From: a virus
Virus record (IMG/VR): IMGVR_UViG_3300027708_000023
DNA length: 64,000 bases
Reading direction: 5' to 3' (one strand)
Shown: one piece after another, positions 1 to 64,000 of the stretch
How positions within the stretch are numbered: the first letter of the stretch is position 1
Layout of the letters: each line of letters starts with the position of its first letter
Position numbers and translations under genes: made by a program
Notes under the pieces: model-generated
What the model was told of the DNA's origin: nothing
Databases searched by the model: none
The model's input: the letters and a program-made list of their open reading frames with translations, nothing else

Positions 1-395
1 GTATTATTATTCCCACGACCATCGGCACCAAAAACTTTAACGGGCATGATTTTGGTATTTGGAGCTACTCCCACAACACCCATACTATTATTTTTAGCGC
101 ATATTGTTCCGGCCACATGAGTGCCATGACTATTGTCATCATATGGGTCTTTTCCTGACTCAACAAAGTTCTTTCCTTGAACAAAATTAGATTTAAGATC
201 TTCATGATCAAGATCACATCCGCTGTCTATTACTGCAACAGTAACACCAGCACCATCAGAAACTTCCCATGTTTCGTCTACTTTAAACTTAGACAAAGAC
301 CAAGGTATGCTCTGACCTGACTCAAAACTTCCATATACTTCTTCTTTAATATATGGGAATAGGCCACAATCTTTTTTAAGTCTTTTTCTAGCCAT
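1..395 (-). CDS. S8 subtilisin-family serine protease (runs off the left window edge)
   Basis: Manual translation MARKRLKKDCGLFPY...VTVAVIDSGCDLDHEDL...DDNSHGTHVAGTICA...GVVGVAP shows the subtilisin Asp and His catalytic motifs; SD AAGGAG upstream; absent from the ORF track because it is truncated. Confidence 0.92.
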   Translation of the reverse strand, partial: MARKRLKKDCGLFPYIKEEVYGSFESGQSIPWSLSKFKVDETWEVSDGAGVTVAVIDSGCDLDHEDLKSNFVQGKNFVESGKDPYDDNSHGTHVAGTICAKNNSMGVVGVAPNTKIMPVKVFGADGRGNNN

Positions 396-430
396 AAAAA
401 TCTCCTTTTGGCTATATTATTAATACACCA

Positions 431-832
431 TTAATCACATTCTATTCTTACTTGAAAAGATCCACCATTATCCCCCTTGCAATAGTCATTAGTAAACATA
501 GAAAGCTCACCGACCTCTCCTGGAATTCCCAAATATGAAGATCCCACTAAAAATACTGTTCCATTATCTCCAACCCTTCCCAGTATGGCTTCATGCAAGA
601 AATTTAGATCAGAACAATAAGGATGATAGATACCATCTGGGCCACTAGTATAAGATGACCCCATCCAATAGACAGTTCCACTAGCAGTAATTTTAAGTTT
701 TTGATTTGGTTCCACTATCCATCCTGTTGATTGCCACCCTCCGCGAGAATCAACGCTCGTATTAATCGGGTCTGGGCAGCATTTTAAGCAAAAATTTCCT
801 ATTTTTTCTGGAGCGAATGGAAAATTTGACAT
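431..832 (-). CDS. LecA/PA-IL-like lectin-fold protein with Cys-rich N-terminal leader
   Basis: WQSTGWIVEPNQKLKITASG...AILGRVG...FLVG...GELSMFTND...DNGGSFQVRI pattern resembles PA-IL-like domains; likely start MSNFPF at 832. Confidence 0.55.
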   Translation of the reverse strand: MSNFPFAPEKIGNFCLKCCPDPINTSVDSRGGWQSTGWIVEPNQKLKITASGTVYWMGSSYTSGPDGIYHPYCSDLNFLHEAILGRVGDNGTVFLVGSSYLGIPGEVGELSMFTNDYCKGDNGGSFQVRIECD

Positions 833-849
833 TTTATTTTTTTTCCATA

Positions 850-1323
850 TTAGGCAAAAGAACAAGCATCAATAAGAATTGGAGATTCACCAACAGTCCT
901 AGATACAAGATAAGCTATTCGACCTTCATCATCTTTTTTTATTGCTACCAAGTTTGCTATCCCAGTATGGCATTGACCAGGACCAAAACCATTATCTTCA
1001 TCTGGAGCAGCTCCGCATTCTAGTTTAGCATAAACTCTACAACAATTATCATCATCAAGATCTTTTGTCATTTCTTCAATTTGTTTTGCAGTAATTTTGA
1101 GTTTAACATATCTTTCTTGACAATCATCATCATTATTTAGATCTACTGTTCCCAATACAGATTTTTTAGATGGATCTATATAAACATAAGCGATAAAAAC
1201 AGCAGCATGACAACAGTGCCCTGTTGATGGTCCAGCGCTATATGTTAATTCTACATTTTCTATACCACAGCATTTTCTGCAAAAATTACCCTTTTTTATT
1301 GGAGCAAATGGGAAAGTTGACAT
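850..1323 (-). CDS. Cys-rich hypothetical protein sharing its N-terminal motif with the neighbouring lectin-like gene
   Basis: ORF track; MSTFPFAPIKKGNFCRKCC vs MSNFPFAPEKIGNFCLKCC. Confidence 0.6.
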   Translation of the reverse strand: MSTFPFAPIKKGNFCRKCCGIENVELTYSAGPSTGHCCHAAVFIAYVYIDPSKKSVLGTVDLNNDDDCQERYVKLKITAKQIEEMTKDLDDDNCCRVYAKLECGAAPDEDNGFGPGQCHTGIANLVAIKKDDEGRIAYLVSRTVGESPILIDACSFA

Positions 1324-1324
1324 A

Positions 1325-1645
1325 TTATCCTCTTAATTTTGGTTTATTGTTAACTTTATTTAAGTATGAATTAGAGTCTATTAAAACATCAATATTCCAA
1401 CTTTTAAAATTCATTAAATGACCAAATACTATATGACAAGGATCAGCACAAAGAGTAACCAAATTTGATGGGTCCAATTCTAATTCTGGAAACAAATGAA
1501 CCGGTTTTACATGATGAACTTCAAGTTTTTTGTCTCGTCCACAAGCAGCGCAAGTTCCATGATTTTTTAAGTGTTCTTTTCTTACATTACTCCATTTTGG
1601 CGACCTTATTGCATATCTGAGTTTCTTCAGAAAATCAAACATCAT
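1325..1645 (-). CDS. HNH endonuclease
   Basis: CAACG...LEVHHVKP...NLVTLC..CH motif. Confidence 0.85.
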   Translation of the reverse strand: MMFDFLKKLRYAIRSPKWSNVRKEHLKNHGTCAACGRDKKLEVHHVKPVHLFPELELDPSNLVTLCADPCHIVFGHLMNFKSWNIDVLIDSNSYLNKVNNKPKLRG

Positions 1646-2643
1646 AACACCTTAGCTGCAATTAAGCATCCTTTAGCTACTGCATGTAAGGGGTCCACGG
1701 CATGTCTGACCTCTTTGATTTTTAGTGGAAAATTATTTTCTTGAAGTTTAGAAGAAAACAACTCTACATAGCCTTTGGCCTGTGATGTTCCTCCAGCAAC
1801 AACAATACTTAATGGGTCTTTGAATTTTGGCAATAATTTATGATCAGTTAAAGCTGCGCTCAGCTGTTTGGTTGTATAATCTATTAATCTCTCATAATAA
1901 GCGGATACGGCTCCTAGTATTTGACTATCATTAGGTTGACCAACAACAAATCCACCACCTTCTTTTTCTGCCTGAACAACGCTGTCTGGCTCCCCCGTAG
2001 CTACTGCACTCATTCTATCAACCCAGTCTCCGCTCTTGGTTGTACTAAAAACTACTGTTGGTTCACCATTAAGCATAACGCAAACATTAGTCATTCCAGC
2101 ACCACAACTAACAGCAATTCCAGTATAATCATTATTTTCTAATTCAGCATAGCATAAAGCTTCAGCTTCATTAATTGATCTGGCAGCATATCCACATTCA
2201 CTCAAAATAGTCTTGACTACATCTTCATGATAGCCAACATCAAAGTCCTCATCTTCTTGATCTACCGGTTGAGCAGGAACGCAGAACACTAGCTTCTCAT
2301 TAGGCTCTGAGGCTTGTCCCACGACCTCTTTTAAAATAAAGGCCAGCACCCGCTTGGCATCCTTTTCTTTAGCTGAGACCACGCCTTTGTACATGGGGCG
2401 TTTTGCTGTATCATTTCTTTCAATAGCTTTTTCAATAGCGTCTTTACCTAAGAGAATGAATGATCCATCATGATCTTTAATAAAAACCTTACCAGCGAGA
2501 CCCTTTTCTATCATTTTAGTAGCAACGGGAGTTGTTGGTTTTATCACATAAAACGCATCTCTAAAATCTTTGTAGACAACACCATCATTAGAATCTTTGG
2601 ATAAAACAATATAACTTGTACCAACATCAAGACCACAACTCAT
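1642..2643 (-). CDS. Actin-like ATPase (MreB/MamK/ParM superfamily)
   Basis: Phosphate-1 GLDVGTS, connect-1 INEAEAL, phosphate-2 SCGAGMTNV, adenosine VAGGTS, connect-2 DPLHAVAKG. Confidence 0.85.
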   Translation of the reverse strand: MSCGLDVGTSYIVLSKDSNDGVVYKDFRDAFYVIKPTTPVATKMIEKGLAGKVFIKDHDGSFILLGKDAIEKAIERNDTAKRPMYKGVVSAKEKDAKRVLAFILKEVVGQASEPNEKLVFCVPAQPVDQEDEDFDVGYHEDVVKTILSECGYAARSINEAEALCYAELENNDYTGIAVSCGAGMTNVCVMLNGEPTVVFSTTKSGDWVDRMSAVATGEPDSVVQAEKEGGGFVVGQPNDSQILGAVSAYYERLIDYTTKQLSAALTDHKLLPKFKDPLSIVVAGGTSQAKGYVELFSSKLQENNFPLKIKEVRHAVDPLHAVAKGCLIAAKVL

Positions 2644-2646
2644 ATG

Positions 2647-2979
2647 TTACCTCTTTAAATTCTTAAGCTTGTTAATGGAGTCCGTTATGTTTTCAGTAGA
2701 CTGTTTGATTTCACCCAAATTTTCATATTTCTTTTCCATACCGTCCGTCTTAATTTCAGTAACAAATTTAGTATCATTTATTACTACTTTGGTCTTTTTC
2801 TCTTCTTTTGGATTGTCAAAAAAGCTATTTGGTCTATTTATGGTATTATTATATACACCGTTACCAGACCGTTTGCCCACAAAATAGCCTATTAAAAAAA
2901 AACACACCCCTATTGCTAGGAGTGTGATTAAGAAGAAAATAACTGTTGGTATATTAAATGTTAAAGATATGTCATTCAT
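2647..2979 (-). CDS. Single-pass membrane protein with charged C-terminal tail
   Basis: N-terminal hydrophobic stretch VIFFLITLLAIGVCFFLIGYFVG. Confidence 0.65.
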   Translation of the reverse strand: MNDISLTFNIPTVIFFLITLLAIGVCFFLIGYFVGKRSGNGVYNNTINRPNSFFDNPKEEKKTKVVINDTKFVTEIKTDGMEKKYENLGEIKQSTENITDSINKLKNLKR

Positions 2980-3892
2980 TTTTCTTATATGAGCCTATTA
3001 CTCTTCCCTTTTGGGTTCGTACAACAAACCCTTTCCGTACTAGAAAAGGCTCTATGCTGTTTTCGATTGTGTCTATAGCGATTCCTGTCATAGATGAGAT
3101 ACTTTTAAGTCCAAGAGCAGCACCCTTTGACTTTAATAGCACATCCAAATACAATCTATCATACACATCCAACCCATTTTTATCAATGCCCTGACCTTCA
3201 AAAATCTCATCAATAGTCATATTCTTATCCTTATAGAATGCCACGCAGTTTTTATACCACTGTAGCCTACCATTCAAAATACGAGGAGTTCCCTTGCTTC
3301 TTCTAGCTATCTCAATTAGTTCAGAAGGTTGAATCATTAGTCCAAGCTTTTGTGCGTTTGACTCTGCTAGTTTAGCTAACTCAAATTCATTGTAAAAGCA
3401 CAAATGTTCCTTAATTTGAAATCTATCATAAAATGGCTGACTAAGACTACCACCACTAGTTGTAGCTCCAACAATAGTAAACATTGGAAGTTCAATATTT
3501 TCTGGCTTATCTTTATCTTCTTCATCCTTAACGGTAATGCTTAGAACAAAATCTTCCATAACGGGATAAAGAAATTCTTCTACAATTTTGGGCAACCTAT
3601 GAATTTCATCAATAAATAGAACTGATCTAGGAGCAATGCCCATGATATATGGTAGAATATTTTTAATGCTACGAATACCAGCGCCATTGACGGTATACAT
3701 ATTAACATCCATCTCATTTGCTATGGCACTTGCTATGGTGGTCTTACCAAGTCCCGGCGGGCCGTCTATTAAAACATGAGGCATAACTCCCTGAGAGTCT
3801 TTGCACCCAGCCACCATAATTTGCAGTCTTGTTAGAACATCCTGCTGACCAATAATATCACTGAACTTCGACGGACGAATCACATTTGCCAT
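2972..3892 (-). CDS. ruvB: Holliday junction branch-migration helicase RuvB
   Basis: IRPSKFSDIIGQ, Walker A GPPGLGKTT, Walker B LFIDEIHRL, EEFLYPVMED, FTIVGATT, SKGTPRI, C-terminal IEPFL..GF..RT.KGR. Confidence 0.95.
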   Translation of the reverse strand: MANVIRPSKFSDIIGQQDVLTRLQIMVAGCKDSQGVMPHVLIDGPPGLGKTTIASAIANEMDVNMYTVNGAGIRSIKNILPYIMGIAPRSVLFIDEIHRLPKIVEEFLYPVMEDFVLSITVKDEEDKDKPENIELPMFTIVGATTSGGSLSQPFYDRFQIKEHLCFYNEFELAKLAESNAQKLGLMIQPSELIEIARRSKGTPRILNGRLQWYKNCVAFYKDKNMTIDEIFEGQGIDKNGLDVYDRLYLDVLLKSKGAALGLKSISSMTGIAIDTIENSIEPFLVRKGFVVRTQKGRVIGSYKKNE

Positions 3893-4280
3893 TTTTTTCT
3901 CCAAATTTAGACAAAGAAAGCTTAACCAAATTTATACAATCTTTACTTTTACTCTCAGAGTAACATTCTCTTACCAAAGATTCTGATTCTTTTCTAGAAA
4001 ATCCATAGGCACTCAAAGAAATACAACACCTATTTAATAGGTCTGGCTGTATCTCTTCTTTGTTATCTATTTGTTTCTTGGGTTTTCTTTTGAATTTTAG
4101 TTTTATTAATTCGATTGGTTTGATTTTTAGGATAGTATCACAATCACAAACAATAACAAACTTCTCATATTGAACTTGCTTTAGTCTTACCCAATGATCA
4201 TTAAAACAATTAGGACAAACATACCTAAAAGTAATATCATAGTCAGTTGGCTTCAGGTTTTTGATTTGATTTTGTATCAT
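3858..4280 (-). CDS. Zn-ribbon protein with C-terminal RuvA domain III-like helical bundle
   Basis: CPNC...CDC at the N-terminus; C-terminal ISLSAYGFSRKESESLV...LVKLSL resembles RuvA domain III (ALxxLGYxxxEA...LIRxAL); directly upstream of ruvB. Confidence 0.6.
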   Translation of the reverse strand: MIQNQIKNLKPTDYDITFRYVCPNCFNDHWVRLKQVQYEKFVIVCDCDTILKIKPIELIKLKFKRKPKKQIDNKEEIQPDLLNRCCISLSAYGFSRKESESLVRECYSESKSKDCINLVKLSLSKFGEKNGKCDSSVEVQ

Positions 4281-4680
4281 CCTCTTCTTTCACCCAAAAG
4301 ATAAAGTCATTTTGATCACTATCATAGGCACTATCAAGAACTCCCTTGTTAACCAAAGAGTTCAATATATTGCTAATCATTCTATTGTTCAGATCTTCTA
4401 TGATGGATTGAAGAAGTTTATCTGTTAGACAATATCTGATTTCTTTTGTTTTCTTATTGACTTGTTTTCTTGCGTGATTTTTGATGATAATAGCAGATTC
4501 ATCATGAGTTAGTGTCTCATTCATCTCTTCTGTTTCTTTTTTGCTCATCTCATAAAGAGATGCTGTCATCGCATCGTCTGCTATCTTATTTGCTTCTCCA
4601 AAAAACTTAAATACCAAAGATCTAGAATGCTCAACAAAATCATCAAAATCGTTAATAAAAAACCATTGATCGTTGTTCAT
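4243..4680 (-). CDS. Hypothetical protein, paralog of 23284..23637 and 23627..23998
   Basis: Shared C-terminal LVNKGVLDSAYDSDQNDFIFW ~ LAAKGFIECAWDDESNEMVFW. Confidence 0.65.
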   Translation of the reverse strand: MNNDQWFFINDFDDFVEHSRSLVFKFFGEANKIADDAMTASLYEMSKKETEEMNETLTHDESAIIIKNHARKQVNKKTKEIRYCLTDKLLQSIIEDLNNRMISNILNSLVNKGVLDSAYDSDQNDFIFWVKEEDDTKSNQKPEAN

Positions 4681-5179
4681 GATATTAATGTGATGCCGTC
4701 CTCGTATTTTGGTATCTCAGTCCATTCCAGTTTAACAGAGAAGTTGGGCTTGTAAATGGTTATGGTTCTGTGTGTTTTGCTATCTTTTTCTACTACTCTT
4801 TCAGCTATGGCTCTGTCCTCATTAAGAACTTTGGCTATAGCAATATTAGTCTCTGACATTGTGTGAAATCTATTGTTATATTGACTTCTATTAAAAATTA
4901 CCTCAAAATAAGTATTCATATTTATTTCTTTAATTCTGACTGACAGTTATTATGTTTATCTACAAAAGTTCTTTCAAAACCTAGTTCATCTAAAATTGGC
5001 ATCTTATGAAATGTAATAGTAAATCTTACGTTTCCATTATCGTCAGTCATTTTTGTCCATTCTACTCTTTGTGCTTTACTCATATGAATCGCTAAATCAT
5101 AAGCTACAAAAGGGGTTTCTGTTAACGAACCAAGAGCCATAGCTAAATACAAAAGTGTTGCTGGTAACATCCTTGCTCC

Positions 5180-5590
5180 TTAGTTTAAGATATCGAACAT
5201 CCCTTTATAGTAATTTGGTTGTTGAAGGAAGTGAACGGCGTGTGATCTTAAATGGTTTTTATATTCGCTATGAAGTTTATCATGAACAAAGTATTGAGTT
5301 TTATATATTGGTTCTTTGTAATGATTGTTCCCCAAGTACAGGGAGTTTTTGAAGTTCCCTGACTTGGAGAAGTAATCATTCACAGGTAACGAACCCTTAG
5401 GAAAGCTTGGTCCAATATACCATACATTTGAAGGATATTCAACTATTTCATTCAGAGTATCATATAGCATTTTCCCCCAAGCGTCCCAAGCATCGGGATC
5501 AAACTTGAAGTATTTTTTATAATGACTCTCTGGAGTGTCCTGACTATCGTCATTGTCATCATAGTTGTCATCTTCATAATCTTCGTGCAT
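5180..5590 (-). CDS. Hypothetical acidic protein
   Basis: 136-aa ORF in operon orientation. Confidence 0.55.
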   Translation of the reverse strand: MHEDYEDDNYDDNDDSQDTPESHYKKYFKFDPDAWDAWGKMLYDTLNEIVEYPSNVWYIGPSFPKGSLPVNDYFSKSGNFKNSLYLGNNHYKEPIYKTQYFVHDKLHSEYKNHLRSHAVHFLQQPNYYKGMFDILN

Positions 5591-5593
5591 ATT

Positions 5594-6748
5594 TCACCCG
5601 ATACAAAATTTGTCACTGATCTTAGACGCTAGTTCTTTGGCGGCATTGGATAGAAACCTGTTGTTGCTAAAGTAAAGCGGTGTTGAGACTTGATTAAGGA
5701 ACTCCACGACCGTCTTTAAAAGCTTGGTCTGGGAACCGTCAAGATCTAAATCCTCGCCACCAGCGTCAACAGGAAGCGGCTCAAGAGCGTCTGTGTCATC
5801 CTCAGTCACGGGCAATACTGGAGTAGGATCACCATAAGCCTTATTGAACAGAGCGCCGCTACTAGTATAAACATACTTAGAATTGTTATACTTCTTGATA
5901 TCGTCTGTGCTATTGGTATAGGTGTTAAGGTTTAAAGAGTTCATCTGGCTGGCAATGGTTGCAGCAACATTAACTGATACCGGAACTCCCGTAACGTCAG
6001 ACCTCTTATAAGCCTTAGCATATTCTTTAAACCACTCGTCACTGGTTTTATTAGCAACAATATTAACAACAGCAGAAACACCATCAAGAGCTTGTTTAAG
6101 ATGTTCAATATTTACTGGATTACCCGTTGATCCTGACAGAATACTGGTAAAGTAAGACTGCTTACCCTCCCAACCTTTTCTCCACCAAGTATACGGGATA
6201 CGATAAATCTGATTAATCTTGATAGCTCGGGCATCACCCTCAAAATAGTTTACCAATTTCTTTTGAATTCCATTCCAATAAGTCTTATGAGGACTATTGG
6301 CATTATGATCCAAAATCCAGTAACACTGATAGCCATTACGAGTATCGACAACCCAGCTTGGCTTTACAGGAAAGCTATTAATCTTCTTGAGGAACTCCCG
6401 CTTCTTCTGCATCACAATACTAGGCTTAAAATAACTACCGTTATCATCTCGTCCAGCATCCATATCAACGAAACAAGCACGAACCCTGCTAATGGCATAC
6501 TGTTTACGTCCACCATTAACATAGAAGTAAGCATCAGCACCTTGACTATCATTTGCAATAGCAACGGTAGTAAGATGATCTGTATGATTCATACTACTGA
6601 TCTTCTTACGAGGATCTCCGTTGTAACAGAAAATCTGCTGACCACCAAAAGAATCAAAGAACTTATTTCGCAAAACAATCTGATCTTTTGTTCCAATGGC
6701 ACTATGAGTCTTATCGAACGGATTAAAAGCCAAAGTATCGCTAAACAT
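5594..6748 (-). CDS. RepB-type DNA primase / primase-polymerase (AEP-like)
   Basis: ACFVDMD, PSWVVDTRNGYQCYW and D...IYRIP motifs typical of RepB' primases. Confidence 0.75.
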   Translation of the reverse strand: MFSDTLAFNPFDKTHSAIGTKDQIVLRNKFFDSFGGQQIFCYNGDPRKKISSMNHTDHLTTVAIANDSQGADAYFYVNGGRKQYAISRVRACFVDMDAGRDDNGSYFKPSIVMQKKREFLKKINSFPVKPSWVVDTRNGYQCYWILDHNANSPHKTYWNGIQKKLVNYFEGDARAIKINQIYRIPYTWWRKGWEGKQSYFTSILSGSTGNPVNIEHLKQALDGVSAVVNIVANKTSDEWFKEYAKAYKRSDVTGVPVSVNVAATIASQMNSLNLNTYTNSTDDIKKYNNSKYVYTSSGALFNKAYGDPTPVLPVTEDDTDALEPLPVDAGGEDLDLDGSQTKLLKTVVEFLNQVSTPLYFSNNRFLSNAAKELASKISDKFCIG

Positions 6749-6828
6749 TTGTTATTCCTTTTTCCAACTTCCTACCTACATTTTTGATATTGGGACAGTA
6801 AACACTACCATCAAAAGCAATATCTTAA

Positions 6829-6909
6829 AAGATGGTAACGGAATCGAACCGTTATTGTATGATAGTAAAAACTATATAGGTACTATCTTACAAGTTCCAA
6901 ACACCACCT
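6829..6909 (-). ncRNA. tRNA-like element without a D-stem (resembles the tmRNA tRNA-like domain)
   Basis: 7-bp acceptor AGGTGGT/ACCATCT with G3.U70; T-arm AACGG-TTCGATT-CCGTT; long hairpin TTGTA-AGATAGTA...TACTATC-ATACAA in place of the anticodon arm. Confidence 0.55.
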
Positions 6910-6922
6910 TGACTATCAAGAA

Positions 6923-7798
6923 TCAATACTGATCATCCTCATCGTCATAATCTTCATCCTCATCCTCGTCATCATCTTCATCTTCGTTATCAAACTGATC
7001 CCAATAGCTTTCATCATAATCATTTAGATAATCGTCCTCATCATCCTCGTAATCGTCCTGACTAAAATCAGCCTTATAAAGAGGCTTGAGCAATTCGCCC
7101 TCATACTCACCAACTACTTCGTAGCGGCAAGTGCGGAGCTTTTCATAGTTGCAATCACTAGGAACACTCACAACATCCTTGGGATTAATCTTGACAATCA
7201 CGATGCGGTCGCCAGCCTCAAGACTACCATAACCAGCAACATAATTCAATGCTCCAGCATGAAGTCCATTAGAACAACCACGACCACGATCATCATCTAC
7301 CTTTGCTCTTTGCATTTGGCAGACCTGACCAACCCTATTGTCGAAAACTCCTCTGTACTTATCCTTAAAGTCTGAACGAACAGCCTTATAAGCGAGGAAG
7401 AAACCATCCTCAGTGATAGGCAGATGCTCATGCTCCAAGAAATCATACAGTTCCTTCTGACTCTGCATACTTGGATTTTCCATGAGATTATTCAGAAAAT
7501 TAACAAGGGGCTGGAACGGCAATCCCTTGCTCATAAACTCCAGAATACGCTTACTGATACTACCATGAACTTCTTCACCCTCATAAAGAACCTGTCCATT
7601 CTTGATCTCCACAAGACCATCGCTAAAAGCAGCAACAGCCTTTTGAACATCAACAACTTCCAACAGTTCCTCTGCCGTAGCAGAAGGAAGTCTTTCCAGA
7701 ATCAACTTATAGTTGATATGATCTGGCAACACCTGATAACTCTGATTATTAAGAACCAGCGTCAAATTACCATCAACAAACATAAACGGAACAGCCAT
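6923..7798 (-). CDS. rIIB: rIIB-like protein
   Basis: NPS...ELYDFL...PITEDGFFLAYKAV...CSNGLH...VKINPKDVVSVP.D...KLRTCRYEVV; acidic tail; follows rIIA. Confidence 0.85.
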   Translation of the reverse strand: MAVPFMFVDGNLTLVLNNQSYQVLPDHINYKLILERLPSATAEELLEVVDVQKAVAAFSDGLVEIKNGQVLYEGEEVHGSISKRILEFMSKGLPFQPLVNFLNNLMENPSMQSQKELYDFLEHEHLPITEDGFFLAYKAVRSDFKDKYRGVFDNRVGQVCQMQRAKVDDDRGRGCSNGLHAGALNYVAGYGSLEAGDRIVIVKINPKDVVSVPSDCNYEKLRTCRYEVVGEYEGELLKPLYKADFSQDDYEDDEDDYLNDYDESYWDQFDNEDEDDDEDEDEDYDDEDDQY

Positions 7799-7891
7799 AA
7801 TCCAAACTCCTAGTTTTTAGTTACGATACCTGTGATACTGTCATTTTACACTAATCGGCAAGCTTGTCAAGGGGTCTTGAGAAATTTCTGA

Positions 7892-10570
7892 CTACTTGAT
7901 CAAACTACTCAACTGAATCTTAAATAGGTCAATATTTTCCTGGCTCATCTGCTCGACCCAATCCCTACTCTGCTTTCCATAGTATGAGCGATCTTCAATG
8001 ATAGGATTCTGATTAGACTTAAGATCTACCAGATTGCCTGTTACTTGATGATTTCCCATAATGACCTTGAGCATAGGATTCTTGTCTACCTCAGTCTTAA
8101 TCTTTTCTCTAATCTCAGAGATTTTCCATGTTTTAATATCTTGAGTAGAAGTTCCACGAATAATTTTGAGATAGCTCTCTACCTCATCTTCTTGACCACT
8201 ATACAAGTAGCCAGAAATCATTCTTGTCAAGGTATTATAAGCCAAGTTAGCATTACGAATCTCTTTACCGTCAACATCTTCGATCCCAGCCTCTTTCATA
8301 AGTTTAGAGATATGGGAAAGATATTCTGTTTGACTGAACCGAGCAATATTAAAAGGACTAAGATGAACAGTATTAGCAAAGAACTCTGTGAGGATAGTTT
8401 TATTCAAGCAATCTACAAGAGTCTTGTTATTAATAAACTTGTCATAATCTAGACCAAAAATATTCAGAATATGAAACATAAACTGCTTATCTGTTGTTCC
8501 GTGCTGATAATATCTGTATCCACCACCACTCTTCTCTTCTGTTGCATAATCCTTCTTGCAATATTCAACAAGCTTGTTGATAGAGCCAAGATTCTTAAAG
8601 TGCTTTTGTGTTACAATTTTGAGTTGACGCTTCAAAAAATCATTGAAGCTAACAAGATTATAGCCATCCTTCTCAAGCTTTTTAATGAAAGCTGTTTTGA
8701 TAGCATAAATCTTACTATTACCAACCAAGTCCTTGACTATGCTCTTCAAAGTATCTTCTTGGAGAGTTTTAGTAATGCTACCGATCTCTGGACAACCAGA
8801 CTCAGACTCAGTTCCATATCTCAGCATGGGAACATAAACAATCTCATCTTGTTCCAGAAAATTCTCTAGCTGTTCTTCTGAAAGAATTCTCAGATGCGTA
8901 GCATCATTGTAAGGATTTGTAATCTGCTTACTGTCCTTGTCATAACCGTGAATAAAGAATACATCTTGGTCACTAACACTACCATTAGAATTTCTATTAT
9001 AAGACTTTCTTGGGCCAGAACTTTGTGTCAGATGCTTATAGTCTGAAACCTTGAGCAGATTTTCAGCCCCTACATCTTCGATCAGTTGATCAAAACCCTC
9101 ATTGCTTTTTGTATGATCCTTAGTGTCGATCATCAGATAAGCAAAGCAATCGTTCGCATTACAAAACCTTGTAAGAATCTTCTTGGCAGTTTCTTCACCC
9201 TTAACATCACACACAAAGAAACTCATCTTACCCTTCTTCTTCTGGTTATTCCAATAATAGGAACCCTTACCAGTAAGAGTTTCATGATGGATTCTGTCTG
9301 TCAGAGCAACTTGGCGGCGAGAACGATAGCCAGCAGTCTTATAATTAAAAACGTACAGACTCTTGCCAGCCGGAATTTTATATTCCAGATCGTTGCCAGA
9401 GTTGATGGGATGATCTTTACCCTTGGGATCAGTCCAAGTAGCACCAACACCCCAGCCGCCAGCCAATTCATTCATAGTATAGTATGAAGTAATTGCCTCT
9501 ACCTTATTCTGGGCAGACTTAATTTTCTTGGAGAATTCTTCCTTCATCTCCATATAGATTTCTTGAGTCTTTTTACGCAGAGTCTTGATAACATCCTTGG
9601 TATACTGCAAACCTTCACGGGAAACGTCCATTTCCAATTGTCCGATACCAAAATCAAGCTCAAGATACAGACCGGAGTTAAGAATCTCTCCCACAAAGCT
9701 CTTCCAAGAATCAATATCTGCTTTCTGAAAAGCCCTATTCCACTTCTGAATATGATCGGGCATCTCATCCTTCTCTTGCCCAACAATCTGTGCGGTCTGA
9801 ACAGGGTACGCAATATTACCCATGATAGCTACGATACCACTATCAATTCGATGATAACCATTAGGGAAATAACTATTATCATTATTGAGCCTGCAAACCC
9901 TCCAACCTTCACCACTAATGATGATATTGGTGTTGCTATACTTATGATCTTGAAGATTATTTCCGATACCACCTTCAATAATGGGTTTCATGCGAAAATA
10001 GTGGAAGATTCTCTTAGCCTTGTCGGTAAACTCTTGAAAGTCATGCTGCTTAACAGCGAAACTAATCTCAAGACCATTAGGCTCAGACGTATCTGAAGTA
10101 TTGAAAAGATTCAGAGTAGGAACACCACTCTCATCAATCGCAGCAATATAGGTATACTTCTTACCATTATAGTATGATGCAGTAGTAAAACTCTTTGTAT
10201 AGGCAAATGGACTCTTAGACCCTAGACCAAGACAACCAACAAAATCATTACTATCGTTCTTGTTAGATGCACCATAAGTTGTATACAAGTCCTCCATATC
10301 GGCCTGACTAAGACCAGTACCATAATCTCTCACCACAAAAGTGGGATTAGCAGCAGTGGGCAAAGTCACCTTAAAGGGGTTCTTATTCCCGGCAGAGATA
10401 TGACTATCATAAGCATTAGTAGAAAGCTCACGAATCGCAGCCATAACCTTATCAGAGTAAAGAGAGTCTGAAAGGATTTTAAACATTTTGCTCGTCTGAG
10501 CAATGTTAAACTGATTCCTGCTTGTAACACCAACACTATGCGTCTCAATCGTCCTATCTGCCAACTTCAT
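7892..10570 (-). CDS. rIIA: rIIA-like protein (N-terminal GHKL/HATPase domain)
   Basis: LYSDK..AAIRELSTNAYDSH, RDYGTGLS, YGASNK, GCLGLGSKSPFAY, DVSREGL. Confidence 0.88.
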   Translation of the reverse strand: MKLADRTIETHSVGVTSRNQFNIAQTSKMFKILSDSLYSDKVMAAIRELSTNAYDSHISAGNKNPFKVTLPTAANPTFVVRDYGTGLSQADMEDLYTTYGASNKNDSNDFVGCLGLGSKSPFAYTKSFTTASYYNGKKYTYIAAIDESGVPTLNLFNTSDTSEPNGLEISFAVKQHDFQEFTDKAKRIFHYFRMKPIIEGGIGNNLQDHKYSNTNIIISGEGWRVCRLNNDNSYFPNGYHRIDSGIVAIMGNIAYPVQTAQIVGQEKDEMPDHIQKWNRAFQKADIDSWKSFVGEILNSGLYLELDFGIGQLEMDVSREGLQYTKDVIKTLRKKTQEIYMEMKEEFSKKIKSAQNKVEAITSYYTMNELAGGWGVGATWTDPKGKDHPINSGNDLEYKIPAGKSLYVFNYKTAGYRSRRQVALTDRIHHETLTGKGSYYWNNQKKKGKMSFFVCDVKGEETAKKILTRFCNANDCFAYLMIDTKDHTKSNEGFDQLIEDVGAENLLKVSDYKHLTQSSGPRKSYNRNSNGSVSDQDVFFIHGYDKDSKQITNPYNDATHLRILSEEQLENFLEQDEIVYVPMLRYGTESESGCPEIGSITKTLQEDTLKSIVKDLVGNSKIYAIKTAFIKKLEKDGYNLVSFNDFLKRQLKIVTQKHFKNLGSINKLVEYCKKDYATEEKSGGGYRYYQHGTTDKQFMFHILNIFGLDYDKFINNKTLVDCLNKTILTEFFANTVHLSPFNIARFSQTEYLSHISKLMKEAGIEDVDGKEIRNANLAYNTLTRMISGYLYSGQEDEVESYLKIIRGTSTQDIKTWKISEIREKIKTEVDKNPMLKVIMGNHQVTGNLVDLKSNQNPIIEDRSYYGKQSRDWVEQMSQENIDLFKIQLSSLIK

Positions 10571-10635
10571 CTTATTTCTCCAAAAGTGTTATCGTTCCTG
10601 TGATGGCCCAAGTATATCATCGGCAAACCGTCTTG

Positions 10636-10887
10636 TCAAGCTCCAGTTTTCTTTTCTTGTCTGTCGGCTATTATTTTAAAGCCTATAGCTATGTCTATCA
10701 GACCCAAAACTTTTAAAAAGACCACAGGCAACGTGAATGTCATTCCTCCAACAAATATGCAGAGAAGTCCCATAATCCAGACAACAAGCTTTGGCATCCA
10801 AGAGAATAATGATAAGAGGTAACTTAATGGCCCGATAATTAGCACAGATAAAAAAATAATTGTTACTAGTAGAGCTAAACTAGCCAT
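10636..10887 (-). CDS. Small multi-pass membrane protein
   Basis: About three hydrophobic segments in 83 aa. Confidence 0.6.
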   Translation of the reverse strand: MASLALLVTIIFLSVLIIGPLSYLLSLFSWMPKLVVWIMGLLCIFVGGMTFTLPVVFLKVLGLIDIAIGFKIIADRQEKKTGA

Positions 10888-11211
10888 TAGTATTGATCTT
10901 CTTCATTATCTTCTGGCTCATAATCTTCCTTTTGGTCATAAGGAGTCCAATCTTCATTCTCTTCTTCGTCGTCAATATCTGAGTCATCCATATCATCCAT
11001 ATCAGAAATTAGAATAGTGAATGTATTTAAAAGATCTATAGCTTGTTCGATTTTATTTTCTAAGACCTTCATCTTATTTTCGATATTTTTAATACCCTTT
11101 TTTACTTCAAGAATATCTTTAGTTAAATGGGTATCCATATTATGAATTTCCTTATTGCTTTTCATTACCTCTCTGATTACATCATCAATATTTTTAGACA
11201 TTTTGGCCTCT

Positions 11212-11577
11212 TTATTTTAGGCGTTTGTATTCTTTAATATCACCATTCTCAAGCATCTTCTTATCTTCATAACCTTCTGCCACTCGACGATAATATTCTT
11301 GCTTGATATTTTCTAATACACCAGTAATCACAGCAATCTTAGGGTATGAAACATCCCCCATAACACCCCCTAAAATACGACTAAAAGCATAATTAATGTC
11401 TCCACAAATATCAAGTAATTCTTGATTCGATATTCCTCTATTCTGAGGATTAGACCAAGGATTTTTAATATTGTCATTTGGAACATTGTTTTTCAGACAA
11501 TTTACCATAACATCTATACAATCATCCAAACCTTTTCTATGATCTTCTTTAATATATGGCATTTTAAATTCCTTCAC
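11212..11577 (-). CDS. Conserved phage hypothetical protein
   Basis: MPYIK...GDINYAFSRI...GVLENIKQEYYRR..YEDKK..NGD pattern common in phage ORFs. Confidence 0.65.
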   Translation of the reverse strand: MKEFKMPYIKEDHRKGLDDCIDVMVNCLKNNVPNDNIKNPWSNPQNRGISNQELLDICGDINYAFSRILGGVMGDVSYPKIAVITGVLENIKQEYYRRVAEGYEDKKMLENGDIKEYKRLK

Positions 11578-12088
11578 ACTTACATTTATATCTTAAACAA
11601 TATGAACACTTTGGGCCAGGATCAGAGTTCCCAAAATAATTAGCATAACCATCCCAAGTCTCCTTGCCCGTATCAATACAAACCAATTTCTTTTTTCCTT
11701 CTCTTATAATATAGCCAATATTTAACGAATGGCAGTCCCAAAATTTTAACTTTGTTTTATCGTAAATAGCATCGACCAGCCTTTGTATTTTCCATGATTG
11801 TATATTTACATTAGTGGATTTAGCCAATTCAGTAATATATCCCCACCCACTTATTTGATTAGTAAAAAGTGGCTCGTAACCCATCTTGCATAATTCAGAA
11901 CATACTTTGGGAGCAAGATCATGCTTGCTTAACTTAATCTGAATTTTTCTGGCATATTCTGCCCTAGACTTGGAGATAAATTCTTTAAAGCCTAAAAACG
12001 GTTGGTTAGATATTTTGTATAGAGTACAATAACCACCATCTTCATGATAGTAGTCTGATAGATCAATCTTATATTTAGAATTTACCAT
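11564..12088 (-). CDS. Minimal protein-kinase-like fold protein
   Basis: G-rich EDGGYC, GFKEF, LAPKV, YITELA, catalytic-loop DCHSLNI, DFG-like IDTG. Confidence 0.55.
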   Translation of the reverse strand: MVNSKYKIDLSDYYHEDGGYCTLYKISNQPFLGFKEFISKSRAEYARKIQIKLSKHDLAPKVCSELCKMGYEPLFTNQISGWGYITELAKSTNVNIQSWKIQRLVDAIYDKTKLKFWDCHSLNIGYIIREGKKKLVCIDTGKETWDGYANYFGNSDPGPKCSYCLRYKCKCEGI

Positions 12089-13341
12089 ATCAATAAGAGA
12101 TAATGTCTGGAATTTCGCCAGTAAGATTGTAGAGAAATTCTTTGGCCTTGTCTAGAGTATAAAATTCACCAAGAAAAATAGACTTGTATTCAGCATCGTG
12201 GGAGTATCTTTCTCCATAGATTTGATAATAAGGCTCATCAAGACCTTCTTCTTCTGAATCTAGAAAGTGTTCAGCACTCCTAATCTCATCTATATAAGAC
12301 CCACCCTCATAGTCGCTGAACTCTCGCACAGTAACCAATAAGAAATATTCTATGGGTGATTTAGGATTATTATTCTTAACCCTACCATTACACAAACTAT
12401 TGCTCATGATTTTTCCTATTAAGACTCAAGGGAATTTTTTAAAGCTTGCATCTGTTGAGATATTTTTAGATACTCATTAGTTTGCTGAACAGCAAATTCA
12501 TTAGCTCTATAAACTTCTGCTGCCCATTCTTTATTCTTATCTCTTAGTTTTTTAAGTTCGTCTTTGGCATTTTGAACAAAGAAAAGATCAGCACCAGCAC
12601 TCCATGCAAAATCAATAATAGCTTCAAGAGGATCAGAATTTTTATTCATATTTATATCCTACGATTTTTAAGTTGTTCTATTTCTCTTTCCAACTTAGCT
12701 ACTCTTTCGTATATATCATAGTTAGCTAATCGTGGCAAATCTTTTGCTGGAGTTTTGCCGTCTCCAATTCTGGTATCCCATAATTTAGCAACACAATCAT
12801 ACTCGTATAAAAATAACTCACCAAGCTTGGGAATAAGATCACAATCCTTCTTGGCTTTCGGCAGACTAAAAGATCCATTCATTTTAATACAGTAATTTCT
12901 GCTCCCTTGAATTCAGGCTTATAATAACCAGTCATACTATCTTTCTGATAAGTTTCTTCAACGATAAATTTAATATCACAGTCTGGAGCTTCAACACCAA
13001 CTTCTGTAAGATATCTCTCAATAGCTTCTCTAATATCGTCAGGAGTTAAAGTAATATGTTTTCTATCGTGAATTTTCATAATTAAAAGTCATCCCCCATT
13101 CGATATTCATCAAACTTTTCTTTACACTCTTCATTAGCGTCATAATATCCAATATCATAACCTTGTTCGTGGCCCATAGCATACGCCGCCATCATCCATT
13201 TGATTATATCGTCAGTTTTACCTTTTGCAACACAATTTCTTATATCGCTTATAGCTCTTTCATGTCTAAGGCTATATCCTTCAACTTCATTTATCCAGTG
13301 GTCGAATGTCATAAGAGTAAACTCATTTTAAAAAGATGAAG

Positions 13342-13414
13342 TAGGAGTGGTGAGAATCGAACTCACACTGGATGGATTTTAAGTCCATTGTCTCTGCCGT
13401 TGGACTACACTCCC
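13342..13414 (-). tRNA. trnL: tRNA-Leu(UAA), short variable loop
   Basis: GGGAGTG...ATGGA-CTTAAAA-TCCAT-CCAGT-GTGAG-TTCGATT-CTCAC-CACTCCT-A; no encoded CCA. Confidence 0.85.
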
Positions 13415-13521
13415 ATATACTTCCAAGCTACATATCATAACAATTAGTTAGATGTTTGTCTATATTGTCTCTAATAATGTTTATGAGGGATGTAGTTGGA
13501 AGCATTTGGTTTACACTAAAC

Positions 13522-13806
13522 TCAACCGTTAGAGTGAGCAGCCTTTAGACGGCGAACTGTCTCAGCCATAGCCTCGACATTATCCACGGTCTTTGTGGGC
13601 TTTGCTCGCTCCATCGCGGGCAGTTCCTCACCCTTCTTAGCCAGAGATGCCTTGGTACGGGCATAACGAGCCATCGTACTAGCAATCTTCTGACCCGTCT
13701 TTGACGCAATTTCAGCATAAGTCTTGCTGGAAAAAACTGCCTCAAGGAACTGGTCATCACTGCAACGAATACGACTCTGCTTCTCTGTAGTAGTAACTTC
13801 AGCCAT
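13522..13806 (-). CDS. Small basic protein, possibly HTH DNA-binding
   Basis: KTYAEIASKTGQKIASTMARY; own promoter upstream. Confidence 0.45.
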   Translation of the reverse strand: MAEVTTTEKQSRIRCSDDQFLEAVFSSKTYAEIASKTGQKIASTMARYARTKASLAKKGEELPAMERAKPTKTVDNVEAMAETVRRLKAAHSNG

Positions 13807-13866
13807 AATAAAATCCTCCAAATTATTAACCAATCTTACAAGCAAGGCTCAGTCGCATGACTGATC

Positions 13867-14484
13867 TTACCTCGCGTTGTTCCTTCGATTATACAGCATT
13901 GTATCGTCAATGTCAATGGGCGACCTTGAAATTTTTTTCGTTCTCGCCAGAAATTGTTGTTGAACGTCTTTAAAACTCCAAGGAGTACCAAACTGTACCC
14001 CATCTCTTTTATTATCCACGCCTACATCAAGCGTGAGGCTTCCAGAAGCAACGTCCTCACGATGCAGTCTGCCATGAACATGACCATAAAGCATCCAGCT
14101 TTTCCTATAGCTACCAGACCAACTTCTCATAGGATAATGACACATGAATATTTTTTGATTAATATACAGAATCATTTTTTGGTCAGAAACACTAGAGAAT
14201 CCACTAGTGAATCTAGTTGGTTCATCATGATTACCAAGAATAATATGAACATTCTCACAAACTATTCTTTCTCTATAAGATAGAGCAGTTCCACCCTTAT
14301 GGCAGAAATCTCCTATAATATAAAGAATATCGTTTTGTCCAACAGTTTCGTTTATAGAAGAAATAATTTTAGCATCCATTTCTCCACCATCAGAGAATGG
14401 ACGATTACAATATCCTATGATATTCCGATGTCCAAGATGAAGATCAGCAGTAAAAAATACTTTCTGACCGACTATCTTATCCAT
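13867..14484 (-). CDS. Calcineurin-like metallophosphoesterase
   Basis: DLHLGH, GDF, GNHD, HYP, GHVH. Confidence 0.9.
   Translation of the reverse strand: MDKIVGQKVFFTADLHLGHRNIIGYCNRPFSDGGEMDAKIISSINETVGQNDILYIIGDFCHKGGTALSYRERIVCENVHIILGNHDEPTRFTSGFSSVSDQKMILYINQKIFMCHYPMRSWSGSYRKSWMLYGHVHGRLHREDVASGSLTLDVGVDNKRDGVQFGTPWSFKDVQQQFLARTKKISRSPIDIDDTMLYNRRNNAR
13888..13916 (-). promoter_or_regulatory. Consensus sigma70-type promoter with CGATA spacer motif
   Basis: TTGACA-17 bp (containing CGATA)-TATAAT on the minus strand. Confidence 0.8.
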
Positions 14485-14488
14485 TGTA

Positions 14489-14674
14489 TTAATCCTCTGT
14501 TGGAAGAACCAGTGCCATTATTAAATATACCCAGAAAAGAATACTGCCAGTGAAAATTGCACCAGCAACAAATCCTAGTCTTATTACAGAAACATCTACT
14601 CCTATGCTCTCCGATATTCCCCCACAAACACCCAAGAAAACTCTGTTCTTATTACTCTTGTGAAGTTGGCTCAT
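14489..14674 (-). CDS. PspC-domain membrane protein
   Basis: LHKSNKNRVFLGVCGGI...IRL...YLIMALVLP, the PspC signature. Confidence 0.85.
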   Translation of the reverse strand: MSQLHKSNKNRVFLGVCGGISESIGVDVSVIRLGFVAGAIFTGSILFWVYLIMALVLPTED

Positions 14675-15711
14675 AAGTAGACCCCTTAGTTATTTGTTGA
14701 ATCTGATAGTCTGAATATCCAGACATTAACATTGCTTGGTGGTAGCCGATAATTGGAATTAGTTCGTGTATCATGATTTTTCCTTTGGTGAGTATAGAGT
14801 AACCTTAATTATTATATACCCGTCCTGCTCACTGTCAATATTTTGTATTGAGGATATTCTTCCCTTACCCAAGAAAGAGTCGCCAACTAATAAGAATGGC
14901 CCACCATCTAGATTAGCAGAAGTTATTACTGATATGTCTGATTGACAACCAAATCTAGCCCAATCGCTTTCTCCCTCAATTAAATATTCGTATTCGCCAA
15001 CTTGTGTTATTATTCTTTTATTTTTGTCTTTAGATCGTAAGCACTGGCTCATTAAAAGCCTCACTGTCGAGAATATAACCTTGATTATTTTCTGACGCTA
15101 GGTTAGCAAGAGCGTCTTTTAGTCTTTGATTTTCTGATTCAAGCGTGTTCATTATTCTTTCAGCTTGATTTAAAGCTTTCTGAAGAGATTTAACTCTGTT
15201 TGCTAATTGATCGTTCATATATTCTGCTGCTGTTCTGACAACCATGATTAGCCTCCTTAATATAAGAGCTTGACAACCCTATATTATACACCCTATAAGC
15301 TAAGTTCATTTAAGAATTCTTGTAAATCTTTGAGTTGTTTTTTGTCTAGCACCATCTGATCAGCATAAGGTTTTTTGTATACTAAAACTTGAAAACAGTA
15401 TCGTAGTCTCTGCCATAATGACATCTTATTACTGTAGTTTGTATAATTCTCAAATATAGCCAAATCAGCAATATTCCACTCATGATCATATTCGATAACT
15501 AAAATCTCACTCTTACAGGAACACGGAATGAACAGTGTTTTATTTTCTTTTAGATTTGTTACGCTTCCCATTTTTTCCCTTTCTAAAAATTCTTTCGTAA
15601 TTTTTTCCCCAAGTTTTTTGATCTATACTTTTTGGTCTAGACCTAGAGCCTTTGCCATTTTGATTCATAATATGTTATTAATTTGAGAGCCTTATAAATT
15701 GAAATAATTTC

Positions 15712-16251
15712 TCAAGCATCCCTAACTTTATATATAACCTTGTTGACAAATTCAACCGGCCTATTCTTGGAAAGAGCTTCATAGAAAAAAAAGTCGCCAC
15801 CATGAATAGGGGGCCATTCGGGCAGATCCCTGTTCTTATAAACTCCACAAGGAGTTCCTATGTTGCCTAAAGCCAAGGTATTATTTCTTGGCAATTCTCC
15901 CGCCCCCGGCATAAGCATCTGAAAGACATACAGTTTGTCCTCAATGCAATGATCTCTAACTGTTTTCATGGCATCAAAAACATAAATATCATCGTCGTCA
16001 GCGTTCATCATAAAATCTCCAGGTAGATGACTCTGCCATTTTGTTCTGGAGCCATGCCCCCAACTACCTAAAGTTTCACTGTTTTCGATAATAATCGTAG
16101 TAGCGTTTGTCTTCAGATTCAATTCTGCTGGTCTCGTATCAAATATGATCGTTAAATAGTCTTCTTTATTAAGTTGTGGGGTTATGCTATCTAACATTCT
16201 ATTTAAAGTTGATCTTCCTGTTGTAGTCAAAACCACGTTGAAAGAATTCAT
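15712..16251 (-). CDS. Glycosyltransferase family 2-like protein
   Basis: N-terminal TTGR..L, DFMMNADDDD (DxD), GGDFFF. Confidence 0.7.
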   Translation of the reverse strand: MNSFNVVLTTTGRSTLNRMLDSITPQLNKEDYLTIIFDTRPAELNLKTNATTIIIENSETLGSWGHGSRTKWQSHLPGDFMMNADDDDIYVFDAMKTVRDHCIEDKLYVFQMLMPGAGELPRNNTLALGNIGTPCGVYKNRDLPEWPPIHGGDFFFYEALSKNRPVEFVNKVIYKVRDA

Positions 16252-16280
16252 AATTACCCCTTTTTGCTTTTGGTATTTTA

Positions 16281-17000
16281 TTAAGACGCACTTTTAGAAA
16301 AAGAATCTTCAAGAACATAAGACCAGTATCTAGAATCTTCTTTCTTTTGAAGATTATCCCAATAGATCGACCTTGCTACATAAGATGGGACTTTCAACTT
16401 ACCGCAGTTAACCATCCAATGACGCTCCATCTTCTTATAAATCTGTGACCCGACCTTGCTCTTATTATATTTAAGAGCCTCAACATCGTAAAGCCGAAGC
16501 TGATGAATGTCCCCACACAATACTCTTGCCTCATTAGGATGAATCATCTCCAGAGCAAAGCTAATCTTAGCCAGACCAATTCCGCTAATCTTATTTAGGA
16601 TACTGTCGCGTTTCTTAACGTGATACTTCTTGGTTGTAAGATAAAAATCTTTAGGATTAGCCCAAAACTTGGTGCTAAAATCCCAGATATAAGTAGTGCG
16701 ATTATTATGTAGACCAACACCGCTCTTGTGTAGTTTTTCCAAAAGAACTTCCTTACTGTCCACCCATTCACTAAAATTTTTGATAGCATTATATCCCTTG
16801 ACATTTCCCTGCCAAGTTGTGTGGACACTGCAATATGCAAAGAGATAGCGACGAAAAATATCTTCATCAGTCTTGGGGCGAACAGTTTCCCAATAGTCCC
16901 TATAAGCAACTACCTTGTCCTTGGGAAAATTCTTAAAAAACTCATCAGCCTTGCTCGTACTCATCACGACCGGTTTTTTCTCAACAACAATCTCTGTCAT
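16281..17000 (-). CDS. HhH-superfamily DNA N-glycosylase (8-oxoguanine glycosylase-like)
   Basis: ISGIGLAKISFAL helix-hairpin-helix and LCGDIHQLR; start moved to 17000 because an SD (GAGG) precedes it and a promoter occupies 17038..17066. Confidence 0.7.
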   Translation of the reverse strand: MTEIVVEKKPVVMSTSKADEFFKNFPKDKVVAYRDYWETVRPKTDEDIFRRYLFAYCSVHTTWQGNVKGYNAIKNFSEWVDSKEVLLEKLHKSGVGLHNNRTTYIWDFSTKFWANPKDFYLTTKKYHVKKRDSILNKISGIGLAKISFALEMIHPNEARVLCGDIHQLRLYDVEALKYNKSKVGSQIYKKMERHWMVNCGKLKVPSYVARSIYWDNLQKKEDSRYWSYVLEDSFSKSAS

Positions 17001-17077
17001 GTTATCCTCAAAAGTTGGTTCCAAAGTGTATGCTGCCATTCTACACTAAGCGTATCGTCTTGTCAAGTAGTCAGTCT

Positions 17078-17767
17078 TTAGTCCGTTTTGTAGGTTATTG
17101 ACTGTAAGATTTTATTATTTTGAAACTTGACATAAGCATCCTCTATTTCCCTATCAAAAATATAGTCCTGTTCTTTTGGTCTTGACCGAACATAAGGAAC
17201 CCAATAAGGATGATAAACAAACTCATTATGGTCATCATATGGAAATAAATTTTCTATGATATTTTCTAAACCAATTTTACTCAATAATTGTACAGTATTT
17301 TGTATTTGCAAAGTTTCTTGAGATAAGATCATAAACTTATTATTTTTTATGACATCTATGGCTTTTAAGCAATTATTCTCTATTTCTAGAAAGCTATTTT
17401 TTTCTAGTTTTAGAAAATCTTTGTATTCCATTTGTGATTCTATTGCCTTATATTTAATTCTGTGTTTATATAGACTATAAAAAACATCATTAAATGGTCT
17501 ATACAATAATAAAAATAATGTTTTTGTAGATATTTGATCTATATGCTGAATCCATTTCTCAAAAATATCGTCTTTGTGATACGAAAATAACATATCGGGA
17601 TTTTTACCAAAAGAATAATCAAATTTTTGTATGTCTACTATATTATGATGAAATTCATCAGAAGTGTCTCTTATGACACTGTAAGCGGATTGCTTTAAAA
17701 AAAATTTAGATAAATATGTGGTTCCAGATTTTGGTAAACCCAAAACAATAAGTGAGTTATATGCCAT
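17078..17767 (-). CDS. Sulfotransferase-like protein
   Basis: 5'-PSB loop GLPKSGTTYL; 3'-PB-like YRPFNDVFYS. Confidence 0.7.
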   Translation of the reverse strand: MAYNSLIVLGLPKSGTTYLSKFFLKQSAYSVIRDTSDEFHHNIVDIQKFDYSFGKNPDMLFSYHKDDIFEKWIQHIDQISTKTLFLLLYRPFNDVFYSLYKHRIKYKAIESQMEYKDFLKLEKNSFLEIENNCLKAIDVIKNNKFMILSQETLQIQNTVQLLSKIGLENIIENLFPYDDHNEFVYHPYWVPYVRSRPKEQDYIFDREIEDAYVKFQNNKILQSITYKTD

Positions 17768-18602
17768 TGTGTAAATAATAAATATTAAGATCAGGATTTA
17801 GGTCATTCTGAAAATTTGAGTAATTCTCAATAAGATTATCAAACGAAGAATAATCAATCTGTTTTTTAAAATCGTTACTATAATTCAATTCCAGATCATT
17901 GAGATTCGTTTCTCTGAATTTTTTTTGTAAGAATTCTATTTTGTCTTCATGGTTTTGATGAGAATGAATATCTTCATATCTGAGAATAGTTCTGTTTTTA
18001 TTTGAGCTAACTTTTAGCCATAAATTAATATTCTCAACAATTCTTCTATAAAAAACGTCGTATTCTTCTTTATTCCAAATGATGCGTAAGTCTTGAATAG
18101 ATGGGTCTACTATGTCTCTGCTTGACCAAGCCCCTGTTTTGATTGCTATTTTCCAGCTTAAAAAAGTTTCTAGGACATTAGATCTATAGTTGACAATGAT
18201 ATGGTCTGATATTTCTATTATGTCCTGTATTTTTATATGATTATTTAGATGCTCAGGAAAAACTTTAAAACAAAAATTTCTATCCTGATCATAAGCCTCT
18301 GATTGAAAGTCTTTTAGTAAGTCTATACTAAATGGCTCTTTAGCCAACATATTTTGTTTAATTTTGGCAAAAGATTTGGCATCGGTGAATAAATTTTTTG
18401 GATAGTATATCTTTTTAAAGGTTTCTATTGCAGATAGTGGAATGTTATCTTTGATTTTTAAAAGAGCCAACATATTCCAATAATATAATGCTGGATTTCT
18501 AGAAAAAATTTCAAAAACACACCAAGTTTGGTGGGTATTTAATGCTGTGCATAACCATGTACTACCAGTTCTTTCGTAAGATAAAACACAAATGGTTTTC
18601 AT
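17757..18602 (-). CDS. Sulfotransferase (Stf0-like)
   Basis: SYERTGSTWL, FKVFPEH, YRSNVLETFLSW.IA.KTG.W, LRYED. Confidence 0.78.
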   Translation of the reverse strand: MKTICVLSYERTGSTWLCTALNTHQTWCVFEIFSRNPALYYWNMLALLKIKDNIPLSAIETFKKIYYPKNLFTDAKSFAKIKQNMLAKEPFSIDLLKDFQSEAYDQDRNFCFKVFPEHLNNHIKIQDIIEISDHIIVNYRSNVLETFLSWKIAIKTGAWSSRDIVDPSIQDLRIIWNKEEYDVFYRRIVENINLWLKVSSNKNRTILRYEDIHSHQNHEDKIEFLQKKFRETNLNDLELNYSNDFKKQIDYSSFDNLIENYSNFQNDLNPDLNIYYLHNGI

Positions 18603-18803
18603 TCTATAGTTTTTTTCATGTTCTTTTTTTGCGTTTTACTTGATTCTTGAGCTTTGTCTTAGTCTCAAGTTCTTTGTTTTTTTGTTGTGCTAGGTTATCT
18701 AATGCTCCTATGCGACGGGACTCTTCAAAACCATATTCTTGGATCATTCTTCGACTTATTTTAAAATCAGCGCTTTTACTATATTTATTTGGTTGATATT
18801 TCA

Positions 18804-20108
18804 TTAAATGTCCCTTTCTTCTCCATGAAGAATCTTGAAGGTTGGAAATCGCAGACTAATGCCACCTTTCTCGTTCTCTGTCTCCTCGAAATATTGTACA
18901 GTTATTTGTTTTCCAAGAATTTTCTTAGGATTCTTATAAAACTCCTGTCTTTGTTCGATACTAAAACCAGACCCTACTCTTACAGTATGACCCTTATGTT
19001 GAATCATAACACAACTCAACATAGTCTCCTCACACTCTGCACCATCCTTAACATAACGGAATGGCCCCATTTCTGTATCCAAAACTTCGTATTCGTCATC
19101 AAAGAACGATTTATATTTCAATAGGTCTTTGGATCGCTTGCCTTTATATGGAGCGTCAGATCGAAGCATAAGCCCCTCCCAGCCATTCTGAGTAGATTGT
19201 TCAACAAACTCTTGGAAATGACTTTCATTCTTAATTAGAGATTGCTCCAACAATGTCAAGCATGGACATTCATTCTTTTTCATAACTTCTGTAAGATTCT
19301 TCAGTCTAATACCAAAAGGTCTATTATATTCTCCCTTCTGACTATAAAACTCATCATGAGTAATCATATCAAAAATCTTGTAAGAAGGATTAGGAATAGT
19401 ATGGTCTTTCTTACGAAGTTCCTTCATTACTCCTTGGAAATCCTCGTTACCATCTTCATCAACCAGACAAAGCTCACCATCAAGAACTACATTAGTAAGT
19501 CCCAGAGCTTTAATGCCGTCGCCAACAACACCAAGAGTATCAAAGATTTTTCCCGTGCGGGAATAGAAGGTAGTATTGCCATTAGTATCAACAATACCAA
19601 TACATCTAGCACCGTCGATCTTTCTGCTAACATACCAACCATCCTTCCAGTCTACAATCTTAGGAACATACTTATCTGCTAGAGCAACACTAAATGTTGG
19701 GATATGATCTGGAATAGCCTTATTGATAAGTTTATCTCCAGCACGAGTTTTCAAATCTTTATCAATGACACAGTGAATGAGTTCCTCATACTCTGAATGA
19801 TTATCAATAAATGTGTTTACGGCAGCAATAGCATCATGTCCAGTAATAGCACGACCTTTAAGATCATCCAAAAGATCAAAAAAGTTTTTGTAACAATTTT
19901 TTGCTTTCAAATGATTCTTCTTCTTGAGATTATCACTGGTAACATTGTACTGCCAAAGAGGGTGATAGGTATATAGCAAAATCTTTTTGATAAACTTAGC
20001 TCCATCATCATTGGATGAAGTATAATCTTCAATAATTCCAACCTTATCAAGAGTGCTACTAGTTGCTTTCAGATCACGAACAAAACCATTAAGATGCTCA
20101 AACGACAT
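18804..20108 (-). CDS. lig: ATP-dependent DNA ligase
   Basis: KIDGAR, LDGEL, EGLMLR, LLKYK, VGSGF, SLRFP; likely start MSFEH after a promoter at 20134..20162. Confidence 0.95.
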   Translation of the reverse strand: MSFEHLNGFVRDLKATSSTLDKVGIIEDYTSSNDDGAKFIKKILLYTYHPLWQYNVTSDNLKKKNHLKAKNCYKNFFDLLDDLKGRAITGHDAIAAVNTFIDNHSEYEELIHCVIDKDLKTRAGDKLINKAIPDHIPTFSVALADKYVPKIVDWKDGWYVSRKIDGARCIGIVDTNGNTTFYSRTGKIFDTLGVVGDGIKALGLTNVVLDGELCLVDEDGNEDFQGVMKELRKKDHTIPNPSYKIFDMITHDEFYSQKGEYNRPFGIRLKNLTEVMKKNECPCLTLLEQSLIKNESHFQEFVEQSTQNGWEGLMLRSDAPYKGKRSKDLLKYKSFFDDEYEVLDTEMGPFRYVKDGAECEETMLSCVMIQHKGHTVRVGSGFSIEQRQEFYKNPKKILGKQITVQYFEETENEKGGISLRFPTFKILHGEERDI

Positions 20109-20169
20109 TTCTAATTTCTCCTGTGTTTTCCAAATTCTACCATAGGGTAGTCCTCTTGTCAAGTATCGG

Positions 20170-20511
20170 TTATTTGCGATTTGGCCTTGAAAGAAAATAA
20201 TTCATAGCGTTCACAATACTCTGAAAATCATCCCCAAGTTTACCTATACCAGTATTGCAAGGCTCACAGAGCCAGCCCCTAAAGCTATTATCATCATGAT
20301 CGTGATCTAAAGCCCACTTATAAGGAACTTTTTTACAGCACTCACAAACTTCTGGTTTTGGTGGGGCTTTTTTGTGTAATTTAACTCTGATCTTAGAATG
20401 TTTTTTGACACATTTTCTGCATCTACTATCTAGATTATCTTTATACATACTATGTTTGGGAAAACTGGCTAAGTTTTTACGCTTTTTACAGTATGAACAA
20501 ACTTTACGCAT
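20170..20511 (-). CDS. Recombination endonuclease VII-family HNH protein
   Basis: CECC...LDHDH...RGWLCEPCNTGIGKLGD. Confidence 0.85.
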   Translation of the reverse strand: MRKVCSYCKKRKNLASFPKHSMYKDNLDSRCRKCVKKHSKIRVKLHKKAPPKPEVCECCKKVPYKWALDHDHDDNSFRGWLCEPCNTGIGKLGDDFQSIVNAMNYFLSRPNRK

Positions 20512-21184
20512 ATTTAGTCTTATTTGCATGGGGTATCTCGTTAGTATTAAACTCAATGCCGCACTCAGCAAAAAAACTTTTAAATTTTTCGATAGTGTCT
20601 TTCTCTATATCAAATACCAGCAGATCTTTTGGTCTGTCTTTAAAGTAAGTCTGGACAAAATCTATGTGATCATTCCAGCTTTCTCTCCAATGATATTCTA
20701 TTTGTTCATCATTAGAACATCCAAAAAACTCTTTGTGTAATTCTTTGTATGGAACTCTGGGATGTAATCTGTCTAGTTTATCTTTATTTTTTTTAACAGA
20801 TTCCAATCCCATTAAGTGGGACATTCTACTATTAATCCAACCGTCTACGTCTCTAACATTTAGAATAAATTTACTGTTAGGGTATTGTTCGTCTAAAATT
20901 GGAATGTGGTTTTTGTCATACATAAATATCCAATTAGTAGAACCATCATCTTCTACAAACTGACATTCCATATCAGAGTAAAAACCAAAGTGTTCGTATT
21001 TGCCAGATAAAAGAGGTTTTGACTCTCTCTCGTTCATAGCCATAGAATATCCCAAAAATCCACTATCCCAATGGCAGCATTTGATTCTTGGAACCGAATA
21101 ATCCTGAAACATTATATTGATAGAATTTGTACCACACTTATTAAATCCTATCTGGAATATTTTGTTGAATTTTCTCATAGTCAT
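20504..21184 (-). CDS. Sulfotransferase-family protein
   Basis: KIFQIGFNKCGTNS, YPNSKFILNVRD..W..S, YFKDRPKDLLVFDI. Confidence 0.8.
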   Translation of the reverse strand: MTMRKFNKIFQIGFNKCGTNSINIMFQDYSVPRIKCCHWDSGFLGYSMAMNERESKPLLSGKYEHFGFYSDMECQFVEDDGSTNWIFMYDKNHIPILDEQYPNSKFILNVRDVDGWINSRMSHLMGLESVKKNKDKLDRLHPRVPYKELHKEFFGCSNDEQIEYHWRESWNDHIDFVQTYFKDRPKDLLVFDIEKDTIEKFKSFFAECGIEFNTNEIPHANKTKYA

Positions 21185-22428
21185 TATAAAAGTTCTTTAA
21201 TGAGTTTGCCACTATTAGCGATTTTCATTGGCCTGCCATTTTTAGCAGTAAAATTTGTTTCTAGAGATATTCCTAGTGATTTAAGAACACTTGCCATCAA
21301 ATCCTGTGACGTATATGGTTCAGTAATTACTTCCTTGCCATCGCTATTAGTTTCTCCAACAATTGTGCCACTGGTAAATCCTGCTCCACCAACAACGACA
21401 CTCCAACTTTTAGCCCAATGATCTCGACCTCCATTAGCATTGATATTTGGGGTTCTTCCAAATTCTCCCATACAAATAATAGCAGTGTCTTGTAGTAGAC
21501 CTCTATCATTTAGGTCACTTATTAAGGCACTCATAGCTTTATCCAATTCTGGTAGTTTCTGATCTTGTAGAGTCTTAAAAATATCAGTATGATTATCCCA
21601 GCCACCAAGATCAACTTCAATAAATGGAATACCCTTCTCTACTAATCTTCGTGCCATCAAACAACCACGACCAAATCCAGTATTGCCATATCTTTCTTGA
21701 ACTTCTTTTGGTTCTTTAGATACTTTGAATACATCCATCTGAGAACTGGTCATTAGTTTAACTGTTTTAGTCAAAAGTTTAGAGTGGTCAGAAGCATAGT
21801 CTCCGCGTTTTTCATTGACAAATTTATCTTCAATAGTTTTAAGCATACGAAGTCTTTGATCTAATCTAGATTGATCTATATCCATAGTAAGATCACGAAC
21901 AGTTCCATTAGAATTAACTACAAATGGAGAATAAGATGTTCCTAAAAATCCAGCACCAATACTGGCTCCTCCAATACTAACAAACGGAGGAATATCAATC
22001 TGTGGTATGCTAGACATTAATTCATGAGAGATTACTGAACCATAACTAGGATGTTCAATATTAGGATTGGGAACATATCCTGTGTGCATATAGTAGCGAC
22101 CCCTAGTATGATCTGCTTCTCTTGTACTCATTGAGCGAACAATATTCATGTGGTGCATTTGTTGTGCCATTAACGGCAGATGTTCACATATTTGAATTCC
22201 ATCAGCACTAGTAGATATTGGCTTAAAAATTCCACCAGTAGCAGCACCCGGCTTTAAATCCCACAAATCAATAGTGCTTGGGCCTCCACTCATCCATAAA
22301 AGAATAGCACTCTTATTTCTTTTCTTTAAGTCATTAGCATTAGCTAAAATAGACTGTGTAAAAAAAGACGAAGATGCTGCTATTGATGATGCGGCAGCAC
22401 AATGATTGATAAAATGGCGACGATTCAT
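21184..22428 (-). CDS. DUF1501 domain protein with Tat signal (planctomycete-type)
   Basis: MNRRHF twin-Arg leader; LWMSGGPSTIDLWDLKP, GCLMARRLVE.G, GWDNH, GEFGRTP..N..GRDHW. Confidence 0.9.
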   Translation of the reverse strand: MNRRHFINHCAAASSIAASSSFFTQSILANANDLKKRNKSAILLWMSGGPSTIDLWDLKPGAATGGIFKPISTSADGIQICEHLPLMAQQMHHMNIVRSMSTREADHTRGRYYMHTGYVPNPNIEHPSYGSVISHELMSSIPQIDIPPFVSIGGASIGAGFLGTSYSPFVVNSNGTVRDLTMDIDQSRLDQRLRMLKTIEDKFVNEKRGDYASDHSKLLTKTVKLMTSSQMDVFKVSKEPKEVQERYGNTGFGRGCLMARRLVEKGIPFIEVDLGGWDNHTDIFKTLQDQKLPELDKAMSALISDLNDRGLLQDTAIICMGEFGRTPNINANGGRDHWAKSWSVVVGGAGFTSGTIVGETNSDGKEVITEPYTSQDLMASVLKSLGISLETNFTAKNGRPMKIANSGKLIKELL

Positions 22429-22449
22429 AATCTATCCTTTTAAAGTCAG

Positions 22450-22802
22450 TGGACTAGAGGGGAGTCGAACCCCTGTCCAGAATAAACATCAATATAAACT
22501 TCTACATCGTTAGTTGATTGTTATCACACTACCAACAAAGCTATCAGAGTTATCTGCGTCAGATTGAGTACAATCATCATTCCTATTTATGTCTGGTAGG
22601 ACTACCATATCCGAATATCGGAGTCAGCATGATTTGGTAATAAGGCTCATGCCGCCCCACCCATTACCTAATTAATTAGGCAGCGAGAGCGAGAGTTGAA
22701 ACTTCGCCAATTAACAATTTTAATCGACTTTTAAACTGGCCGGTCGATTAACCAGTCGATGCAATCTATACCTATTTTACCTGTCGATACCTTTACTAGC
22801 CC
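22450..22802 (-). ncRNA. ssrA: tmRNA; predicted tag (A)GEVSTLALAA*
   Basis: 5' GGGCTAG pairs with 3' CTAGTCC-A (G3.U70); T-arm AGGGG-TTCGACT-CCCCT; internal frame GGC GAA GTT TCA ACT CTC GCT CTC GCT GCC TAA. Confidence 0.93.
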
Positions 22803-23005
22803 TATTTAGTATACCCCCAAACTTTTGGTTTGATAATAATTTCTGGTTGTCTTTCTATAATAATCCTGGCTGGCTTGTTGTCCAGCCTCTTGAGTCTTTG
22901 AATATCTGAATAAAGGAGGAAATTAAATCCCAAGGATGTTAGAAATAATCCTGCAAAAATTGCCGTCAGTGGTTGAAGTTTCATCAGAATCCTTCCTGTT
23001 TAAAG

Positions 23006-23081
23006 TAGGGCGTGTCTGAGTCGAACAGACCTATGAACACCTTATAAGAGTGTCGGATGCAACCGGCTTACCTTACGCCCC
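23006..23081 (-). tRNA. trnI: tRNA-Ile(UAU)
   Basis: Anticodon arm ACACT-CTTATAA-GGTGT; T-arm GTCTG-TTCGACT-CAGAC; A73. Confidence 0.8.
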
Positions 23082-23283
23082 GTGTTGAGTTATTGTATCC
23101 TATCGACCAACTACTGTCAAGACTTTTAGGAATTTTGTTGTGATTCTAGTTGAATTAGTCTTTCATTAATTTTATCTAGAGCTAGTGCTGCGTCCCCACA
23201 AGCTTTACACAAATCAGAATATAAATATTCTTTCAAATCACTTATTTGATCTTTTAGTTCTGATATTTCTGATTTTGACATAA

Positions 23284-23637
23284 TTACTTTGCAATATTAA
23301 AGATTTCATTTGATTCTGGATGCCAAAAAAACATCTCGTTAGATTCATCGTCCCAAGCACATTCTATCTTTCCAGAGGATGCTACTAGGCTCAAGCTTGA
23401 GTTATAAATCCATTTTTTGATTGCATCACAAAGAAGATTATAGTTCTCATCACTAATAATAAATTCGTCATTATATCCTGGCTCAATATATTCTCTAACC
23501 AAATTTTCTGTTTGAGACAAAGAAATCAAATTATCTATTTGATAATAGTATTCTCTAGGAAAAACCCACACCACGTTTTTTCTAATGCTTTTAGTAAAAA
23601 GTTTTAGATTCTTAATCTTGATATAATTACTCATCAT
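23284..23637 (-). CDS. Hypothetical protein (ECAWDDESNEM family)
   Basis: Tandem paralog of the adjacent gene. Confidence 0.65.
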   Translation of the reverse strand: MMSNYIKIKNLKLFTKSIRKNVVWVFPREYYYQIDNLISLSQTENLVREYIEPGYNDEFIISDENYNLLCDAIKKWIYNSSLSLVASSGKIECAWDDESNEMFFWHPESNEIFNIAK

Positions 23638-23998
23638 TGTCCTTTGAGGGTTTGGCAGAAATTTCTGTCTTATCTTTATTAGCCAACCAGAATACCATTT
23701 CATTAGATTCGTCATCCCATGCACACTCTATAAAACCTTTTGCCGCCAGCTTGGAAAGACCAACCTCATAAAGTTGATTTCTAATTCCCTCAAATATCTC
23801 ATTAAAGATATCTTCGTTTATGATATAGTTTCCTTCCTCATCCAGCCCAAGATTATTCTTTTTGACCATATTGATCACTTGGGGAATGGTAATGAATTCA
23901 TCCAAATTCTCTGTATAATTTTCTTCAAAAGAAGATGCTGCTCCATCCCTCATGGCTTTTGCATAACCTTCCAAATCCATAACACTATAGCTTTCCAT
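23627..23998 (-). CDS. Hypothetical protein (ECAWDDESNEM family)
   Basis: Tandem paralog; C-terminal IECAWDDESNEM.FW. Confidence 0.65.
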   Translation of the reverse strand: MESYSVMDLEGYAKAMRDGAASSFEENYTENLDEFITIPQVINMVKKNNLGLDEEGNYIINEDIFNEIFEGIRNQLYEVGLSKLAAKGFIECAWDDESNEMVFWLANKDKTEISAKPSKDNDE

Positions 23999-24292
23999 TA
24001 TTAGTTCCCAATTAGAGATATTTTGTAGTACCCTTGCCGCTATCATTAGTTTTACACCGCTCCAACAGATTGTCAATAGTGTTCTGCAAACTATACTCGC
24101 CTCTATTTAGCCACTTTTTATCCTCATAGAGAGCAGTGGTAATTTGAGGCAGATAAAACTGGATCGCTCTTTCGAATTCTTCTGGAAAATAAGTTTTCAG
24201 AATACGCTCAATATGATAGAGACTATCTACTATTTTATCTCTATTATTAAGCAGATTATTGATTTGGTCTTTTTGTTCTTGATTAAGAGACA

Positions 24293-24697
24293 TTACGCCT
24301 CCACTCTTGGCTTGAGTTTCATAAGCTTATGTTTAATCTTCCAAATATTGGTTTCTTTGTTGTGGATATCTGGCCCCATATAGATATGACAGAATCCTGC
24401 GTGTTTGTCGATACCCCATGCCTTAATTCCCTCATGGTCAATACCCTCTACAACAAAACGTCCTCTATAACCCATTGGGACAAACTCTCCTTTGGATACA
24501 AAGTATGGGCCTCCACCAACCCTAATACGATCTCCCTTAACCAATTCTTTCCAATTAAAATCTCTAATAATCTTAGTGTTCTTTGCTTCTTTGCTCTTTG
24601 CCTTAAAGACGAACGGAGCATTGCACTTCGGACACATATAAGCTCGCGGGCCTGTGGTAGCTCCACATTTATCACAAGTTTTTTGACCCTTACCCAT
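24293..24697 (-). CDS. Zn-ribbon-containing basic hypothetical protein
   Basis: CDKC...CPKC; own promoter at ~24733..24759. Confidence 0.6.
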   Translation of the reverse strand: MGKGQKTCDKCGATTGPRAYMCPKCNAPFVFKAKSKEAKNTKIIRDFNWKELVKGDRIRVGGGPYFVSKGEFVPMGYRGRFVVEGIDHEGIKAWGIDKHAGFCHIYMGPDIHNKETNIWKIKHKLMKLKPRVEA

Positions 24698-24797
24698 TTT
24701 TTTCTCCTGTGTTTGTTGACGTTACACCCTAAGTATAACTCAGTTATCGGCAGTGTCAAGAGGGATTCTTTAGTGGTTCTGAGATTTTTTCAAAAAC

Positions 24798-25484
24798 CTA
24801 CAGAATATCCACATAATTTATTTTAATGTGACCATCTTTAATTGATATATATGAACAAGGATGATCTGTCCAACATCCGCTATTATAGTAGTTTGTTGAT
24901 CCAGAAACATCTGTAGTAGCCAGATGAGTATGTCCACAAATTATTGAGTCGCATTTCTTAATAAGACAATAAGATTTAGCCCTATCACAAACTTCTTGAG
25001 AACATCTTAAAAAGGTTTTACTACTACGTTTAGCAAGATTGGAGAAGTATAGTCCAGCATAAATCTGTAGCCATCGGTAAACATAGTCAGCTACTTTAGT
25101 TAGTCTAGGATATCTGGAGATAACATTGTCAAAAATATCCCCATGCAAAATTAGTATTTTTTCATCTCCACTAATAAAACTATATTCATTCATAAAATCG
25201 ACCCCAATCAAATGACTCACCATATCAGCAGGCCCATCATGATTGCCACTAATCCAGATAACTTTAATAGTGTCAGAGATTTTACGGATTTGAGATAATA
25301 TTTTCCAGTGGTCTTTTTTAAGTTTACGAAAATCCCAGCTATCAAATAAATCACCATTAATAATTAGAGTGTCAGTATCAGTCTCTCCAAGTTCAATCCT
25401 AGATAAGAAAGATGCCAAAGTTTTAGCTTGACAAACATTACTCCCTAAATGAATATCGCTAATAACTATAGCATCAAAAGTCAT
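24798..25484 (-). CDS. LpxH-like metallophosphoesterase (UDP-2,3-diacylglucosamine hydrolase family)
   Basis: ISDIHLG, NGDLFD, GNHD, LHGDIFD, CGHTH, NSGCW. Confidence 0.8.
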   Translation of the reverse strand: MTFDAIVISDIHLGSNVCQAKTLASFLSRIELGETDTDTLIINGDLFDSWDFRKLKKDHWKILSQIRKISDTIKVIWISGNHDGPADMVSHLIGVDFMNEYSFISGDEKILILHGDIFDNVISRYPRLTKVADYVYRWLQIYAGLYFSNLAKRSSKTFLRCSQEVCDRAKSYCLIKKCDSIICGHTHLATTDVSGSTNYYNSGCWTDHPCSYISIKDGHIKINYVDIL

Positions 25485-25888
25485 ATCACATAGCCCTGTT
25501 TAGTTGCTTCATTATCACAAAGAGTTCTAACCCACGCATGAATAGGATACCCATTTTCATCAAGTTTTTTATATCGAACCTTTCCTTTTTCTCCGGTAAC
25601 TTCACAAGTTATATAGCTCATGCTTTCAGCCATCTCTATTGCTCCGCGAATAAACTCATCTGCACCATAACAGTAAGCTCTTAAACCTCCAAATTTTTCT
25701 TTAATTTGACTCCAATAAAAGAATTCTAGTGGCTCGTTAAGTCTTCGTTTATAGTCAATACGATTATTTACAATATAACAAAGCCTAGACAGAATCTCGT
25801 ACCAACCGTCATCACACTCTAAATATTTGAGATTTTTAAACTGTTCTGAGTATTGTTCAATTAGTTTATTGGATAGTTCAGGACTCAT
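25481..25888 (-). CDS. Conserved phage hypothetical protein
   Basis: GWY...QIKEKFGGLR.Y...CEVTG...LC pattern. Confidence 0.65.
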   Translation of the reverse strand: MSPELSNKLIEQYSEQFKNLKYLECDDGWYEILSRLCYIVNNRIDYKRRLNEPLEFFYWSQIKEKFGGLRAYCYGADEFIRGAIEMAESMSYITCEVTGEKGKVRYKKLDENGYPIHAWVRTLCDNEATKQGYVI

Positions 25889-26890
25889 TGTAGTTTACCT
25901 TGTGTATAATTCGTGTTCCAAGATGAGCATTGCTAAGTTCTGCACCGTCTTTCATGGACTCGTTGCAAATTCTTTCAAATTCTTTGCGGCCAATCTTTCG
26001 ACCGTCAATAATATTTTCGTCCAGATACTTTTGGGTTAGAGCTTCTGGATGGTCAATAAGTACGGTATCATAAGCGTGTTCAAGATTTTTGGCCTCAATA
26101 ACATACTTATGACGAAACAAAGAAACTGTACTAACTTCAAAAAGTGGCATAATAATCTCCTTAGTCTATGTTGATATTATATTCAGTAACTAATCTGTGA
26201 AATTCTGATCTAATCTTATCAAGAGCATCACCAGCATCGGTAAAATCATTGCTATATTTCTGCCAAGATCGTAATTGTTGAGAAAAATCCCACAACATTC
26301 TTTTAGCATCACTAGCTTGGATAGCAGTATCAAATTCGTATTGTTCTTCTGGTAGTTTAAATTTTAAAGTTGCTATTGGCATATATCACCACATCTTTTT
26401 AGTTCTGTTAGCATCTGTTTTCTTATCCGAATCTAGAATAATAGTTAAAACATCATTTCTAAAAGTTGTCATATAGCTTTGAGAAATTTTTCTCTTCAGC
26501 AAACCATCTTCTTCGATTTGAGTATAAACATTAATTCGATAGTAGTCATGGAATACATTAATAACTTTTGTCATCAAATGATTCTTTGGCTTACTAACTT
26601 GTTTAAAAAGCAAACCTTCAATTTCATAATCACTAATCATCTAGCTCTCCTATTTGCTCTGTCTAAAATCCTAATAGTTTCTTTTGCATTGCTGGGAACC
26701 ATAACCAGACTTGGTGCGGTCTTATGTCCCCAATCCATAAACCCCACAGCTTTTTTTTCTGCTGAACATTCCTTACAAAGTATATTTCTATTTGTTTCAA
26801 CAAGAAATTCGTATCTCTCAACACCAACGCAATTTTTGCAATAAATACAGTTCATCGTGTCTCCAAAGAATAGGCTGGCAACGCTCTCTT

Positions 26891-27346
26891 TTATACCATG
26901 CTTATCGGCATTGTCAAGCGTTCAATCTTAATGGTTTTGGTGGGACAAACAAAGTTTCCATTATCGTCGCTATAATAAACTTCATTAAGTCCAACAGCAC
27001 TTAATAATTTGGAACAATTAACACAAGGCTTGCTTCCAAGAATTAATCCCTGTCTGTTAATTCGTAAGACACATATGCTCCAATTAGGATCAATGGAATT
27101 ATAGCGATCAAGTAATTTAGAAATAAGATGAGATTCACTATGAACATAAGGATACTCCAAGTATTTGGGAATATTAAATCTTTTGCCTATTCTGAAAGCT
27201 TTTGTACTCATCTTAATAGGATTATTCTGAGCAAACTCAATCATTCTTGTTCCATCAAAAGCTGAACAGTAATGATAGCAACGAACTAAGGAATTGGGAT
27301 TCCAGTTTTCGTATGCTTTCTTGATGGTTTTATGAATTATCTTCAC
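26891..27346 (-). CDS. Cytidine/dCMP deaminase-fold protein
   Basis: HSE...SKPCVNC zinc-binding motif. Confidence 0.75.
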   Translation of the reverse strand: MKIIHKTIKKAYENWNPNSLVRCYHYCSAFDGTRMIEFAQNNPIKMSTKAFRIGKRFNIPKYLEYPYVHSESHLISKLLDRYNSIDPNWSICVLRINRQGLILGSKPCVNCSKLLSAVGLNEVYYSDDNGNFVCPTKTIKIERLTMPISMV

Positions 27347-27841
27347 GATTAATTTTATCCAATGTTTTATTTATCTCATCCAAATCAGATTCAACATACA
27401 TATCATCATTATCTTGACCAGAAATATTCCATTCGGGCTTGTCTGATGGTAGTAGTCTATATCTAGGTGGTTCTTTGGGTGTTGGTGTTTCTGGACTAAG
27501 TTTAATTCTTTGTGGTTCTTTCATAAAAGTCTCCTACTTAGAAGCTAACATATACAATCCAACATTAGCTGCCGCATAACCAAGATACGCAATAAACATA
27601 CCATAGTTATTATGTAGATAACCTTGTTCTATGGCTATATAAAGATATATTATGCCTGTAATGAGAATAAGGTTAGCTGACATTTTAGTTCTTTTCTATG
27701 GGAATATAGCGACTACCATCTGGAGCAATTTGTTCCTGACCAATAGTAATCTTCTTATCTTCCTTTAGCAAGTTAATGATTGCTTGAGTATTAACATTAG
27801 GACTAATTAAAATTGCACCAATCTGAGCCATAATTATTTCC

Positions 27842-28753
27842 TTATTTAGATAGTGTAGTTAAATTTTCATTATATTCTGCAATAGCGAGGTCTTTGCCTT
27901 TGACCTCAAAATCAATATCAAATTCTAGACCATAAGTATCAAAGGGTTGAGTAGGAACATCGCAATGCGCCCGTGGATTATTACCGGGGCGACTCTCACT
28001 ATAATGAAATAATGGAGTGGTTTGCCAAGTATCCCAACACATATTAATTGCTTCACGTTCTGTAAGACCATTTGGATGACATTTATGATGCAGATAATCG
28101 AAGCATATTGGAATACGAGTTATCGGATGGAAAATATCTACTAGTTCTTTTACACTCCAGCAGTTAAGTTTGTCATCGTTTTCGATTGTGATGCGGGCTT
28201 GACAATTATTGTCCAGTTTCTTGAAGTTGTTGTAGAATCTATGAGCAATTTCTTCTCTGGTTCCATTATTATTATGAACATGAAAATTCATTGGCGATCT
28301 ACGATCTGCTGGAAGTCCAATTCTGTCAAAGAAACTGCTGTAGAAGTTAAGTTCTGTAATGGTTTTTTCGACAACTTTTTCACTGAGGCTTGATAAACTA
28401 TTAAATTCACTAGGATGAGCAGAAACCCGTACATTAGTAGAGGTAATAGTTTCCGAAAGATTATCAAACTCGTCTTGTATTTCGTCATAGTTAGGCAAAT
28501 CCCCAAGATCCACATTAGCCTCATCATAAGTAATAAGAGGAAAAATGTCGCTACTAACACGATAAACATAATTATTTTCTGCACAAAATTGGATAGTCTT
28601 GTTAGTCACCATCAGATTATTTTGGATTCGTGATCCAAGAATTTCTAGTGCCTCTTCTCGCGGCAAAGAATTGAAACGCTTAAAAGTCATGGTCTGATGA
28701 CCGAAACCTTGTTCTTTAAGTTTGAGCGAAATGCAACACAGTCCGATACGCAT
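27842..28753 (-). CDS. uvsE: UV-damage endonuclease
   Basis: RIGLCC, YRVSSDIFP, SAHP, IENDD, FDYLHH, HYSE, RAH.D, EVKGKD. Confidence 0.92.
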   Translation of the reverse strand: MRIGLCCISLKLKEQGFGHQTMTFKRFNSLPREEALEILGSRIQNNLMVTNKTIQFCAENNYVYRVSSDIFPLITYDEANVDLGDLPNYDEIQDEFDNLSETITSTNVRVSAHPSEFNSLSSLSEKVVEKTITELNFYSSFFDRIGLPADRRSPMNFHVHNNNGTREEIAHRFYNNFKKLDNNCQARITIENDDKLNCWSVKELVDIFHPITRIPICFDYLHHKCHPNGLTEREAINMCWDTWQTTPLFHYSESRPGNNPRAHCDVPTQPFDTYGLEFDIDFEVKGKDLAIAEYNENLTTLSK

Positions 28754-28813
28754 AAATTCTCCTTTGATTCGATTATACTCTAGTATCGGCAGTTGTCAAC
28801 TGCTTCTTGAGAA

Positions 28814-29455
28814 TTATTTGTATTCAGCCAGCAATGCTTGTCGAATAGGATCAGTTAAATTATACTTGTCTAAATAAAAAGACAGATCATTATTAAAGGT
28901 ATTAGGCATATGCTCTAATAGTTCTTGTGAATATATTGGGGTTTTGGGTCTCATTCTTAATTCTCTATTAATATGATAGCTCCACAAATAAGCATTAGCA
29001 GCACGAATGTATTTATCTGTATCAAAATCTTCAATAGGACAATTCTTAACTAATTTAAGAACTCTTCTTTCGCAATCGTGTTCTATCTCTAAAATATCAT
29101 GTAAGCTTTGATCTAATTGTTCTGGAGTAATCTTGCAGTCTTTGAGAAATGGACTATAAACTAATGAAGGATAACTAATCCAATCAAAAAGAATATCATA
29201 TGTTAACATACTTCTATTCCATAGTTTACGATCATCTCTCCATTGTAAGAAATGACAATATTCATGAAGAATAATCTCAAAACTCATGTGGTGTTTCATG
29301 GCAATAGCAAATTCTTTACCATCTTCATCAATAGAACACCATCCCCCACAAGCATCTGGCAATTGTTCTTTATCATATAACAGCACAGAGAATTCATAAT
29401 CTAGTAATTCTCTAACTATCTTGATTGTAAGATTAGATTTGGTTTCCATATTCAA
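28814..29455 (-). CDS. Putative HExxH zinc metallopeptidase
   Basis: ILHEYCHFLQ plus downstream EHDCE. Confidence 0.55.
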   Translation of the reverse strand: MNMETKSNLTIKIVRELLDYEFSVLLYDKEQLPDACGGWCSIDEDGKEFAIAMKHHMSFEIILHEYCHFLQWRDDRKLWNRSMLTYDILFDWISYPSLVYSPFLKDCKITPEQLDQSLHDILEIEHDCERRVLKLVKNCPIEDFDTDKYIRAANAYLWSYHINRELRMRPKTPIYSQELLEHMPNTFNNDLSFYLDKYNLTDPIRQALLAEYK

Positions 29456-29613
29456 ATTGCTCTACAGAGTGTATTTTAACTACCTGAAACTTAATACGAT
29501 GCTGATCTTTAAATTGAAAAATAGCATCCTCTTCTGATGCTGCATCCATAACTTGATTAATTAAAAGATGCTGTTTAGAATGATCATGTAAGTCATAAAC
29601 TTGTGCTGTTATG

Positions 29614-30261
29614 TTATACATTTTCATTCTTCCATCCTAGTGCTTCTGATACTGTGGGAAATTGTTGTGAAAAAATTTCTTTGATTTCTTCTGCAATAAG
29701 CCTGTGTTCTTTTTGAGTACCATTAGAAGATCGTAATTCTATATAGTGAATCCAACTGCGAACAGAACCGCTCATATAAAGTCTGGTAGGAGTTGCTAAG
29801 GGTAATACAAATCTAGCACATTCTTTAGCAATACCATCTGCTATCATACCATCATAGATAGACTTAGCTTTTGCAAAATGTTCACGAATTTTTACATTCC
29901 ATTTTACTTTAGTCTCATCTGATATGTCGTCAATACTATTTTGTCTATTTTTATTATCTTGTCTTCGTAATTCAAATATTGGAATATCTTCAGCTAGTAA
30001 TGTAGCATCAGCATATCTCTGCGAGAACTCTTGAAAAGTAAACGATCTGTGTCTAAGAATTTGAGCAGCTAATCCTCTAGTGGTGTTTATCTCAACAGTG
30101 AAAAAAGCTTGTTCAAATATACTCCAGTGCTGATGCTTAATACAATATGCTAACAGCTTTGCATAATTGTCGTTATCTTGATTACTTGGATTACTTACTC
30201 TGGCACAATATGCCATTAGTTTTTCTGCGTCAGGAGTGACGCTAATTAGTTTTACATTCAT
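29614..30261 (-). CDS. thyX: FAD-dependent thymidylate synthase
   Basis: [36 protein letters not shown]. Confidence 0.97.
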
Positions 30262-30493
30262 ATTTGATCCTCTGTATATGATATTTCAAATTCTTCTAAT
30301 GGACAAAGTTCTTCATCCCAAAAACCATTTTTTATTCCTCTGCCAAGTATATGACCAGCTTTAATCCATATGTTTTTATAATCCTCTATAGACATTCTTT
30401 TTAGAATCCTACCCCAATCACATATTGTGGCATCAAAAACTTCTGTGCCATTATCAAACCATTCATTTGATTTAGATATAAATTTAACGTATT

Positions 30494-30988
30494 TCATCTT
30501 TTAAACTTGTCTGTTCTTGTTTCCCACCAGAAGTGACAGATATGATTATTGCCATCAAAATATATTGGACAAAAATCTGGATGAAAAATACTATTCAGAT
30601 CACAAGCTATGCAAGTAAAAAATAACTGCGATCTTGGATAACCATAATCTAAAAGCTTTTTCTCTATTTTTCTAAAGTTATTTCCACTCAAACATCCACT
30701 ATCTACAACAATTAATGAGGAGTATGGGTCTAATTGATCTGGATGAATAACTGCTTCAAATTCATCTTTGTATGGAATATTGACTGGTTCTATGTCTAGT
30801 GGTTCATCCTTATCAGATAATTTATGAGCTATTAGTTGAGCCATTAATCCAGAATACTCATAGCTTAACTGTAATATTGCTGTTTTACTAGCTAGATTAA
30901 TAAGACTATTATTACGAATCTCTTCACAGATTTTATCTATACATTTAGTTTCCCATTCTCTGTCGATATATAGATTTTTAAGAGCCAT
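30494..30988 (-). CDS. Phosphoribosyltransferase-like protein
   Basis: Degenerate PRPP loop LIVVDSGCLSGNN. Confidence 0.5.
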   Translation of the reverse strand: MALKNLYIDREWETKCIDKICEEIRNNSLINLASKTAILQLSYEYSGLMAQLIAHKLSDKDEPLDIEPVNIPYKDEFEAVIHPDQLDPYSSLIVVDSGCLSGNNFRKIEKKLLDYGYPRSQLFFTCIACDLNSIFHPDFCPIYFDGNNHICHFWWETRTDKFKR

Positions 30989-33900
30989 AGTCGCTCACAG
31001 TAAATTTAACGTCATCTTTTGTTTCTTTAAACTTAGTTTGATGTTCAACCCACTTATCATCTGTCATATGATTAAAAATAGCAGTAGCTACTTTACTAAC
31101 GCTTTTTGCTACTCCACTAGCATCTGGCCCAGCATCTAACTTAGCCCAATAATAAAGACCATCTTCCTTGTCTTTAATTACTTCATAACCTTGGGTTTTG
31201 GCCCACTTTTTAATTTCAGAGATCATCATTTTTGCATAGCCTCTTCATGGGATAGCTTTCTTTTATGATCAAAGCCCATAGAGAATCCCTGCATATAAAC
31301 AGTCTTGAATAGGCGAGAATTTTCTCCAATAAATTGCTTATTGTCTTTAGCCCACAAAACAAAACTCTTTTCTTCATCACAAATATCAGATAAGTCTGGA
31401 TAATAAATATCATCAAACCAAAGATAGTGTTTTTGTAGCATAGTGTCTACTGCAATAAATACTGGTGGTTTTGGATCATAACTATGGTCTATGTTTGATA
31501 TAACAAGCTCGTCCATAAACACATTAACAATCTTGTCTCCAACTTTTAATCCCATAGCCAAATCAAGACGCATTGGTTATCTCCTTGCTAAAATGATCCA
31601 TATATGAATTATAAGCATCCTCTAAATTTTCAATAAGCTTAAATTTCCAAACTGGAGCATTACTCCAATCAGTATTTTCATCAATACTTTCAATCAAGCA
31701 CTGTAGGGCTTTTTCTATTCCTATTGTTTGTAGTGCTATTTTGATCTCGTCTCTACTATTCATCTAATAATTAATTCCTAAAAAATACCCGAAAATAAAA
31801 AAAACAACTATTACTAAAAGCAATTCGATTAACCAAGTATAATCCCAACTCATCAAGCAAAACCTATTTTCTGTTTTGTTGTAGAGAGAGTGCTTTCAAG
31901 TTCATAATCGGCAAAAGATCGACAATCATAACTTCGACCATTCCACCAACCAACCTCGTAGGTAATTGAATTATTTCCTCTAATATTGACTCCAGTAACT
32001 TTGCCAAAAACATCTTCAGCAAGTTTAACGTCAGCACCAATAGTAAAAACCTCTATCTTATCTTTCATTATTTTCTCCGTTTTCTATCCATAGGTTATGA
32101 TCGAACATCGGCGGCTTGTCTTGATCTAATAGTAGTCTGCGTTCTTCTCGCAAAGAACCTATTTCTTTTCTTTGAGTTCTAATCTCATTTTTAAGAGATT
32201 CTATCATATATTTCTGTTGTTCTATGGTTTTTTCCAAGCTATTAATGTAATTATCTACATCAAACAGAGGATCTTTTTTCTCAAGCTGTTTCATGATTCC
32301 ATATTTTTTCTAAGTAATTTAGTAGAGTGTCTGTTTTATTGTCATTGTAAAAACAGTCCCAATCTGTTGATGCTAACTGTCTGCTTTTTTCCGGCCAAAC
32401 TTCTGATAGGGAATTCATAACTGTCTGACCATACCTTAAGCCATATTTTTTAAGATCATGATCAACTTTATTCCTAAATTCAGAATAATTCATTGGTGTT
32501 TTTTCTTGAGAAGTCTAACAATATCTCCAGCAGTATCCGCAACATTATTTCCACCAAGATAATACTGTCCAGTAAGTTGAATCATTTCGTCCAAAGAACC
32601 TTGAGCATTATAAAGTCTGGCCCATTTTGGTTTATATTCATCTTTCATGTAATTCCAAACGCTATTATAGAAATCGCAAATAGCTTGATTTACTGACTCT
32701 TTCATTGCTTTTCCTTTTTAGTGGAAGATTCGGTGTTCGACTCTAGTTTAACACGCTCTGGGTGCTTTGTCAAGCCCTCTGGAAGCTCGTTATAAGGACA
32801 GTTAATACAATCAGAGGACAGTGCCAGTCCTTTTTAAACAACTAGCCTAGAGAGCATCAACCTGTTCACTCTGAGGATATTCTTTGATAGTCCATCCTAA
32901 GTCTAGTAAGTCTGATCGTATTTCGTCAGTAACAAAACTTTCACCAACATATCCATCATGGCTACTACCTATTCCAGAACAATACCAATCAATGTAACTC
33001 TCGCCCACATCTCGTATGTCTGCTAAAACACCCCCAGCATATCTCCAAGAGCAACTCCATTCCTCATCATCCTTATAGAATAAATTGTTACACATAGCGG
33101 CATAAAGATTTTGGCTGTAAGATTCACTATTTGCACATTTATTTGTGATATAATCCGACTTGATAAGATCATGTTCTAGATTAACTTTTCTCATGACCAT
33201 AACTCCTTGCGTATTTTAATTAGTTCAATAAGCATTTTTGTATCTTCTTTCTCGTAGTCTGCTTCAATCTTTTCAAGTTTTTTGAATTGAGACAATTCTT
33301 TTCTTGTTATTTTACCGTCCATCAAGTTATCTTCTTTATCTTGATTCCAAGATAATTTGGCAACGTCCATAGGTTCTGGTCTATTTGGGCGATCTTTCCA
33401 CCAGAGATAAAGCTCTTTGATCTTTTGTGCCTTAATACTTTGATGGGTTGGTTTCCCATATTTAGGATCTTTTTTATTTATTCCCCAATCTTTGTTATAC
33501 TTTAGACCACAAGCCCATTTTAGATAAGCTAATCCTGCTTCAATTGATCGACCACGTTTGAACTTGTAGTTTTTAGTACCTTTTTTAAGAGACCATTTTG
33601 CCAGATGAGCATATTCAATCTCTACAAAATCCACAAGCTCATTAAATAATCCATGAAGAATTCTGTAATCAAGCTCATAGTAATGTCCCGGCTTTAGTCC
33701 AGTTTTTAGATAATGTGTTTTAGTTATCCAACGATTGTTAACGTAGTACCTTATCTCCCCGTAAACATCAGCAGGAAACATGACCAATCCTTGTAGTTTA
33801 GATAGTCCATCCTCTGCCAACCAATATCTAATTGGTCTTTTCTTTCTTTGTTCTTTATTCCATTCGTCCCACTTACCCCACTCTAAAGCATATGGTTTTT

Positions 33901-34403
33901 TCTCTCCACGAATAAAATCCGCAAACTTAGAACAACTCCAGTAATTTACTCTTGTCCTTGGTCTGAACCACATATTAATACCAGCCTTTATAGTTCGATG
34001 TATTTTAGTATATTTAGTATTTTTCGTGCTAATGCAGCACCGCCTACAATCCTACCATCATTATAGTCTTCTCCATATCCAATATTAGACTCATGATCCT
34101 TTTGATCTTTGATTTTACGATTACACAATTTGATAATCTCAAGGATATTAGCTTTTTCTATTTCTGTCACAGGATAGCCTCTTTGGTTTCCTCATCAAGA
34201 ACTGGATTATCAAAACATTCCACTAGTCTTTCTACGGTAACTTTTAGATCTTCCAAACTTTCTGCCAAGATTCTAATAGGCTCTTCTGTCCAGCCTTGTA
34301 CTTTTCCATTCTCATCATAATAAACTTCATGAATAGCATAATAAATACTATCATCCATATGAGTTCTTGGTTCGATATGCCTAATTATTCTATGGTTCCA
34401 CAT
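30978..34403 (-). CDS. Run of ~12 small phage hypothetical genes (incl. 260-aa ORF 33191..33973)
   Basis: Tightly packed or overlapping minus-strand ORFs in the track; no recognisable family. Confidence 0.6.
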
Positions 34404-34541
34404 GATTTAATCCTTTATATTAAAGCGGCATTTCTCAGTCATTTACACAGAATGTCGCCAAGAGTCTACGGAAGTTGATTGTAGGGAATACCCGCGATCC
34501 CAAACCTTTCGGCATCAACATTTTTATTATATCTTCTGATA

Positions 34542-35159
34542 CTAAACTGTCAATAGTTCCGTTTCCAATTCATTTAAACATCTAAAGTCTGTGCCACTTA
34601 TATTCATATTCCAACTCTTATGATAATGACCAAATCGCCACTTCTTAGGTTGATGAATATTAAATAGTTCTTGCAAAGCCCATCCTGTTAGGTTCTCATA
34701 TTTTCTTTGGTTACGATCCAATATTTTTAGACTAACCTCATCTGGACAATCATGAGTTAAAACAATGTCGGGTTTAATCTCTCTATAAAGCTCTCTAGCT
34801 TTCATAAACTGGTCTATAGTAACCTGTTCTTGTTCCCACCAATTTATTCCAATAGTTCGATCTTGACGATCAATACTATAAGCCCCTCTATAATAGAAAA
34901 AATTTACCCCATTTAGGCATGAGTAACCAAAATTCCCAAGGTAATGAGGAATATGAATAATCCTATCATAATGATCATGATTTCCTCCTATGATCTTGTG
35001 CTTTTCATCGTCCACATTAAATACTGTACCATAATCAAAACCAAAATCTCCTAATTGAATAGTATACGGATAACGATCTTGTTCTCTGATAATTTCATGA
35101 TAGCGTTTATACTTACCATGAACGTCGCCAATAAGAGTAATTGAATTATTCATATCCAT
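34542..35159 (-). CDS. Calcineurin-like metallophosphoesterase
   Basis: GDVHG, LGDFG, GNHD, THDCP, FGHYH. Confidence 0.88.
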   Translation of the reverse strand: MDMNNSITLIGDVHGKYKRYHEIIREQDRYPYTIQLGDFGFDYGTVFNVDDEKHKIIGGNHDHYDRIIHIPHYLGNFGYSCLNGVNFFYYRGAYSIDRQDRTIGINWWEQEQVTIDQFMKARELYREIKPDIVLTHDCPDEVSLKILDRNQRKYENLTGWALQELFNIHQPKKWRFGHYHKSWNMNISGTDFRCLNELETELLTV

Positions 35160-36523
35160 TTAAAGGATCGTTTTCATAAGGATAACTAAACGGCCCCAAA
35201 ACACTTTTTCTTTTTTCTTTCAGTAAATTAATTACATCATTAAAACACATCTCGCACAGATCAACCTCAAATCTTGATCCATCATTCTGTGAGCCATATC
35301 CCCAACAAGATTCAAGAGTGGCATAATCTGGCCCCACATCTGGATAGTTAGTGGTACTTTTCCCACAAACATCACATGAAACGTCATCAAGAACTTTTCT
35401 TATTTCTTCTTTAAATGTTCTCATTACCATCTTCGTGACGGATCACGCCTTTTGGGTTTCTTATTTTTAATTTTAGTCATAGACCAACCATCTGGCAATA
35501 CGTTTGCTTGTTTTGTAGACATTCCAATATATTCTGCAAAATAGCCCATAGTTTTCTTGTATCCATCAATAATAACGTCTTTAGAACAAGTTTTCTTCAG
35601 TAAATCTTCAAAACTCTTAGCCATGATTAATAATCTCCAGAATAGTTTCTGCTAGTGTTGAGCGGCCCACAATTCGTCCATCCTCATAAGGATCATTATA
35701 ACTAGATTTTTGGCTCCAAACTTGCATAATACCCAAGCATAGTCTCCTAATCTCTTCCATCTTTTCTTCTTTAGTCATTTGTTGCCTCTGCTCTAACATA
35801 AAAGGTTTGGTCAATATTGCATCGTCCAAGAGCAATTCTAACGCCCAGTTTCTTATTGTAGTTTTCTTTCTTGCTGCAAATAGCGAGCCCATCATAATGA
35901 TCGCCAGATGGGCCATCAATTATAATTTGGGTTGACCCACCTTTAGTATCTGGATCAATAGGCCCATAACCCTGTTCACCACTAGGCTTGCTGCCCACTT
36001 GCCACTTATAATAGCCATTGTAAAGACGATTGTGAAGAACCCTAACCTTATATCCACTATTACGAAGCTGTTGAATTGTCATATTTTTCTCCCATTAATG
36101 TATGCCACAAATTTCCACGGTACGAGTAATAATAATCTTGTTGTATTCCGACAAGAATTTGTTTAGGTTGTCTTGTTTGATAGATAGTTCATGATTGTTC
36201 TGACCAATGAAATACTTATCAATCAAATCTTGAACTTTTTGTTGAACTGTTGGACTCATAAACTTTCTCCAAAGGATACCCAAGTATACTGTGTTATCGG
36301 CGTTTGTCAACAGACACTTTACAAAATCACCCATTGTCTTTGTAAAGACCAACACTTATTCCACCTTCATAATATTCACCCTTGCGATATTCTGGAAAAT
36401 CTACTTCGTTTACTCCAAATCCGATCCTGAGATACTCATTAGTGTAAACTTCCCCCACAAAATAGTCATCAAAAACTTTAATCTTTTCGATGGTTGATCC
36501 TCTAGCCACAATAAAAACCCATC

Positions 36524-36913
36524 TCATTTGTTTGTCTCCATAAGGCAGTCCTTTGCATAAATTATACCACGTTTGGTTGGAGGATCAACTGGATTTTCAA
36601 ACCTTTTAACGGATTTTACAATCCATCCAAACTTAGGCTTATCTTTCCAGCTATACAACCCACCATTAATATCCACCTTATGTCTACCATTATCAGATTC
36701 CCACTGTTCTTTAGAGAGGTATTGAACACAAGAGCTAAAAGTAATCGTTCCAATAATTCTACTCTTAAACTTAGCCGATTTCCCCGGTGTTTCAATTAGT
36801 GCCAACTCAACTTCTTCTAATCTTGTGGGAAGTCGATAGGAGCGGGTTTCGACACTTTTCTGACCATTAATTAAAAGGGTAGACCAAGGGGCTTGAATAT
36901 TTAAACCGATCAC
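36524..36913 (-). CDS. ASCH-domain protein
   Basis: LNIQAPWSTLLINGQKSVETRS. Confidence 0.8.
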   Translation of the reverse strand: MIGLNIQAPWSTLLINGQKSVETRSYRLPTRLEEVELALIETPGKSAKFKSRIIGTITFSSCVQYLSKEQWESDNGRHKVDINGGLYSWKDKPKFGWIVKSVKRFENPVDPPTKRGIIYAKDCLMETNK

Positions 36914-39143
36914 GAATTATTCCCCAAAAGGCTCAAAATTCACAACGTAAAGTTTGCCGTCTTTATTCTTGTATAACAACTCTGGGTTGTCCTTATCAGT
37001 ATACAACCAGATGAATGTGTTGTCAATAGGTGGATTCGTCCAATCTTTGGGATTTGAACCACTTCTAGTTAGTCTTATCTTTAGTGGCCCAACTCCACCA
37101 GAAGTTATATTAAAGCTTCCATCAAATCCAACTTCAATAGATTTCATGATTGTAAATAAGCAAGAGTATAAAGAACTAAAAAGAATAAAGAAACTTCTAT
37201 AATCGGAAAAACTGCTATTGCAGTTGCCCATTTGGTGGTAAAAAGGAATGGAAGAATCCCACAAACTAAACTAACTAGTGGAAAACTTAGAATAAGATAA
37301 GCAACAGCATGAGCAAGGACACTATTTTGTGCTTGGGGACTATCCATACTCATAGCTCCAGCCATAAGACATGGTATAGCACTAATTAATGCTAGAATAA
37401 TATTGAACGAACTTAAGAGATTAATCATGTTGTTTCAATCCACAAGATAGCCCAGCAATAAATCCAGTCTCAAAATAATATTGATCATTAGTATTTCCTT
37501 CATGATCTCCATCATCCCAAACTTCTTTAGCTAGAGCTTTAGCTTTATCATATTGTTCTCTCATTTTGTTTAAAACTTCTTGATTAATCATAATAGGTAG
37601 TGTTCTTTAAGAGTTTGATACAAATTTTTTACCTGTTCTTCATCAAGCCGCAGTTCGCTAGGATCAGTATTATTATATGAGAAAACCCTGACCAAGTAAG
37701 GCTTATTCTTCAAAAGTTCATTATAATGAATCTCGACAAGATCATATTCAAGAATCAAAGTTCTTAATAGGGTCATCATTATTTTTACTTAAATTCCTAA
37801 GACACTCACTGTCTTGTTTCATAATCTCTCTAGCAATTTCCATTTGCTGTGATTGTTCATTATTATCTTTTATTCTTTGTAGTAGATTACGAAGGGTATC
37901 TTCTGCTGGGCCGGTTATATCAGAAACATCACCAAGTAGATCATGGATTGCCTCAATTTCTTCTTTAGTCAAAGTTGTTGGTTCAGACAAGTATAGTTTC
38001 TTTATTTGGTCATCTTGTCTAATATGATCATGCTCAAGAGCTAATCTATTTTTTGCAAGTTCAACAACATTTCCCTTGGAGTCTATTACTGCCCAAGCTA
38101 CTGGTTCTTGTTTAGTCATAATATATGAGCCTTTGTGTGTGTTTTATGGTATCAAGTGATAATATGTTATCGTTTGCAACGCAACGTGAGCATACCATAG
38201 GTATCGGGTGTTGTCAAGACCTTACTTTAGATTTCCCCCACAAACATTGCCACATTTGTTCCATTACATCGCCAGCAACATTATTGATACTATTTTTTGG
38301 ATTAGGATAATCAGATAAGGTTTTGATCAGTAAATGAAATAGATGTTTATCTATTGGACTTAGTTGAATAAGTAACGATCCATTCTTCATCCTATGAAAA
38401 TGAAAATCTCTATATTCTGCATAAATATATTCTACTACCTTACAATGATACTTTTTGTATTCAGCTTTAGTCATTATCAAAATCCAATAGGTCAGGATTA
38501 ATAAGATCAATCATATAGTCTTTTGCAGCAGCCAGCATAATTTCATCGCCCACATCAATTAGAAGATCACTAAGATCAAAAACTATCTTATCAACCAGAT
38601 CATTAACGGCCATAAAATCATTACGATCTAGCTTAGATAATTCTTCTTTAATATGAACTATCATTAGAACATTCTTTCAATTTGAATTGGTTTGTTTTCG
38701 ATAATCTCAATAACCGCACGAACCGACATATCTATGTCATGTATCAATTCTGCTGTTTTAGCGTCGTGATAATCACATTTGATACACATATCTTTGATAT
38801 CTTTGAGAATAGTTAAACAGTCTTCTTTATCTTCATTAGTCATTAAAATAACTCCCCATATCCATTCCACCAATCATAAATTCGTACACAAGCCATATAT
38901 CCTAGTATACCAAATAATACCAGTCCAGCCATTATTTCTTCTCCTTTTCTCTATACAAAGGATAATCGGTTTCGTTTTTAGCTAGTTGATCGGCCAACTG
39001 GGCCACCTGTCTTTCGCTCCAGCCCGCAAAATGACCTCTCATGAAAATTTGAGTAAGTTCATTACGGTCTGGTTCATTCTCATAATATTTCTGGACTGCT
39101 TCTATCCAAGTTTTAGTTGCTAGTTGTAGCGGATTTTCAGTCA

Positions 39144-39452
39144 TTATTTATTCTCCAGATAGTTAAAAAGATCTTTATTTTCCACCCATGAACGATCTCC
39201 CCAAATATTAAGTTCGGTTTCAGACCTGTGTCCTATTGTTAGTACAATATTGTCTGGTATTTTTTCTATTTCCTGTAACACTTTCACACAACCAAGACTA
39301 TAATTTTCCCTATCTAAAAATGTATCTCCAGTTTTTGTTCTTATTCCAATAAAATCTCTGTTCTCAGCATCAAAAACACCAAGATTGAAATTTCTAGAAT
39401 TTATTCTGTAGAGATGTCTGTCTTTACAGTCTTGTAGGGGAATTATTTTGAT
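39144..39452 (-). CDS. Hypothetical protein with non-ATG (ATC) start, missed by the ORF track
   Basis: Open 103-codon frame IKIIPLQDCKDRHLYRINSRNFNLGVFDAENRDFIGIRTK...YLENK* exactly filling the gap between neighbours; SD GGAG upstream. Confidence 0.6.
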   Translation of the reverse strand: MKIIPLQDCKDRHLYRINSRNFNLGVFDAENRDFIGIRTKTGDTFLDRENYSLGCVKVLQEIEKIPDNIVLTIGHRSETELNIWGDRSWVENKDLFNYLENK

Positions 39453-41591
39453 TATTTATTCTCCACATACCATTTCTCAACAAATACTACACTATCCAAA
39501 TATCTTGTCAACTTCATAATATCTGCACGTTCAGGATCGCCCATCCTATCACTTTTCTCAAGATTTTCCAAAGCCATAAATAGAAGATTGATCTGTTTAG
39601 TTGTCAAATCCAAATTTAATCTAGTCATTAGTTTAGTCTCCATATTTTCAGTAAATCTTTTTAGTCTTTCTACCAATACTTTTCCAACATTAAGCGGTTT
39701 AGTCATTATTTATTATCCAAAACTTCTTTCAAAAGATTAATGGCAGTCTCAAGCCACAAATCATAATCAGCCATATTAAAATCACTCACAGTATTATCAT
39801 AATCTACAATAAAGTTCCTGATATTACTTTGTAGTTTATCGTTCATGGATTATCCTCTACAAATTGGTTAAGAAAATTGGCTAATCCCCTAATTTCATCC
39901 TTGGTCAATTTCATCTGTATCCATTGCCAAGAAATAACATTGTTAATAGTTAAAGTTGACAAACTCCCATTTTGCTCAATATCAAAATTGAAAACATCAG
40001 CCTTATAAGAGTCCTTAGTTACAATGCTCATTCTTCGTCCTCATCTTCTTTATTGGTAATGTCGGTCATTTGAGATTCAATATCTTGCAAAACTTTGATA
40101 AGTTTATTAACGGTCTTTTTGGTAGGCCACCACTTTAGACCACTATCATCATTTGCAATATAGAATTTCATACTATCATTTTTAAACTCAAAAGTCAAAG
40201 ACACATAATCATCCAAATCAATATTAGTCATTTAATGTTCTCCCTCATCCATTTCCTATTATCACGAATGTAACTAATAACATCACTAGCTGCATTATTG
40301 ACGCTATTATTTTCTTGGTAATGAAATGTCAGCATCATCTTGATGGCATATTTTTCATCCATAGTTAATTCCTTCCAGTCCTCATCTGGCCCATATTCAT
40401 TCTCAATATAGTCAGCAACAGACGACATATACTCGTTAATTTTCATTTGTTTTTGATTCCAATTTGATTTGTGGGTTAGAGTCCCTAATTGATACTCTGA
40501 TTGTACTTTTTTGTGGGTTTGATCTCCCGTAGACGATTGAGAATAATGGTCAAATTAGTAGCTTCTGGAACAATTTTCTCATGAAGATAATCGCCAACAA
40601 CCCTCTTTAGGAGAGCAATTTCTTTATCGGTCAATAATACGTTTTTATACATTTTTCCCTACTTTTTATTACTTTTACCCATACCAGTAGCATCAGTATA
40701 CATCAAGGCATCCTCTCTGTCAAGTATCGGCATATCGGGCTTGACAACTTTAGCCAGTTATGGTAAAATCCATACTGTGAGATTACCCATTTTTCACCAC
40801 GGCGTAAGATAATAAGTGAATATTAATTCTTTTAGCCGTTAAACAGGTGGTATAAGCTAAGAATACCCCTACTTGGGCGATATCTGGGATTGATCATGGG
40901 TATAAACTGATGATTGTTGGGATGCTGATAATGAATTTGTAAGATAATATCGTACAGAAATCATAGAAACCACAGTAACTAGGGCCACAAAAACCAGATT
41001 CTTGATGAAAGGAACGTGAAATTCTTCAAATTTTGATTTCTTCATAATTATTGTCCTCATATAAAAAATGCTCTAAATGCCAGATCAACAGTGATCGAAC
41101 TATGATGCAGGAAAGAATGATATGTGGGCCATATAAAATAAGGGGATCATTACTTAACATTAAAATACCTCAAGATGCCCCAGTGTATGCCTATGAGGAT
41201 GGGTAGTGCTACTAGTAATACTATTATTCTGGTTTGATCATCATGAATGAAAGTAGGACAGATAGGTTTTCTAACTATGGAAATTATTTGAACTATCATC
41301 GTCATCTTTCCTAGATAAATAAGCTATGAATCTTAAGCTTCCATAGTATACTGCTGCTTCTACTAGAATCAAGCTTATCATAAAAAAGGTTAAGGTGCGA
41401 AATAATTCATTCATAACCAAATGCCCGTTTAATCATTCCGAAAAAATAATCAGTCTTTGTTAGAGGCTCAACCTTAAACTCAGGAAGTGGCTCCTTATCT
41501 TCTGTACAATTCTTGTCAGGACACTTGCCACAACTTTTTTTAGTACAAGATTTCTTTTTGGGGGCCGGTTTCTTTTTTGCCATAGTATAAG

Positions 41592-41640
41592 CTCGCTGAC
41601 TATCTCCATAAATTCCAAACCCGGAATTTTAGGTGAGACA
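41592..41640. repeat. Family-B dispersed repeat (CTCGCTGACTA...hairpin...TTAGG.GAGACAA), copy 1
   Basis: Further copies at ~41886, 42866, 45242, 56548, 60587. Confidence 0.7.
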
Positions 41641-41955
41641 AAACAACTTTATCTCAATGGTATTATAAAAGACCCAGACTACTCTATCAAGATTCCTTCA
41701 CTCTTAAATTCTAATTTGGGAATAAGATTACTATCGTCATAAGGTTTCTTAATATCTATCACAACAATAGAATCTGATAGGTCAGGATTGTCTTGTTGAT
41801 ATTTTAGGATAGCACCATGAATCTTTTGACAAATATAATTACAGTCCATCTGGGGTTGAATTTTTATAGTTGTTATCATACTAAATCTCGCTGACTGTTA
41901 CCATAAAAACCGACCCGATATTATTAGCTAGGACAATCATAATAGATTTATTAAA

Positions 41956-42027
41956 AGCAAGAGAAGAGACTCGAACTCTCAACATTCAGGTTGGAAACCT
42001 AACGCTCTACCATTGAGCTACTCTTGC
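41956..42027 (-). tRNA. trnG: tRNA-Gly(UCC)
   Basis: GCAAGAG...TAGGT-TTCCAA...; canonical cloverleaf, U73. Confidence 0.9.
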
Positions 42028-42036
42028 CTGAAGATA

Positions 42037-42384
42037 TTACCTCCACGATCTTACTCTATACCATTTACCATTATTACCTTGTGCTGACGCATCTCCTGTT
42101 AGAGTCATATTGTTGCTTGGAGTACAAGTGTTACAATTAGGACTAGAACCATAACCAACTCCTTCAAAACTACCAATAACACCCCATACATGACCAGTGA
42201 TGTTATTAGCTGCCATATGATCTGCTTCTGCTTGACAACGCTCTTGATCATTGTTTCCACCAATATAATTCTTAGTATAACTTTCTACCTTAGTAGTTGG
42301 CTGACTATAGTATCTTGGTCGAGCCGCCTCTACGGTAAAAGTAGTGACAAAAACTAGAGCAATTGCAATCATAAAATTTTTCAT
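42037..42384 (-). CDS. Small secreted Cys-containing protein (CAP/SCP-like remnant)
   Basis: Signal peptide; H.G..EGVG...C...W pattern. Confidence 0.5.
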   Translation of the reverse strand: MKNFMIAIALVFVTTFTVEAARPRYYSQPTTKVESYTKNYIGGNNDQERCQAEADHMAANNITGHVWGVIGSFEGVGYGSSPNCNTCTPSNNMTLTGDASAQGNNGKWYRVRSWR

Positions 42385-42415
42385 AAGTTCCTCCGTGAGT
42401 AAAATAAAACGTATT

Positions 42416-42461
42416 TAAGAAAAGACCCCCGAAAGTGTGCATTGCTAAGAGGCATCGGGGG
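42416..42461 (-). terminator. Probable intrinsic terminator
   Basis: CCCCCGA...TCGGGGG stem followed by TCTTTTCTT on the minus strand. Confidence 0.45.
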
Positions 42462-42531
42462 ATTTATCTTTTCTTTGATCTATAATCAAACAAATCTGTC
42501 CTTTGATCCTTTTGATTATCAATCAGTTATA

Positions 42532-42747
42532 TTAACGAACCACACTACGAACACGGGCCACAGTTCTTCGACCAACATTACGGGTAGCCTCAACTGTTCG
42601 ACGGGTAACTGCTACTGGAACAGCAACAATTTCTTGGGTAACATTGACAACGCGACTGCGTAGAGTACAATGTCCATTAACACACTCGCCAGCATAAGTT
42701 GACGAACCAAGTACCATTAGAGCAAACACAAGAACAAACTTAATCAT
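42532..42747 (-). CDS. Small secreted Arg/Val-rich protein (planctomycete-style)
   Basis: Signal peptide then GECVNGHC...VAVPV...RR repeats; SD AGGAG. Confidence 0.55.
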   Translation of the reverse strand: MIKFVLVFALMVLGSSTYAGECVNGHCTLRSRVVNVTQEIVAVPVAVTRRTVEATRNVGRRTVARVRSVVR

Positions 42748-42915
42748 AAACTTTCTCCTGTTGAAGTAATGTCGCGTCCCTGCGACTGTCATTTGACCTA
42801 TAATAGGATCGATGAACTAACAGGCAAGGCCCACTGACAATCTCTTTTTTAACTGACCCCACTAACTCGCTGACTATCGCCACCAACGCAAATCTGAAAG
42901 ATTAGGAGATACAAT

Positions 42916-43599
42916 CTAGATATTATCATCGAATGTTGGGTACATATCTTGAGTAGAGAATGAGCCGTTAATAATTTCGTTACATCTCTTAACGAACAAA
43001 TCGATATTAGTATTATTTCTACTTTCGTATAGATGATATACTCCTCCTCTATAATGTGTTCCTATTCCATAGTTACCATAATTATTTAGCTTCCATGTTG
43101 GCTCTGTTGCTTTTTTATCATAGTGTGTTGGATATAAACAGCGATAAGAAAAACCTACACTTTCTGCTTTTTTAGAAACAAATTGTGCAACATCGCAGTT
43201 ATTAGCTTCTCCAAAAGCAGGACATCCAAGTTCAAACCATTTTTCTCTATAGATAAAGAAAAAACAAGGAGCAGCAAATACATGACATCTATTTACAAAA
43301 TCTTGGTGGCCTGAAATTTGGGCCGTTCCCATGAATGTTTGATTATCATAGACATACTCTTGAACTTGTTTTATGATATTATTATTTACTGGCACACAGT
43401 CTATATCTAAAAAACCAACAACGTCTTCTGTTGATTTGTGTAAAACTTGATGTATCCATAATCCGTGAGGAGTATTCTGATGGTAATAGTTTACATCTAA
43501 ATTAAAATGTTTCGTTACATTCTTATGAGACTCTACCACTGCTAAATTCACATTATCCCAAGCCAAAGTGTGCAAGCTACTTTTCATGTGCTTCTCCAT
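42916..43599 (-). CDS. GT-A glycosyltransferase-like protein
   Basis: VVGFLDIDCVP DxD motif. Confidence 0.55.
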   Translation of the reverse strand: MEKHMKSSLHTLAWDNVNLAVVESHKNVTKHFNLDVNYYHQNTPHGLWIHQVLHKSTEDVVGFLDIDCVPVNNNIIKQVQEYVYDNQTFMGTAQISGHQDFVNRCHVFAAPCFFFIYREKWFELGCPAFGEANNCDVAQFVSKKAESVGFSYRCLYPTHYDKKATEPTWKLNNYGNYGIGTHYRGGVYHLYESRNNTNIDLFVKRCNEIINGSFSTQDMYPTFDDNI

Positions 43600-45533
43600 A
43601 AAACATTGTTTTAAATGCTCTATATAGAATACACTATAAAGACAGAGCAGCTACCGGTTTATACTAAAGATTGGCAATAAAAAGTTTTTAGCCTTGACAG
43701 AGTCCTGGAAAAATGATATGTATTATGCAGGTGCGTATGATAAATAAGGGTTAAGAAGTTATAGAAGGGTATACTACAAGAGAGTAGTATCTACTATTCT
43801 AGGTAGCTCACACTAACAATATTCTCAGTTCCAAACTCACCAAAAAATTCAGGGTCCTCATACAGTTTTTTATTTAGATAATCTGTGATGTCTGTTTTAC
43901 TAATACATTCACAATCATCATTTGGTATGGCCAAATCCATTTGTATGGTAACGACCCGAATAGTCTGATTATTATCCATGATTTTTAGTTACCCCTGAAT
44001 CCCTCATATAGACCAAAAACAATACCAACTCCAAAGAAGAGGCCTAGCATTATAATTCCTGAGGTTAAAGAAAAGTTGACCACAGCCACCACCACCTTAG
44101 TATACCATATCGGCTCTGTTGACGCAAAGCCTTGATGGTAAACAACTTACAAGAACATCTCACCGCTCTTGTTAGATTTTAATACTTCCAGGTTTCCAGA
44201 TTAGTCCTATTAACAATCCTAGAATAAAGTTTATTCCTGCAACATAAACAATATTCTCATAAAACTTGCGCACACTCAAGTATCCATAAAAAATATCATG
44301 AGCCATATACTCTTTAAAAGAACTATTAGTAAGAATTTCCAGTTCCGTCTCCATCATAGAGACTCCGATCCATGCGAATAAACATCCGCAAAAAATTGCT
44401 CGAAATATTCTCCACAATACCAACATAAAGCCCCCACAAGAAAGTGGCCCAGCCTATTAACTATTACACCACTAATCCTTTAAGACCATTTTAAGCTTTT
44501 TAGTAATGTTGTCAAAAATCTTATTAACTGGTCCAGTTAGAGTATAGTCTTTCTTATAAGCATCAAGAGCATCCAACAGTTTCCAAGCTTCTTGTTTATT
44601 AATATCAATTTCCATAAATTCTCCAGAATTACTGCTTAGTATCTAAAAGGATTAGCATAACAACCACTATAACTATTAGTAACATTAGTTCTCCAGAAGG
44701 TCAGGGTAGTAGTCTTTAATTTGATCTTCCAACATTTTATTGGTCAATCCCTCTTTATTATCTCTCAACATATCATAAGCAAAATTGTACAGAGTATTAA
44801 AGTCCATATCGTCCAAGAGACGGCTACAATAGGTACTCATAATCTCTTGTCTATTTTCATCAGTAACTTTCATTAGTATTTATTCTCCCCATTCACACTA
44901 ATAATACCAGCATCAACATCAGTTCCACACATAGAACTATCAACCAACTGGTCATTGAGCCAGTCAATAAAATACTCGTAGTCAAAATCCTCAGAGCTAT
45001 TTATTTCTAGTACAATTTTCATTTCTTTCCTGCATCATTCTCAAGGGGTCTGTGATTTAGCCTGACTACACTATCAGACTACTAATCTAACCATCTTTAT
45101 CTATTGAGAATTAGTCTCAAAAATCAGCTTCTTTGTTACTATCGTTGTTACACTGTTTAGTATACCATATCGCAGCATCGGTTGCAAGTGGTTGAAACAT
45201 AAGAACTTAGAAGCAGTGAACCATGTTACTATAGTCACTATTCTCGCTGACTAACAGCAACGGCAGCAAATCCGCTGGATTAGGCGAGACAAATGAATAT
45301 AATCCTATCTTTACATTATTCATTATTATTTTAACCTAACCCTTTGCCCAGTAACCACTTACGTCCATATACAGTATATCGACATCGCAACCCTTTGGCA
45401 ACACTGAGCTTACGAGATTCTTTTACTAAATTGACGTAAGTCGTTGGTATCAAATAACTTAGAGAAATTGCGGCCGGCCCGCCGCGTCGTAAGTCCTTTG
45501 GGAATAAGGGTTTACGTCAAGTGGTCTAGGGGT

Positions 45534-45570
45534 AAAAAAGAACCGCCACCCATTGCTGAGTGGCGGCTCC
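45534..45570 (-). terminator. Intrinsic terminator after the DUF932 gene
   Basis: GAGCCGCCACTCA-GCAA-TGGGTGGCGGTTC-TTTTTT. Confidence 0.85.
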
Positions 45571-45593
45571 CACATTACCCCCACTACGAGGTA

Positions 45594-46544
45594 TTAAAGT
45601 GCCTGAGCGAACTGCATGGCTTTTTCCAGAGCCTTGGTGTTGTCGTTCGCATTCGTTCCGAACCACAGGCTGTCGAGCCGATTGTCTTCGGTGCGACCCT
45701 TATTGTAATTCAGATACTCGTTGAAGCCGTTATAAGCGGCCCACCACGTTCCGCGAACCCCCGTCGCACTCTGCTTCGGGCCTTCGACCAGATTCAGAAT
45801 CTCGTCCATGATATTTCTGGTACGAGTCTTGATCTGATCATCCGGCGTACCGTCGATGTCGAGCATCACCTTGACATAGCGACGAACGTCGGCCTGATTG
45901 AAGTTCTTCGACGCGAGGAACTTGAACTGCTCCGCAGTCGCCTCAAACTCCATGTTGATGTTGTCCATAATGTCTCGCACGTTTTCCAGATTGGTCTTGC
46001 TGGAACGTGTGTGACGAATACGGATCAACTTGGAACCACTGCTCTTGCTATGGGCCATTGCCATAGTGTTAGCACACACAACACGGATCGGCGTATAGCC
46101 AACCCGGATAGCGGTCGTGCCATCGTGCGAGTTACTGAGAAGAATGAACTTCCCAACCTCGTCACCCTTCACGATCTCGCTATTGTCGCGGTTCAGTTGG
46201 GCCAGAACCCAAACCTTCTGACCGCTGTGGAGCGAACCGGCAGTATGCAACGCACACTCGCCAGCATCCAGAAACGGCTGGAACCAATCGAACGCCTCGC
46301 TGTTTTGCAGCGGGGTGTATCGCGGGCCGACAACGCCCAGAATACTGGAGTCTGTCTTGCGATAGGTCGCACGGGCCGGAACGGGTTCGCCGTCCACCGT
46401 GAACAAATCCTTCAGACCGACTTCCCAATCCAGACCGGCAGCGGTCATAGCTTCCGAAACCGTAGGGGCTTCGTCAAGCTGGTTCCCAAGGCCGTGCCAC
46501 GGGGTCGCACCAACAAACATCATCTGTTCAACTGCATGAGCCAT
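45594..46544 (-). CDS. DUF932 family phage/plasmid protein
   Basis: PWHGLG, AGLDWEV, Y.P.QN, LSNSHDG, RVVCANT, GTWWAAYNG..EY; visibly GC-rich. Confidence 0.9.
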   Translation of the reverse strand: MAHAVEQMMFVGATPWHGLGNQLDEAPTVSEAMTAAGLDWEVGLKDLFTVDGEPVPARATYRKTDSSILGVVGPRYTPLQNSEAFDWFQPFLDAGECALHTAGSLHSGQKVWVLAQLNRDNSEIVKGDEVGKFILLSNSHDGTTAIRVGYTPIRVVCANTMAMAHSKSSGSKLIRIRHTRSSKTNLENVRDIMDNINMEFEATAEQFKFLASKNFNQADVRRYVKVMLDIDGTPDDQIKTRTRNIMDEILNLVEGPKQSATGVRGTWWAAYNGFNEYLNYNKGRTEDNRLDSLWFGTNANDNTKALEKAMQFAQAL

Positions 46545-46587
46545 AATCATCCCTTTCGTGTTGCTGTTCAATCGTTCTTGTCCACTG

Positions 46588-46616
46588 ATTCTACACTATA
46601 TTATCGGCAGTGTCAA
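46588..46616 (-). promoter_or_regulatory. sigma70-type cassette promoter with CCGATA spacer motif
   Basis: TTGACA-17 bp-TAGAAT; the same design precedes most modules. Confidence 0.8.
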
Positions 46617-46698
46617 GCGAAAACTTTGGAAAAATTCCGCAGGTCGCAAGTGGTTGGTAGATAAGGACTTACGGCGACCGGGGCCGCCCCAGCTTGCC

Positions 46699-47205
46699 CT
46701 AAGTCTTTGGCTGGTAAGGGTTTAGGATTATCGTGCCAAAATGCTTCTCAAAAAGTTTAGAATCTGTAGAAGCATTGAAAGAACATTCTTCACCAAGATA
46801 GAAGTATGCTCCGATACACTTTGCTCTTGGAGTATCATCAGAAATACTACCAATAATATGTTTAAGAGTATCTCCAGAACAAATCAAATCATCCACAATA
46901 ACATATCGTGATGGAGAAACGCCTTCAAGGAAAAATTCGCTATATCGCTTTTCATCCTTACGAACAACGATAATATTCTTATTGAGAATCTCCGCAATCT
47001 GTGGCACTACCATCAAACCACTTACGCCACAACAAGCAATACTGTCAAAATCGTTCTCAATCTTACGCAGAGAACAAACGGCTTTTATAATCACACCATT
47101 CCGATATTTATGATTTAATACTCGGCTAGTATGAGCCGCTCCTTGAATGATTTTACCATCTGGTGTGCGACGAAAATCATCTAGTTCTTGCTGGAAAGCG
47201 CTCAT
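46699..47205 (-). CDS. Type I phosphoribosyltransferase
   Basis: YVIVDDLICSGDT PRPP-binding loop; VVRK. Confidence 0.82.
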   Translation of the reverse strand: MSAFQQELDDFRRTPDGKIIQGAAHTSRVLNHKYRNGVIIKAVCSLRKIENDFDSIACCGVSGLMVVPQIAEILNKNIIVVRKDEKRYSEFFLEGVSPSRYVIVDDLICSGDTLKHIIGSISDDTPRAKCIGAYFYLGEECSFNASTDSKLFEKHFGTIILNPYQPKT

Positions 47206-47207
47206 AA

Positions 47208-47288
47208 AGTGTGTGGTTGGATTTGAACCAACAGCCCGTTATAAGAAAGGAATAAGAATAGGGTCTAGTCCCACCTAGAAGCACACAC
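47208..47288 (-). ncRNA. tRNA-shaped RNA with a pyrimidine-rich loop replacing the anticodon arm
   Basis: Acceptor GTGTGTG/CACACAC, D-arm TCTAG-GTGGGA-CTAGA, T-arm GTTGG-TTCAAAT-CCAAC, CCC-(23-nt loop)-GGG. Confidence 0.65.
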
Positions 47289-47519
47289 AAAGATTATTCG
47301 TTTTCGTCTTCTTCAATACTGGAATAATAATTCTTACCATAAGACGGAACCTCATCATCCTCTTCTGCATCTTGCATCCAAGGTTCTTCATCCAGACCAA
47401 GATCCTCGGCATTTTCTACCAATTCATCATAGTCATAATCATAACCATCATAATCTTCATATCTCATATTTTACTCCCTTTCTTACCCTTATTCTACACC
47501 AACAATCGTCATTGTCAAG

Positions 47520-47592
47520 TGGGCCCTCGGGGACTCGAACCCCGAACCTAAGAGTTAAAAGCTCCTTGCTCTGCCAATTGAGCTAAAGGCCC
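47520..47592 (-). tRNA. trnK: tRNA-Lys(UUU)
   Basis: AGGAG-CTTTTAA-CTCTT; canonical cloverleaf. Confidence 0.92.
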
Positions 47593-47850
47593 GCCTTATT
47601 ATTCGGTTACGGTAATTTCCTCGTAGGAATAACTTTGGACATTTTCGGTTGTAAAATCATACAGTTTGTCGAAAACATCGGCCCAATCAAAATCCTCTTG
47701 CACGGATAGTTGAATATCGGCCAAAGTCTTACCATCCTCAGTCAAAATATCATAGATGCGAAGGTTCTTCATCATCGTTTTCCTTTCTTGTTCCAATAGT
47801 CTACCATACTCTTATCGTCCTGTCAAGCGATCTAACTTTAAAATTTCCAA

Positions 47851-47922
47851 TGACCCCACGGAGAATCGAACTCCGATCTCCACCGTGAAAGGGTGGCGTA
47901 CTAGCCGTTATACAATGGGGCC
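47851..47922 (-). tRNA. trnE: tRNA-Glu(UUC)
   Basis: CCACC-CTTTCAC-GGTGG. Confidence 0.92.
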
Positions 47923-47951
47923 ATCCTCGCAACTCAACATCAGCCTCCGAA

Positions 47952-48038
47952 CGGAAGAAGTAGGATTCGAACCCACGGACCCAATTAAGGGTCTCCGGTT
48001 TAGTAAACCGGTGCATTAGACCACTCTGCCATTCTTCC
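47952..48038 (-). tRNA. trnS: tRNA-Ser(ACU)
   Basis: CCGGT-TTACTAA-ACCGG; long variable arm GACCC-TTAATT-GGGTC; G73. Confidence 0.85.
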
Positions 48039-48043
48039 TTAAG

Positions 48044-48115
48044 CTGTCCGACTAGGATTCGAACCTAGAACCAAGCGGTTAACAGCCGCCTACTCTACCG
48101 TTGAGCTATCGGACA
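48044..48115 (-). tRNA. trnN: tRNA-Asn(GUU)
   Basis: GGCGG-CTGTTAA-CCGCT; G73. Confidence 0.92.
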
Positions 48116-48445
48116 TCAATTTCCAACTTCTTCATTCAATGGGTTCACCTAACGAACCTTTAATCTCTTCTTCTTTTTCAATCAATTTATTTGCATTGAT
48201 AATGCCCCACAGTCTGTGGTCAATGTCGCTTATTGTGCTCCATATTACTTTACTTCTGTCATTACATCGATCAACTTCACGATCCAGTTGTTCACTAAGA
48301 CTCCTAGTCCACATAGGGCAATATTGCATTCTGTCCATCAAGAAATATATTTGAATTTGTTGAATAATTAAAGTTATTATAATGATCGTATAAAATGAAG
48401 CTTTGATGTATTTCATTGTCATGTTTCTCTAAAAAACGAACATAA

Positions 48446-48516
48446 TTCCGGGACTAGGATTCGAACCCAGACAAAGAGAACCAAAATCTCTGGTGCTACC
48501 GTTACACTATCCCGGA
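48446..48516 (-). tRNA. trnQ: tRNA-Gln(UUG)
   Basis: AGAGA-TTTTGGT-TCTCT; U1-A72. Confidence 0.9.
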
Positions 48517-48517
48517 G

Positions 48518-48590
48518 AGCCGATGGTCAGAATCGAACTGACGACAGGCAGTTTACAAAACTGCTACTCTACCAACTGAGTTACATCGGC
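48518..48590 (-). tRNA. trnT: tRNA-Thr(UGU)
   Basis: GCAGT-TTTGTAA-ACTGC. Confidence 0.92.
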
Positions 48591-49409
48591 AATCCTACTA
48601 TTATAGTCAATAGTCCCCATTCTCGCAAGCCCTGCGGTTTTCAGCGGATCGGGTTCGTGTTCGCTTGGGGCGATTGTCCATAACGGTGTGACGGTGTTCC
48701 TTGTGTCCCGTAGGAACTTGCCACTGCGGTCGTACCTTGATCTTGATATGATTGCGTCGTGGCCTCATATCGTCGTTGTTGTGGAGCGTAATCATGCCAT
48801 TGTCCATTTTCGTGTAGGTAAAAAACTTTGTCAACATTAGGGTCGTAAGCCATCAGACAGTATTGTACCGGATAAACTACTTTTGTCAAGGCCGGTTTCT
48901 GAGGCATGGGAGGGAATTTTATATCACCTTTCTGATAATCTTTTACACCATTATAGGCTAATCCCAAAACAGCAATCAGAATCCCAACCCACTGGATCAT
49001 TCTCTCACCCCTCGTTGATAGTCGTCTCGTTCTCATATATCTATTATCGACCAATCCAGAGTAGAAACTTTAGGAGATTTTTGGATTTGCTATAAAGTGT
49101 TGTGGGCTAAGGACTTACGTCAAAGCCGCCCGGCCCCGCTCGCCCTAAGTGCTTATGCAGTAAGGGTTTGCGGCTAGTCTTACTCTAAAGTCCATCCGGC
49201 ATCTTTTAGAATATGGGTAGTATGTAACACACAAGTTAATCCATCAGCATTTGTATAGTCTTTATATCCACGTTCATCAAGATAGATGTGCTCATCTAGT
49301 GTATCATTTTCATTTGTTTCCCATATAGCATCCATCGCAGCATCCCGTGGACATTTGTTGCAGGAATAAATTAGTTCTAGTGTTCCACATTTGATATAGT
49401 ATTTGCTCA

Positions 49410-49973
49410 TTAGTAGCCCCTCCTGAACAGTTCACATTCGGTACAGCCACAAGCTCCGTAACTATCAACATCATCATAATCAAACTTTCCATAAATATCT
49501 TCATCCCAATCAGTAAAGCTCTCAACCCCAAGGTCGATAGCAACCGCAACCCATTTCCCCTTACGTCGGATATAACCAAAATTACCTTTATGGGCATCAT
49601 TATAGTCTAACCCATATTCTTCTCTCAAATCATAAACTACTTCATCAATAGCAACCCCATTCTTACATTCACTCTGAAAACATTCACCATCACAATCTTC
49701 GTCATGGCACTCTGGCATAGGTCGAGCAACTTCGGTCAAATAACCATAAGCAGTCAACTCGCCATCATACCTACGAATCATACCAACATCCCCATATACC
49801 ATAGGGGCCAAATCAAACTGAGCCAGATGCTTTTGAACCCGATGGGCAAACTCTGCCTCTTGCTCATTCTCAAACTCTTTGAAGCCCACCCGCTTACGGT
49901 TAATCTTTTTGTCTTTGATAATATAGAAAGCATTCTTACTTCCCTCATCATCATACAATCCAACGTAGCTCAT
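49410..49973 (-). CDS. Minimal protein-kinase-like fold protein with Cys insert (paralog of 11564..12088)
   Basis: VGFKEF, LAPMV, YLTEVA, DAHKGNF, IDLG; C-terminal CGCTEC. Confidence 0.55.
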   Translation of the reverse strand: MSYVGLYDDEGSKNAFYIIKDKKINRKRVGFKEFENEQEAEFAHRVQKHLAQFDLAPMVYGDVGMIRRYDGELTAYGYLTEVARPMPECHDEDCDGECFQSECKNGVAIDEVVYDLREEYGLDYNDAHKGNFGYIRRKGKWVAVAIDLGVESFTDWDEDIYGKFDYDDVDSYGACGCTECELFRRGY

Positions 49974-49984
49974 TTTTATTCCTT

Positions 49985-50689
49985 TCAATGGGCTGGAAAC
50001 AAGACATTAGCCAAACCACGAACACACAAGTCACATGATATACTATCTTTAGTGCCAGTGCAAGTGATTTCCGAACGACCGCGACGGATTTCGGGACATA
50101 CCACAAACTTTGTGGCATTGAGAACCACCAGCTTTGGCAGTGCTTGTCGCCATGCTTCGGCTTTTGCTTTGCTTTTAGGACGCTTCGGAGCAATCTTCAT
50201 GTCGCTGTCACACCATGCGAACAGCTTGAAACCCTGTGCCAGTGCTTCGCCCATATCATTATCATCATGCACACTAGCGTACACATTCATATACTTTTCC
50301 AGACTCACAAGCCTAGCATCGTAGATATGAGTATAGAACCACATATCGGGCAGACTATCACCATCGGCCAGAATACTCTCACAAGCCCACGTTACATTAG
50401 CAACATAGTCTAGGTCAAGTTCTCCATTGAGAAACCAGTCGCCACGTTCATGCCAGCGAATAGACTTCTCACGACGTTTTGCTTCCAGAATCATAGCACG
50501 GATTTTATTCTTTTCCGTTATGACATTAGCAAATCCGGCAGTGCGAGCATTTTTATACTGGTTTTCAGTAGCTTCGGCATAACATCCATTACCGAGATAG
50601 TCGCAATCGGGTGGGCAAGTATCGCCCACTGGACGCGAAACCACAATGCAACCCTTACCCAACTTATCATTACCGTCTGCTGTTTTCAT
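49985..50689 (-). CDS. Gp88-like Fe-S / radical-SAM-derived phage protein
   Basis: TCPPDC...GCYA, IRWHERGD, WFYTH, NVYASV, CP...C...CDLC. Confidence 0.65.
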   Translation of the reverse strand: MKTADGNDKLGKGCIVVSRPVGDTCPPDCDYLGNGCYAEATENQYKNARTAGFANVITEKNKIRAMILEAKRREKSIRWHERGDWFLNGELDLDYVANVTWACESILADGDSLPDMWFYTHIYDARLVSLEKYMNVYASVHDDNDMGEALAQGFKLFAWCDSDMKIAPKRPKSKAKAEAWRQALPKLVVLNATKFVVCPEIRRGRSEITCTGTKDSISCDLCVRGLANVLFPAH

Positions 50690-50854
50690 GTTCTTCTCCT
50701 GTGTCTACCGATTCTACACTATAGTATCGGCAACGTCAAGCAGAAAACTTGAAGAAATTATTATTGACGCAAGTCGTTGGTAGATAAGGACTTACGACGC
50801 GGCCGGCCCGCCGAACTTGCTCTAAGTGCTTTAGCAGCAAGGGTTTACAACAAA

Positions 50855-50928
50855 CGAGAGTGACGGGACTCGAACCCGCAACCTCTAGCGTGACAAGCTA
50901 GCGATCTAACCAATTGATCTACACCCCC
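50855..50928 (-). tRNA. trnD: tRNA-Asp(GUC)
   Basis: CTAGC-TTGTCAC-GCTAG; G73. Confidence 0.92.
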
Positions 50929-50933
50929 AACAA

Positions 50934-51005
50934 TAGCCCCAGCAGGAATCGAACCTGCAACTAGAGATTAGAAGTCACTTATTATATCCATTTAACTATG
51001 GGGCC
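50934..51005 (-). tRNA. trnR: tRNA-Arg(UCU)
   Basis: AGTGA-CTTCTAA-TCTCT; T-arm GCAGG-TTCGATT-CCTGC. Confidence 0.88.
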
Positions 51006-51619
51006 GTCAATACCGCAAGCCCCCACGGCGTCCCGTGGAGGCTCGCAGTCATTATAACTCCATAGAGTCGATCACGCAACCGTTTCCGTTTCCGTCTCCT
51101 TCTCTACCTTGCCGTCATGGGCATCACCCGCAGCCTCGGCAGTCACACCAGTCACCCTAGCACGCCACACCTTATAGCCCTGCTCGCTAAAAGCCTTGAT
51201 TCCAGCAGCCTTGACATTAGCATGAACATCACCAGGAAGCTCATCATTAAGAGCCTTAGTAAGGGTAGACACCACATCGGCCGAATCAATCTCGTCGCCA
51301 ACAATATCAACAGCAAAACTAAACTTTTTCATCTTATCTTCTCCAAAATTGTTATAGTTACCAAATCGTTCTAGTATCAGTATACGCTACTGTTACCCAC
51401 TTGTCAAGTCCGTCGTGATGGTTTCTTATGTTGTGCATCGTCGTGGGGTCTTGACTTGTGATACTCTCATTCTACAGTATAGTATCGTCATTGTCAAGGG
51501 CGAACTTGAGCGTCGTTGAAAGATTTTTGATTTTTGTCCTAAGTTGTTTGGCAGCAAGGACTTACGTCAAATTCGGCCGCCCCGCCTCGCCCTAAGTTCT
51601 TCAGGGACAAGGCTTTAGG

Positions 51620-51994
51620 TCAAGAGAGAAAACCCTCGCAACCCAAACCCACCAGATCACGCAGCAGTGCCTCTGCCGCTTCGGGCGTTTTCAGAGTCAT
51701 ACTCTGCTTGGTGTTAGCTGGGGCAGGATGCCATGTATCGTACTTCCAGCCACCAACCAGATAGTCAGTCCAATCTTTGGACTCTTTGAGACCCCATCCG
51801 GAGTGCAGTCGGATAGCCTTGATGCACGGGATACGGTTGTCCGTATTCATGCCACCAGTGATAGTCACCACACGACGCTGGTTCACACCCAGTGCCACTT
51901 CCAATGCACACACAATCTTGTCGAACATATCCAGACTGCAACCATTTGCAATCATGTTCAACGACTCACGCACGCTCAGTTCGATTTTGATCAT
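51620..51994 (-). CDS. Ribosomal protein bL12 (L7/L12) C-terminal-domain-like protein
   Basis: RIPCIKAIRLHSGWGLKESKD ~ bL12 KIxVIKxVRxxTGLGLKEAKD; C-terminal EAAEALLRDL..LG. Confidence 0.7.
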   Translation of the reverse strand: MIKIELSVRESLNMIANGCSLDMFDKIVCALEVALGVNQRRVVTITGGMNTDNRIPCIKAIRLHSGWGLKESKDWTDYLVGGWKYDTWHPAPANTKQSMTLKTPEAAEALLRDLVGLGCEGFLS

Positions 51995-52475
51995 AAATTC
52001 CAAAACTTTCTGTATACTTAGGGTCTATTTCGTAAATGCCGTCAAAATTTCCGTTACGTTCTTCCAGAATATGAACCTGTCGCCCATCGGTAACTAAGGT
52101 ATCATACTCACTGTTATCCCATACAAACTCACCACCATCACTCTCCCTACGCCAATGAACATCACGAATGGGATTATAATACAACTTCTCAAGATTGTCA
52201 ATAGGCAAAGAGGGATAAAAATCCTTGCGAAGCATAACCTCCTCACACTGTACCCATCCACTCACATTCTTTTTTTGTTTCTTATTGACCCATTTTGCCC
52301 TAGCTACCTTATTGACCAGCTTGCAACCACGCATCTCCAACTGGTATTCTGTAGGGTCTACATAAAATTGGTCAACCCTTTTCTTACCCTGCATAATGTT
52401 TACTTGCCACTTCCGATAATTCTTGCCATTAAGCAGATGAAATCGTACTTCGGCATGTTTTTCGACAGTTTTCAT
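51966..52475 (-). CDS. Hypothetical protein
   Basis: 169-aa ORF inside a repeat-bounded module. Confidence 0.6.
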   Translation of the reverse strand: MKTVEKHAEVRFHLLNGKNYRKWQVNIMQGKKRVDQFYVDPTEYQLEMRGCKLVNKVARAKWVNKKQKKNVSGWVQCEEVMLRKDFYPSLPIDNLEKLYYNPIRDVHWRRESDGGEFVWDNSEYDTLVTDGRQVHILEERNGNFDGIYEIDPKYTESFGIYDQNRTERA

Positions 52476-55142
52476 TTGCCTCTCCCGATAACAACACAGT
52501 TGACCGGCTGATCTCCAACCATATCAACGTAGTACGCTGCGTGTCGCCCATTATACCAATAGAACTTCTCTTGTCCATCCCAGTTGTCGTTTTCAACAAG
52601 TGTGCCAGTAGAAACATCGGGATTATCGTAACCACCCTCATAGCCCGGAATCACCACCATGCTATCCTGCGGTACCATCTTCAGTTGTTCGATCAGTTCA
52701 GCAACAGTCATCATATTCCCTTTCGTGTTACCACTATCTTACACTACTATTATCGACAAGTCAAGAGCGAATCTTGAAAAAATATTGCTAATCATAAAGT
52801 CTTTAGAGATAAGGACTTACGTCAAACCCGGCCCCGCTGCCTTGCTCTAAGTTCTTTAGAGGCAAGGGCTTGCGTCAAATCCACAGATCGGCCGCGTTCT
52901 TCACAACGGCCTTTTCTTTGACAGACCCGACATTTTTGATCACGATCTCTTTGGTTCCCTTGAACTCTACCGTACCGTTAGAGTGCATCACCAGATAGGC
53001 CTCTCTGCCGTTCTTTCCCTTGAAGAAGTACAGAAGTTCACCCTCGTCTTCAAAGTCGCTTCGTGTCCACTGTCCAGTCATTTTCGCTTTTCCTCTACAA
53101 CTTGATAGAAACGCCCGTTAACGCTAATTGTACCACCAAACACGTCCCAGGTCAACTCCTCTTTCAAGGCCCGCTTGTGAGCAGCCAGAACAGCCCTGCG
53201 ATCCTGCTTCATCTGTTCCGCTGTCGCATCTGTCGAAATGATTCTCATGACTCGATTTTCTCCAGTTCGCTAAGGTAGGCATCCTTCTCGGTTCCGTCGT
53301 CGTACAAGACCCAGCACCAGACATTGTTTATAGCAGAGTCAAGCTGAATCACGGTTCCTTCGTGTCCGACCAATCCCTGCTTCTCTCCACGCGGCTTCCA
53401 ACGAATACGATCACCAACTGAAATATTGCTCATTGCAGATTTACTCCGTACTTGTGACACTGAAACCTCTCATCCATCTTTTCCGGCTCATCGCACGGTT
53501 CGATCATAATCGAAATACCGTTTGGTGCGGTAAACACATTACGGTAATCGCTATCTTCCCAATCGGGCATATCGTTGCCGACCCCGATCTGATCCATCAC
53601 CAGTGCGTCTGCATGGAACGTGGCCAGATCAAAGCTGCGAAATGCCTTCACATGAACCACTCGGTCATGCTGAACCATCAACACCAGATACATAATCAAC
53701 CTCCTCTTGTGAGCCTTTAGTCTACCATCTATTATCGGCATCGTCAAGGGAGAATCTTGAAAAATTATTTCTAGACGCAAATCCTTTAGAGGTAAGGACT
53801 TACGACAGATTCGGCCGCCCGCCCTTGAGCTAAGTCTTTTAGCAGCAAGGACTTGGATAATCTGGTGGGTAAGGTTGTTCTGGTGGCGGTGGTTTTGGTT
53901 GCCCCTCATCTGGCATCCACCAAGGAACGTCAAAATAATCAACATTGCCGGGAGCTTCACCACAATCAATATTATGAATACAAAAAGGATCATTATAGTT
54001 TATCCTATACTTTCCACGCCACACACCAATAGGCTCACCATAATAGATGATCTTTTGTCCATTAATAGGGCGGCGAGGCCCAAAGAAACTAATCCATTCC
54101 ATTTTGCACCTCTTTAGCAAAATTCTCTGCCGCTTCCTCTGTATAAAACCTACCAAGAAGTCCATTACTATTCCATACTGCCCATCTCTTATTTCCATCT
54201 ACAGCGTCACAGTAATATTCATCAATATCACCAATAAATATTTGTGATTCATTCATTTAGTCACCTCAATACTCCACTTAGTTCCCTTCAACTCAGCAAC
54301 CACACACATGTTCAGTTTAACCAGTTCGGCCACAATTTCGGCCAACCGCTCAATCTCGTTAATATTTAGATAGATCATTTCCAACCCTCTGGCATAGGAA
54401 TTCCTTGAAAGCTAGTATAACACACCACTAATGAATTGTCAAATTGTTTCCATTCTGCTGGCCCATCATCATACTCACCGTGCCACCACTCACCCCAACC
54501 ACCAAGCTCTTTATTCCAGGACAGAGTAAAAGGAAAAGAGTAATCTTTAACACAACAGATATAGAATCCATTTATAACAGGATTATTATAATTCCAGTTC
54601 ATTATATATTTCGACAAATTTCTACCCATGTGTCAATCAATTCCTTAGCAGTTATACCATGCTCATCTGCTAAAGTCAATGCCTCTTCCCGATTGGGTTT
54701 ATTTACAGCAGCCGATTGGCTCCTTAAAACCCTCAAAATCTTAATGATCGCCTCGTTTTTATTCATACCTATAAAAAGCTTCTCTTTCCTCGTATATATT
54801 TGCTATCGAGATTCTAACTTCAACCCATTCGTCTAGGCTGTCAAAATCTTCAAGGCTTTCGGCCAACTCACTATCCTCATAGCATTCTACGATATACTGA
54901 CCCCAACTCTCATAGTTATCATTAGCAAGTTCTTTTGCTTCAGCAATCAGTTCTGGTGTGACATTCAACATGACATTCTCCTCTTGTGTCAAGCCATTCT
55001 ACACTACTATTATCGACCTGTCAATGGAGTTTTCTTTAGAAGATTCTTTTTGACGTAAAGTTTTGTGGTATAATGAGTTAGAACAAATTCGGCGGGCCGG
55101 TTTTGACGCAAGTCCTTTGTTCACTGGAACTTACGTCTCACG

Positions 55143-56138
55143 GAGAGTATTGTATACCGGTTGTAAATGGATCGACTTGCAATGATATGGGAATCGCACC
55201 CCATACGCCGCTAGGACGTGCTTGTTTTTATCACTACGATAGTTTTACAATAAGTGTCCGGTATCACGCACATTACCAACCACAAGTTACCCTGTGGTAT
55301 CTATCCGACCCCTGTTTATAACCAGCGAACCATTTACGATCCGGTTCTATAATCCACCTAAGACTCGGTATTTAAATGCCCCGAATAGGCAATTACTTAG
55401 TGGAAACCGTCCACGCTGCTTCCTTTGGGTCATGACTCCAACATACACAGAGGCTCAGAGGCGACGGTTACTGGTTGTTCGGTATCCGGCTGTTAGTTCA
55501 GCGATCTTACCCGATGAAAGATAAGACACGGTTTTAGCGCCGTGGTGTTAATTCACTCCATTACCCGATGAAGGATAATACCGGATTGTATTATAACGTG
55601 GTGGGGACGCGATCCCCCATAGATTGGCATTACTATCCAGTGCGTAACCAACACTGTCAGCACCATCGCTGCCGCGACATGCGGTGCTTATCGTAATGAG
55701 TTACCCAACCTAGTCCAAGGCATGGACCCACGGGCTTTGGAACTGAAGCTCCTTTCTCTCATTCTCTCCCAAGTGTGACCGTTGGGTCTCTTGGCGAGTT
55801 CTTTCAGTTCGCTTGTGTTGTGCGGGAGTCACATCTTTATTATCCCGCGTCCCCTCTTCATTAGGTTATGCACAACGACTAACCGTCGCTGCGAGGGTGT
55901 TCACAATCAGATTGGGTTATGCCATACTCGGCCTTGCATTTAACCGTGGCTTCTTTGATATCATTCTGCCAGCGGCCCTCATCTGCTTGTATTGTGCGGG
56001 TGGGTGGTTTCGTCTTTTGGAATAAACCATGAACTTGACCACCTATTTAACTTCCCAGCTCCCATGGTAGCTATTGGGGAGTTGCTCATTGCAACCTTGC
56101 AACCCGCGTCGTATTGTCAATGATCGGCTCGAACTCTC
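55143..56138 (-). ncRNA. Candidate ~1-kb highly structured ncRNA
   Basis: Promoter TTGACA-17-TAGAAT at 56169..56141; no minus-strand ORF >=60 aa; three nested 5'/3' terminal helices; many hairpins; 3' T-loop-like hairpin. Confidence 0.75.
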
Positions 56139-56290
56139 GTATTCTACATCTATTATCGTCAATTGTCAAGCCCTCTCTACAGAAATTCTGAAAAATTTTT
56201 AGATTGACGTAACTCTATAGACCATAAGTACTTATGTCAAGCAGGGCCGCCCGCCCTATCCCTAAGTTGTTTAAGGATAAGGACTTACGA

Positions 56291-59200
56291 TTAGTTGTTA
56301 CTAGCCCCAATAGACTCACGAACCCTAACCACCCCATCCCTCTTGGCAATCTCAAGAGCACCACAGATAAAAGCCTGAAACTTATCCAGTTCTGCGGTCA
56401 TAAGCTCAGGATTATAATCAATAGCCTGTATAATCATCTTCATAGCAAAACTAGCCACACGACCAGCAATCAAACCTTTTTCTTCACTTGTCAGCATAAT
56501 TTTCTCCTTACTCCAAGTATACTCTATTAAAGACTCTTTGTCAACCCCTGACTATGTGCTGACTATGCCCACCCAGCCCAACCCCGTAGGGTTAGGAGGG
56601 ACAAACACGAGAGATTCTTTCAAGCATCAAATTCTTCCCGTATAGCTTTTCAGCCATAGACAACGCATGATAAGAACTGTACGCATGAACATAGCCTACA
56701 ATCTTAGTACCCTTCATGACCATGTATGTATCGGTAATCATACTTCTTCCTCCTCTGAGCCAGCAAACATTTCTTCCCAATCTTGAGCATCAAGCCCTGT
56801 TTTCAGAATCTCACGATCATCAGCACCAAGATACGGGAAGCAATTCTGAATCAAACCACCATTCAGCCACTCATTGGCATCACTGAGTTTGGTTGAGATA
56901 CAGAACGGACGACCACCAACACTGTAGCCGCTGAACCTAACAATATCACCTTCCACAGTGCGAGTCACGACATCTCTCAGAGCATACGGCTTATCTATAA
57001 ACATCTTTTTCTCCTTTTGATTCCCCATATTCTACACTACTATTATCGGCCTGTCAAGAGGAAAAACTTGAGCAATAAAAGATTGTCGTAAAGTATTGTG
57101 GCATAAAGACTTACGACGCGCCGGGCGGGCCGACCTCGCCCTAAGTCCTTTGGTGTCAAAGGGTTAGGGGTTGGTCAGTTAGTAGGCAGAGACTGCTAGT
57201 TTTTAGAACAGGTTAGCAAACCCGCTCTTGAACAAAGCACCAGCCAGAAGAGGCTTTCGGCACTTCGTCACTCGCTCTGCGTAGAAATTACGCACCTTAC
57301 CATCCGCAGTTCGACACGTTACCAGATTGGTAGTACGCACAAACTCAGGATCATTGATACGATATCGACTCTTTCGATTCAGTCTCTTAATCTGGTCAGC
57401 AGTCAGCGTCTGCTTGCCGATCACCTTAGCCAGAAAACGCTCATGCGTTCCATGCAAAGGCTGCTCGTAAACAAAGTTGAAAACCTGACCCTCTTGAGCA
57501 TTCGCCAAGCTAGCCTTCGATCCACCATAGACCGAATAGAAGACGAAACCCACAACAGCAGCGGCAACAGCCGCAAGAATCGAACCAAACAGAATCACAT
57601 CACTCATAGAAACCCTTTCAAATTGAAAACCGATCACAACATCCATGCCACAAGTCTACACTAATTATCGTCGTTTGTCAAGCACAAACTTTAGAAAAAC
57701 TTTCTGCCCAGTATTCTTCCATTTCTGCCATATTGATACCACTATCATTCCAAGCCACACAATCGGGTGTTTCGAATCGAATAGGGTCTTTGGTAAAAAT
57801 CTCACGAATCAAAATCTTGAAATGATCGTAAGAGGTACACTGCTTTGCCAGACTATACATATTTTCATCATTACTGATCCACAGACAAACATTCCATGTC
57901 TGGTAGTTTTGATAGCCGTTGTAACTTCCATCGGGACTCATGTTTCACTCTCTCTTTCTCGTATACGTCATTCTACCATATATTATCGGCAAAATCAAGG
58001 GGCAAACTTGAATCTTACGGAATTGTAAGGATTCTCGTAAAGTGTTGCAGAGTAAGGACTTACGTCGAACGCGGCCCGCCCCGTCGGCCCTAAGTGCTTG
58101 AACACAAAGGGTTTACGACGAGACATTATTTTTTACTCAAAATCAACAAAGATGATTTGAGCATAACCGCGAGGCTTAACTGTATAGCCGTCGCCATAGT
58201 CATAGGTCTCGGCCTTGACCGCTGTCATACCGGCCAGAGCCTTAGCTTTACGAACAACGCTACGCTGGCTAGCATTCTTCTTAGGGATGAACTCATAACG
58301 ATTCACCCAACCATAGTTAGCTTCACCACCAAAAGTATCCGTATGGGTAACAACGCACTTCATTTAACAAGTTCCTTTGCTTTCATGGTTTCAAGATACA
58401 ACTGTTCCAACATCTTCACACGACTTACTGCACGATTCGTCTCACGATTCATGAGTATAACAGCTTTTTCGTGTGCTGTCAATACCTTCTTTTTGGTTTT
58501 CATTTTTGATACTCCTAGCCAAACATCTCATACTCTTCATCGGTCAATGCTACCTCATCGGGACGATAGCAGTTATTGCCATACAAATCGCGATTCTTAG
58601 GACGCTTTTCCCATTCATCCATGAATCGGTTGTATTCTTCAAGACGCTTTTCTTCTTCACTTTTCATTCTTCGCTCTCTCTTTCTCTACTCTATTATCGA
58701 CAAGTATAGCATAGAAACTTTAGGTGTCAAGCGGGTAGTTTCCTTGCAATACTGTAAGGTTATCGTAAAGCATTGCAACATAAAGACTTATGACAAATGC
58801 GGCCCGCCCCGCCAGCCCTAAGTGCTTATGCACAAAGGGTTTAGGGGTAGTGCTTAGAATTTTCCTCCAAAATCTGGACTAATTCCAAGTTGCTGCTGAA
58901 CATCCTCGTCGTCCAGAATATCTTGGTCGATCATAAAATCCATGTCATCAAAGAACACTTCGATTTCTGGTTTTCCGTCATATGCGAGAATAGCAGCAAA
59001 ATCATAGATCATAAAGTAGGCCGTAGCTTGTACCCATGATTCTACAAGCCCAGAATGTAACTCAATAGTATCTCTATTAAGATAAACATACTCTATTGCA
59101 GAACACTTGGTACTCTCATTCATTTCATCCCACACGGGAATTTCTTGATTATGCTTATTCAGTTCTTCATCCAGCACACCATCTTCCCGCCACTGTACAT

Positions 59201-62200
59201 AATTTTCGTATGTGGCCTCGATAATACCCGTCGCAATCTTTCGATACTGCATTATACATTTCCTTTCAATTAGTCGTTATATGGCCCATCTTCATTGTAA
59301 TCCACAAATCCCACAGCCTCATCGGCATGGAAATCTTCCTGATAGTCTAAATCTTCCCCATAGCAACCGTAATCCTCATCGGTTCCCCATCCAGCGGAAG
59401 CCAACGCAGACTCAGCATCACCATCCATACTATCATCAAACGAATCATTCTCAAATTCTCCAACGGTATCATCTTCCTCGAAATCGTCGTATTCGTAGCT
59501 CATGATCAGTCCCTCACGATGGTAGTAATGTAAAACAAACCGATATAACCCACAACAAAAGCAATTGCACTAAGCATTAGTATACTCCTCGGGAACAAAT
59601 TCGTCAACAGCACCCACAACGTCGGCCCAATCCCAAAAGTTGACTTCCACACTGGGATCGTCAATTGGCTCGACCATCGGCTCGACAATACCCGCTTCGG
59701 CCATATCGTTCAGAATATCGTTGATCTCGTCGAAGTTCAGCATGATTCTGGTTCCTGTGGTTTCCGTTCGTGATGCTGGTATTCTACACTTATTATCGAC
59801 CCATTGCAAGCCCTAGCGTAAAAGTTTTTCCTTGCAATCTCGTAAGGTTGTTGTAAAGTGTTGCAGCATAAGCACTTACGCTTCGCGGGGCGGGCCGCGC
59901 TCGACGTAAGTCCTTACAGATGAAGGAGATACGTCAAGCCACATCCTAGAATGAAACACAACCCAAATAGAATATAATCACTGATTTTCATCATTTTCCT
60001 CCATATACATGATATTTGACATACTAGCATACAGAATAATACCAACAATATACCCAAAAGCCACACTAATAAAATCAAATTGATACATCCCTGTATCTCC
60101 ATTTTGGTTTAAGTGGTCAATCCCCGTATCCTACCCAGAAATCATCACCCTCATCATTCTTCATAAGAGTATAACCCCTAGACTTCATATTCTCATACTC
60201 GTTGATTCTCTGCCAGACTTCACAGAAAGTTTCCATAACTTTAAGGAAAGCCCCCATAACCCACACAAAAGGATATTCAATCATTCTCATAGTCAAGCCT
60301 CCACAGTGTTGGCAACATGGGTCATATTCTCACACTGGTCAAGATAGCACGAACGATATTCGGTCAGACCAATTTTCACAATCATCATCTTACCCTTGGG
60401 CTTGTCAAGAACCCTACGAACTTCACCACGGTAATTCTCACCCTTATAATCAAACTCGACCCAATCATACCGCTTAATATAGTCCATCATACATTCCTCT
60501 TGGTTACTGGTCATCTTCTCTATACCTATTATCGACATTCTACACTGCAAAACTTTAGTTGTCAACCTTACAAGACCCACAGGTTCCGCTGACTATGCTG
60601 ACTATATCCAAACCACCCAAACCCGTAGGGTTAGCTGAGACTCTCAATTTCCTTTATTTCTGCTCAGAGCAGCATGGCACACTATCTGATCAAGCGTATA
60701 CCATTCACCATCACCGTATCGGCCAGAAAGCCGAATCTTCAGATTCTTTCCGATAATTTGCTGGACAATACCATACCCGTCAACCACCTGAACCACATCG
60801 CCAACCATAATCTTTTGCATCTTTTTCCTCTTTTGAGTATTCTATCGAACTTTTCTGCCGTCGTCAACCCCTCTTATGCGGGGGTAGGTTGCGACCGATA
60901 ATACTTCGCCCACAGTTCATTCATCACGAACTGGACAACACGATCATGAGTACCACGACAAACGTAGTATCCCATGTGAATGTCGAACAGAGCAAACGTT
61001 CCATCCTCTTTCGGATGAAACGTAAACCCACACTTGTAGGCATACCCATTGATCTTACCCTTGACGGTCGAAACTTTCGGAGGCTTTCTCATTTTCATTT
61101 TCTCTCTTTCTTGTCTTACCATTATACATCTATTATCGTCATTTGTCAATAGGGTAGACCAGAAAAAGTTTCCTTGCAATGCTGTAAGGTATTTCTAACA
61201 TGATTTGGTACAGCATTTGCTATGGTGTCGTAAGTCGTTGTGGAATAAGCACTTACGTCAAGCGGGGCCGGCCCGCCTTGCCCTAAGTCCTTTAGCAGCA
61301 AGGCTTTACGTCAAGTTTTTCTTTTCCTGTATATCCGTTCAGTACCCACCCAAACGGGGAGGTAGAGCTTAGGGTACAGCTGTACATACTTACTCTTTAC
61401 ATAACGCTCAGCCTCTAGTGTAACGTCGTATACTAGTGTACAGTCGTTCATTCTTCCCCCTTGAAGCTGAACGGGCTGATTTCCAGATGAGCAACCGCCC
61501 CATACTGCTTGGTTAGTTCCTCGATACGCTCACGCGAACCCGGCTTGCCAACCGGAACGATCATGGTATCCTGTCCCCCCACATAGCGGGGGTCGGCCTT
61601 TTCCTTGCGAGTCTTGCCGATATTCTTCAAGGCAGTACGATTGAACTTGAGAACCTTTTCGGTCACAACGTAACGCTTGTGGTCAGTCACACCGTGAACG
61701 TAGTCAACGTCGATGATAAACTGCTCATCGGCTACTTCGTGGCGAACGGGAATCGCGATACCCTTGAAGATCGCACGGGCTTGACGCTTGGCATTTTCGA
61801 TGATGGGGAACTTGGTTTTCATTGTCTTTTCTCTCTTAGGGTCTATCGTTCTCTTGTGTGTGGATTCTATCAACAATTCTTTTGCCTATCAACCCCCACT
61901 ATGGGTGGGTCGATAAGTCCAGGGGTGTCCGTAGGCATCCACTGCGGGCGAAAGCTCATGGTCTGCACAGTCATGGAGATTTCCACCTTCTGTACGCACT
62001 ACCCACACATTGCCCTCATCATAGTAGTAGGAAACAATCTTTCCAACAATCTGTTTCTCGAATCCCTTGAGCATCACACTATCACCAATTTCGTACATTC
62101 TTTTCTCTCTTTCTTGTGTGTTCATTATACCAAAATGATTTTATGTTGTCAACCTTACAATGTCGTAAGGCTCACCATCCATTTTGACGATAGGTTTCGT

Positions 62201-63676
62201 TCAATGATTCGTTTTCACGACGTTGCCTACTATTCATAGGTTCATCACCAACTTCCCAATTATCCTTTAACGCATCATATCCATCATCAGAATTCTTACG
62301 AACATCATCGAAATCATCATAATCATACCGTGTGTCAGAATAACTCATTTTCTTTCCTCTTTCTTTTTCTTTCTTCTCTATCTATTATACGCTATGAATA
62401 GGAAAAGGTTCAAGAGAAATCCGGATATTTTTATGTCAAGAGAATTTGACAAAACTTTTCGTCATTTTCTTTCTCATTGGCATACCATTTGCTAAGTCGT
62501 CGTAAAGTCTTACTGGGTAAGCACTTACGTCGCGCCCGGCCCGCCCGCCTTGCCCTAAGTCGTTTAGGGACAAGGACTTACGTTCAGTGTTGCTTATTTA
62601 TCCTGCGATTCGCAAAAACCAGCAATGCCAAGCAACCAATGCCTAGTGTACAGCTGAGTACTGAACATCCGAACAGTGTAGCATAGAATTCAGCATATCC
62701 TACAGTAGTAGGCTCACAGTTAGGATGTCCCAAGCCGATAGCCTGCATTACGACAACAAGCAAACAAATCGAAACGCTCCACAACATCGTAAAGGTAAAA
62801 ACGTTCATTTTTTTCTTTCTTAGTAAATAAGGTTCATATCGGCCACAACCATACCATCTTCATACTCTAGGCCACATTCCAGATACCATTGTCCCTTGCG
62901 TTGATACACACGCACGGGCGAATACTGATTGATTCTATCCTTAGTGGTACTCGTATGCCAACCCCCACTATTGAGGGTAGCACTATTGTCGGGATGAATC
63001 TTTACCACATAGGTACTATGCAGCATGATCCCTACGCTACCATCAGGAAGAATTTCCGCATAGGTATTGTTGCCAACCTTGCGAGTATCCTTATTAGTCT
63101 TACCACGAACCATCTTCACTGCTTCACTGTGTGTCATGCGAGAACCTTTCAATAGTTGTAGTCGTCGTAGTCGTGGAGCATGGAATGGATAGCATTACCC
63201 ACCTCATGCACGGTATAGGTAATGAAAGCACAACCAGCAATCAAGGCAAACAGTTGAACATAGTCGATAATCGTCAGCATTAGGATCTCTCTTTCTTGTG
63301 TTGTTATTCTACATCTATTATCGACCAATGTCAACCCCTAGCAGCAAGAAAAACTTCCTTACAATACCGTAAGCTTTCTCTAAGTCTATATGGAATAAGC
63401 ACTTACATAGAGTTCGGCCCGCCACGCTCGCCCTAAGTCCTTATAGGGCAAGGCTTTGCGTCAAGAGGCGTGAATGAACACTTGTTCACTTCTCAGTCTG
63501 CTATTGATAGTTACGATCCAGTTTTTTCCGCTACCATCCTCACGCATGATACCGTTGATAAGGCCCACATGAGCGTTACCCTTGGGGTCGAGCACGCAGT
63601 GATACTTGCCAGCTCGCATAGCAGAGAAAATCTTGTCAAGGTTATTCGTTACCGGCTTATAGGCTGTTGCAAACAT
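56291..63676 (-). CDS. ~20 small hypothetical genes in repeat-bounded, individually promoted modules (e.g. 57203..57646, 58854..59252, 61448..61876, 62820..63152)
   Basis: Minus-strand ORFs with AG-rich SDs, each block preceded by a TTGACA..TAGAAT/TATAAT promoter. Confidence 0.6.
58013..63374. promoter_or_regulatory. Palindromic operator-like site CCTTRC-N6-GTAAGG (6 copies)
   Basis: 58013, 58742, 59830, 61172, 62153, 63357; each lies just upstream of a module -35 box. Confidence 0.65.
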
Positions 63677-64000
63677 GTTTTTCCTTTTCTTTCTTGTTTT
63701 TCTATTATACAGTATAGACTAGGTGGTTGTCAATACCTTAGAAAATATTTTTTAGTGAGAGGAAGCCGGAAGCCTTTTGATGATTCGGCTACCATAGGCA
63801 GTTTCATCGCCCTCCCATTTGCTCCAACCGGCTTCATACGCTTCGTTTTCAGTATTGAACGGGCCGATGAAGTCGATTTCACAATCCCAAGCGTCGAAAA
63901 CCTGAATGAAATAAGTCATTTTCTTTTCCTTTATCCTATCGTTCTCTTGTGTCTCTATTATAGCTTATCGGCTAGACGGCTGTCAATACCTTAGTAGTAA

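Follow-up and report, generated by a model that had tools for sequence, protein, structure and literature searches.

A fixed-geometry 82-bp double-box element in phase with early promoters in a clade of uncultured freshwater phages

Elements and units of the array

The window analysed here is a stretch of 64,000 nucleotides from the virus record IMGVR_UViG_3300027708_000023, and 16 elements of 82 bp are arrayed between positions 45435 and 63460. The array had been described from sequence alone as a series of double palindromes with the geometry [11-7-11]-24-[11-7-11], and we found this unit at every start and this geometry in all 16 copies. A weight matrix built from the 16 elements scores its members at 70-118 bits, while the next best position in the window scores -16; the same scan gave no element-like match in positions 1-45000. 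A 42-nt core pattern has 11 matches in the window, as compared to 0.00 expected in shuffled sequence. In order of transcription, the elements are as follows.

63379-63460, minus strand: E16, 82-bp double box, weight matrix; adjoins the stop codon of the ORF at 63461-63676
62501-62582, minus strand: E15, weight matrix and core pattern; promoter TTGAAC-18-TATAAT at 62413-62384
61229-61310, minus strand: E14, weight matrix and core pattern; top matrix score, 118 bits
59852-59933, minus strand: E13, weight matrix; stop of the upstream ORF inside the element at 59914
58764-58845, minus strand: E12, weight matrix
58036-58117, minus strand: E11, weight matrix and core pattern; orthologous copies aligned
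57087-57168, minus strand: E10, weight matrix; promoter 57057-57029, starting 29 nt past the element
56208-56289, minus strand: E9, weight matrix and core pattern; ahead of an ORF-free 1-kb module
55054-55135, minus strand: E8, weakest copy (70 bits); promoter 55024-54996, starting 29 nt past the element
53776-53857, minus strand: E7, weight matrix and core pattern; stop of the upstream ORF inside the element at 53839
52793-52874, minus strand: E6, weight matrix and core pattern; promoter starts 28 nt past the element
51538-51619, minus strand: E5, weight matrix and core pattern; promoter 51497-51469, starting 40 nt past the element
50768-50849, minus strand: E4, weight matrix and core pattern; promoter 50739-50711, starting 28 nt past the element
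49091-49172, minus strand: E3, weight matrix and core pattern; downstream site is TAAAG plus GTCGATAA, without a clear -35
46645-46726, minus strand: E2, weight matrix and core pattern; promoter 46616-46588, starting 28 nt past the element
45435-45516, orientation ambiguous (nearly symmetric): E1, last of the array, core pattern

On the coding (minus) strand, each unit runs from an element through a promoter and short early-type genes to the next element, as the sequence-only reading had it. The stop codons that it placed beside elements (51620, 52875, 63461, 56291 and 62584) and inside them (46699, 53839 and 59914) agree with the ORF table, and family-wide the upstream ORF ends at -3/-4 or at the element's own TAA/TAG triplets. 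E1 was considered as an inverted boundary copy; the idea was dropped because both orientations score alike (77 and 69 bits on the two strands). Ahead of E1 there is a G+C hairpin of canonical type with a T run.

The 29-bp box has the consensus CGTAAGTCCTT-N7-AAGGACTTACG, and two boxes make up an element whose architecture is a symmetric triple dyad. The TAA/TTA cores at element positions 3-5, 25-27, 56-58 and 78-80 are invariant and lie 21, 32 and 21 bp apart, a spacing that would align the four half-sites along the same helix face. The core of the central dyad is usually G+C-rich, with some lineages lacking a G+C-rich core, and the N7 spacers hold almost no conserved information between copies. 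The half-sites are thus conserved as sequence in a fixed dyad geometry and not as pairs, which is the pattern expected of an operator. The earlier claim that the spacing never varies holds in the window, where the boxes are 53 bp apart in 16/16 copies, and nearly holds across the clade, with 576 of ~600 close box pairs (96%) at 53 bp and a few relatives at 49-55 bp.

The source is an uncultured ~230-kb freshwater phage. One uncultured clade commonly carries the element, which was recovered from at least 120 IMG/VR stretches, the loci fetched containing 475 copies. Five complete relatives of 229-244 kb have 15-25 copies each, all of them within a single array of ~20 kb in each genome. No cultured relative was found: megablast and blastn searches against INPHARED gave no match, and the best protein matches are ~30-36% identical. 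An Rfam scan returned only tRNAs and one tmRNA at gathering score, with nothing at E<=1 across 55-59 kb and no family matching the element, and a search of literature full text for the arm sequences retrieved only unrelated primers. Matches in a scan of bacterial genomes were restricted to short contigs from lake MAGs, probably phage pieces binned wrongly, and a few sites likely due to chance; the scan pointed to no host.

Promoter phasing and single boxes

Every unit has its own promoter. The claim that a promoter follows each element stands in that a promoter-like site is present each time, but 12 of these sites are strong matches to TTGACA-17-TAGAAT and E3 is followed only by TAAAG/GTCGATAA.

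46588-63334, minus strand: span of the element-linked early promoters, consensus TTGACA-N3-GCCGATAAT-N-TAGAAT
63334, 61149, 59809, 57998, 57057 and 56169, minus strand: starts of the -35 hexamers of element-linked promoters
55024, 53747, 52764, 51497, 50739 and 46616, minus strand: starts of the -35 hexamers, continued

TAAAG...GCCGATAA in the promoters might be read as sigma28-like, but its spacing is ~2 nt longer than canonical. The same type of promoter as in the array is found elsewhere without the element, suggesting that the element adds a layer of regulation and is not a part of the promoter.

Among the clade copies, the distance from the end of the element to the -35 peaks at 17-18, 28-29, 39-40, 50 and 61-62 nt. 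For this distance, the Rayleigh statistic is highest when the period is 10.5-10.75 bp (p ~1e-10 for 111 clusters); since the copies are related and not independent, harsh de-replication to 49 clusters weakens the significance (p ~1e-3) but leaves some of it. The periodicity is a family-level statistic, and in the window alone ~9/15 spacings fall within the phased classes.

Besides the double boxes, we found four further single boxes that the sequence-only reading did not report, at 45386-45414, 45335-45363, 45183-45211 and 44123-44151. All overlap core promoters.

45335-45414, minus strand: pair of boxes, 51 bp apart, on either side of a promoter, TTGCCA-17-TATACT; centres at ~-34 and ~+18
45183-45211, minus strand: single box whose right arm is the -35 (TTGCAA) of a TGGTATACT promoter; centre at ~-45
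44123-44151, minus strand: single box, overlaps the -35 (TTGCGT) of another TGGTATACT promoter

The +18 box of the bracketed promoter is kept in 6/6 genomes. The TGGTATACT promoters represent a second class just downstream of the array, with a weak -35, an extended -10 and a box that overlaps the -35 in fixed register. Some 26 orphan boxes, no two of them identical, are each placed exactly 18 nt ahead of an extended -10, an arrangement also kept in all six genomes compared. By arithmetic from the measured distances, the box positions -45, -68, -78, -89, -100 and -111 fit a single series in steps of ~11 bp. Helical phasing with the core promoter, or overlap of it, is likewise what an operator would show.

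These features could also be read as those of an architectural or topological site, at which a nucleoid-type protein, a gyrase-like enzyme or a roadblock protein occupies the double boxes. Such a site might shield ~20 tandem units with strong transcription from one another, as a block to read-through or as a supercoil barrier, or it might organise a domain in the way of matS/parS clusters. This explanation would account for elements located right at the 3' end of every unit, for a symmetric triple dyad without pairing covariation, and for sites clustered in a single 20-kb domain. It would also suit the units themselves, between which we found no canonical intrinsic terminators and no U-tract terminators, the only terminator-like site at an element being in the centre of E1. 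We consider it unlikely, however, as the phasing with the downstream -35 and the fixed-register boxes on the -35 point to an interplay with RNA polymerase, and the sequence-specific 11-bp arms are, to our knowledge, unlike the preferences of gyrase or nucleoid proteins.

Pairing, gene order and recombination

Mutual information over 431 unique copies revealed no long-range covariation (~0). Among 54 diverse copies, the two local hairpins have 72.3% of cells paired, as compared to 72.5% in shuffles, while an attC-like long-range pairing reaches 72.7% against 74.8% in shuffles, with a covariation score below that of the shuffles. Arm positions 6-9 are often mismatched, and the predicted RNA folds vary from copy to copy (z-scores -1 to -3.6).

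The arrays of relatives share a collinear backbone, and they differ by the presence or absence of whole cassettes. Gene-adjacency breaks occur at 74% of gaps with an element and 75% of gaps without one (p=0.76), and the homology change-points from 225 events with discordant flanks are spread from -15 to +113, with no fixed crossover. In one insertion, the crossover lies inside the element; in one case, the upstream cassette retains almost the entire element and the last arm goes with the downstream one. At one junction, a unit of element plus promoter has been gained or lost between conserved genes, and the polymorphic insertion includes the leader.

Part of this pattern recalls the promoter-early stem-loop (PeSL) cassettes of T4-like phages. 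Read in this way, the palindromes would function as RNA hairpins, either terminating the upstream transcript or stabilising it, and the repeated unit would mainly serve modular shuffling by homologous recombination. The comparison had been made in the sequence-only reading, and it fits as far as position is concerned: the order of stem-loop, A/T-rich stretch and sigma70 early promoter among small ORFans is the same (PMC4122927), with the palindrome immediately ahead of the A/T-rich stretch and a sigma70-like early promoter, repeated through a hyperplastic region. The cassette indels, the one crossover inside the element and the gain or loss of the element-plus-promoter unit would also suit this reading. 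In contrast, the arms pair at the level of shuffles without covariation, the mismatched positions and inconsistent folds speak against a conserved hairpin, and breaks in gene order are not enriched at elements. With U-tracts lacking and E1 the sole exception noted above, the elements do not look like intrinsic terminators, and a terminator would need neither a 53-bp box spacing nor phasing with the next promoter. We therefore hold a PeSL-type function to be quite improbable.

The sequence-only reading had preferred an integron-like system for gene capture, in which the boxes are attC-, dif- or loxP-like core sites cut by a phage recombinase or a host recombinase of the XerCD type. Its attraction lies in the 11-7-11 geometry, which in all copies matches the arm and spacer lengths of simple sites of tyrosine recombinases (dif/loxP type), in the presence of two such sites beside a stop codon, and in the cassette-level indels, including the case with nearly all of the element kept upstream and the last arm downstream. 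This reading is largely refuted and in our view very unlikely. Searches for tyrosine (PF00589) and serine (PF00239) recombinases found none above the cut-off in the five complete relatives (one sub-threshold match in one genome), and no tyrosine recombinase was seen among the window ORFs, as had been noted before. Partners of the dif/loxP type share an identical spacer, while the N7 columns are nearly without information, so that partner sites would be heterologous. The lack of attC-type covariation, the junctions scattered over the whole element and its flanks, the collinear arrays with breaks not enriched at elements, and the promoter in every cassette all argue against it.

A mobile element of the MITE/REPIN type, an 82-bp unit that owes its spread to a transposase or RAYT-like enzyme, would explain the terminal and subterminal inverted arms, the fixed length and the presence or absence between conserved genes at one junction, but it is just as improbable given a single array, one orientation relative to the promoters, constant linkage to a promoter, a polymorphic insertion that also includes promoter and leader, no visible target-site duplication and no hairpin covariation.

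A candidate operator and its relation to known systems

The sequence-only reading had listed cooperative repressor operators or other protein-binding sites as an alternative, and it is this option that the geometry, the phasing and the lack of covariation favour. From its sequence features, the 29-bp box is probably a double-stranded DNA operator of a dimeric regulator specific to the clade, which may be phage-encoded, virion-delivered or host-encoded. While the geometry, phasing, absence of covariation and distribution are observed, we infer the binding of a protein, its identity and its mode of action (activation or repression). Counting against an operator, promoters as close to consensus as the early ones should not need an activator.

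In the proposed mechanism, the two boxes of the 82-bp element, 53 bp or five helical turns apart around a dyad core, would let two dimers (a tetramer) lie on one helix face. The element stands directly upstream of the A/T-rich region and the -35 of each early sigma70-type promoter at whole helical turns, from where a bound protein may be able to touch or constrain RNA polymerase. Single boxes overlap the -35 of the second promoter class, and others lie on and beyond the start of one more promoter. One regulator might switch or insulate ~20 tandem early units and control the next class of promoter, much as an early-to-middle switch of a phage would. As the unit of element and promoter is repeated, general recombination could incidentally use it to add or remove cassettes, as it does with PeSLs.

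Batch Pfam scans of 83 + 52 window ORFs, together with PHROGs scans, found no recognisable DNA-binding domain, and the same two databases, searched with the larger cassette proteins, yielded no DNA-binding family. A separate observation concerns a conserved basic protein of 47 aa (58363-58503, minus strand), whose predicted model is one long helix and which has no informative Atlas neighbour.

More tentatively, the operator reading can be extended to a phase-locked transcription-switch protein of the phage, of which a tetramer on the double box would gate or insulate the early units and a dimer near -45 would activate the second class, with the operator-plus-promoter unit adding early genes; we think this possible, at somewhat worse than even chances. 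If true, it would amount to a new early-to-middle switch shared by a clade of freshwater phages of ~230 kb, all of them uncultured. For most large uncultured phages, little beyond a list of genes is available, and hardly any of their regulatory logic has been read. Here, a cis-element is available with hundreds of natural variants, an exact geometry and a measurable promoter phase, properties that may define a regulon (~20 early units and a second promoter class) without culture, and the 29-bp box is a direct handle on the candidate regulator.

REP/BIME and REPIN sequences resemble the element as paired extragenic palindromes just after stop codons, but they are dispersed over genomes and their hairpins are compensated, whereas the element is bound to promoters in a single array per genome, without hairpin covariation. 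Integron attC sites likewise consist of two inverted-repeat simple sites around a central stretch at the 3' end of a gene, in tandem arrays. They range from 57 to 141 bp, however, whereas the element has a fixed length, with no integrase above the cut-off in the five complete relatives, no R''/R' L''/L' pairing signal and no fixed crossover. Integron cassettes are mostly promoterless and share a common promoter, while the phage cassettes have their own.

The sites of phi29 p4 and the class I/II sites of CRP have inverted half-sites about two helical turns apart, which act in dependence on the face of the helix from upstream of the -35 or overlapping it, and tandem CRP sites lie 52-53 bp apart at CytR-regulated promoters. 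The box is like them in half-site spacing and in placement relative to the -35, and by analogy one protein could act differently at each class of promoter. It differs in having no sequence similarity to them, in its repetition ~20 times in tandem units and in the G+C-rich central dyad.

The closest positional analogue is the PeSL cassette of T4-like phages, which reportedly goes back also to work by Arbiol in 2010. Both are repeated composite units among the small early genes of a hyperplastic region, and copies of both flank cassettes that differ between close relatives. The PeSL consists of a palindrome, an A/T-rich stretch, a strong sigma70-type promoter, a Shine-Dalgarno sequence and an ATG (Comeau 2014, PMC4122927). 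Its stem-loops are short G/C terminator stems of variable sequence, whereas the element is an 82-bp double box of fixed geometry with sequence-specific arms; it also differs from the PeSL in its lack of pairing covariation and of a U-tract, its phase with the promoter, the box on core promoters and the lack of enrichment of gene-order breaks at it. Repeated palindromes beside stop codons in the hyperplastic regions of phages thus need not be terminators or recombination sites, and tests of covariation, breakpoints and phasing can discriminate between these readings.

Double boxes in an early phage region

All 16 positions proposed by the sequence-only reading carry the 82-bp unit [11-7-11]-24-[11-7-11], from E1 (45435-45516) to E16 (63379-63460). 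A weight matrix scored these elements at 70-118 bits and any other position in the window at -16 or below, and a 42-nt core pattern matched 11 times, with 0 expected. The invariant TAA/TTA cores are spaced 21, 32, and 21 bp, or 2, 3, and 2 helical turns. Usually the central 24 nt are G+C-rich around a dyad resembling GGCCGGCC that falls exactly at the element centre; in a few lineages the boxes and the gap are retained but the centre lacks this G+C richness. The claim that spacing never drifts holds for the 16 window copies, with box centres 53 bp apart in each, and loosens to 576 of about 600 close pairs among the matches listed.

On the coding strand, the elements are followed by an A/T-rich stretch and then, as had been described, by a promoter, which is conserved (TTGACA-N3-(G/T)CCGATAAT-N-TAGAAT), and in the ORF table a gene end adjoins the 5' side with a small or zero gap. 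Family-wide, upstream ORFs end at -3/-4, in many cases with the TGA of a conserved cTTGA flank; other stops are an element TAA (positions 3-5, 17/18, 56-58) or TAG (26-28).

The window belongs to a large phage and encodes rIIA/rIIB, an ATP-dependent ligase, a clamp loader, a tmRNA, and 11 tRNAs, its genes running on the minus strand; nucleotide and protein searches found no close relative among cultured phages. Pfam matches in 1-45000 include Volactin and MreB-like actin, ThyX, PspC, sulfotransferases, DUF1501, and three metallophosphatases. With a G+C content of 42-48% (44000-64000) versus 33-36% in 1-44000, the array is an early region with its own base composition, and its genes are mostly short ORFs without known function.

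22447-22802, tmRNA
47519-48590 and 50854-51005, 8 of the 11 tRNA genes, within array cassettes
55136-56207, minus strand, module behind the element-linked promoter 56169-56141
58363-58503, minus strand, gene for a 47-aa basic protein

The longest ORF of the module is at most 41 aa and Rfam gave zero matches at E<=1; the module may represent a cassette in decay or specify a long non-coding RNA. The 47-aa protein (89-91% identity in three relatives, 72% in a fourth), whose gene is translationally coupled with the next conserved gene, is predicted to form a single long helix (pLDDT 91) and is no more than a weak nucleic-acid-binding candidate.

The core pattern matches at least 120 IMG/VR stretches, and a matrix scan of loci among the matches listed gave 475 copies, 431 of them unique. 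In each of five complete relatives (229-244 kb), the 15-25 copies are confined to a single stretch of about 20 kb. In bacterial genomes, besides a few likely chance matches, the element occurs only on short lake-MAG contigs (e.g., Lake Lanier), which look like phage fragments and therefore suggest a freshwater origin. Short element-bearing contigs binned in a Lake Lanier alphaproteobacterial MAG (RFNS01000298, RFNS01000094, and RFNS01000242) are probably mis-binned phage fragments. Rfam and literature searches returned nothing resembling the element.

Half-sites and promoter register

Mutual information over the 431 unique copies came mainly from adjacent columns and singled out no pairing model. 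Among 54 diverse copies, paired cells reached 72.3% under a two-hairpin model versus 72.5% with shuffled partners, and 72.7% versus 74.8% under an attC-like outer/inner model; covariation scores were equal to or below those of shuffles. Arm positions 6-9 are mismatched in about half of the copies, predicted RNA folds vary from copy to copy, and no Rfam family matches the element. These results speak against a folded RNA or folded single-stranded DNA. The palindromy is therefore due to four half-sites, each conserved independently of the others, a hallmark of duplex DNA that is recognised by a protein.

Across the family, distances from the element to the -35 cluster at 17-18, 28-29, 39-40, 50, and 61-62 nt, and the period that scores highest in a Rayleigh scan is 10.5-10.75 bp (p of about 1e-10, 1e-5, and 1e-3 after de-replication to 111, 69, and 49 clusters). 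This helical-phase signal is weaker in the window alone, where six copies lie at 28-29, three at 37-40, and the rest at 33, 42-44, 79, and 87. Single 29-bp boxes stand immediately downstream of the array: in two, the right arm provides a weak -35 located exactly 18 nt upstream of TGGTATACT, and a pair of boxes with 51-bp spacing brackets one promoter, at about -34 and +18. This layout is kept in six of six genomes, and about 26 non-identical boxes across the clade show the same 18-nt register. By our own arithmetic, box centres at -45, -68, -78, -89, -100, and -111 fall into a single series in steps of about 11 bp. The early promoter type is also found without the element, within and beyond the array.

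Window promoters carry a conserved (G/T)CCGATAA in the spacer (e.g., 57057-57029, 46616-46588, 17066, 13916) and a TAAAG motif about 8 nt 5' of the -35. They resemble sigma28 promoters, with a spacing about 2 nt longer than canonical by our count. An extra palindrome, CCTTAC-N6-G(C/T)AAGG, lies in the element-promoter gap of E11, E12, E13, E14, and E16 (e.g., 61172-61189, 59830-59847); the distances of these five copies are off-phase.

A protein-binding site, formerly only an alternative, is now favoured by half-sites that are conserved without pairing and phased to the -35. On this sequence evidence, the boxes are best read as operators of a putative regulator touching RNA polymerase; Pfam and PHROGs scans of window ORFs found no candidate box-binding protein. 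The double box before each early unit could serve repression, boosting, or insulation, and single boxes resemble class II-type or occluding sites.

Rival readings and recombination

The closest rival to the operator reading is an architectural or insulator site. Next comes a PeSL-type terminator cassette, which shares the position of the element; terminator-like U-tracts were found at none of the elements.

A recombinase site ranks third, and the integron-like (attC) capture system proposed from sequence did not hold up. Beyond the window, scans of all five complete relatives gave no tyrosine or serine recombinase above cut-off; N7 spacers are not conserved between copies, and the arrays of relatives share a collinear backbone of about 80-88% identity. 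In six genomes, gene adjacencies were broken in 74% of cases with an element between the genes versus 75% without (p=0.76), also under stricter gene filters. Breakpoints had been expected in the N7 spacer; instead, among 225 de-replicated events with discordant flanks, homology switched anywhere from just 5' of the element to the promoter. Some recombination between element copies does occur. Relatives differ by the presence or absence of several cassettes in full, and in one of them an additional cassette is joined at the last arm of an element. At one junction, two genes that abut in the window have 165 bp between them in a relative, made up of element, promoter, and leader. These observations agree with ordinary recombination at repeated sequences, which has been proposed for PeSLs (PMC4122927), and not with site-specific capture.

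A small mobile element is the weakest rival. As a separate observation, in relative G004 a reverse-strand, A/T-rich, Cys/His-rich ORF, apparently of homing-endonuclease type, is inserted between family 11 and family 24 genes (L127/L128), adjoining an extra element.

The likeness to PeSLs drawn by the sequence-only reading stands in part: by position, the element represents a variation on PeSLs, whereas its anatomy and likely mechanism are unlike those of PeSLs.

Follow-up and report, generated by a model that had tools for sequence, protein, structure and literature searches.

The window considered here, the whole stretch of phage DNA that was analysed, is 64,000 nucleotides long, and one part of it raises a simple question: what is encoded by the roughly 1 kb at positions 55143-56138, where no sizeable open reading frame is found? 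An earlier note on this DNA proposed that the module folds end to end into a giant RNA, either of the GOLLD/ROOL class or wholly new. Parts of this proposal are supported, in that the region is noncoding and promoter-driven, is rich in structured RNA that matches no described family, and is borne by a phage near a tRNA island. The architecture is a different matter. The module is probably a noncoding early transcription unit for an RNA precursor of about eight autonomous small structured RNAs, termed X1b, A, X2a, X2b, B, X3a, C1, and CD.

The window belongs to a large phage that is uncultured, freshwater, roughly 200-240 kb, and distantly T4-like, and all of its genes lie on the minus strand. 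No nucleotide relatives were found among 50,697 deposited phage genomes (INPHARED; blastn and megablast), and the sole link to cultured phages is a distant match of an rIIA-like protein encoded on the window. From ~45 kb onward, the G+C content steps from ~35% to ~45%, and near-consensus sigma-70 promoters on the minus strand are spaced 0.3-1.2 kb apart. Throughout the early region (45435-63460), each module is bounded by 82-bp double-dyad elements, with a consensus promoter after each. A Pfam match to DUF932 lies at 45594-46571. Elsewhere in the window, within 1642-3904, 16281-22428, and 27842-28753, the Pfam matches are to Volactin (actin-like), RuvB, an ATP-dependent DNA ligase, an Ogg-like glycosylase, UvdE, and DUF1501 (414 aa). 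The small proteins flanking the array match only families of unknown function in Pfam and PHROG and therefore provide no partner protein for the RNA units.

The translation-related RNAs of this phage form part of the setting. Eleven tRNA genes and one tmRNA are present on the window (Rfam 15/ARAGORN), and a tRNA island at 47.5-51 kb lies ~4-8 kb downstream of the array, as it does in relatives. A tRNA-Ser with the anticodon ACT (47952-48038, minus strand; ARAGORN) is kept in most relatives, including L002, L003, L004, and L006, and has the anticodon GCT instead in a few. A serine tRNA with A34 is unusual. The tmRNA is full-length (22447-22802, minus strand; Rfam 92.9 bits, model positions 1-374), and directly upstream of it ARAGORN calls a tRNA-Ile(TAT) at 23005-23081 that is not on the Rfam gathering list. 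Pistol ribozymes (RF02679) are absent from the window and occur in relatives outside the array. With scores of 50-56 bits, they lie ~240 nt upstream of tRNA-Arg (L021 15145-15207, L016 8237-8299, L012 14938-15000, and L025 15507-15569), a position taken in the window by an 86-aa ORF (51072-51332).

The module is framed by the following elements.

56141-56169, minus strand: sigma-70-type early promoter, with TTGACA at 56169-56164, a 17-nt spacer, and TAGAAT at 56146-56141, matching the consensus at 11/12 positions
56108-56134, minus strand: short 5' leader X1a, ending in the linker-like UUGACAAUACGA
55054-55135, minus strand: 82-bp double-dyad element that ends the module, with the next promoter at 55024-54996

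The promoter lies where the earlier note placed it, and what was called perfect there is better described as near-consensus. Together with the dyad element upstream of it, the promoter is conserved in relatives, and the start of transcription is predicted from the sequence to fall near 56134. The leader X1a is conserved in L017 and L016.

The region between these elements does not encode protein. As the earlier note had observed, no minus-strand ORF reaches 60 aa, and the longest within 55143-56138 measures 41 aa. Each of the six frames contains 11-27 stop codons of all three kinds. Because every frame is filled with all three, no single stop reassignment opens one, and an alternative genetic code was rejected. 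The translated frames of the array match no protein family in PHROG, and no frame is open or repairable. A 21-codon micro-ORF in unit A was rejected as its ATG or frame is lost in L011, L019, and AAG-to-TAG variants. Plus-strand ORFs of 70-76 aa were rejected as well; they have no PHROG match, lie on the strand opposite to the genes, and are cut by unit indels. The frameshifted protein pseudogene that the earlier note had allowed for is likewise not what the relatives reveal, as the region is not coding and relatives differ by the insertion or deletion of entire RNA units.

The make-up of the array was resolved by comparison with relatives. Initially 37 related IMG/VR loci, on contigs of up to 244 kb, were retrieved via two flanking small proteins. 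BLAST block maps of the 37 and then of 80 related loci show that the module is a mosaic in which each unit is present or absent independently; about 100 related IMG/VR phage contigs display this mosaic. An 84-nt block (A) and a 156-nt block (containing B) are each found in nearly all loci, and two further blocks, of ~180 nt (C1+C2) and 32 nt (D), are frequent, while the stretches 56144-55989, 55904-55740, and 55583-55416 are found in few relatives or none. The shortest arrays consist of A and B only and measure ~250-350 nt (L005, L027). The window array, at 1 kb, is the longest and has the largest unit set among the arrays examined. Its units are listed below.

55996-56107, minus strand: X1b, 112-nt cloverleaf with closing stem GCGGGU/ACCCGC and three hairpins, found only in L017, L011, and L016 besides the window
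55905-55988, minus strand: unit A, 84-nt three-way junction with a near-invariant core and a 17-nt loop containing the palindrome GAUAUC
55822-55904, minus strand: X2a, a pair of hairpin domains with the linker ACAACACAAG behind them, folding z-score -3.1, almost unique to the window
55740-55810, minus strand: X2b, hairpin RNA of 71 nt closed by the stem GAACUGAA/UUCAGUUC, z-score -2.0
55597-55732, minus strand: unit B, 136-nt cloverleaf-shaped RNA built on a four-way junction; its long arm terminates in a second junction, three-way and variable at the tip
55500-55584, minus strand: X3a, in which two copies of a hairpin (stem UUAUC/GGGUAA, loop UUCAUC) flank a third hairpin, z-score -1.9
55318-55476, minus strand: C1, 159-nt multi-branch RNA with P1 ACCAGU/GCUGGU, P2 AACCGUC/GACGGUU, variable hairpins, and P4 GAACC/GGUUC
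55147-55311, minus strand: CD, a scaffold enclosing a tRNA slot, with C2 at 55311-55237, D at 55178-55147, and the slot at 55236-55179

Units also differ in their position among relatives. Unit A occupies another place in L012 and L021, and in L058 it stands behind a promoter of its own and is set apart from B by several small genes. In more distant phages (~150-kb contigs), A is 90-99% identical and B is 72-77% identical; a separate promoter precedes A there, at a distance of 1.3-1.9 kb from B. Several units of relatives (L058 4820-4945, minus strand, and the arrays of L011 and L016) are absent from the window: a ~110-nt unit after A that ends in a long stem and a U run, GUCACCA...UGGUGAC before B, and UGUG...CACAUUGACAAUACAA downstream of B. 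In all, considerably more than ten units take part in the shuffling. One tRNA-shaped element, inside the L011 array (1781-1886), is not called by ARAGORN; it combines the acceptor stem GGCGAA/UUCGCC with a long additional insert and a T arm of canonical form, GGUGGUUCGAUUCCACC.

The secondary structure of unit B is conserved. A search with its pattern matched 77 IMG/VR stretches, and over 43 distinct sequences pairing holds at 98.5% of cells, with compensatory changes at 18/37 pairs. Such pairing is reached by 0/500 shuffles, and slid controls are 36-44% paired. The single copy in the window scores 138 bits (model R1) and has a folding z-score of -3.0. Helices P1 and P2 never vary, which is partly fixed by the search pattern itself; P2 is the gtcca/tggac inverted repeat listed in the earlier note. 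B is cloverleaf-shaped only, and its reading as a true tRNA mimic was rejected: the junction spacings do not fit, the hairpin at the T-arm position has a loop of 3-6 nt, and there is no T-loop sequence. The B pattern also matched three short MAG contigs, from bins assigned to Planktophila, Acidobacteriaceae, and Methylococcaceae. These contigs are probably mis-binned phage DNA, and the naming of a host from them was set aside.

Unit A is distinguished by its loop. Its closing stem covaries, with 6 pairs changed. A search that specified only the stems and left the 17-nt loop free returned 69 stretches, comprising 52 distinct copies, and the central hexamer of the loop was GATATC in 48, GACGTC in 3, and AACGTT in 1; all are palindromes, and no other hexamer occurs. 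The palindrome is kept through changes, so that the loop covaries with itself, which is most simply read as a sign that one copy of A pairs with another. This covariation makes it very probable that two copies of unit A pair via the palindromic loop. Alternatively, the palindrome could in principle be a protein site at the level of DNA. Folded alone, A has a z-score of -1.0, no better than shuffled sequence, and the support for its structure is comparative. The hairpin loops of X3a (CCUUCAUC; 55573-55560 and 55522-55509) are complementary to GAUGAGGG on the 5' side of A (55983-55976) over 8 pairs, one of them G-U, a match that may be due to chance.

Comparative evidence for the other units ranges from ample to slight. 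Across its four sequences, X1b has compensatory changes at 7/29 pairs, including the closing stem, and a folding z-score of -2.9. C1 is represented by 55 distinct copies. In 25 diverse copies of it the core helices P1, P2, and P4 persist, P1 and P4 show compensatory changes, and the variable hairpins in between are replaced wholesale. L016 and L064 also have X2b, in which 2 pairs show compensatory changes. X3a is also present in L002, L021, and L025, with little or no comparative support; the 12-nt direct repeat that the earlier note pointed out is there and represents the two copies of one X3a hairpin. The structure of X2a is without comparative support, as its sole homologue is a short match in L083. 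The internal inverted repeats of the earlier note are all present, and most are conserved local helices, with aaccgtc/gacggtt and ccacctaag/cttagtgg forming helices of C1 and ccacaag/cctgtgg a variable hairpin of C2.

CD is a near-invariant scaffold, known from 16 distinct copies, whose insert is swapped among at least six tRNA-like versions. The slot is occupied by a tRNA-Ile(UAU) in L022 (ARAGORN call), by a 37.8-bit tRNA in L006, and by tRNA-like inserts with covarying acceptor stems in other relatives. In the window, L002, and L003, it contains a ~58-nt remnant in which the acceptor stem and T arm are kept. Neither the covariance model nor ARAGORN calls a tRNA in the window remnant (55236-55179). 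Given that the homologous slot holds a called tRNA in L022 and one of 37.8 bits in L006, the window copy is a decayed derivative, and the T-loop-like hairpin that the earlier note singled out at 55205-55186 is its T arm. Two helices, GGGUCG/CGAUCC or AUACCGG/CCGGUAU, are predicted to wrap around the slot, and they remain predictions since they cross each other and never vary.

Between the units lies a recurring short sequence.

55987-55995, minus strand: linker ACAAUACAA, with copies or variants at 56109-56117, 55813-55821, 55586-55594, and ~55147-55156

Linkers of the ACAAUACAA type follow most units, and the same linker stands after the units in relatives. Four minus-strand linker matches of the window lie in the 1 kb of the array, where the linkers are concentrated.

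Each unit is closed by a helix that joins its own 5' end to its 3' end, single-stranded linkers separate the units, and related phages gain, lose, reorder, and relocate them independently. These features suggest how the module may work. Host RNA polymerase would produce one precursor from the consensus promoter. The linkers and the tRNA-like element would then be the sites where host nucleases cut this precursor, with an RNase E-type activity and, at the tRNA slot, RNase P as the candidates. The cuts would release stable small RNAs, as in the tRNA/RNAC/RNAD cluster of T4. As to function, the best guess is that these RNAs, abundant and made early, serve in trans during host takeover as decoys or scaffolds that bind proteins, with some of them mimicking the shape of tRNA.

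The main rival to a processed precursor is a cis-acting 5' leader, because most arrays lead into a gene. In such a leader, the units would stay unreleased and would either stabilise the early mRNA by protecting its 5' end or control the translation or processing of the downstream small genes. In most relatives the dyad element is absent from the end of the array, and their arrays run straight into AAUACAAAGGAGA (a Shine-Dalgarno site), an ATG, and a gene of 54-68 aa, with no terminator or new promoter between. This terminator-less run into a Shine-Dalgarno site and small gene fits a cis-acting leader and a precursor equally well. Also in favour of a leader are the position of unit A, which in most relatives lies only a few bases from the predicted start site, and the presence of the linker sequence before the Shine-Dalgarno site as well. 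However, the arrays of the window, L001, L011, L016, and L017 terminate at the dyad element and a new promoter, where no gene is served, and in L058 unit A and one more unit are gene-less, stand between two promoters, and end in a stem and U run. The downstream gene differs between relatives, and the invariant loops and the palindromic loop exceed the needs of 5' protection. A leader role for the array is judged unlikely, though more probable than the remaining rivals.

The preferred reading, a precursor of separate small RNAs, has a further and rather doubtful extension to self-assembly. Either the whole array transcripts or their released units would assemble: unit A would dimerise through a kissing loop and CD would display a covalently held tRNA or tRNA mimic, together giving a modular assembly made of RNA only. 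If this were true, the job of the GOLLD and ROOL nanocages, holding or presenting tRNAs or translation factors, would be carried out by shuffled small parts and not by one giant fold.

Separation of the units could also be their own doing, if A, B, or C1 were new self-cleaving ribozymes that split the precursor. Their invariant junction and loop nucleotides, their multi-stem junctions, and their position between RNAs needing separation would suit this role, and the Pistol ribozymes of relatives belong to the same early/tRNA region, at a distance of a few kb. Against this, no ribozyme of Rfam 15 is matched even at E<=10, no catalytic core is recognisable, and the window itself has no Pistol ribozyme. 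Self-cleavage by these units is very unlikely.

The single giant RNA of ~1 kb, closed by pairing of its two ends, was the proposal of the earlier note. The three 5'/3' complementarities on which it was built are present in the window and nested, and the 9-bp match is nominally unusual: when the two 60-nt ends are shuffled 5000 times, only 0.8% of the shuffles reach 9 bp. The minimum free energy fold retains just one of the three, the outer 6-bp GAGAGU/ACUCUC. The setting in a phage close to a tRNA island is shared with GOLLD and ROOL, and tRNAs are sometimes part of the GOLLD linker (10.1101/2024.12.08.627333). Nevertheless, the closure fails in the relatives, none of which has both arms of any of the three helices. 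The stretch with all three 5' arms (56144-55989) is absent from most relatives, and L017, L011, and L016, the sole relatives that have it, are without every 3' arm.

Both arms of the 9-bp helix in fact belong to conserved local helices. The 5' arm, UUGCAAUGA, is the 5' strand and loop of the hairpin GGUUGC-AAUGA-GCAACU in X1b, and an A-to-C change in L017 and L016 sits in the loop of this hairpin, where it would disrupt the long-range helix. The 3' arm, UCAUUGCAA, takes in the 3' strand of the acceptor stem that the remnant tRNA retains. That stem covaries locally, with G-C in L002 and A-U in the window, and this local exchange relative to L002 explains the window-specific bases in UCAUUGCAA. 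Compensatory changes among homologues, to which the earlier note had looked for confirmation, are found in the local helices of B, A, X1b, and C1 and not in the end-to-end closure. The units, moreover, occur alone and in other orders.

Membership in a known family was addressed with covariance models. Searches with Rfam 15 cmscan, covering the whole window at gathering thresholds and 54800-56500 and the single units at E<=10, returned no match to the array. GOLLD, ROOL, HEARO, OLE, group I/II introns, and RNase P were among the families without a match at gathering score or E<=10, and the GOLLD model, whose 3' domain is universally conserved in that family, and the ROOL model matched none of seven related loci. 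In the absence of any covariance-model match, the array is not a member of GOLLD or ROOL, nor is it a wholly new large RNA, as its units are independently inherited and separately placed. A giant RNA that folds end to end is highly improbable. Weaker still, and barely credible, is a decayed coding sequence or meaningless spacer between cassettes, which would suit an ORF-free, mosaic region with an X2a nearly unique to this phage but not the compensatory changes that keep helices in B, A, X1b, and C1, the 88-99% identity of A in phages whose B is only ~72-77% identical, or the failure of every translated frame to match a protein family.

The array contributes at least four new structured RNA families with clear comparative support, common to ~100 uncultured freshwater phage contigs. 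Three of its features can be put to experiment directly. The palindromic loop, kept through double changes, predicts dimerisation; the repeated linker predicts processing sites; and the conserved scaffold with its swapped or decayed tRNA insert is a third directly testable feature. As the promoters are of the E. coli-type consensus, expression and probing of the units would be possible without a culture of the phage.

Several known systems resemble parts of this module. The dimerisation initiation site (DIS) of HIV-1 is a hairpin loop with six self-complementary bases that mediates kissing-loop dimerisation, and its variants stay palindromic. The hexamer in the loop of unit A is alike in being palindromic, whereas its sequence and context are unrelated and its dimerisation is suggested by covariation.

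Stable phage RNAs near tRNA islands, such as T4 RNAC/RNAD, GOLLD, and ROOL, have gone unexplained for decades. RNAC and RNAD of T4 are co-transcribed with tRNAs. Also called species 1 and 2, they are small structured RNAs of 139 and 119 nt in the tRNA gene cluster, and their role is unknown (PMC3014915). The units described here are similarly small and structured, and the T4 RNAs likewise are encoded on the same strand as, and adjoining, tRNA genes. With filters off, however, the unit B model R1 reaches at best 6.9 bits on T4 66000-76000 and finds nothing on rnaC/rnaD, and the likeness is therefore one of analogy and not of membership. T4 has two such RNAs, compared with about eight here that are shuffled among relatives, accompanied by a repeated linker and a tRNA scaffold, and often placed upstream of protein genes.

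The organisation of the array recalls the PeSL (promoter-early plus stem-loop) cassettes, which mediate modular shuffling and flank swapped modules in T4-type phages (PMC2839356, PMC4122927). The array is likewise bounded by a conserved dyad element and an early promoter, a likeness in the make-up of the elements. PeSLs have been described around protein genes, whereas here the cargo consists of RNA units, and a second kind of junction, ACAAUACAA, is found inside one cassette.

The closest parallels in setting are GOLLD and ROOL, which self-assemble into homo-oligomers, with GOLLD sometimes containing tRNAs in a linker region (10.1101/2024.12.08.627333). The location in a phage near tRNA genes and the tRNA slot of CD are traits shared with GOLLD that do not define the family on their own. 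Like GOLLD and ROOL, the array is phage-encoded and lies near a tRNA island; its CD unit carries a tRNA, and the loop of A would suit self-pairing. The difference is one of design: GOLLD and ROOL each have one conserved large fold, whereas the array is composed of separable units of 70-170 nt with independent distributions.
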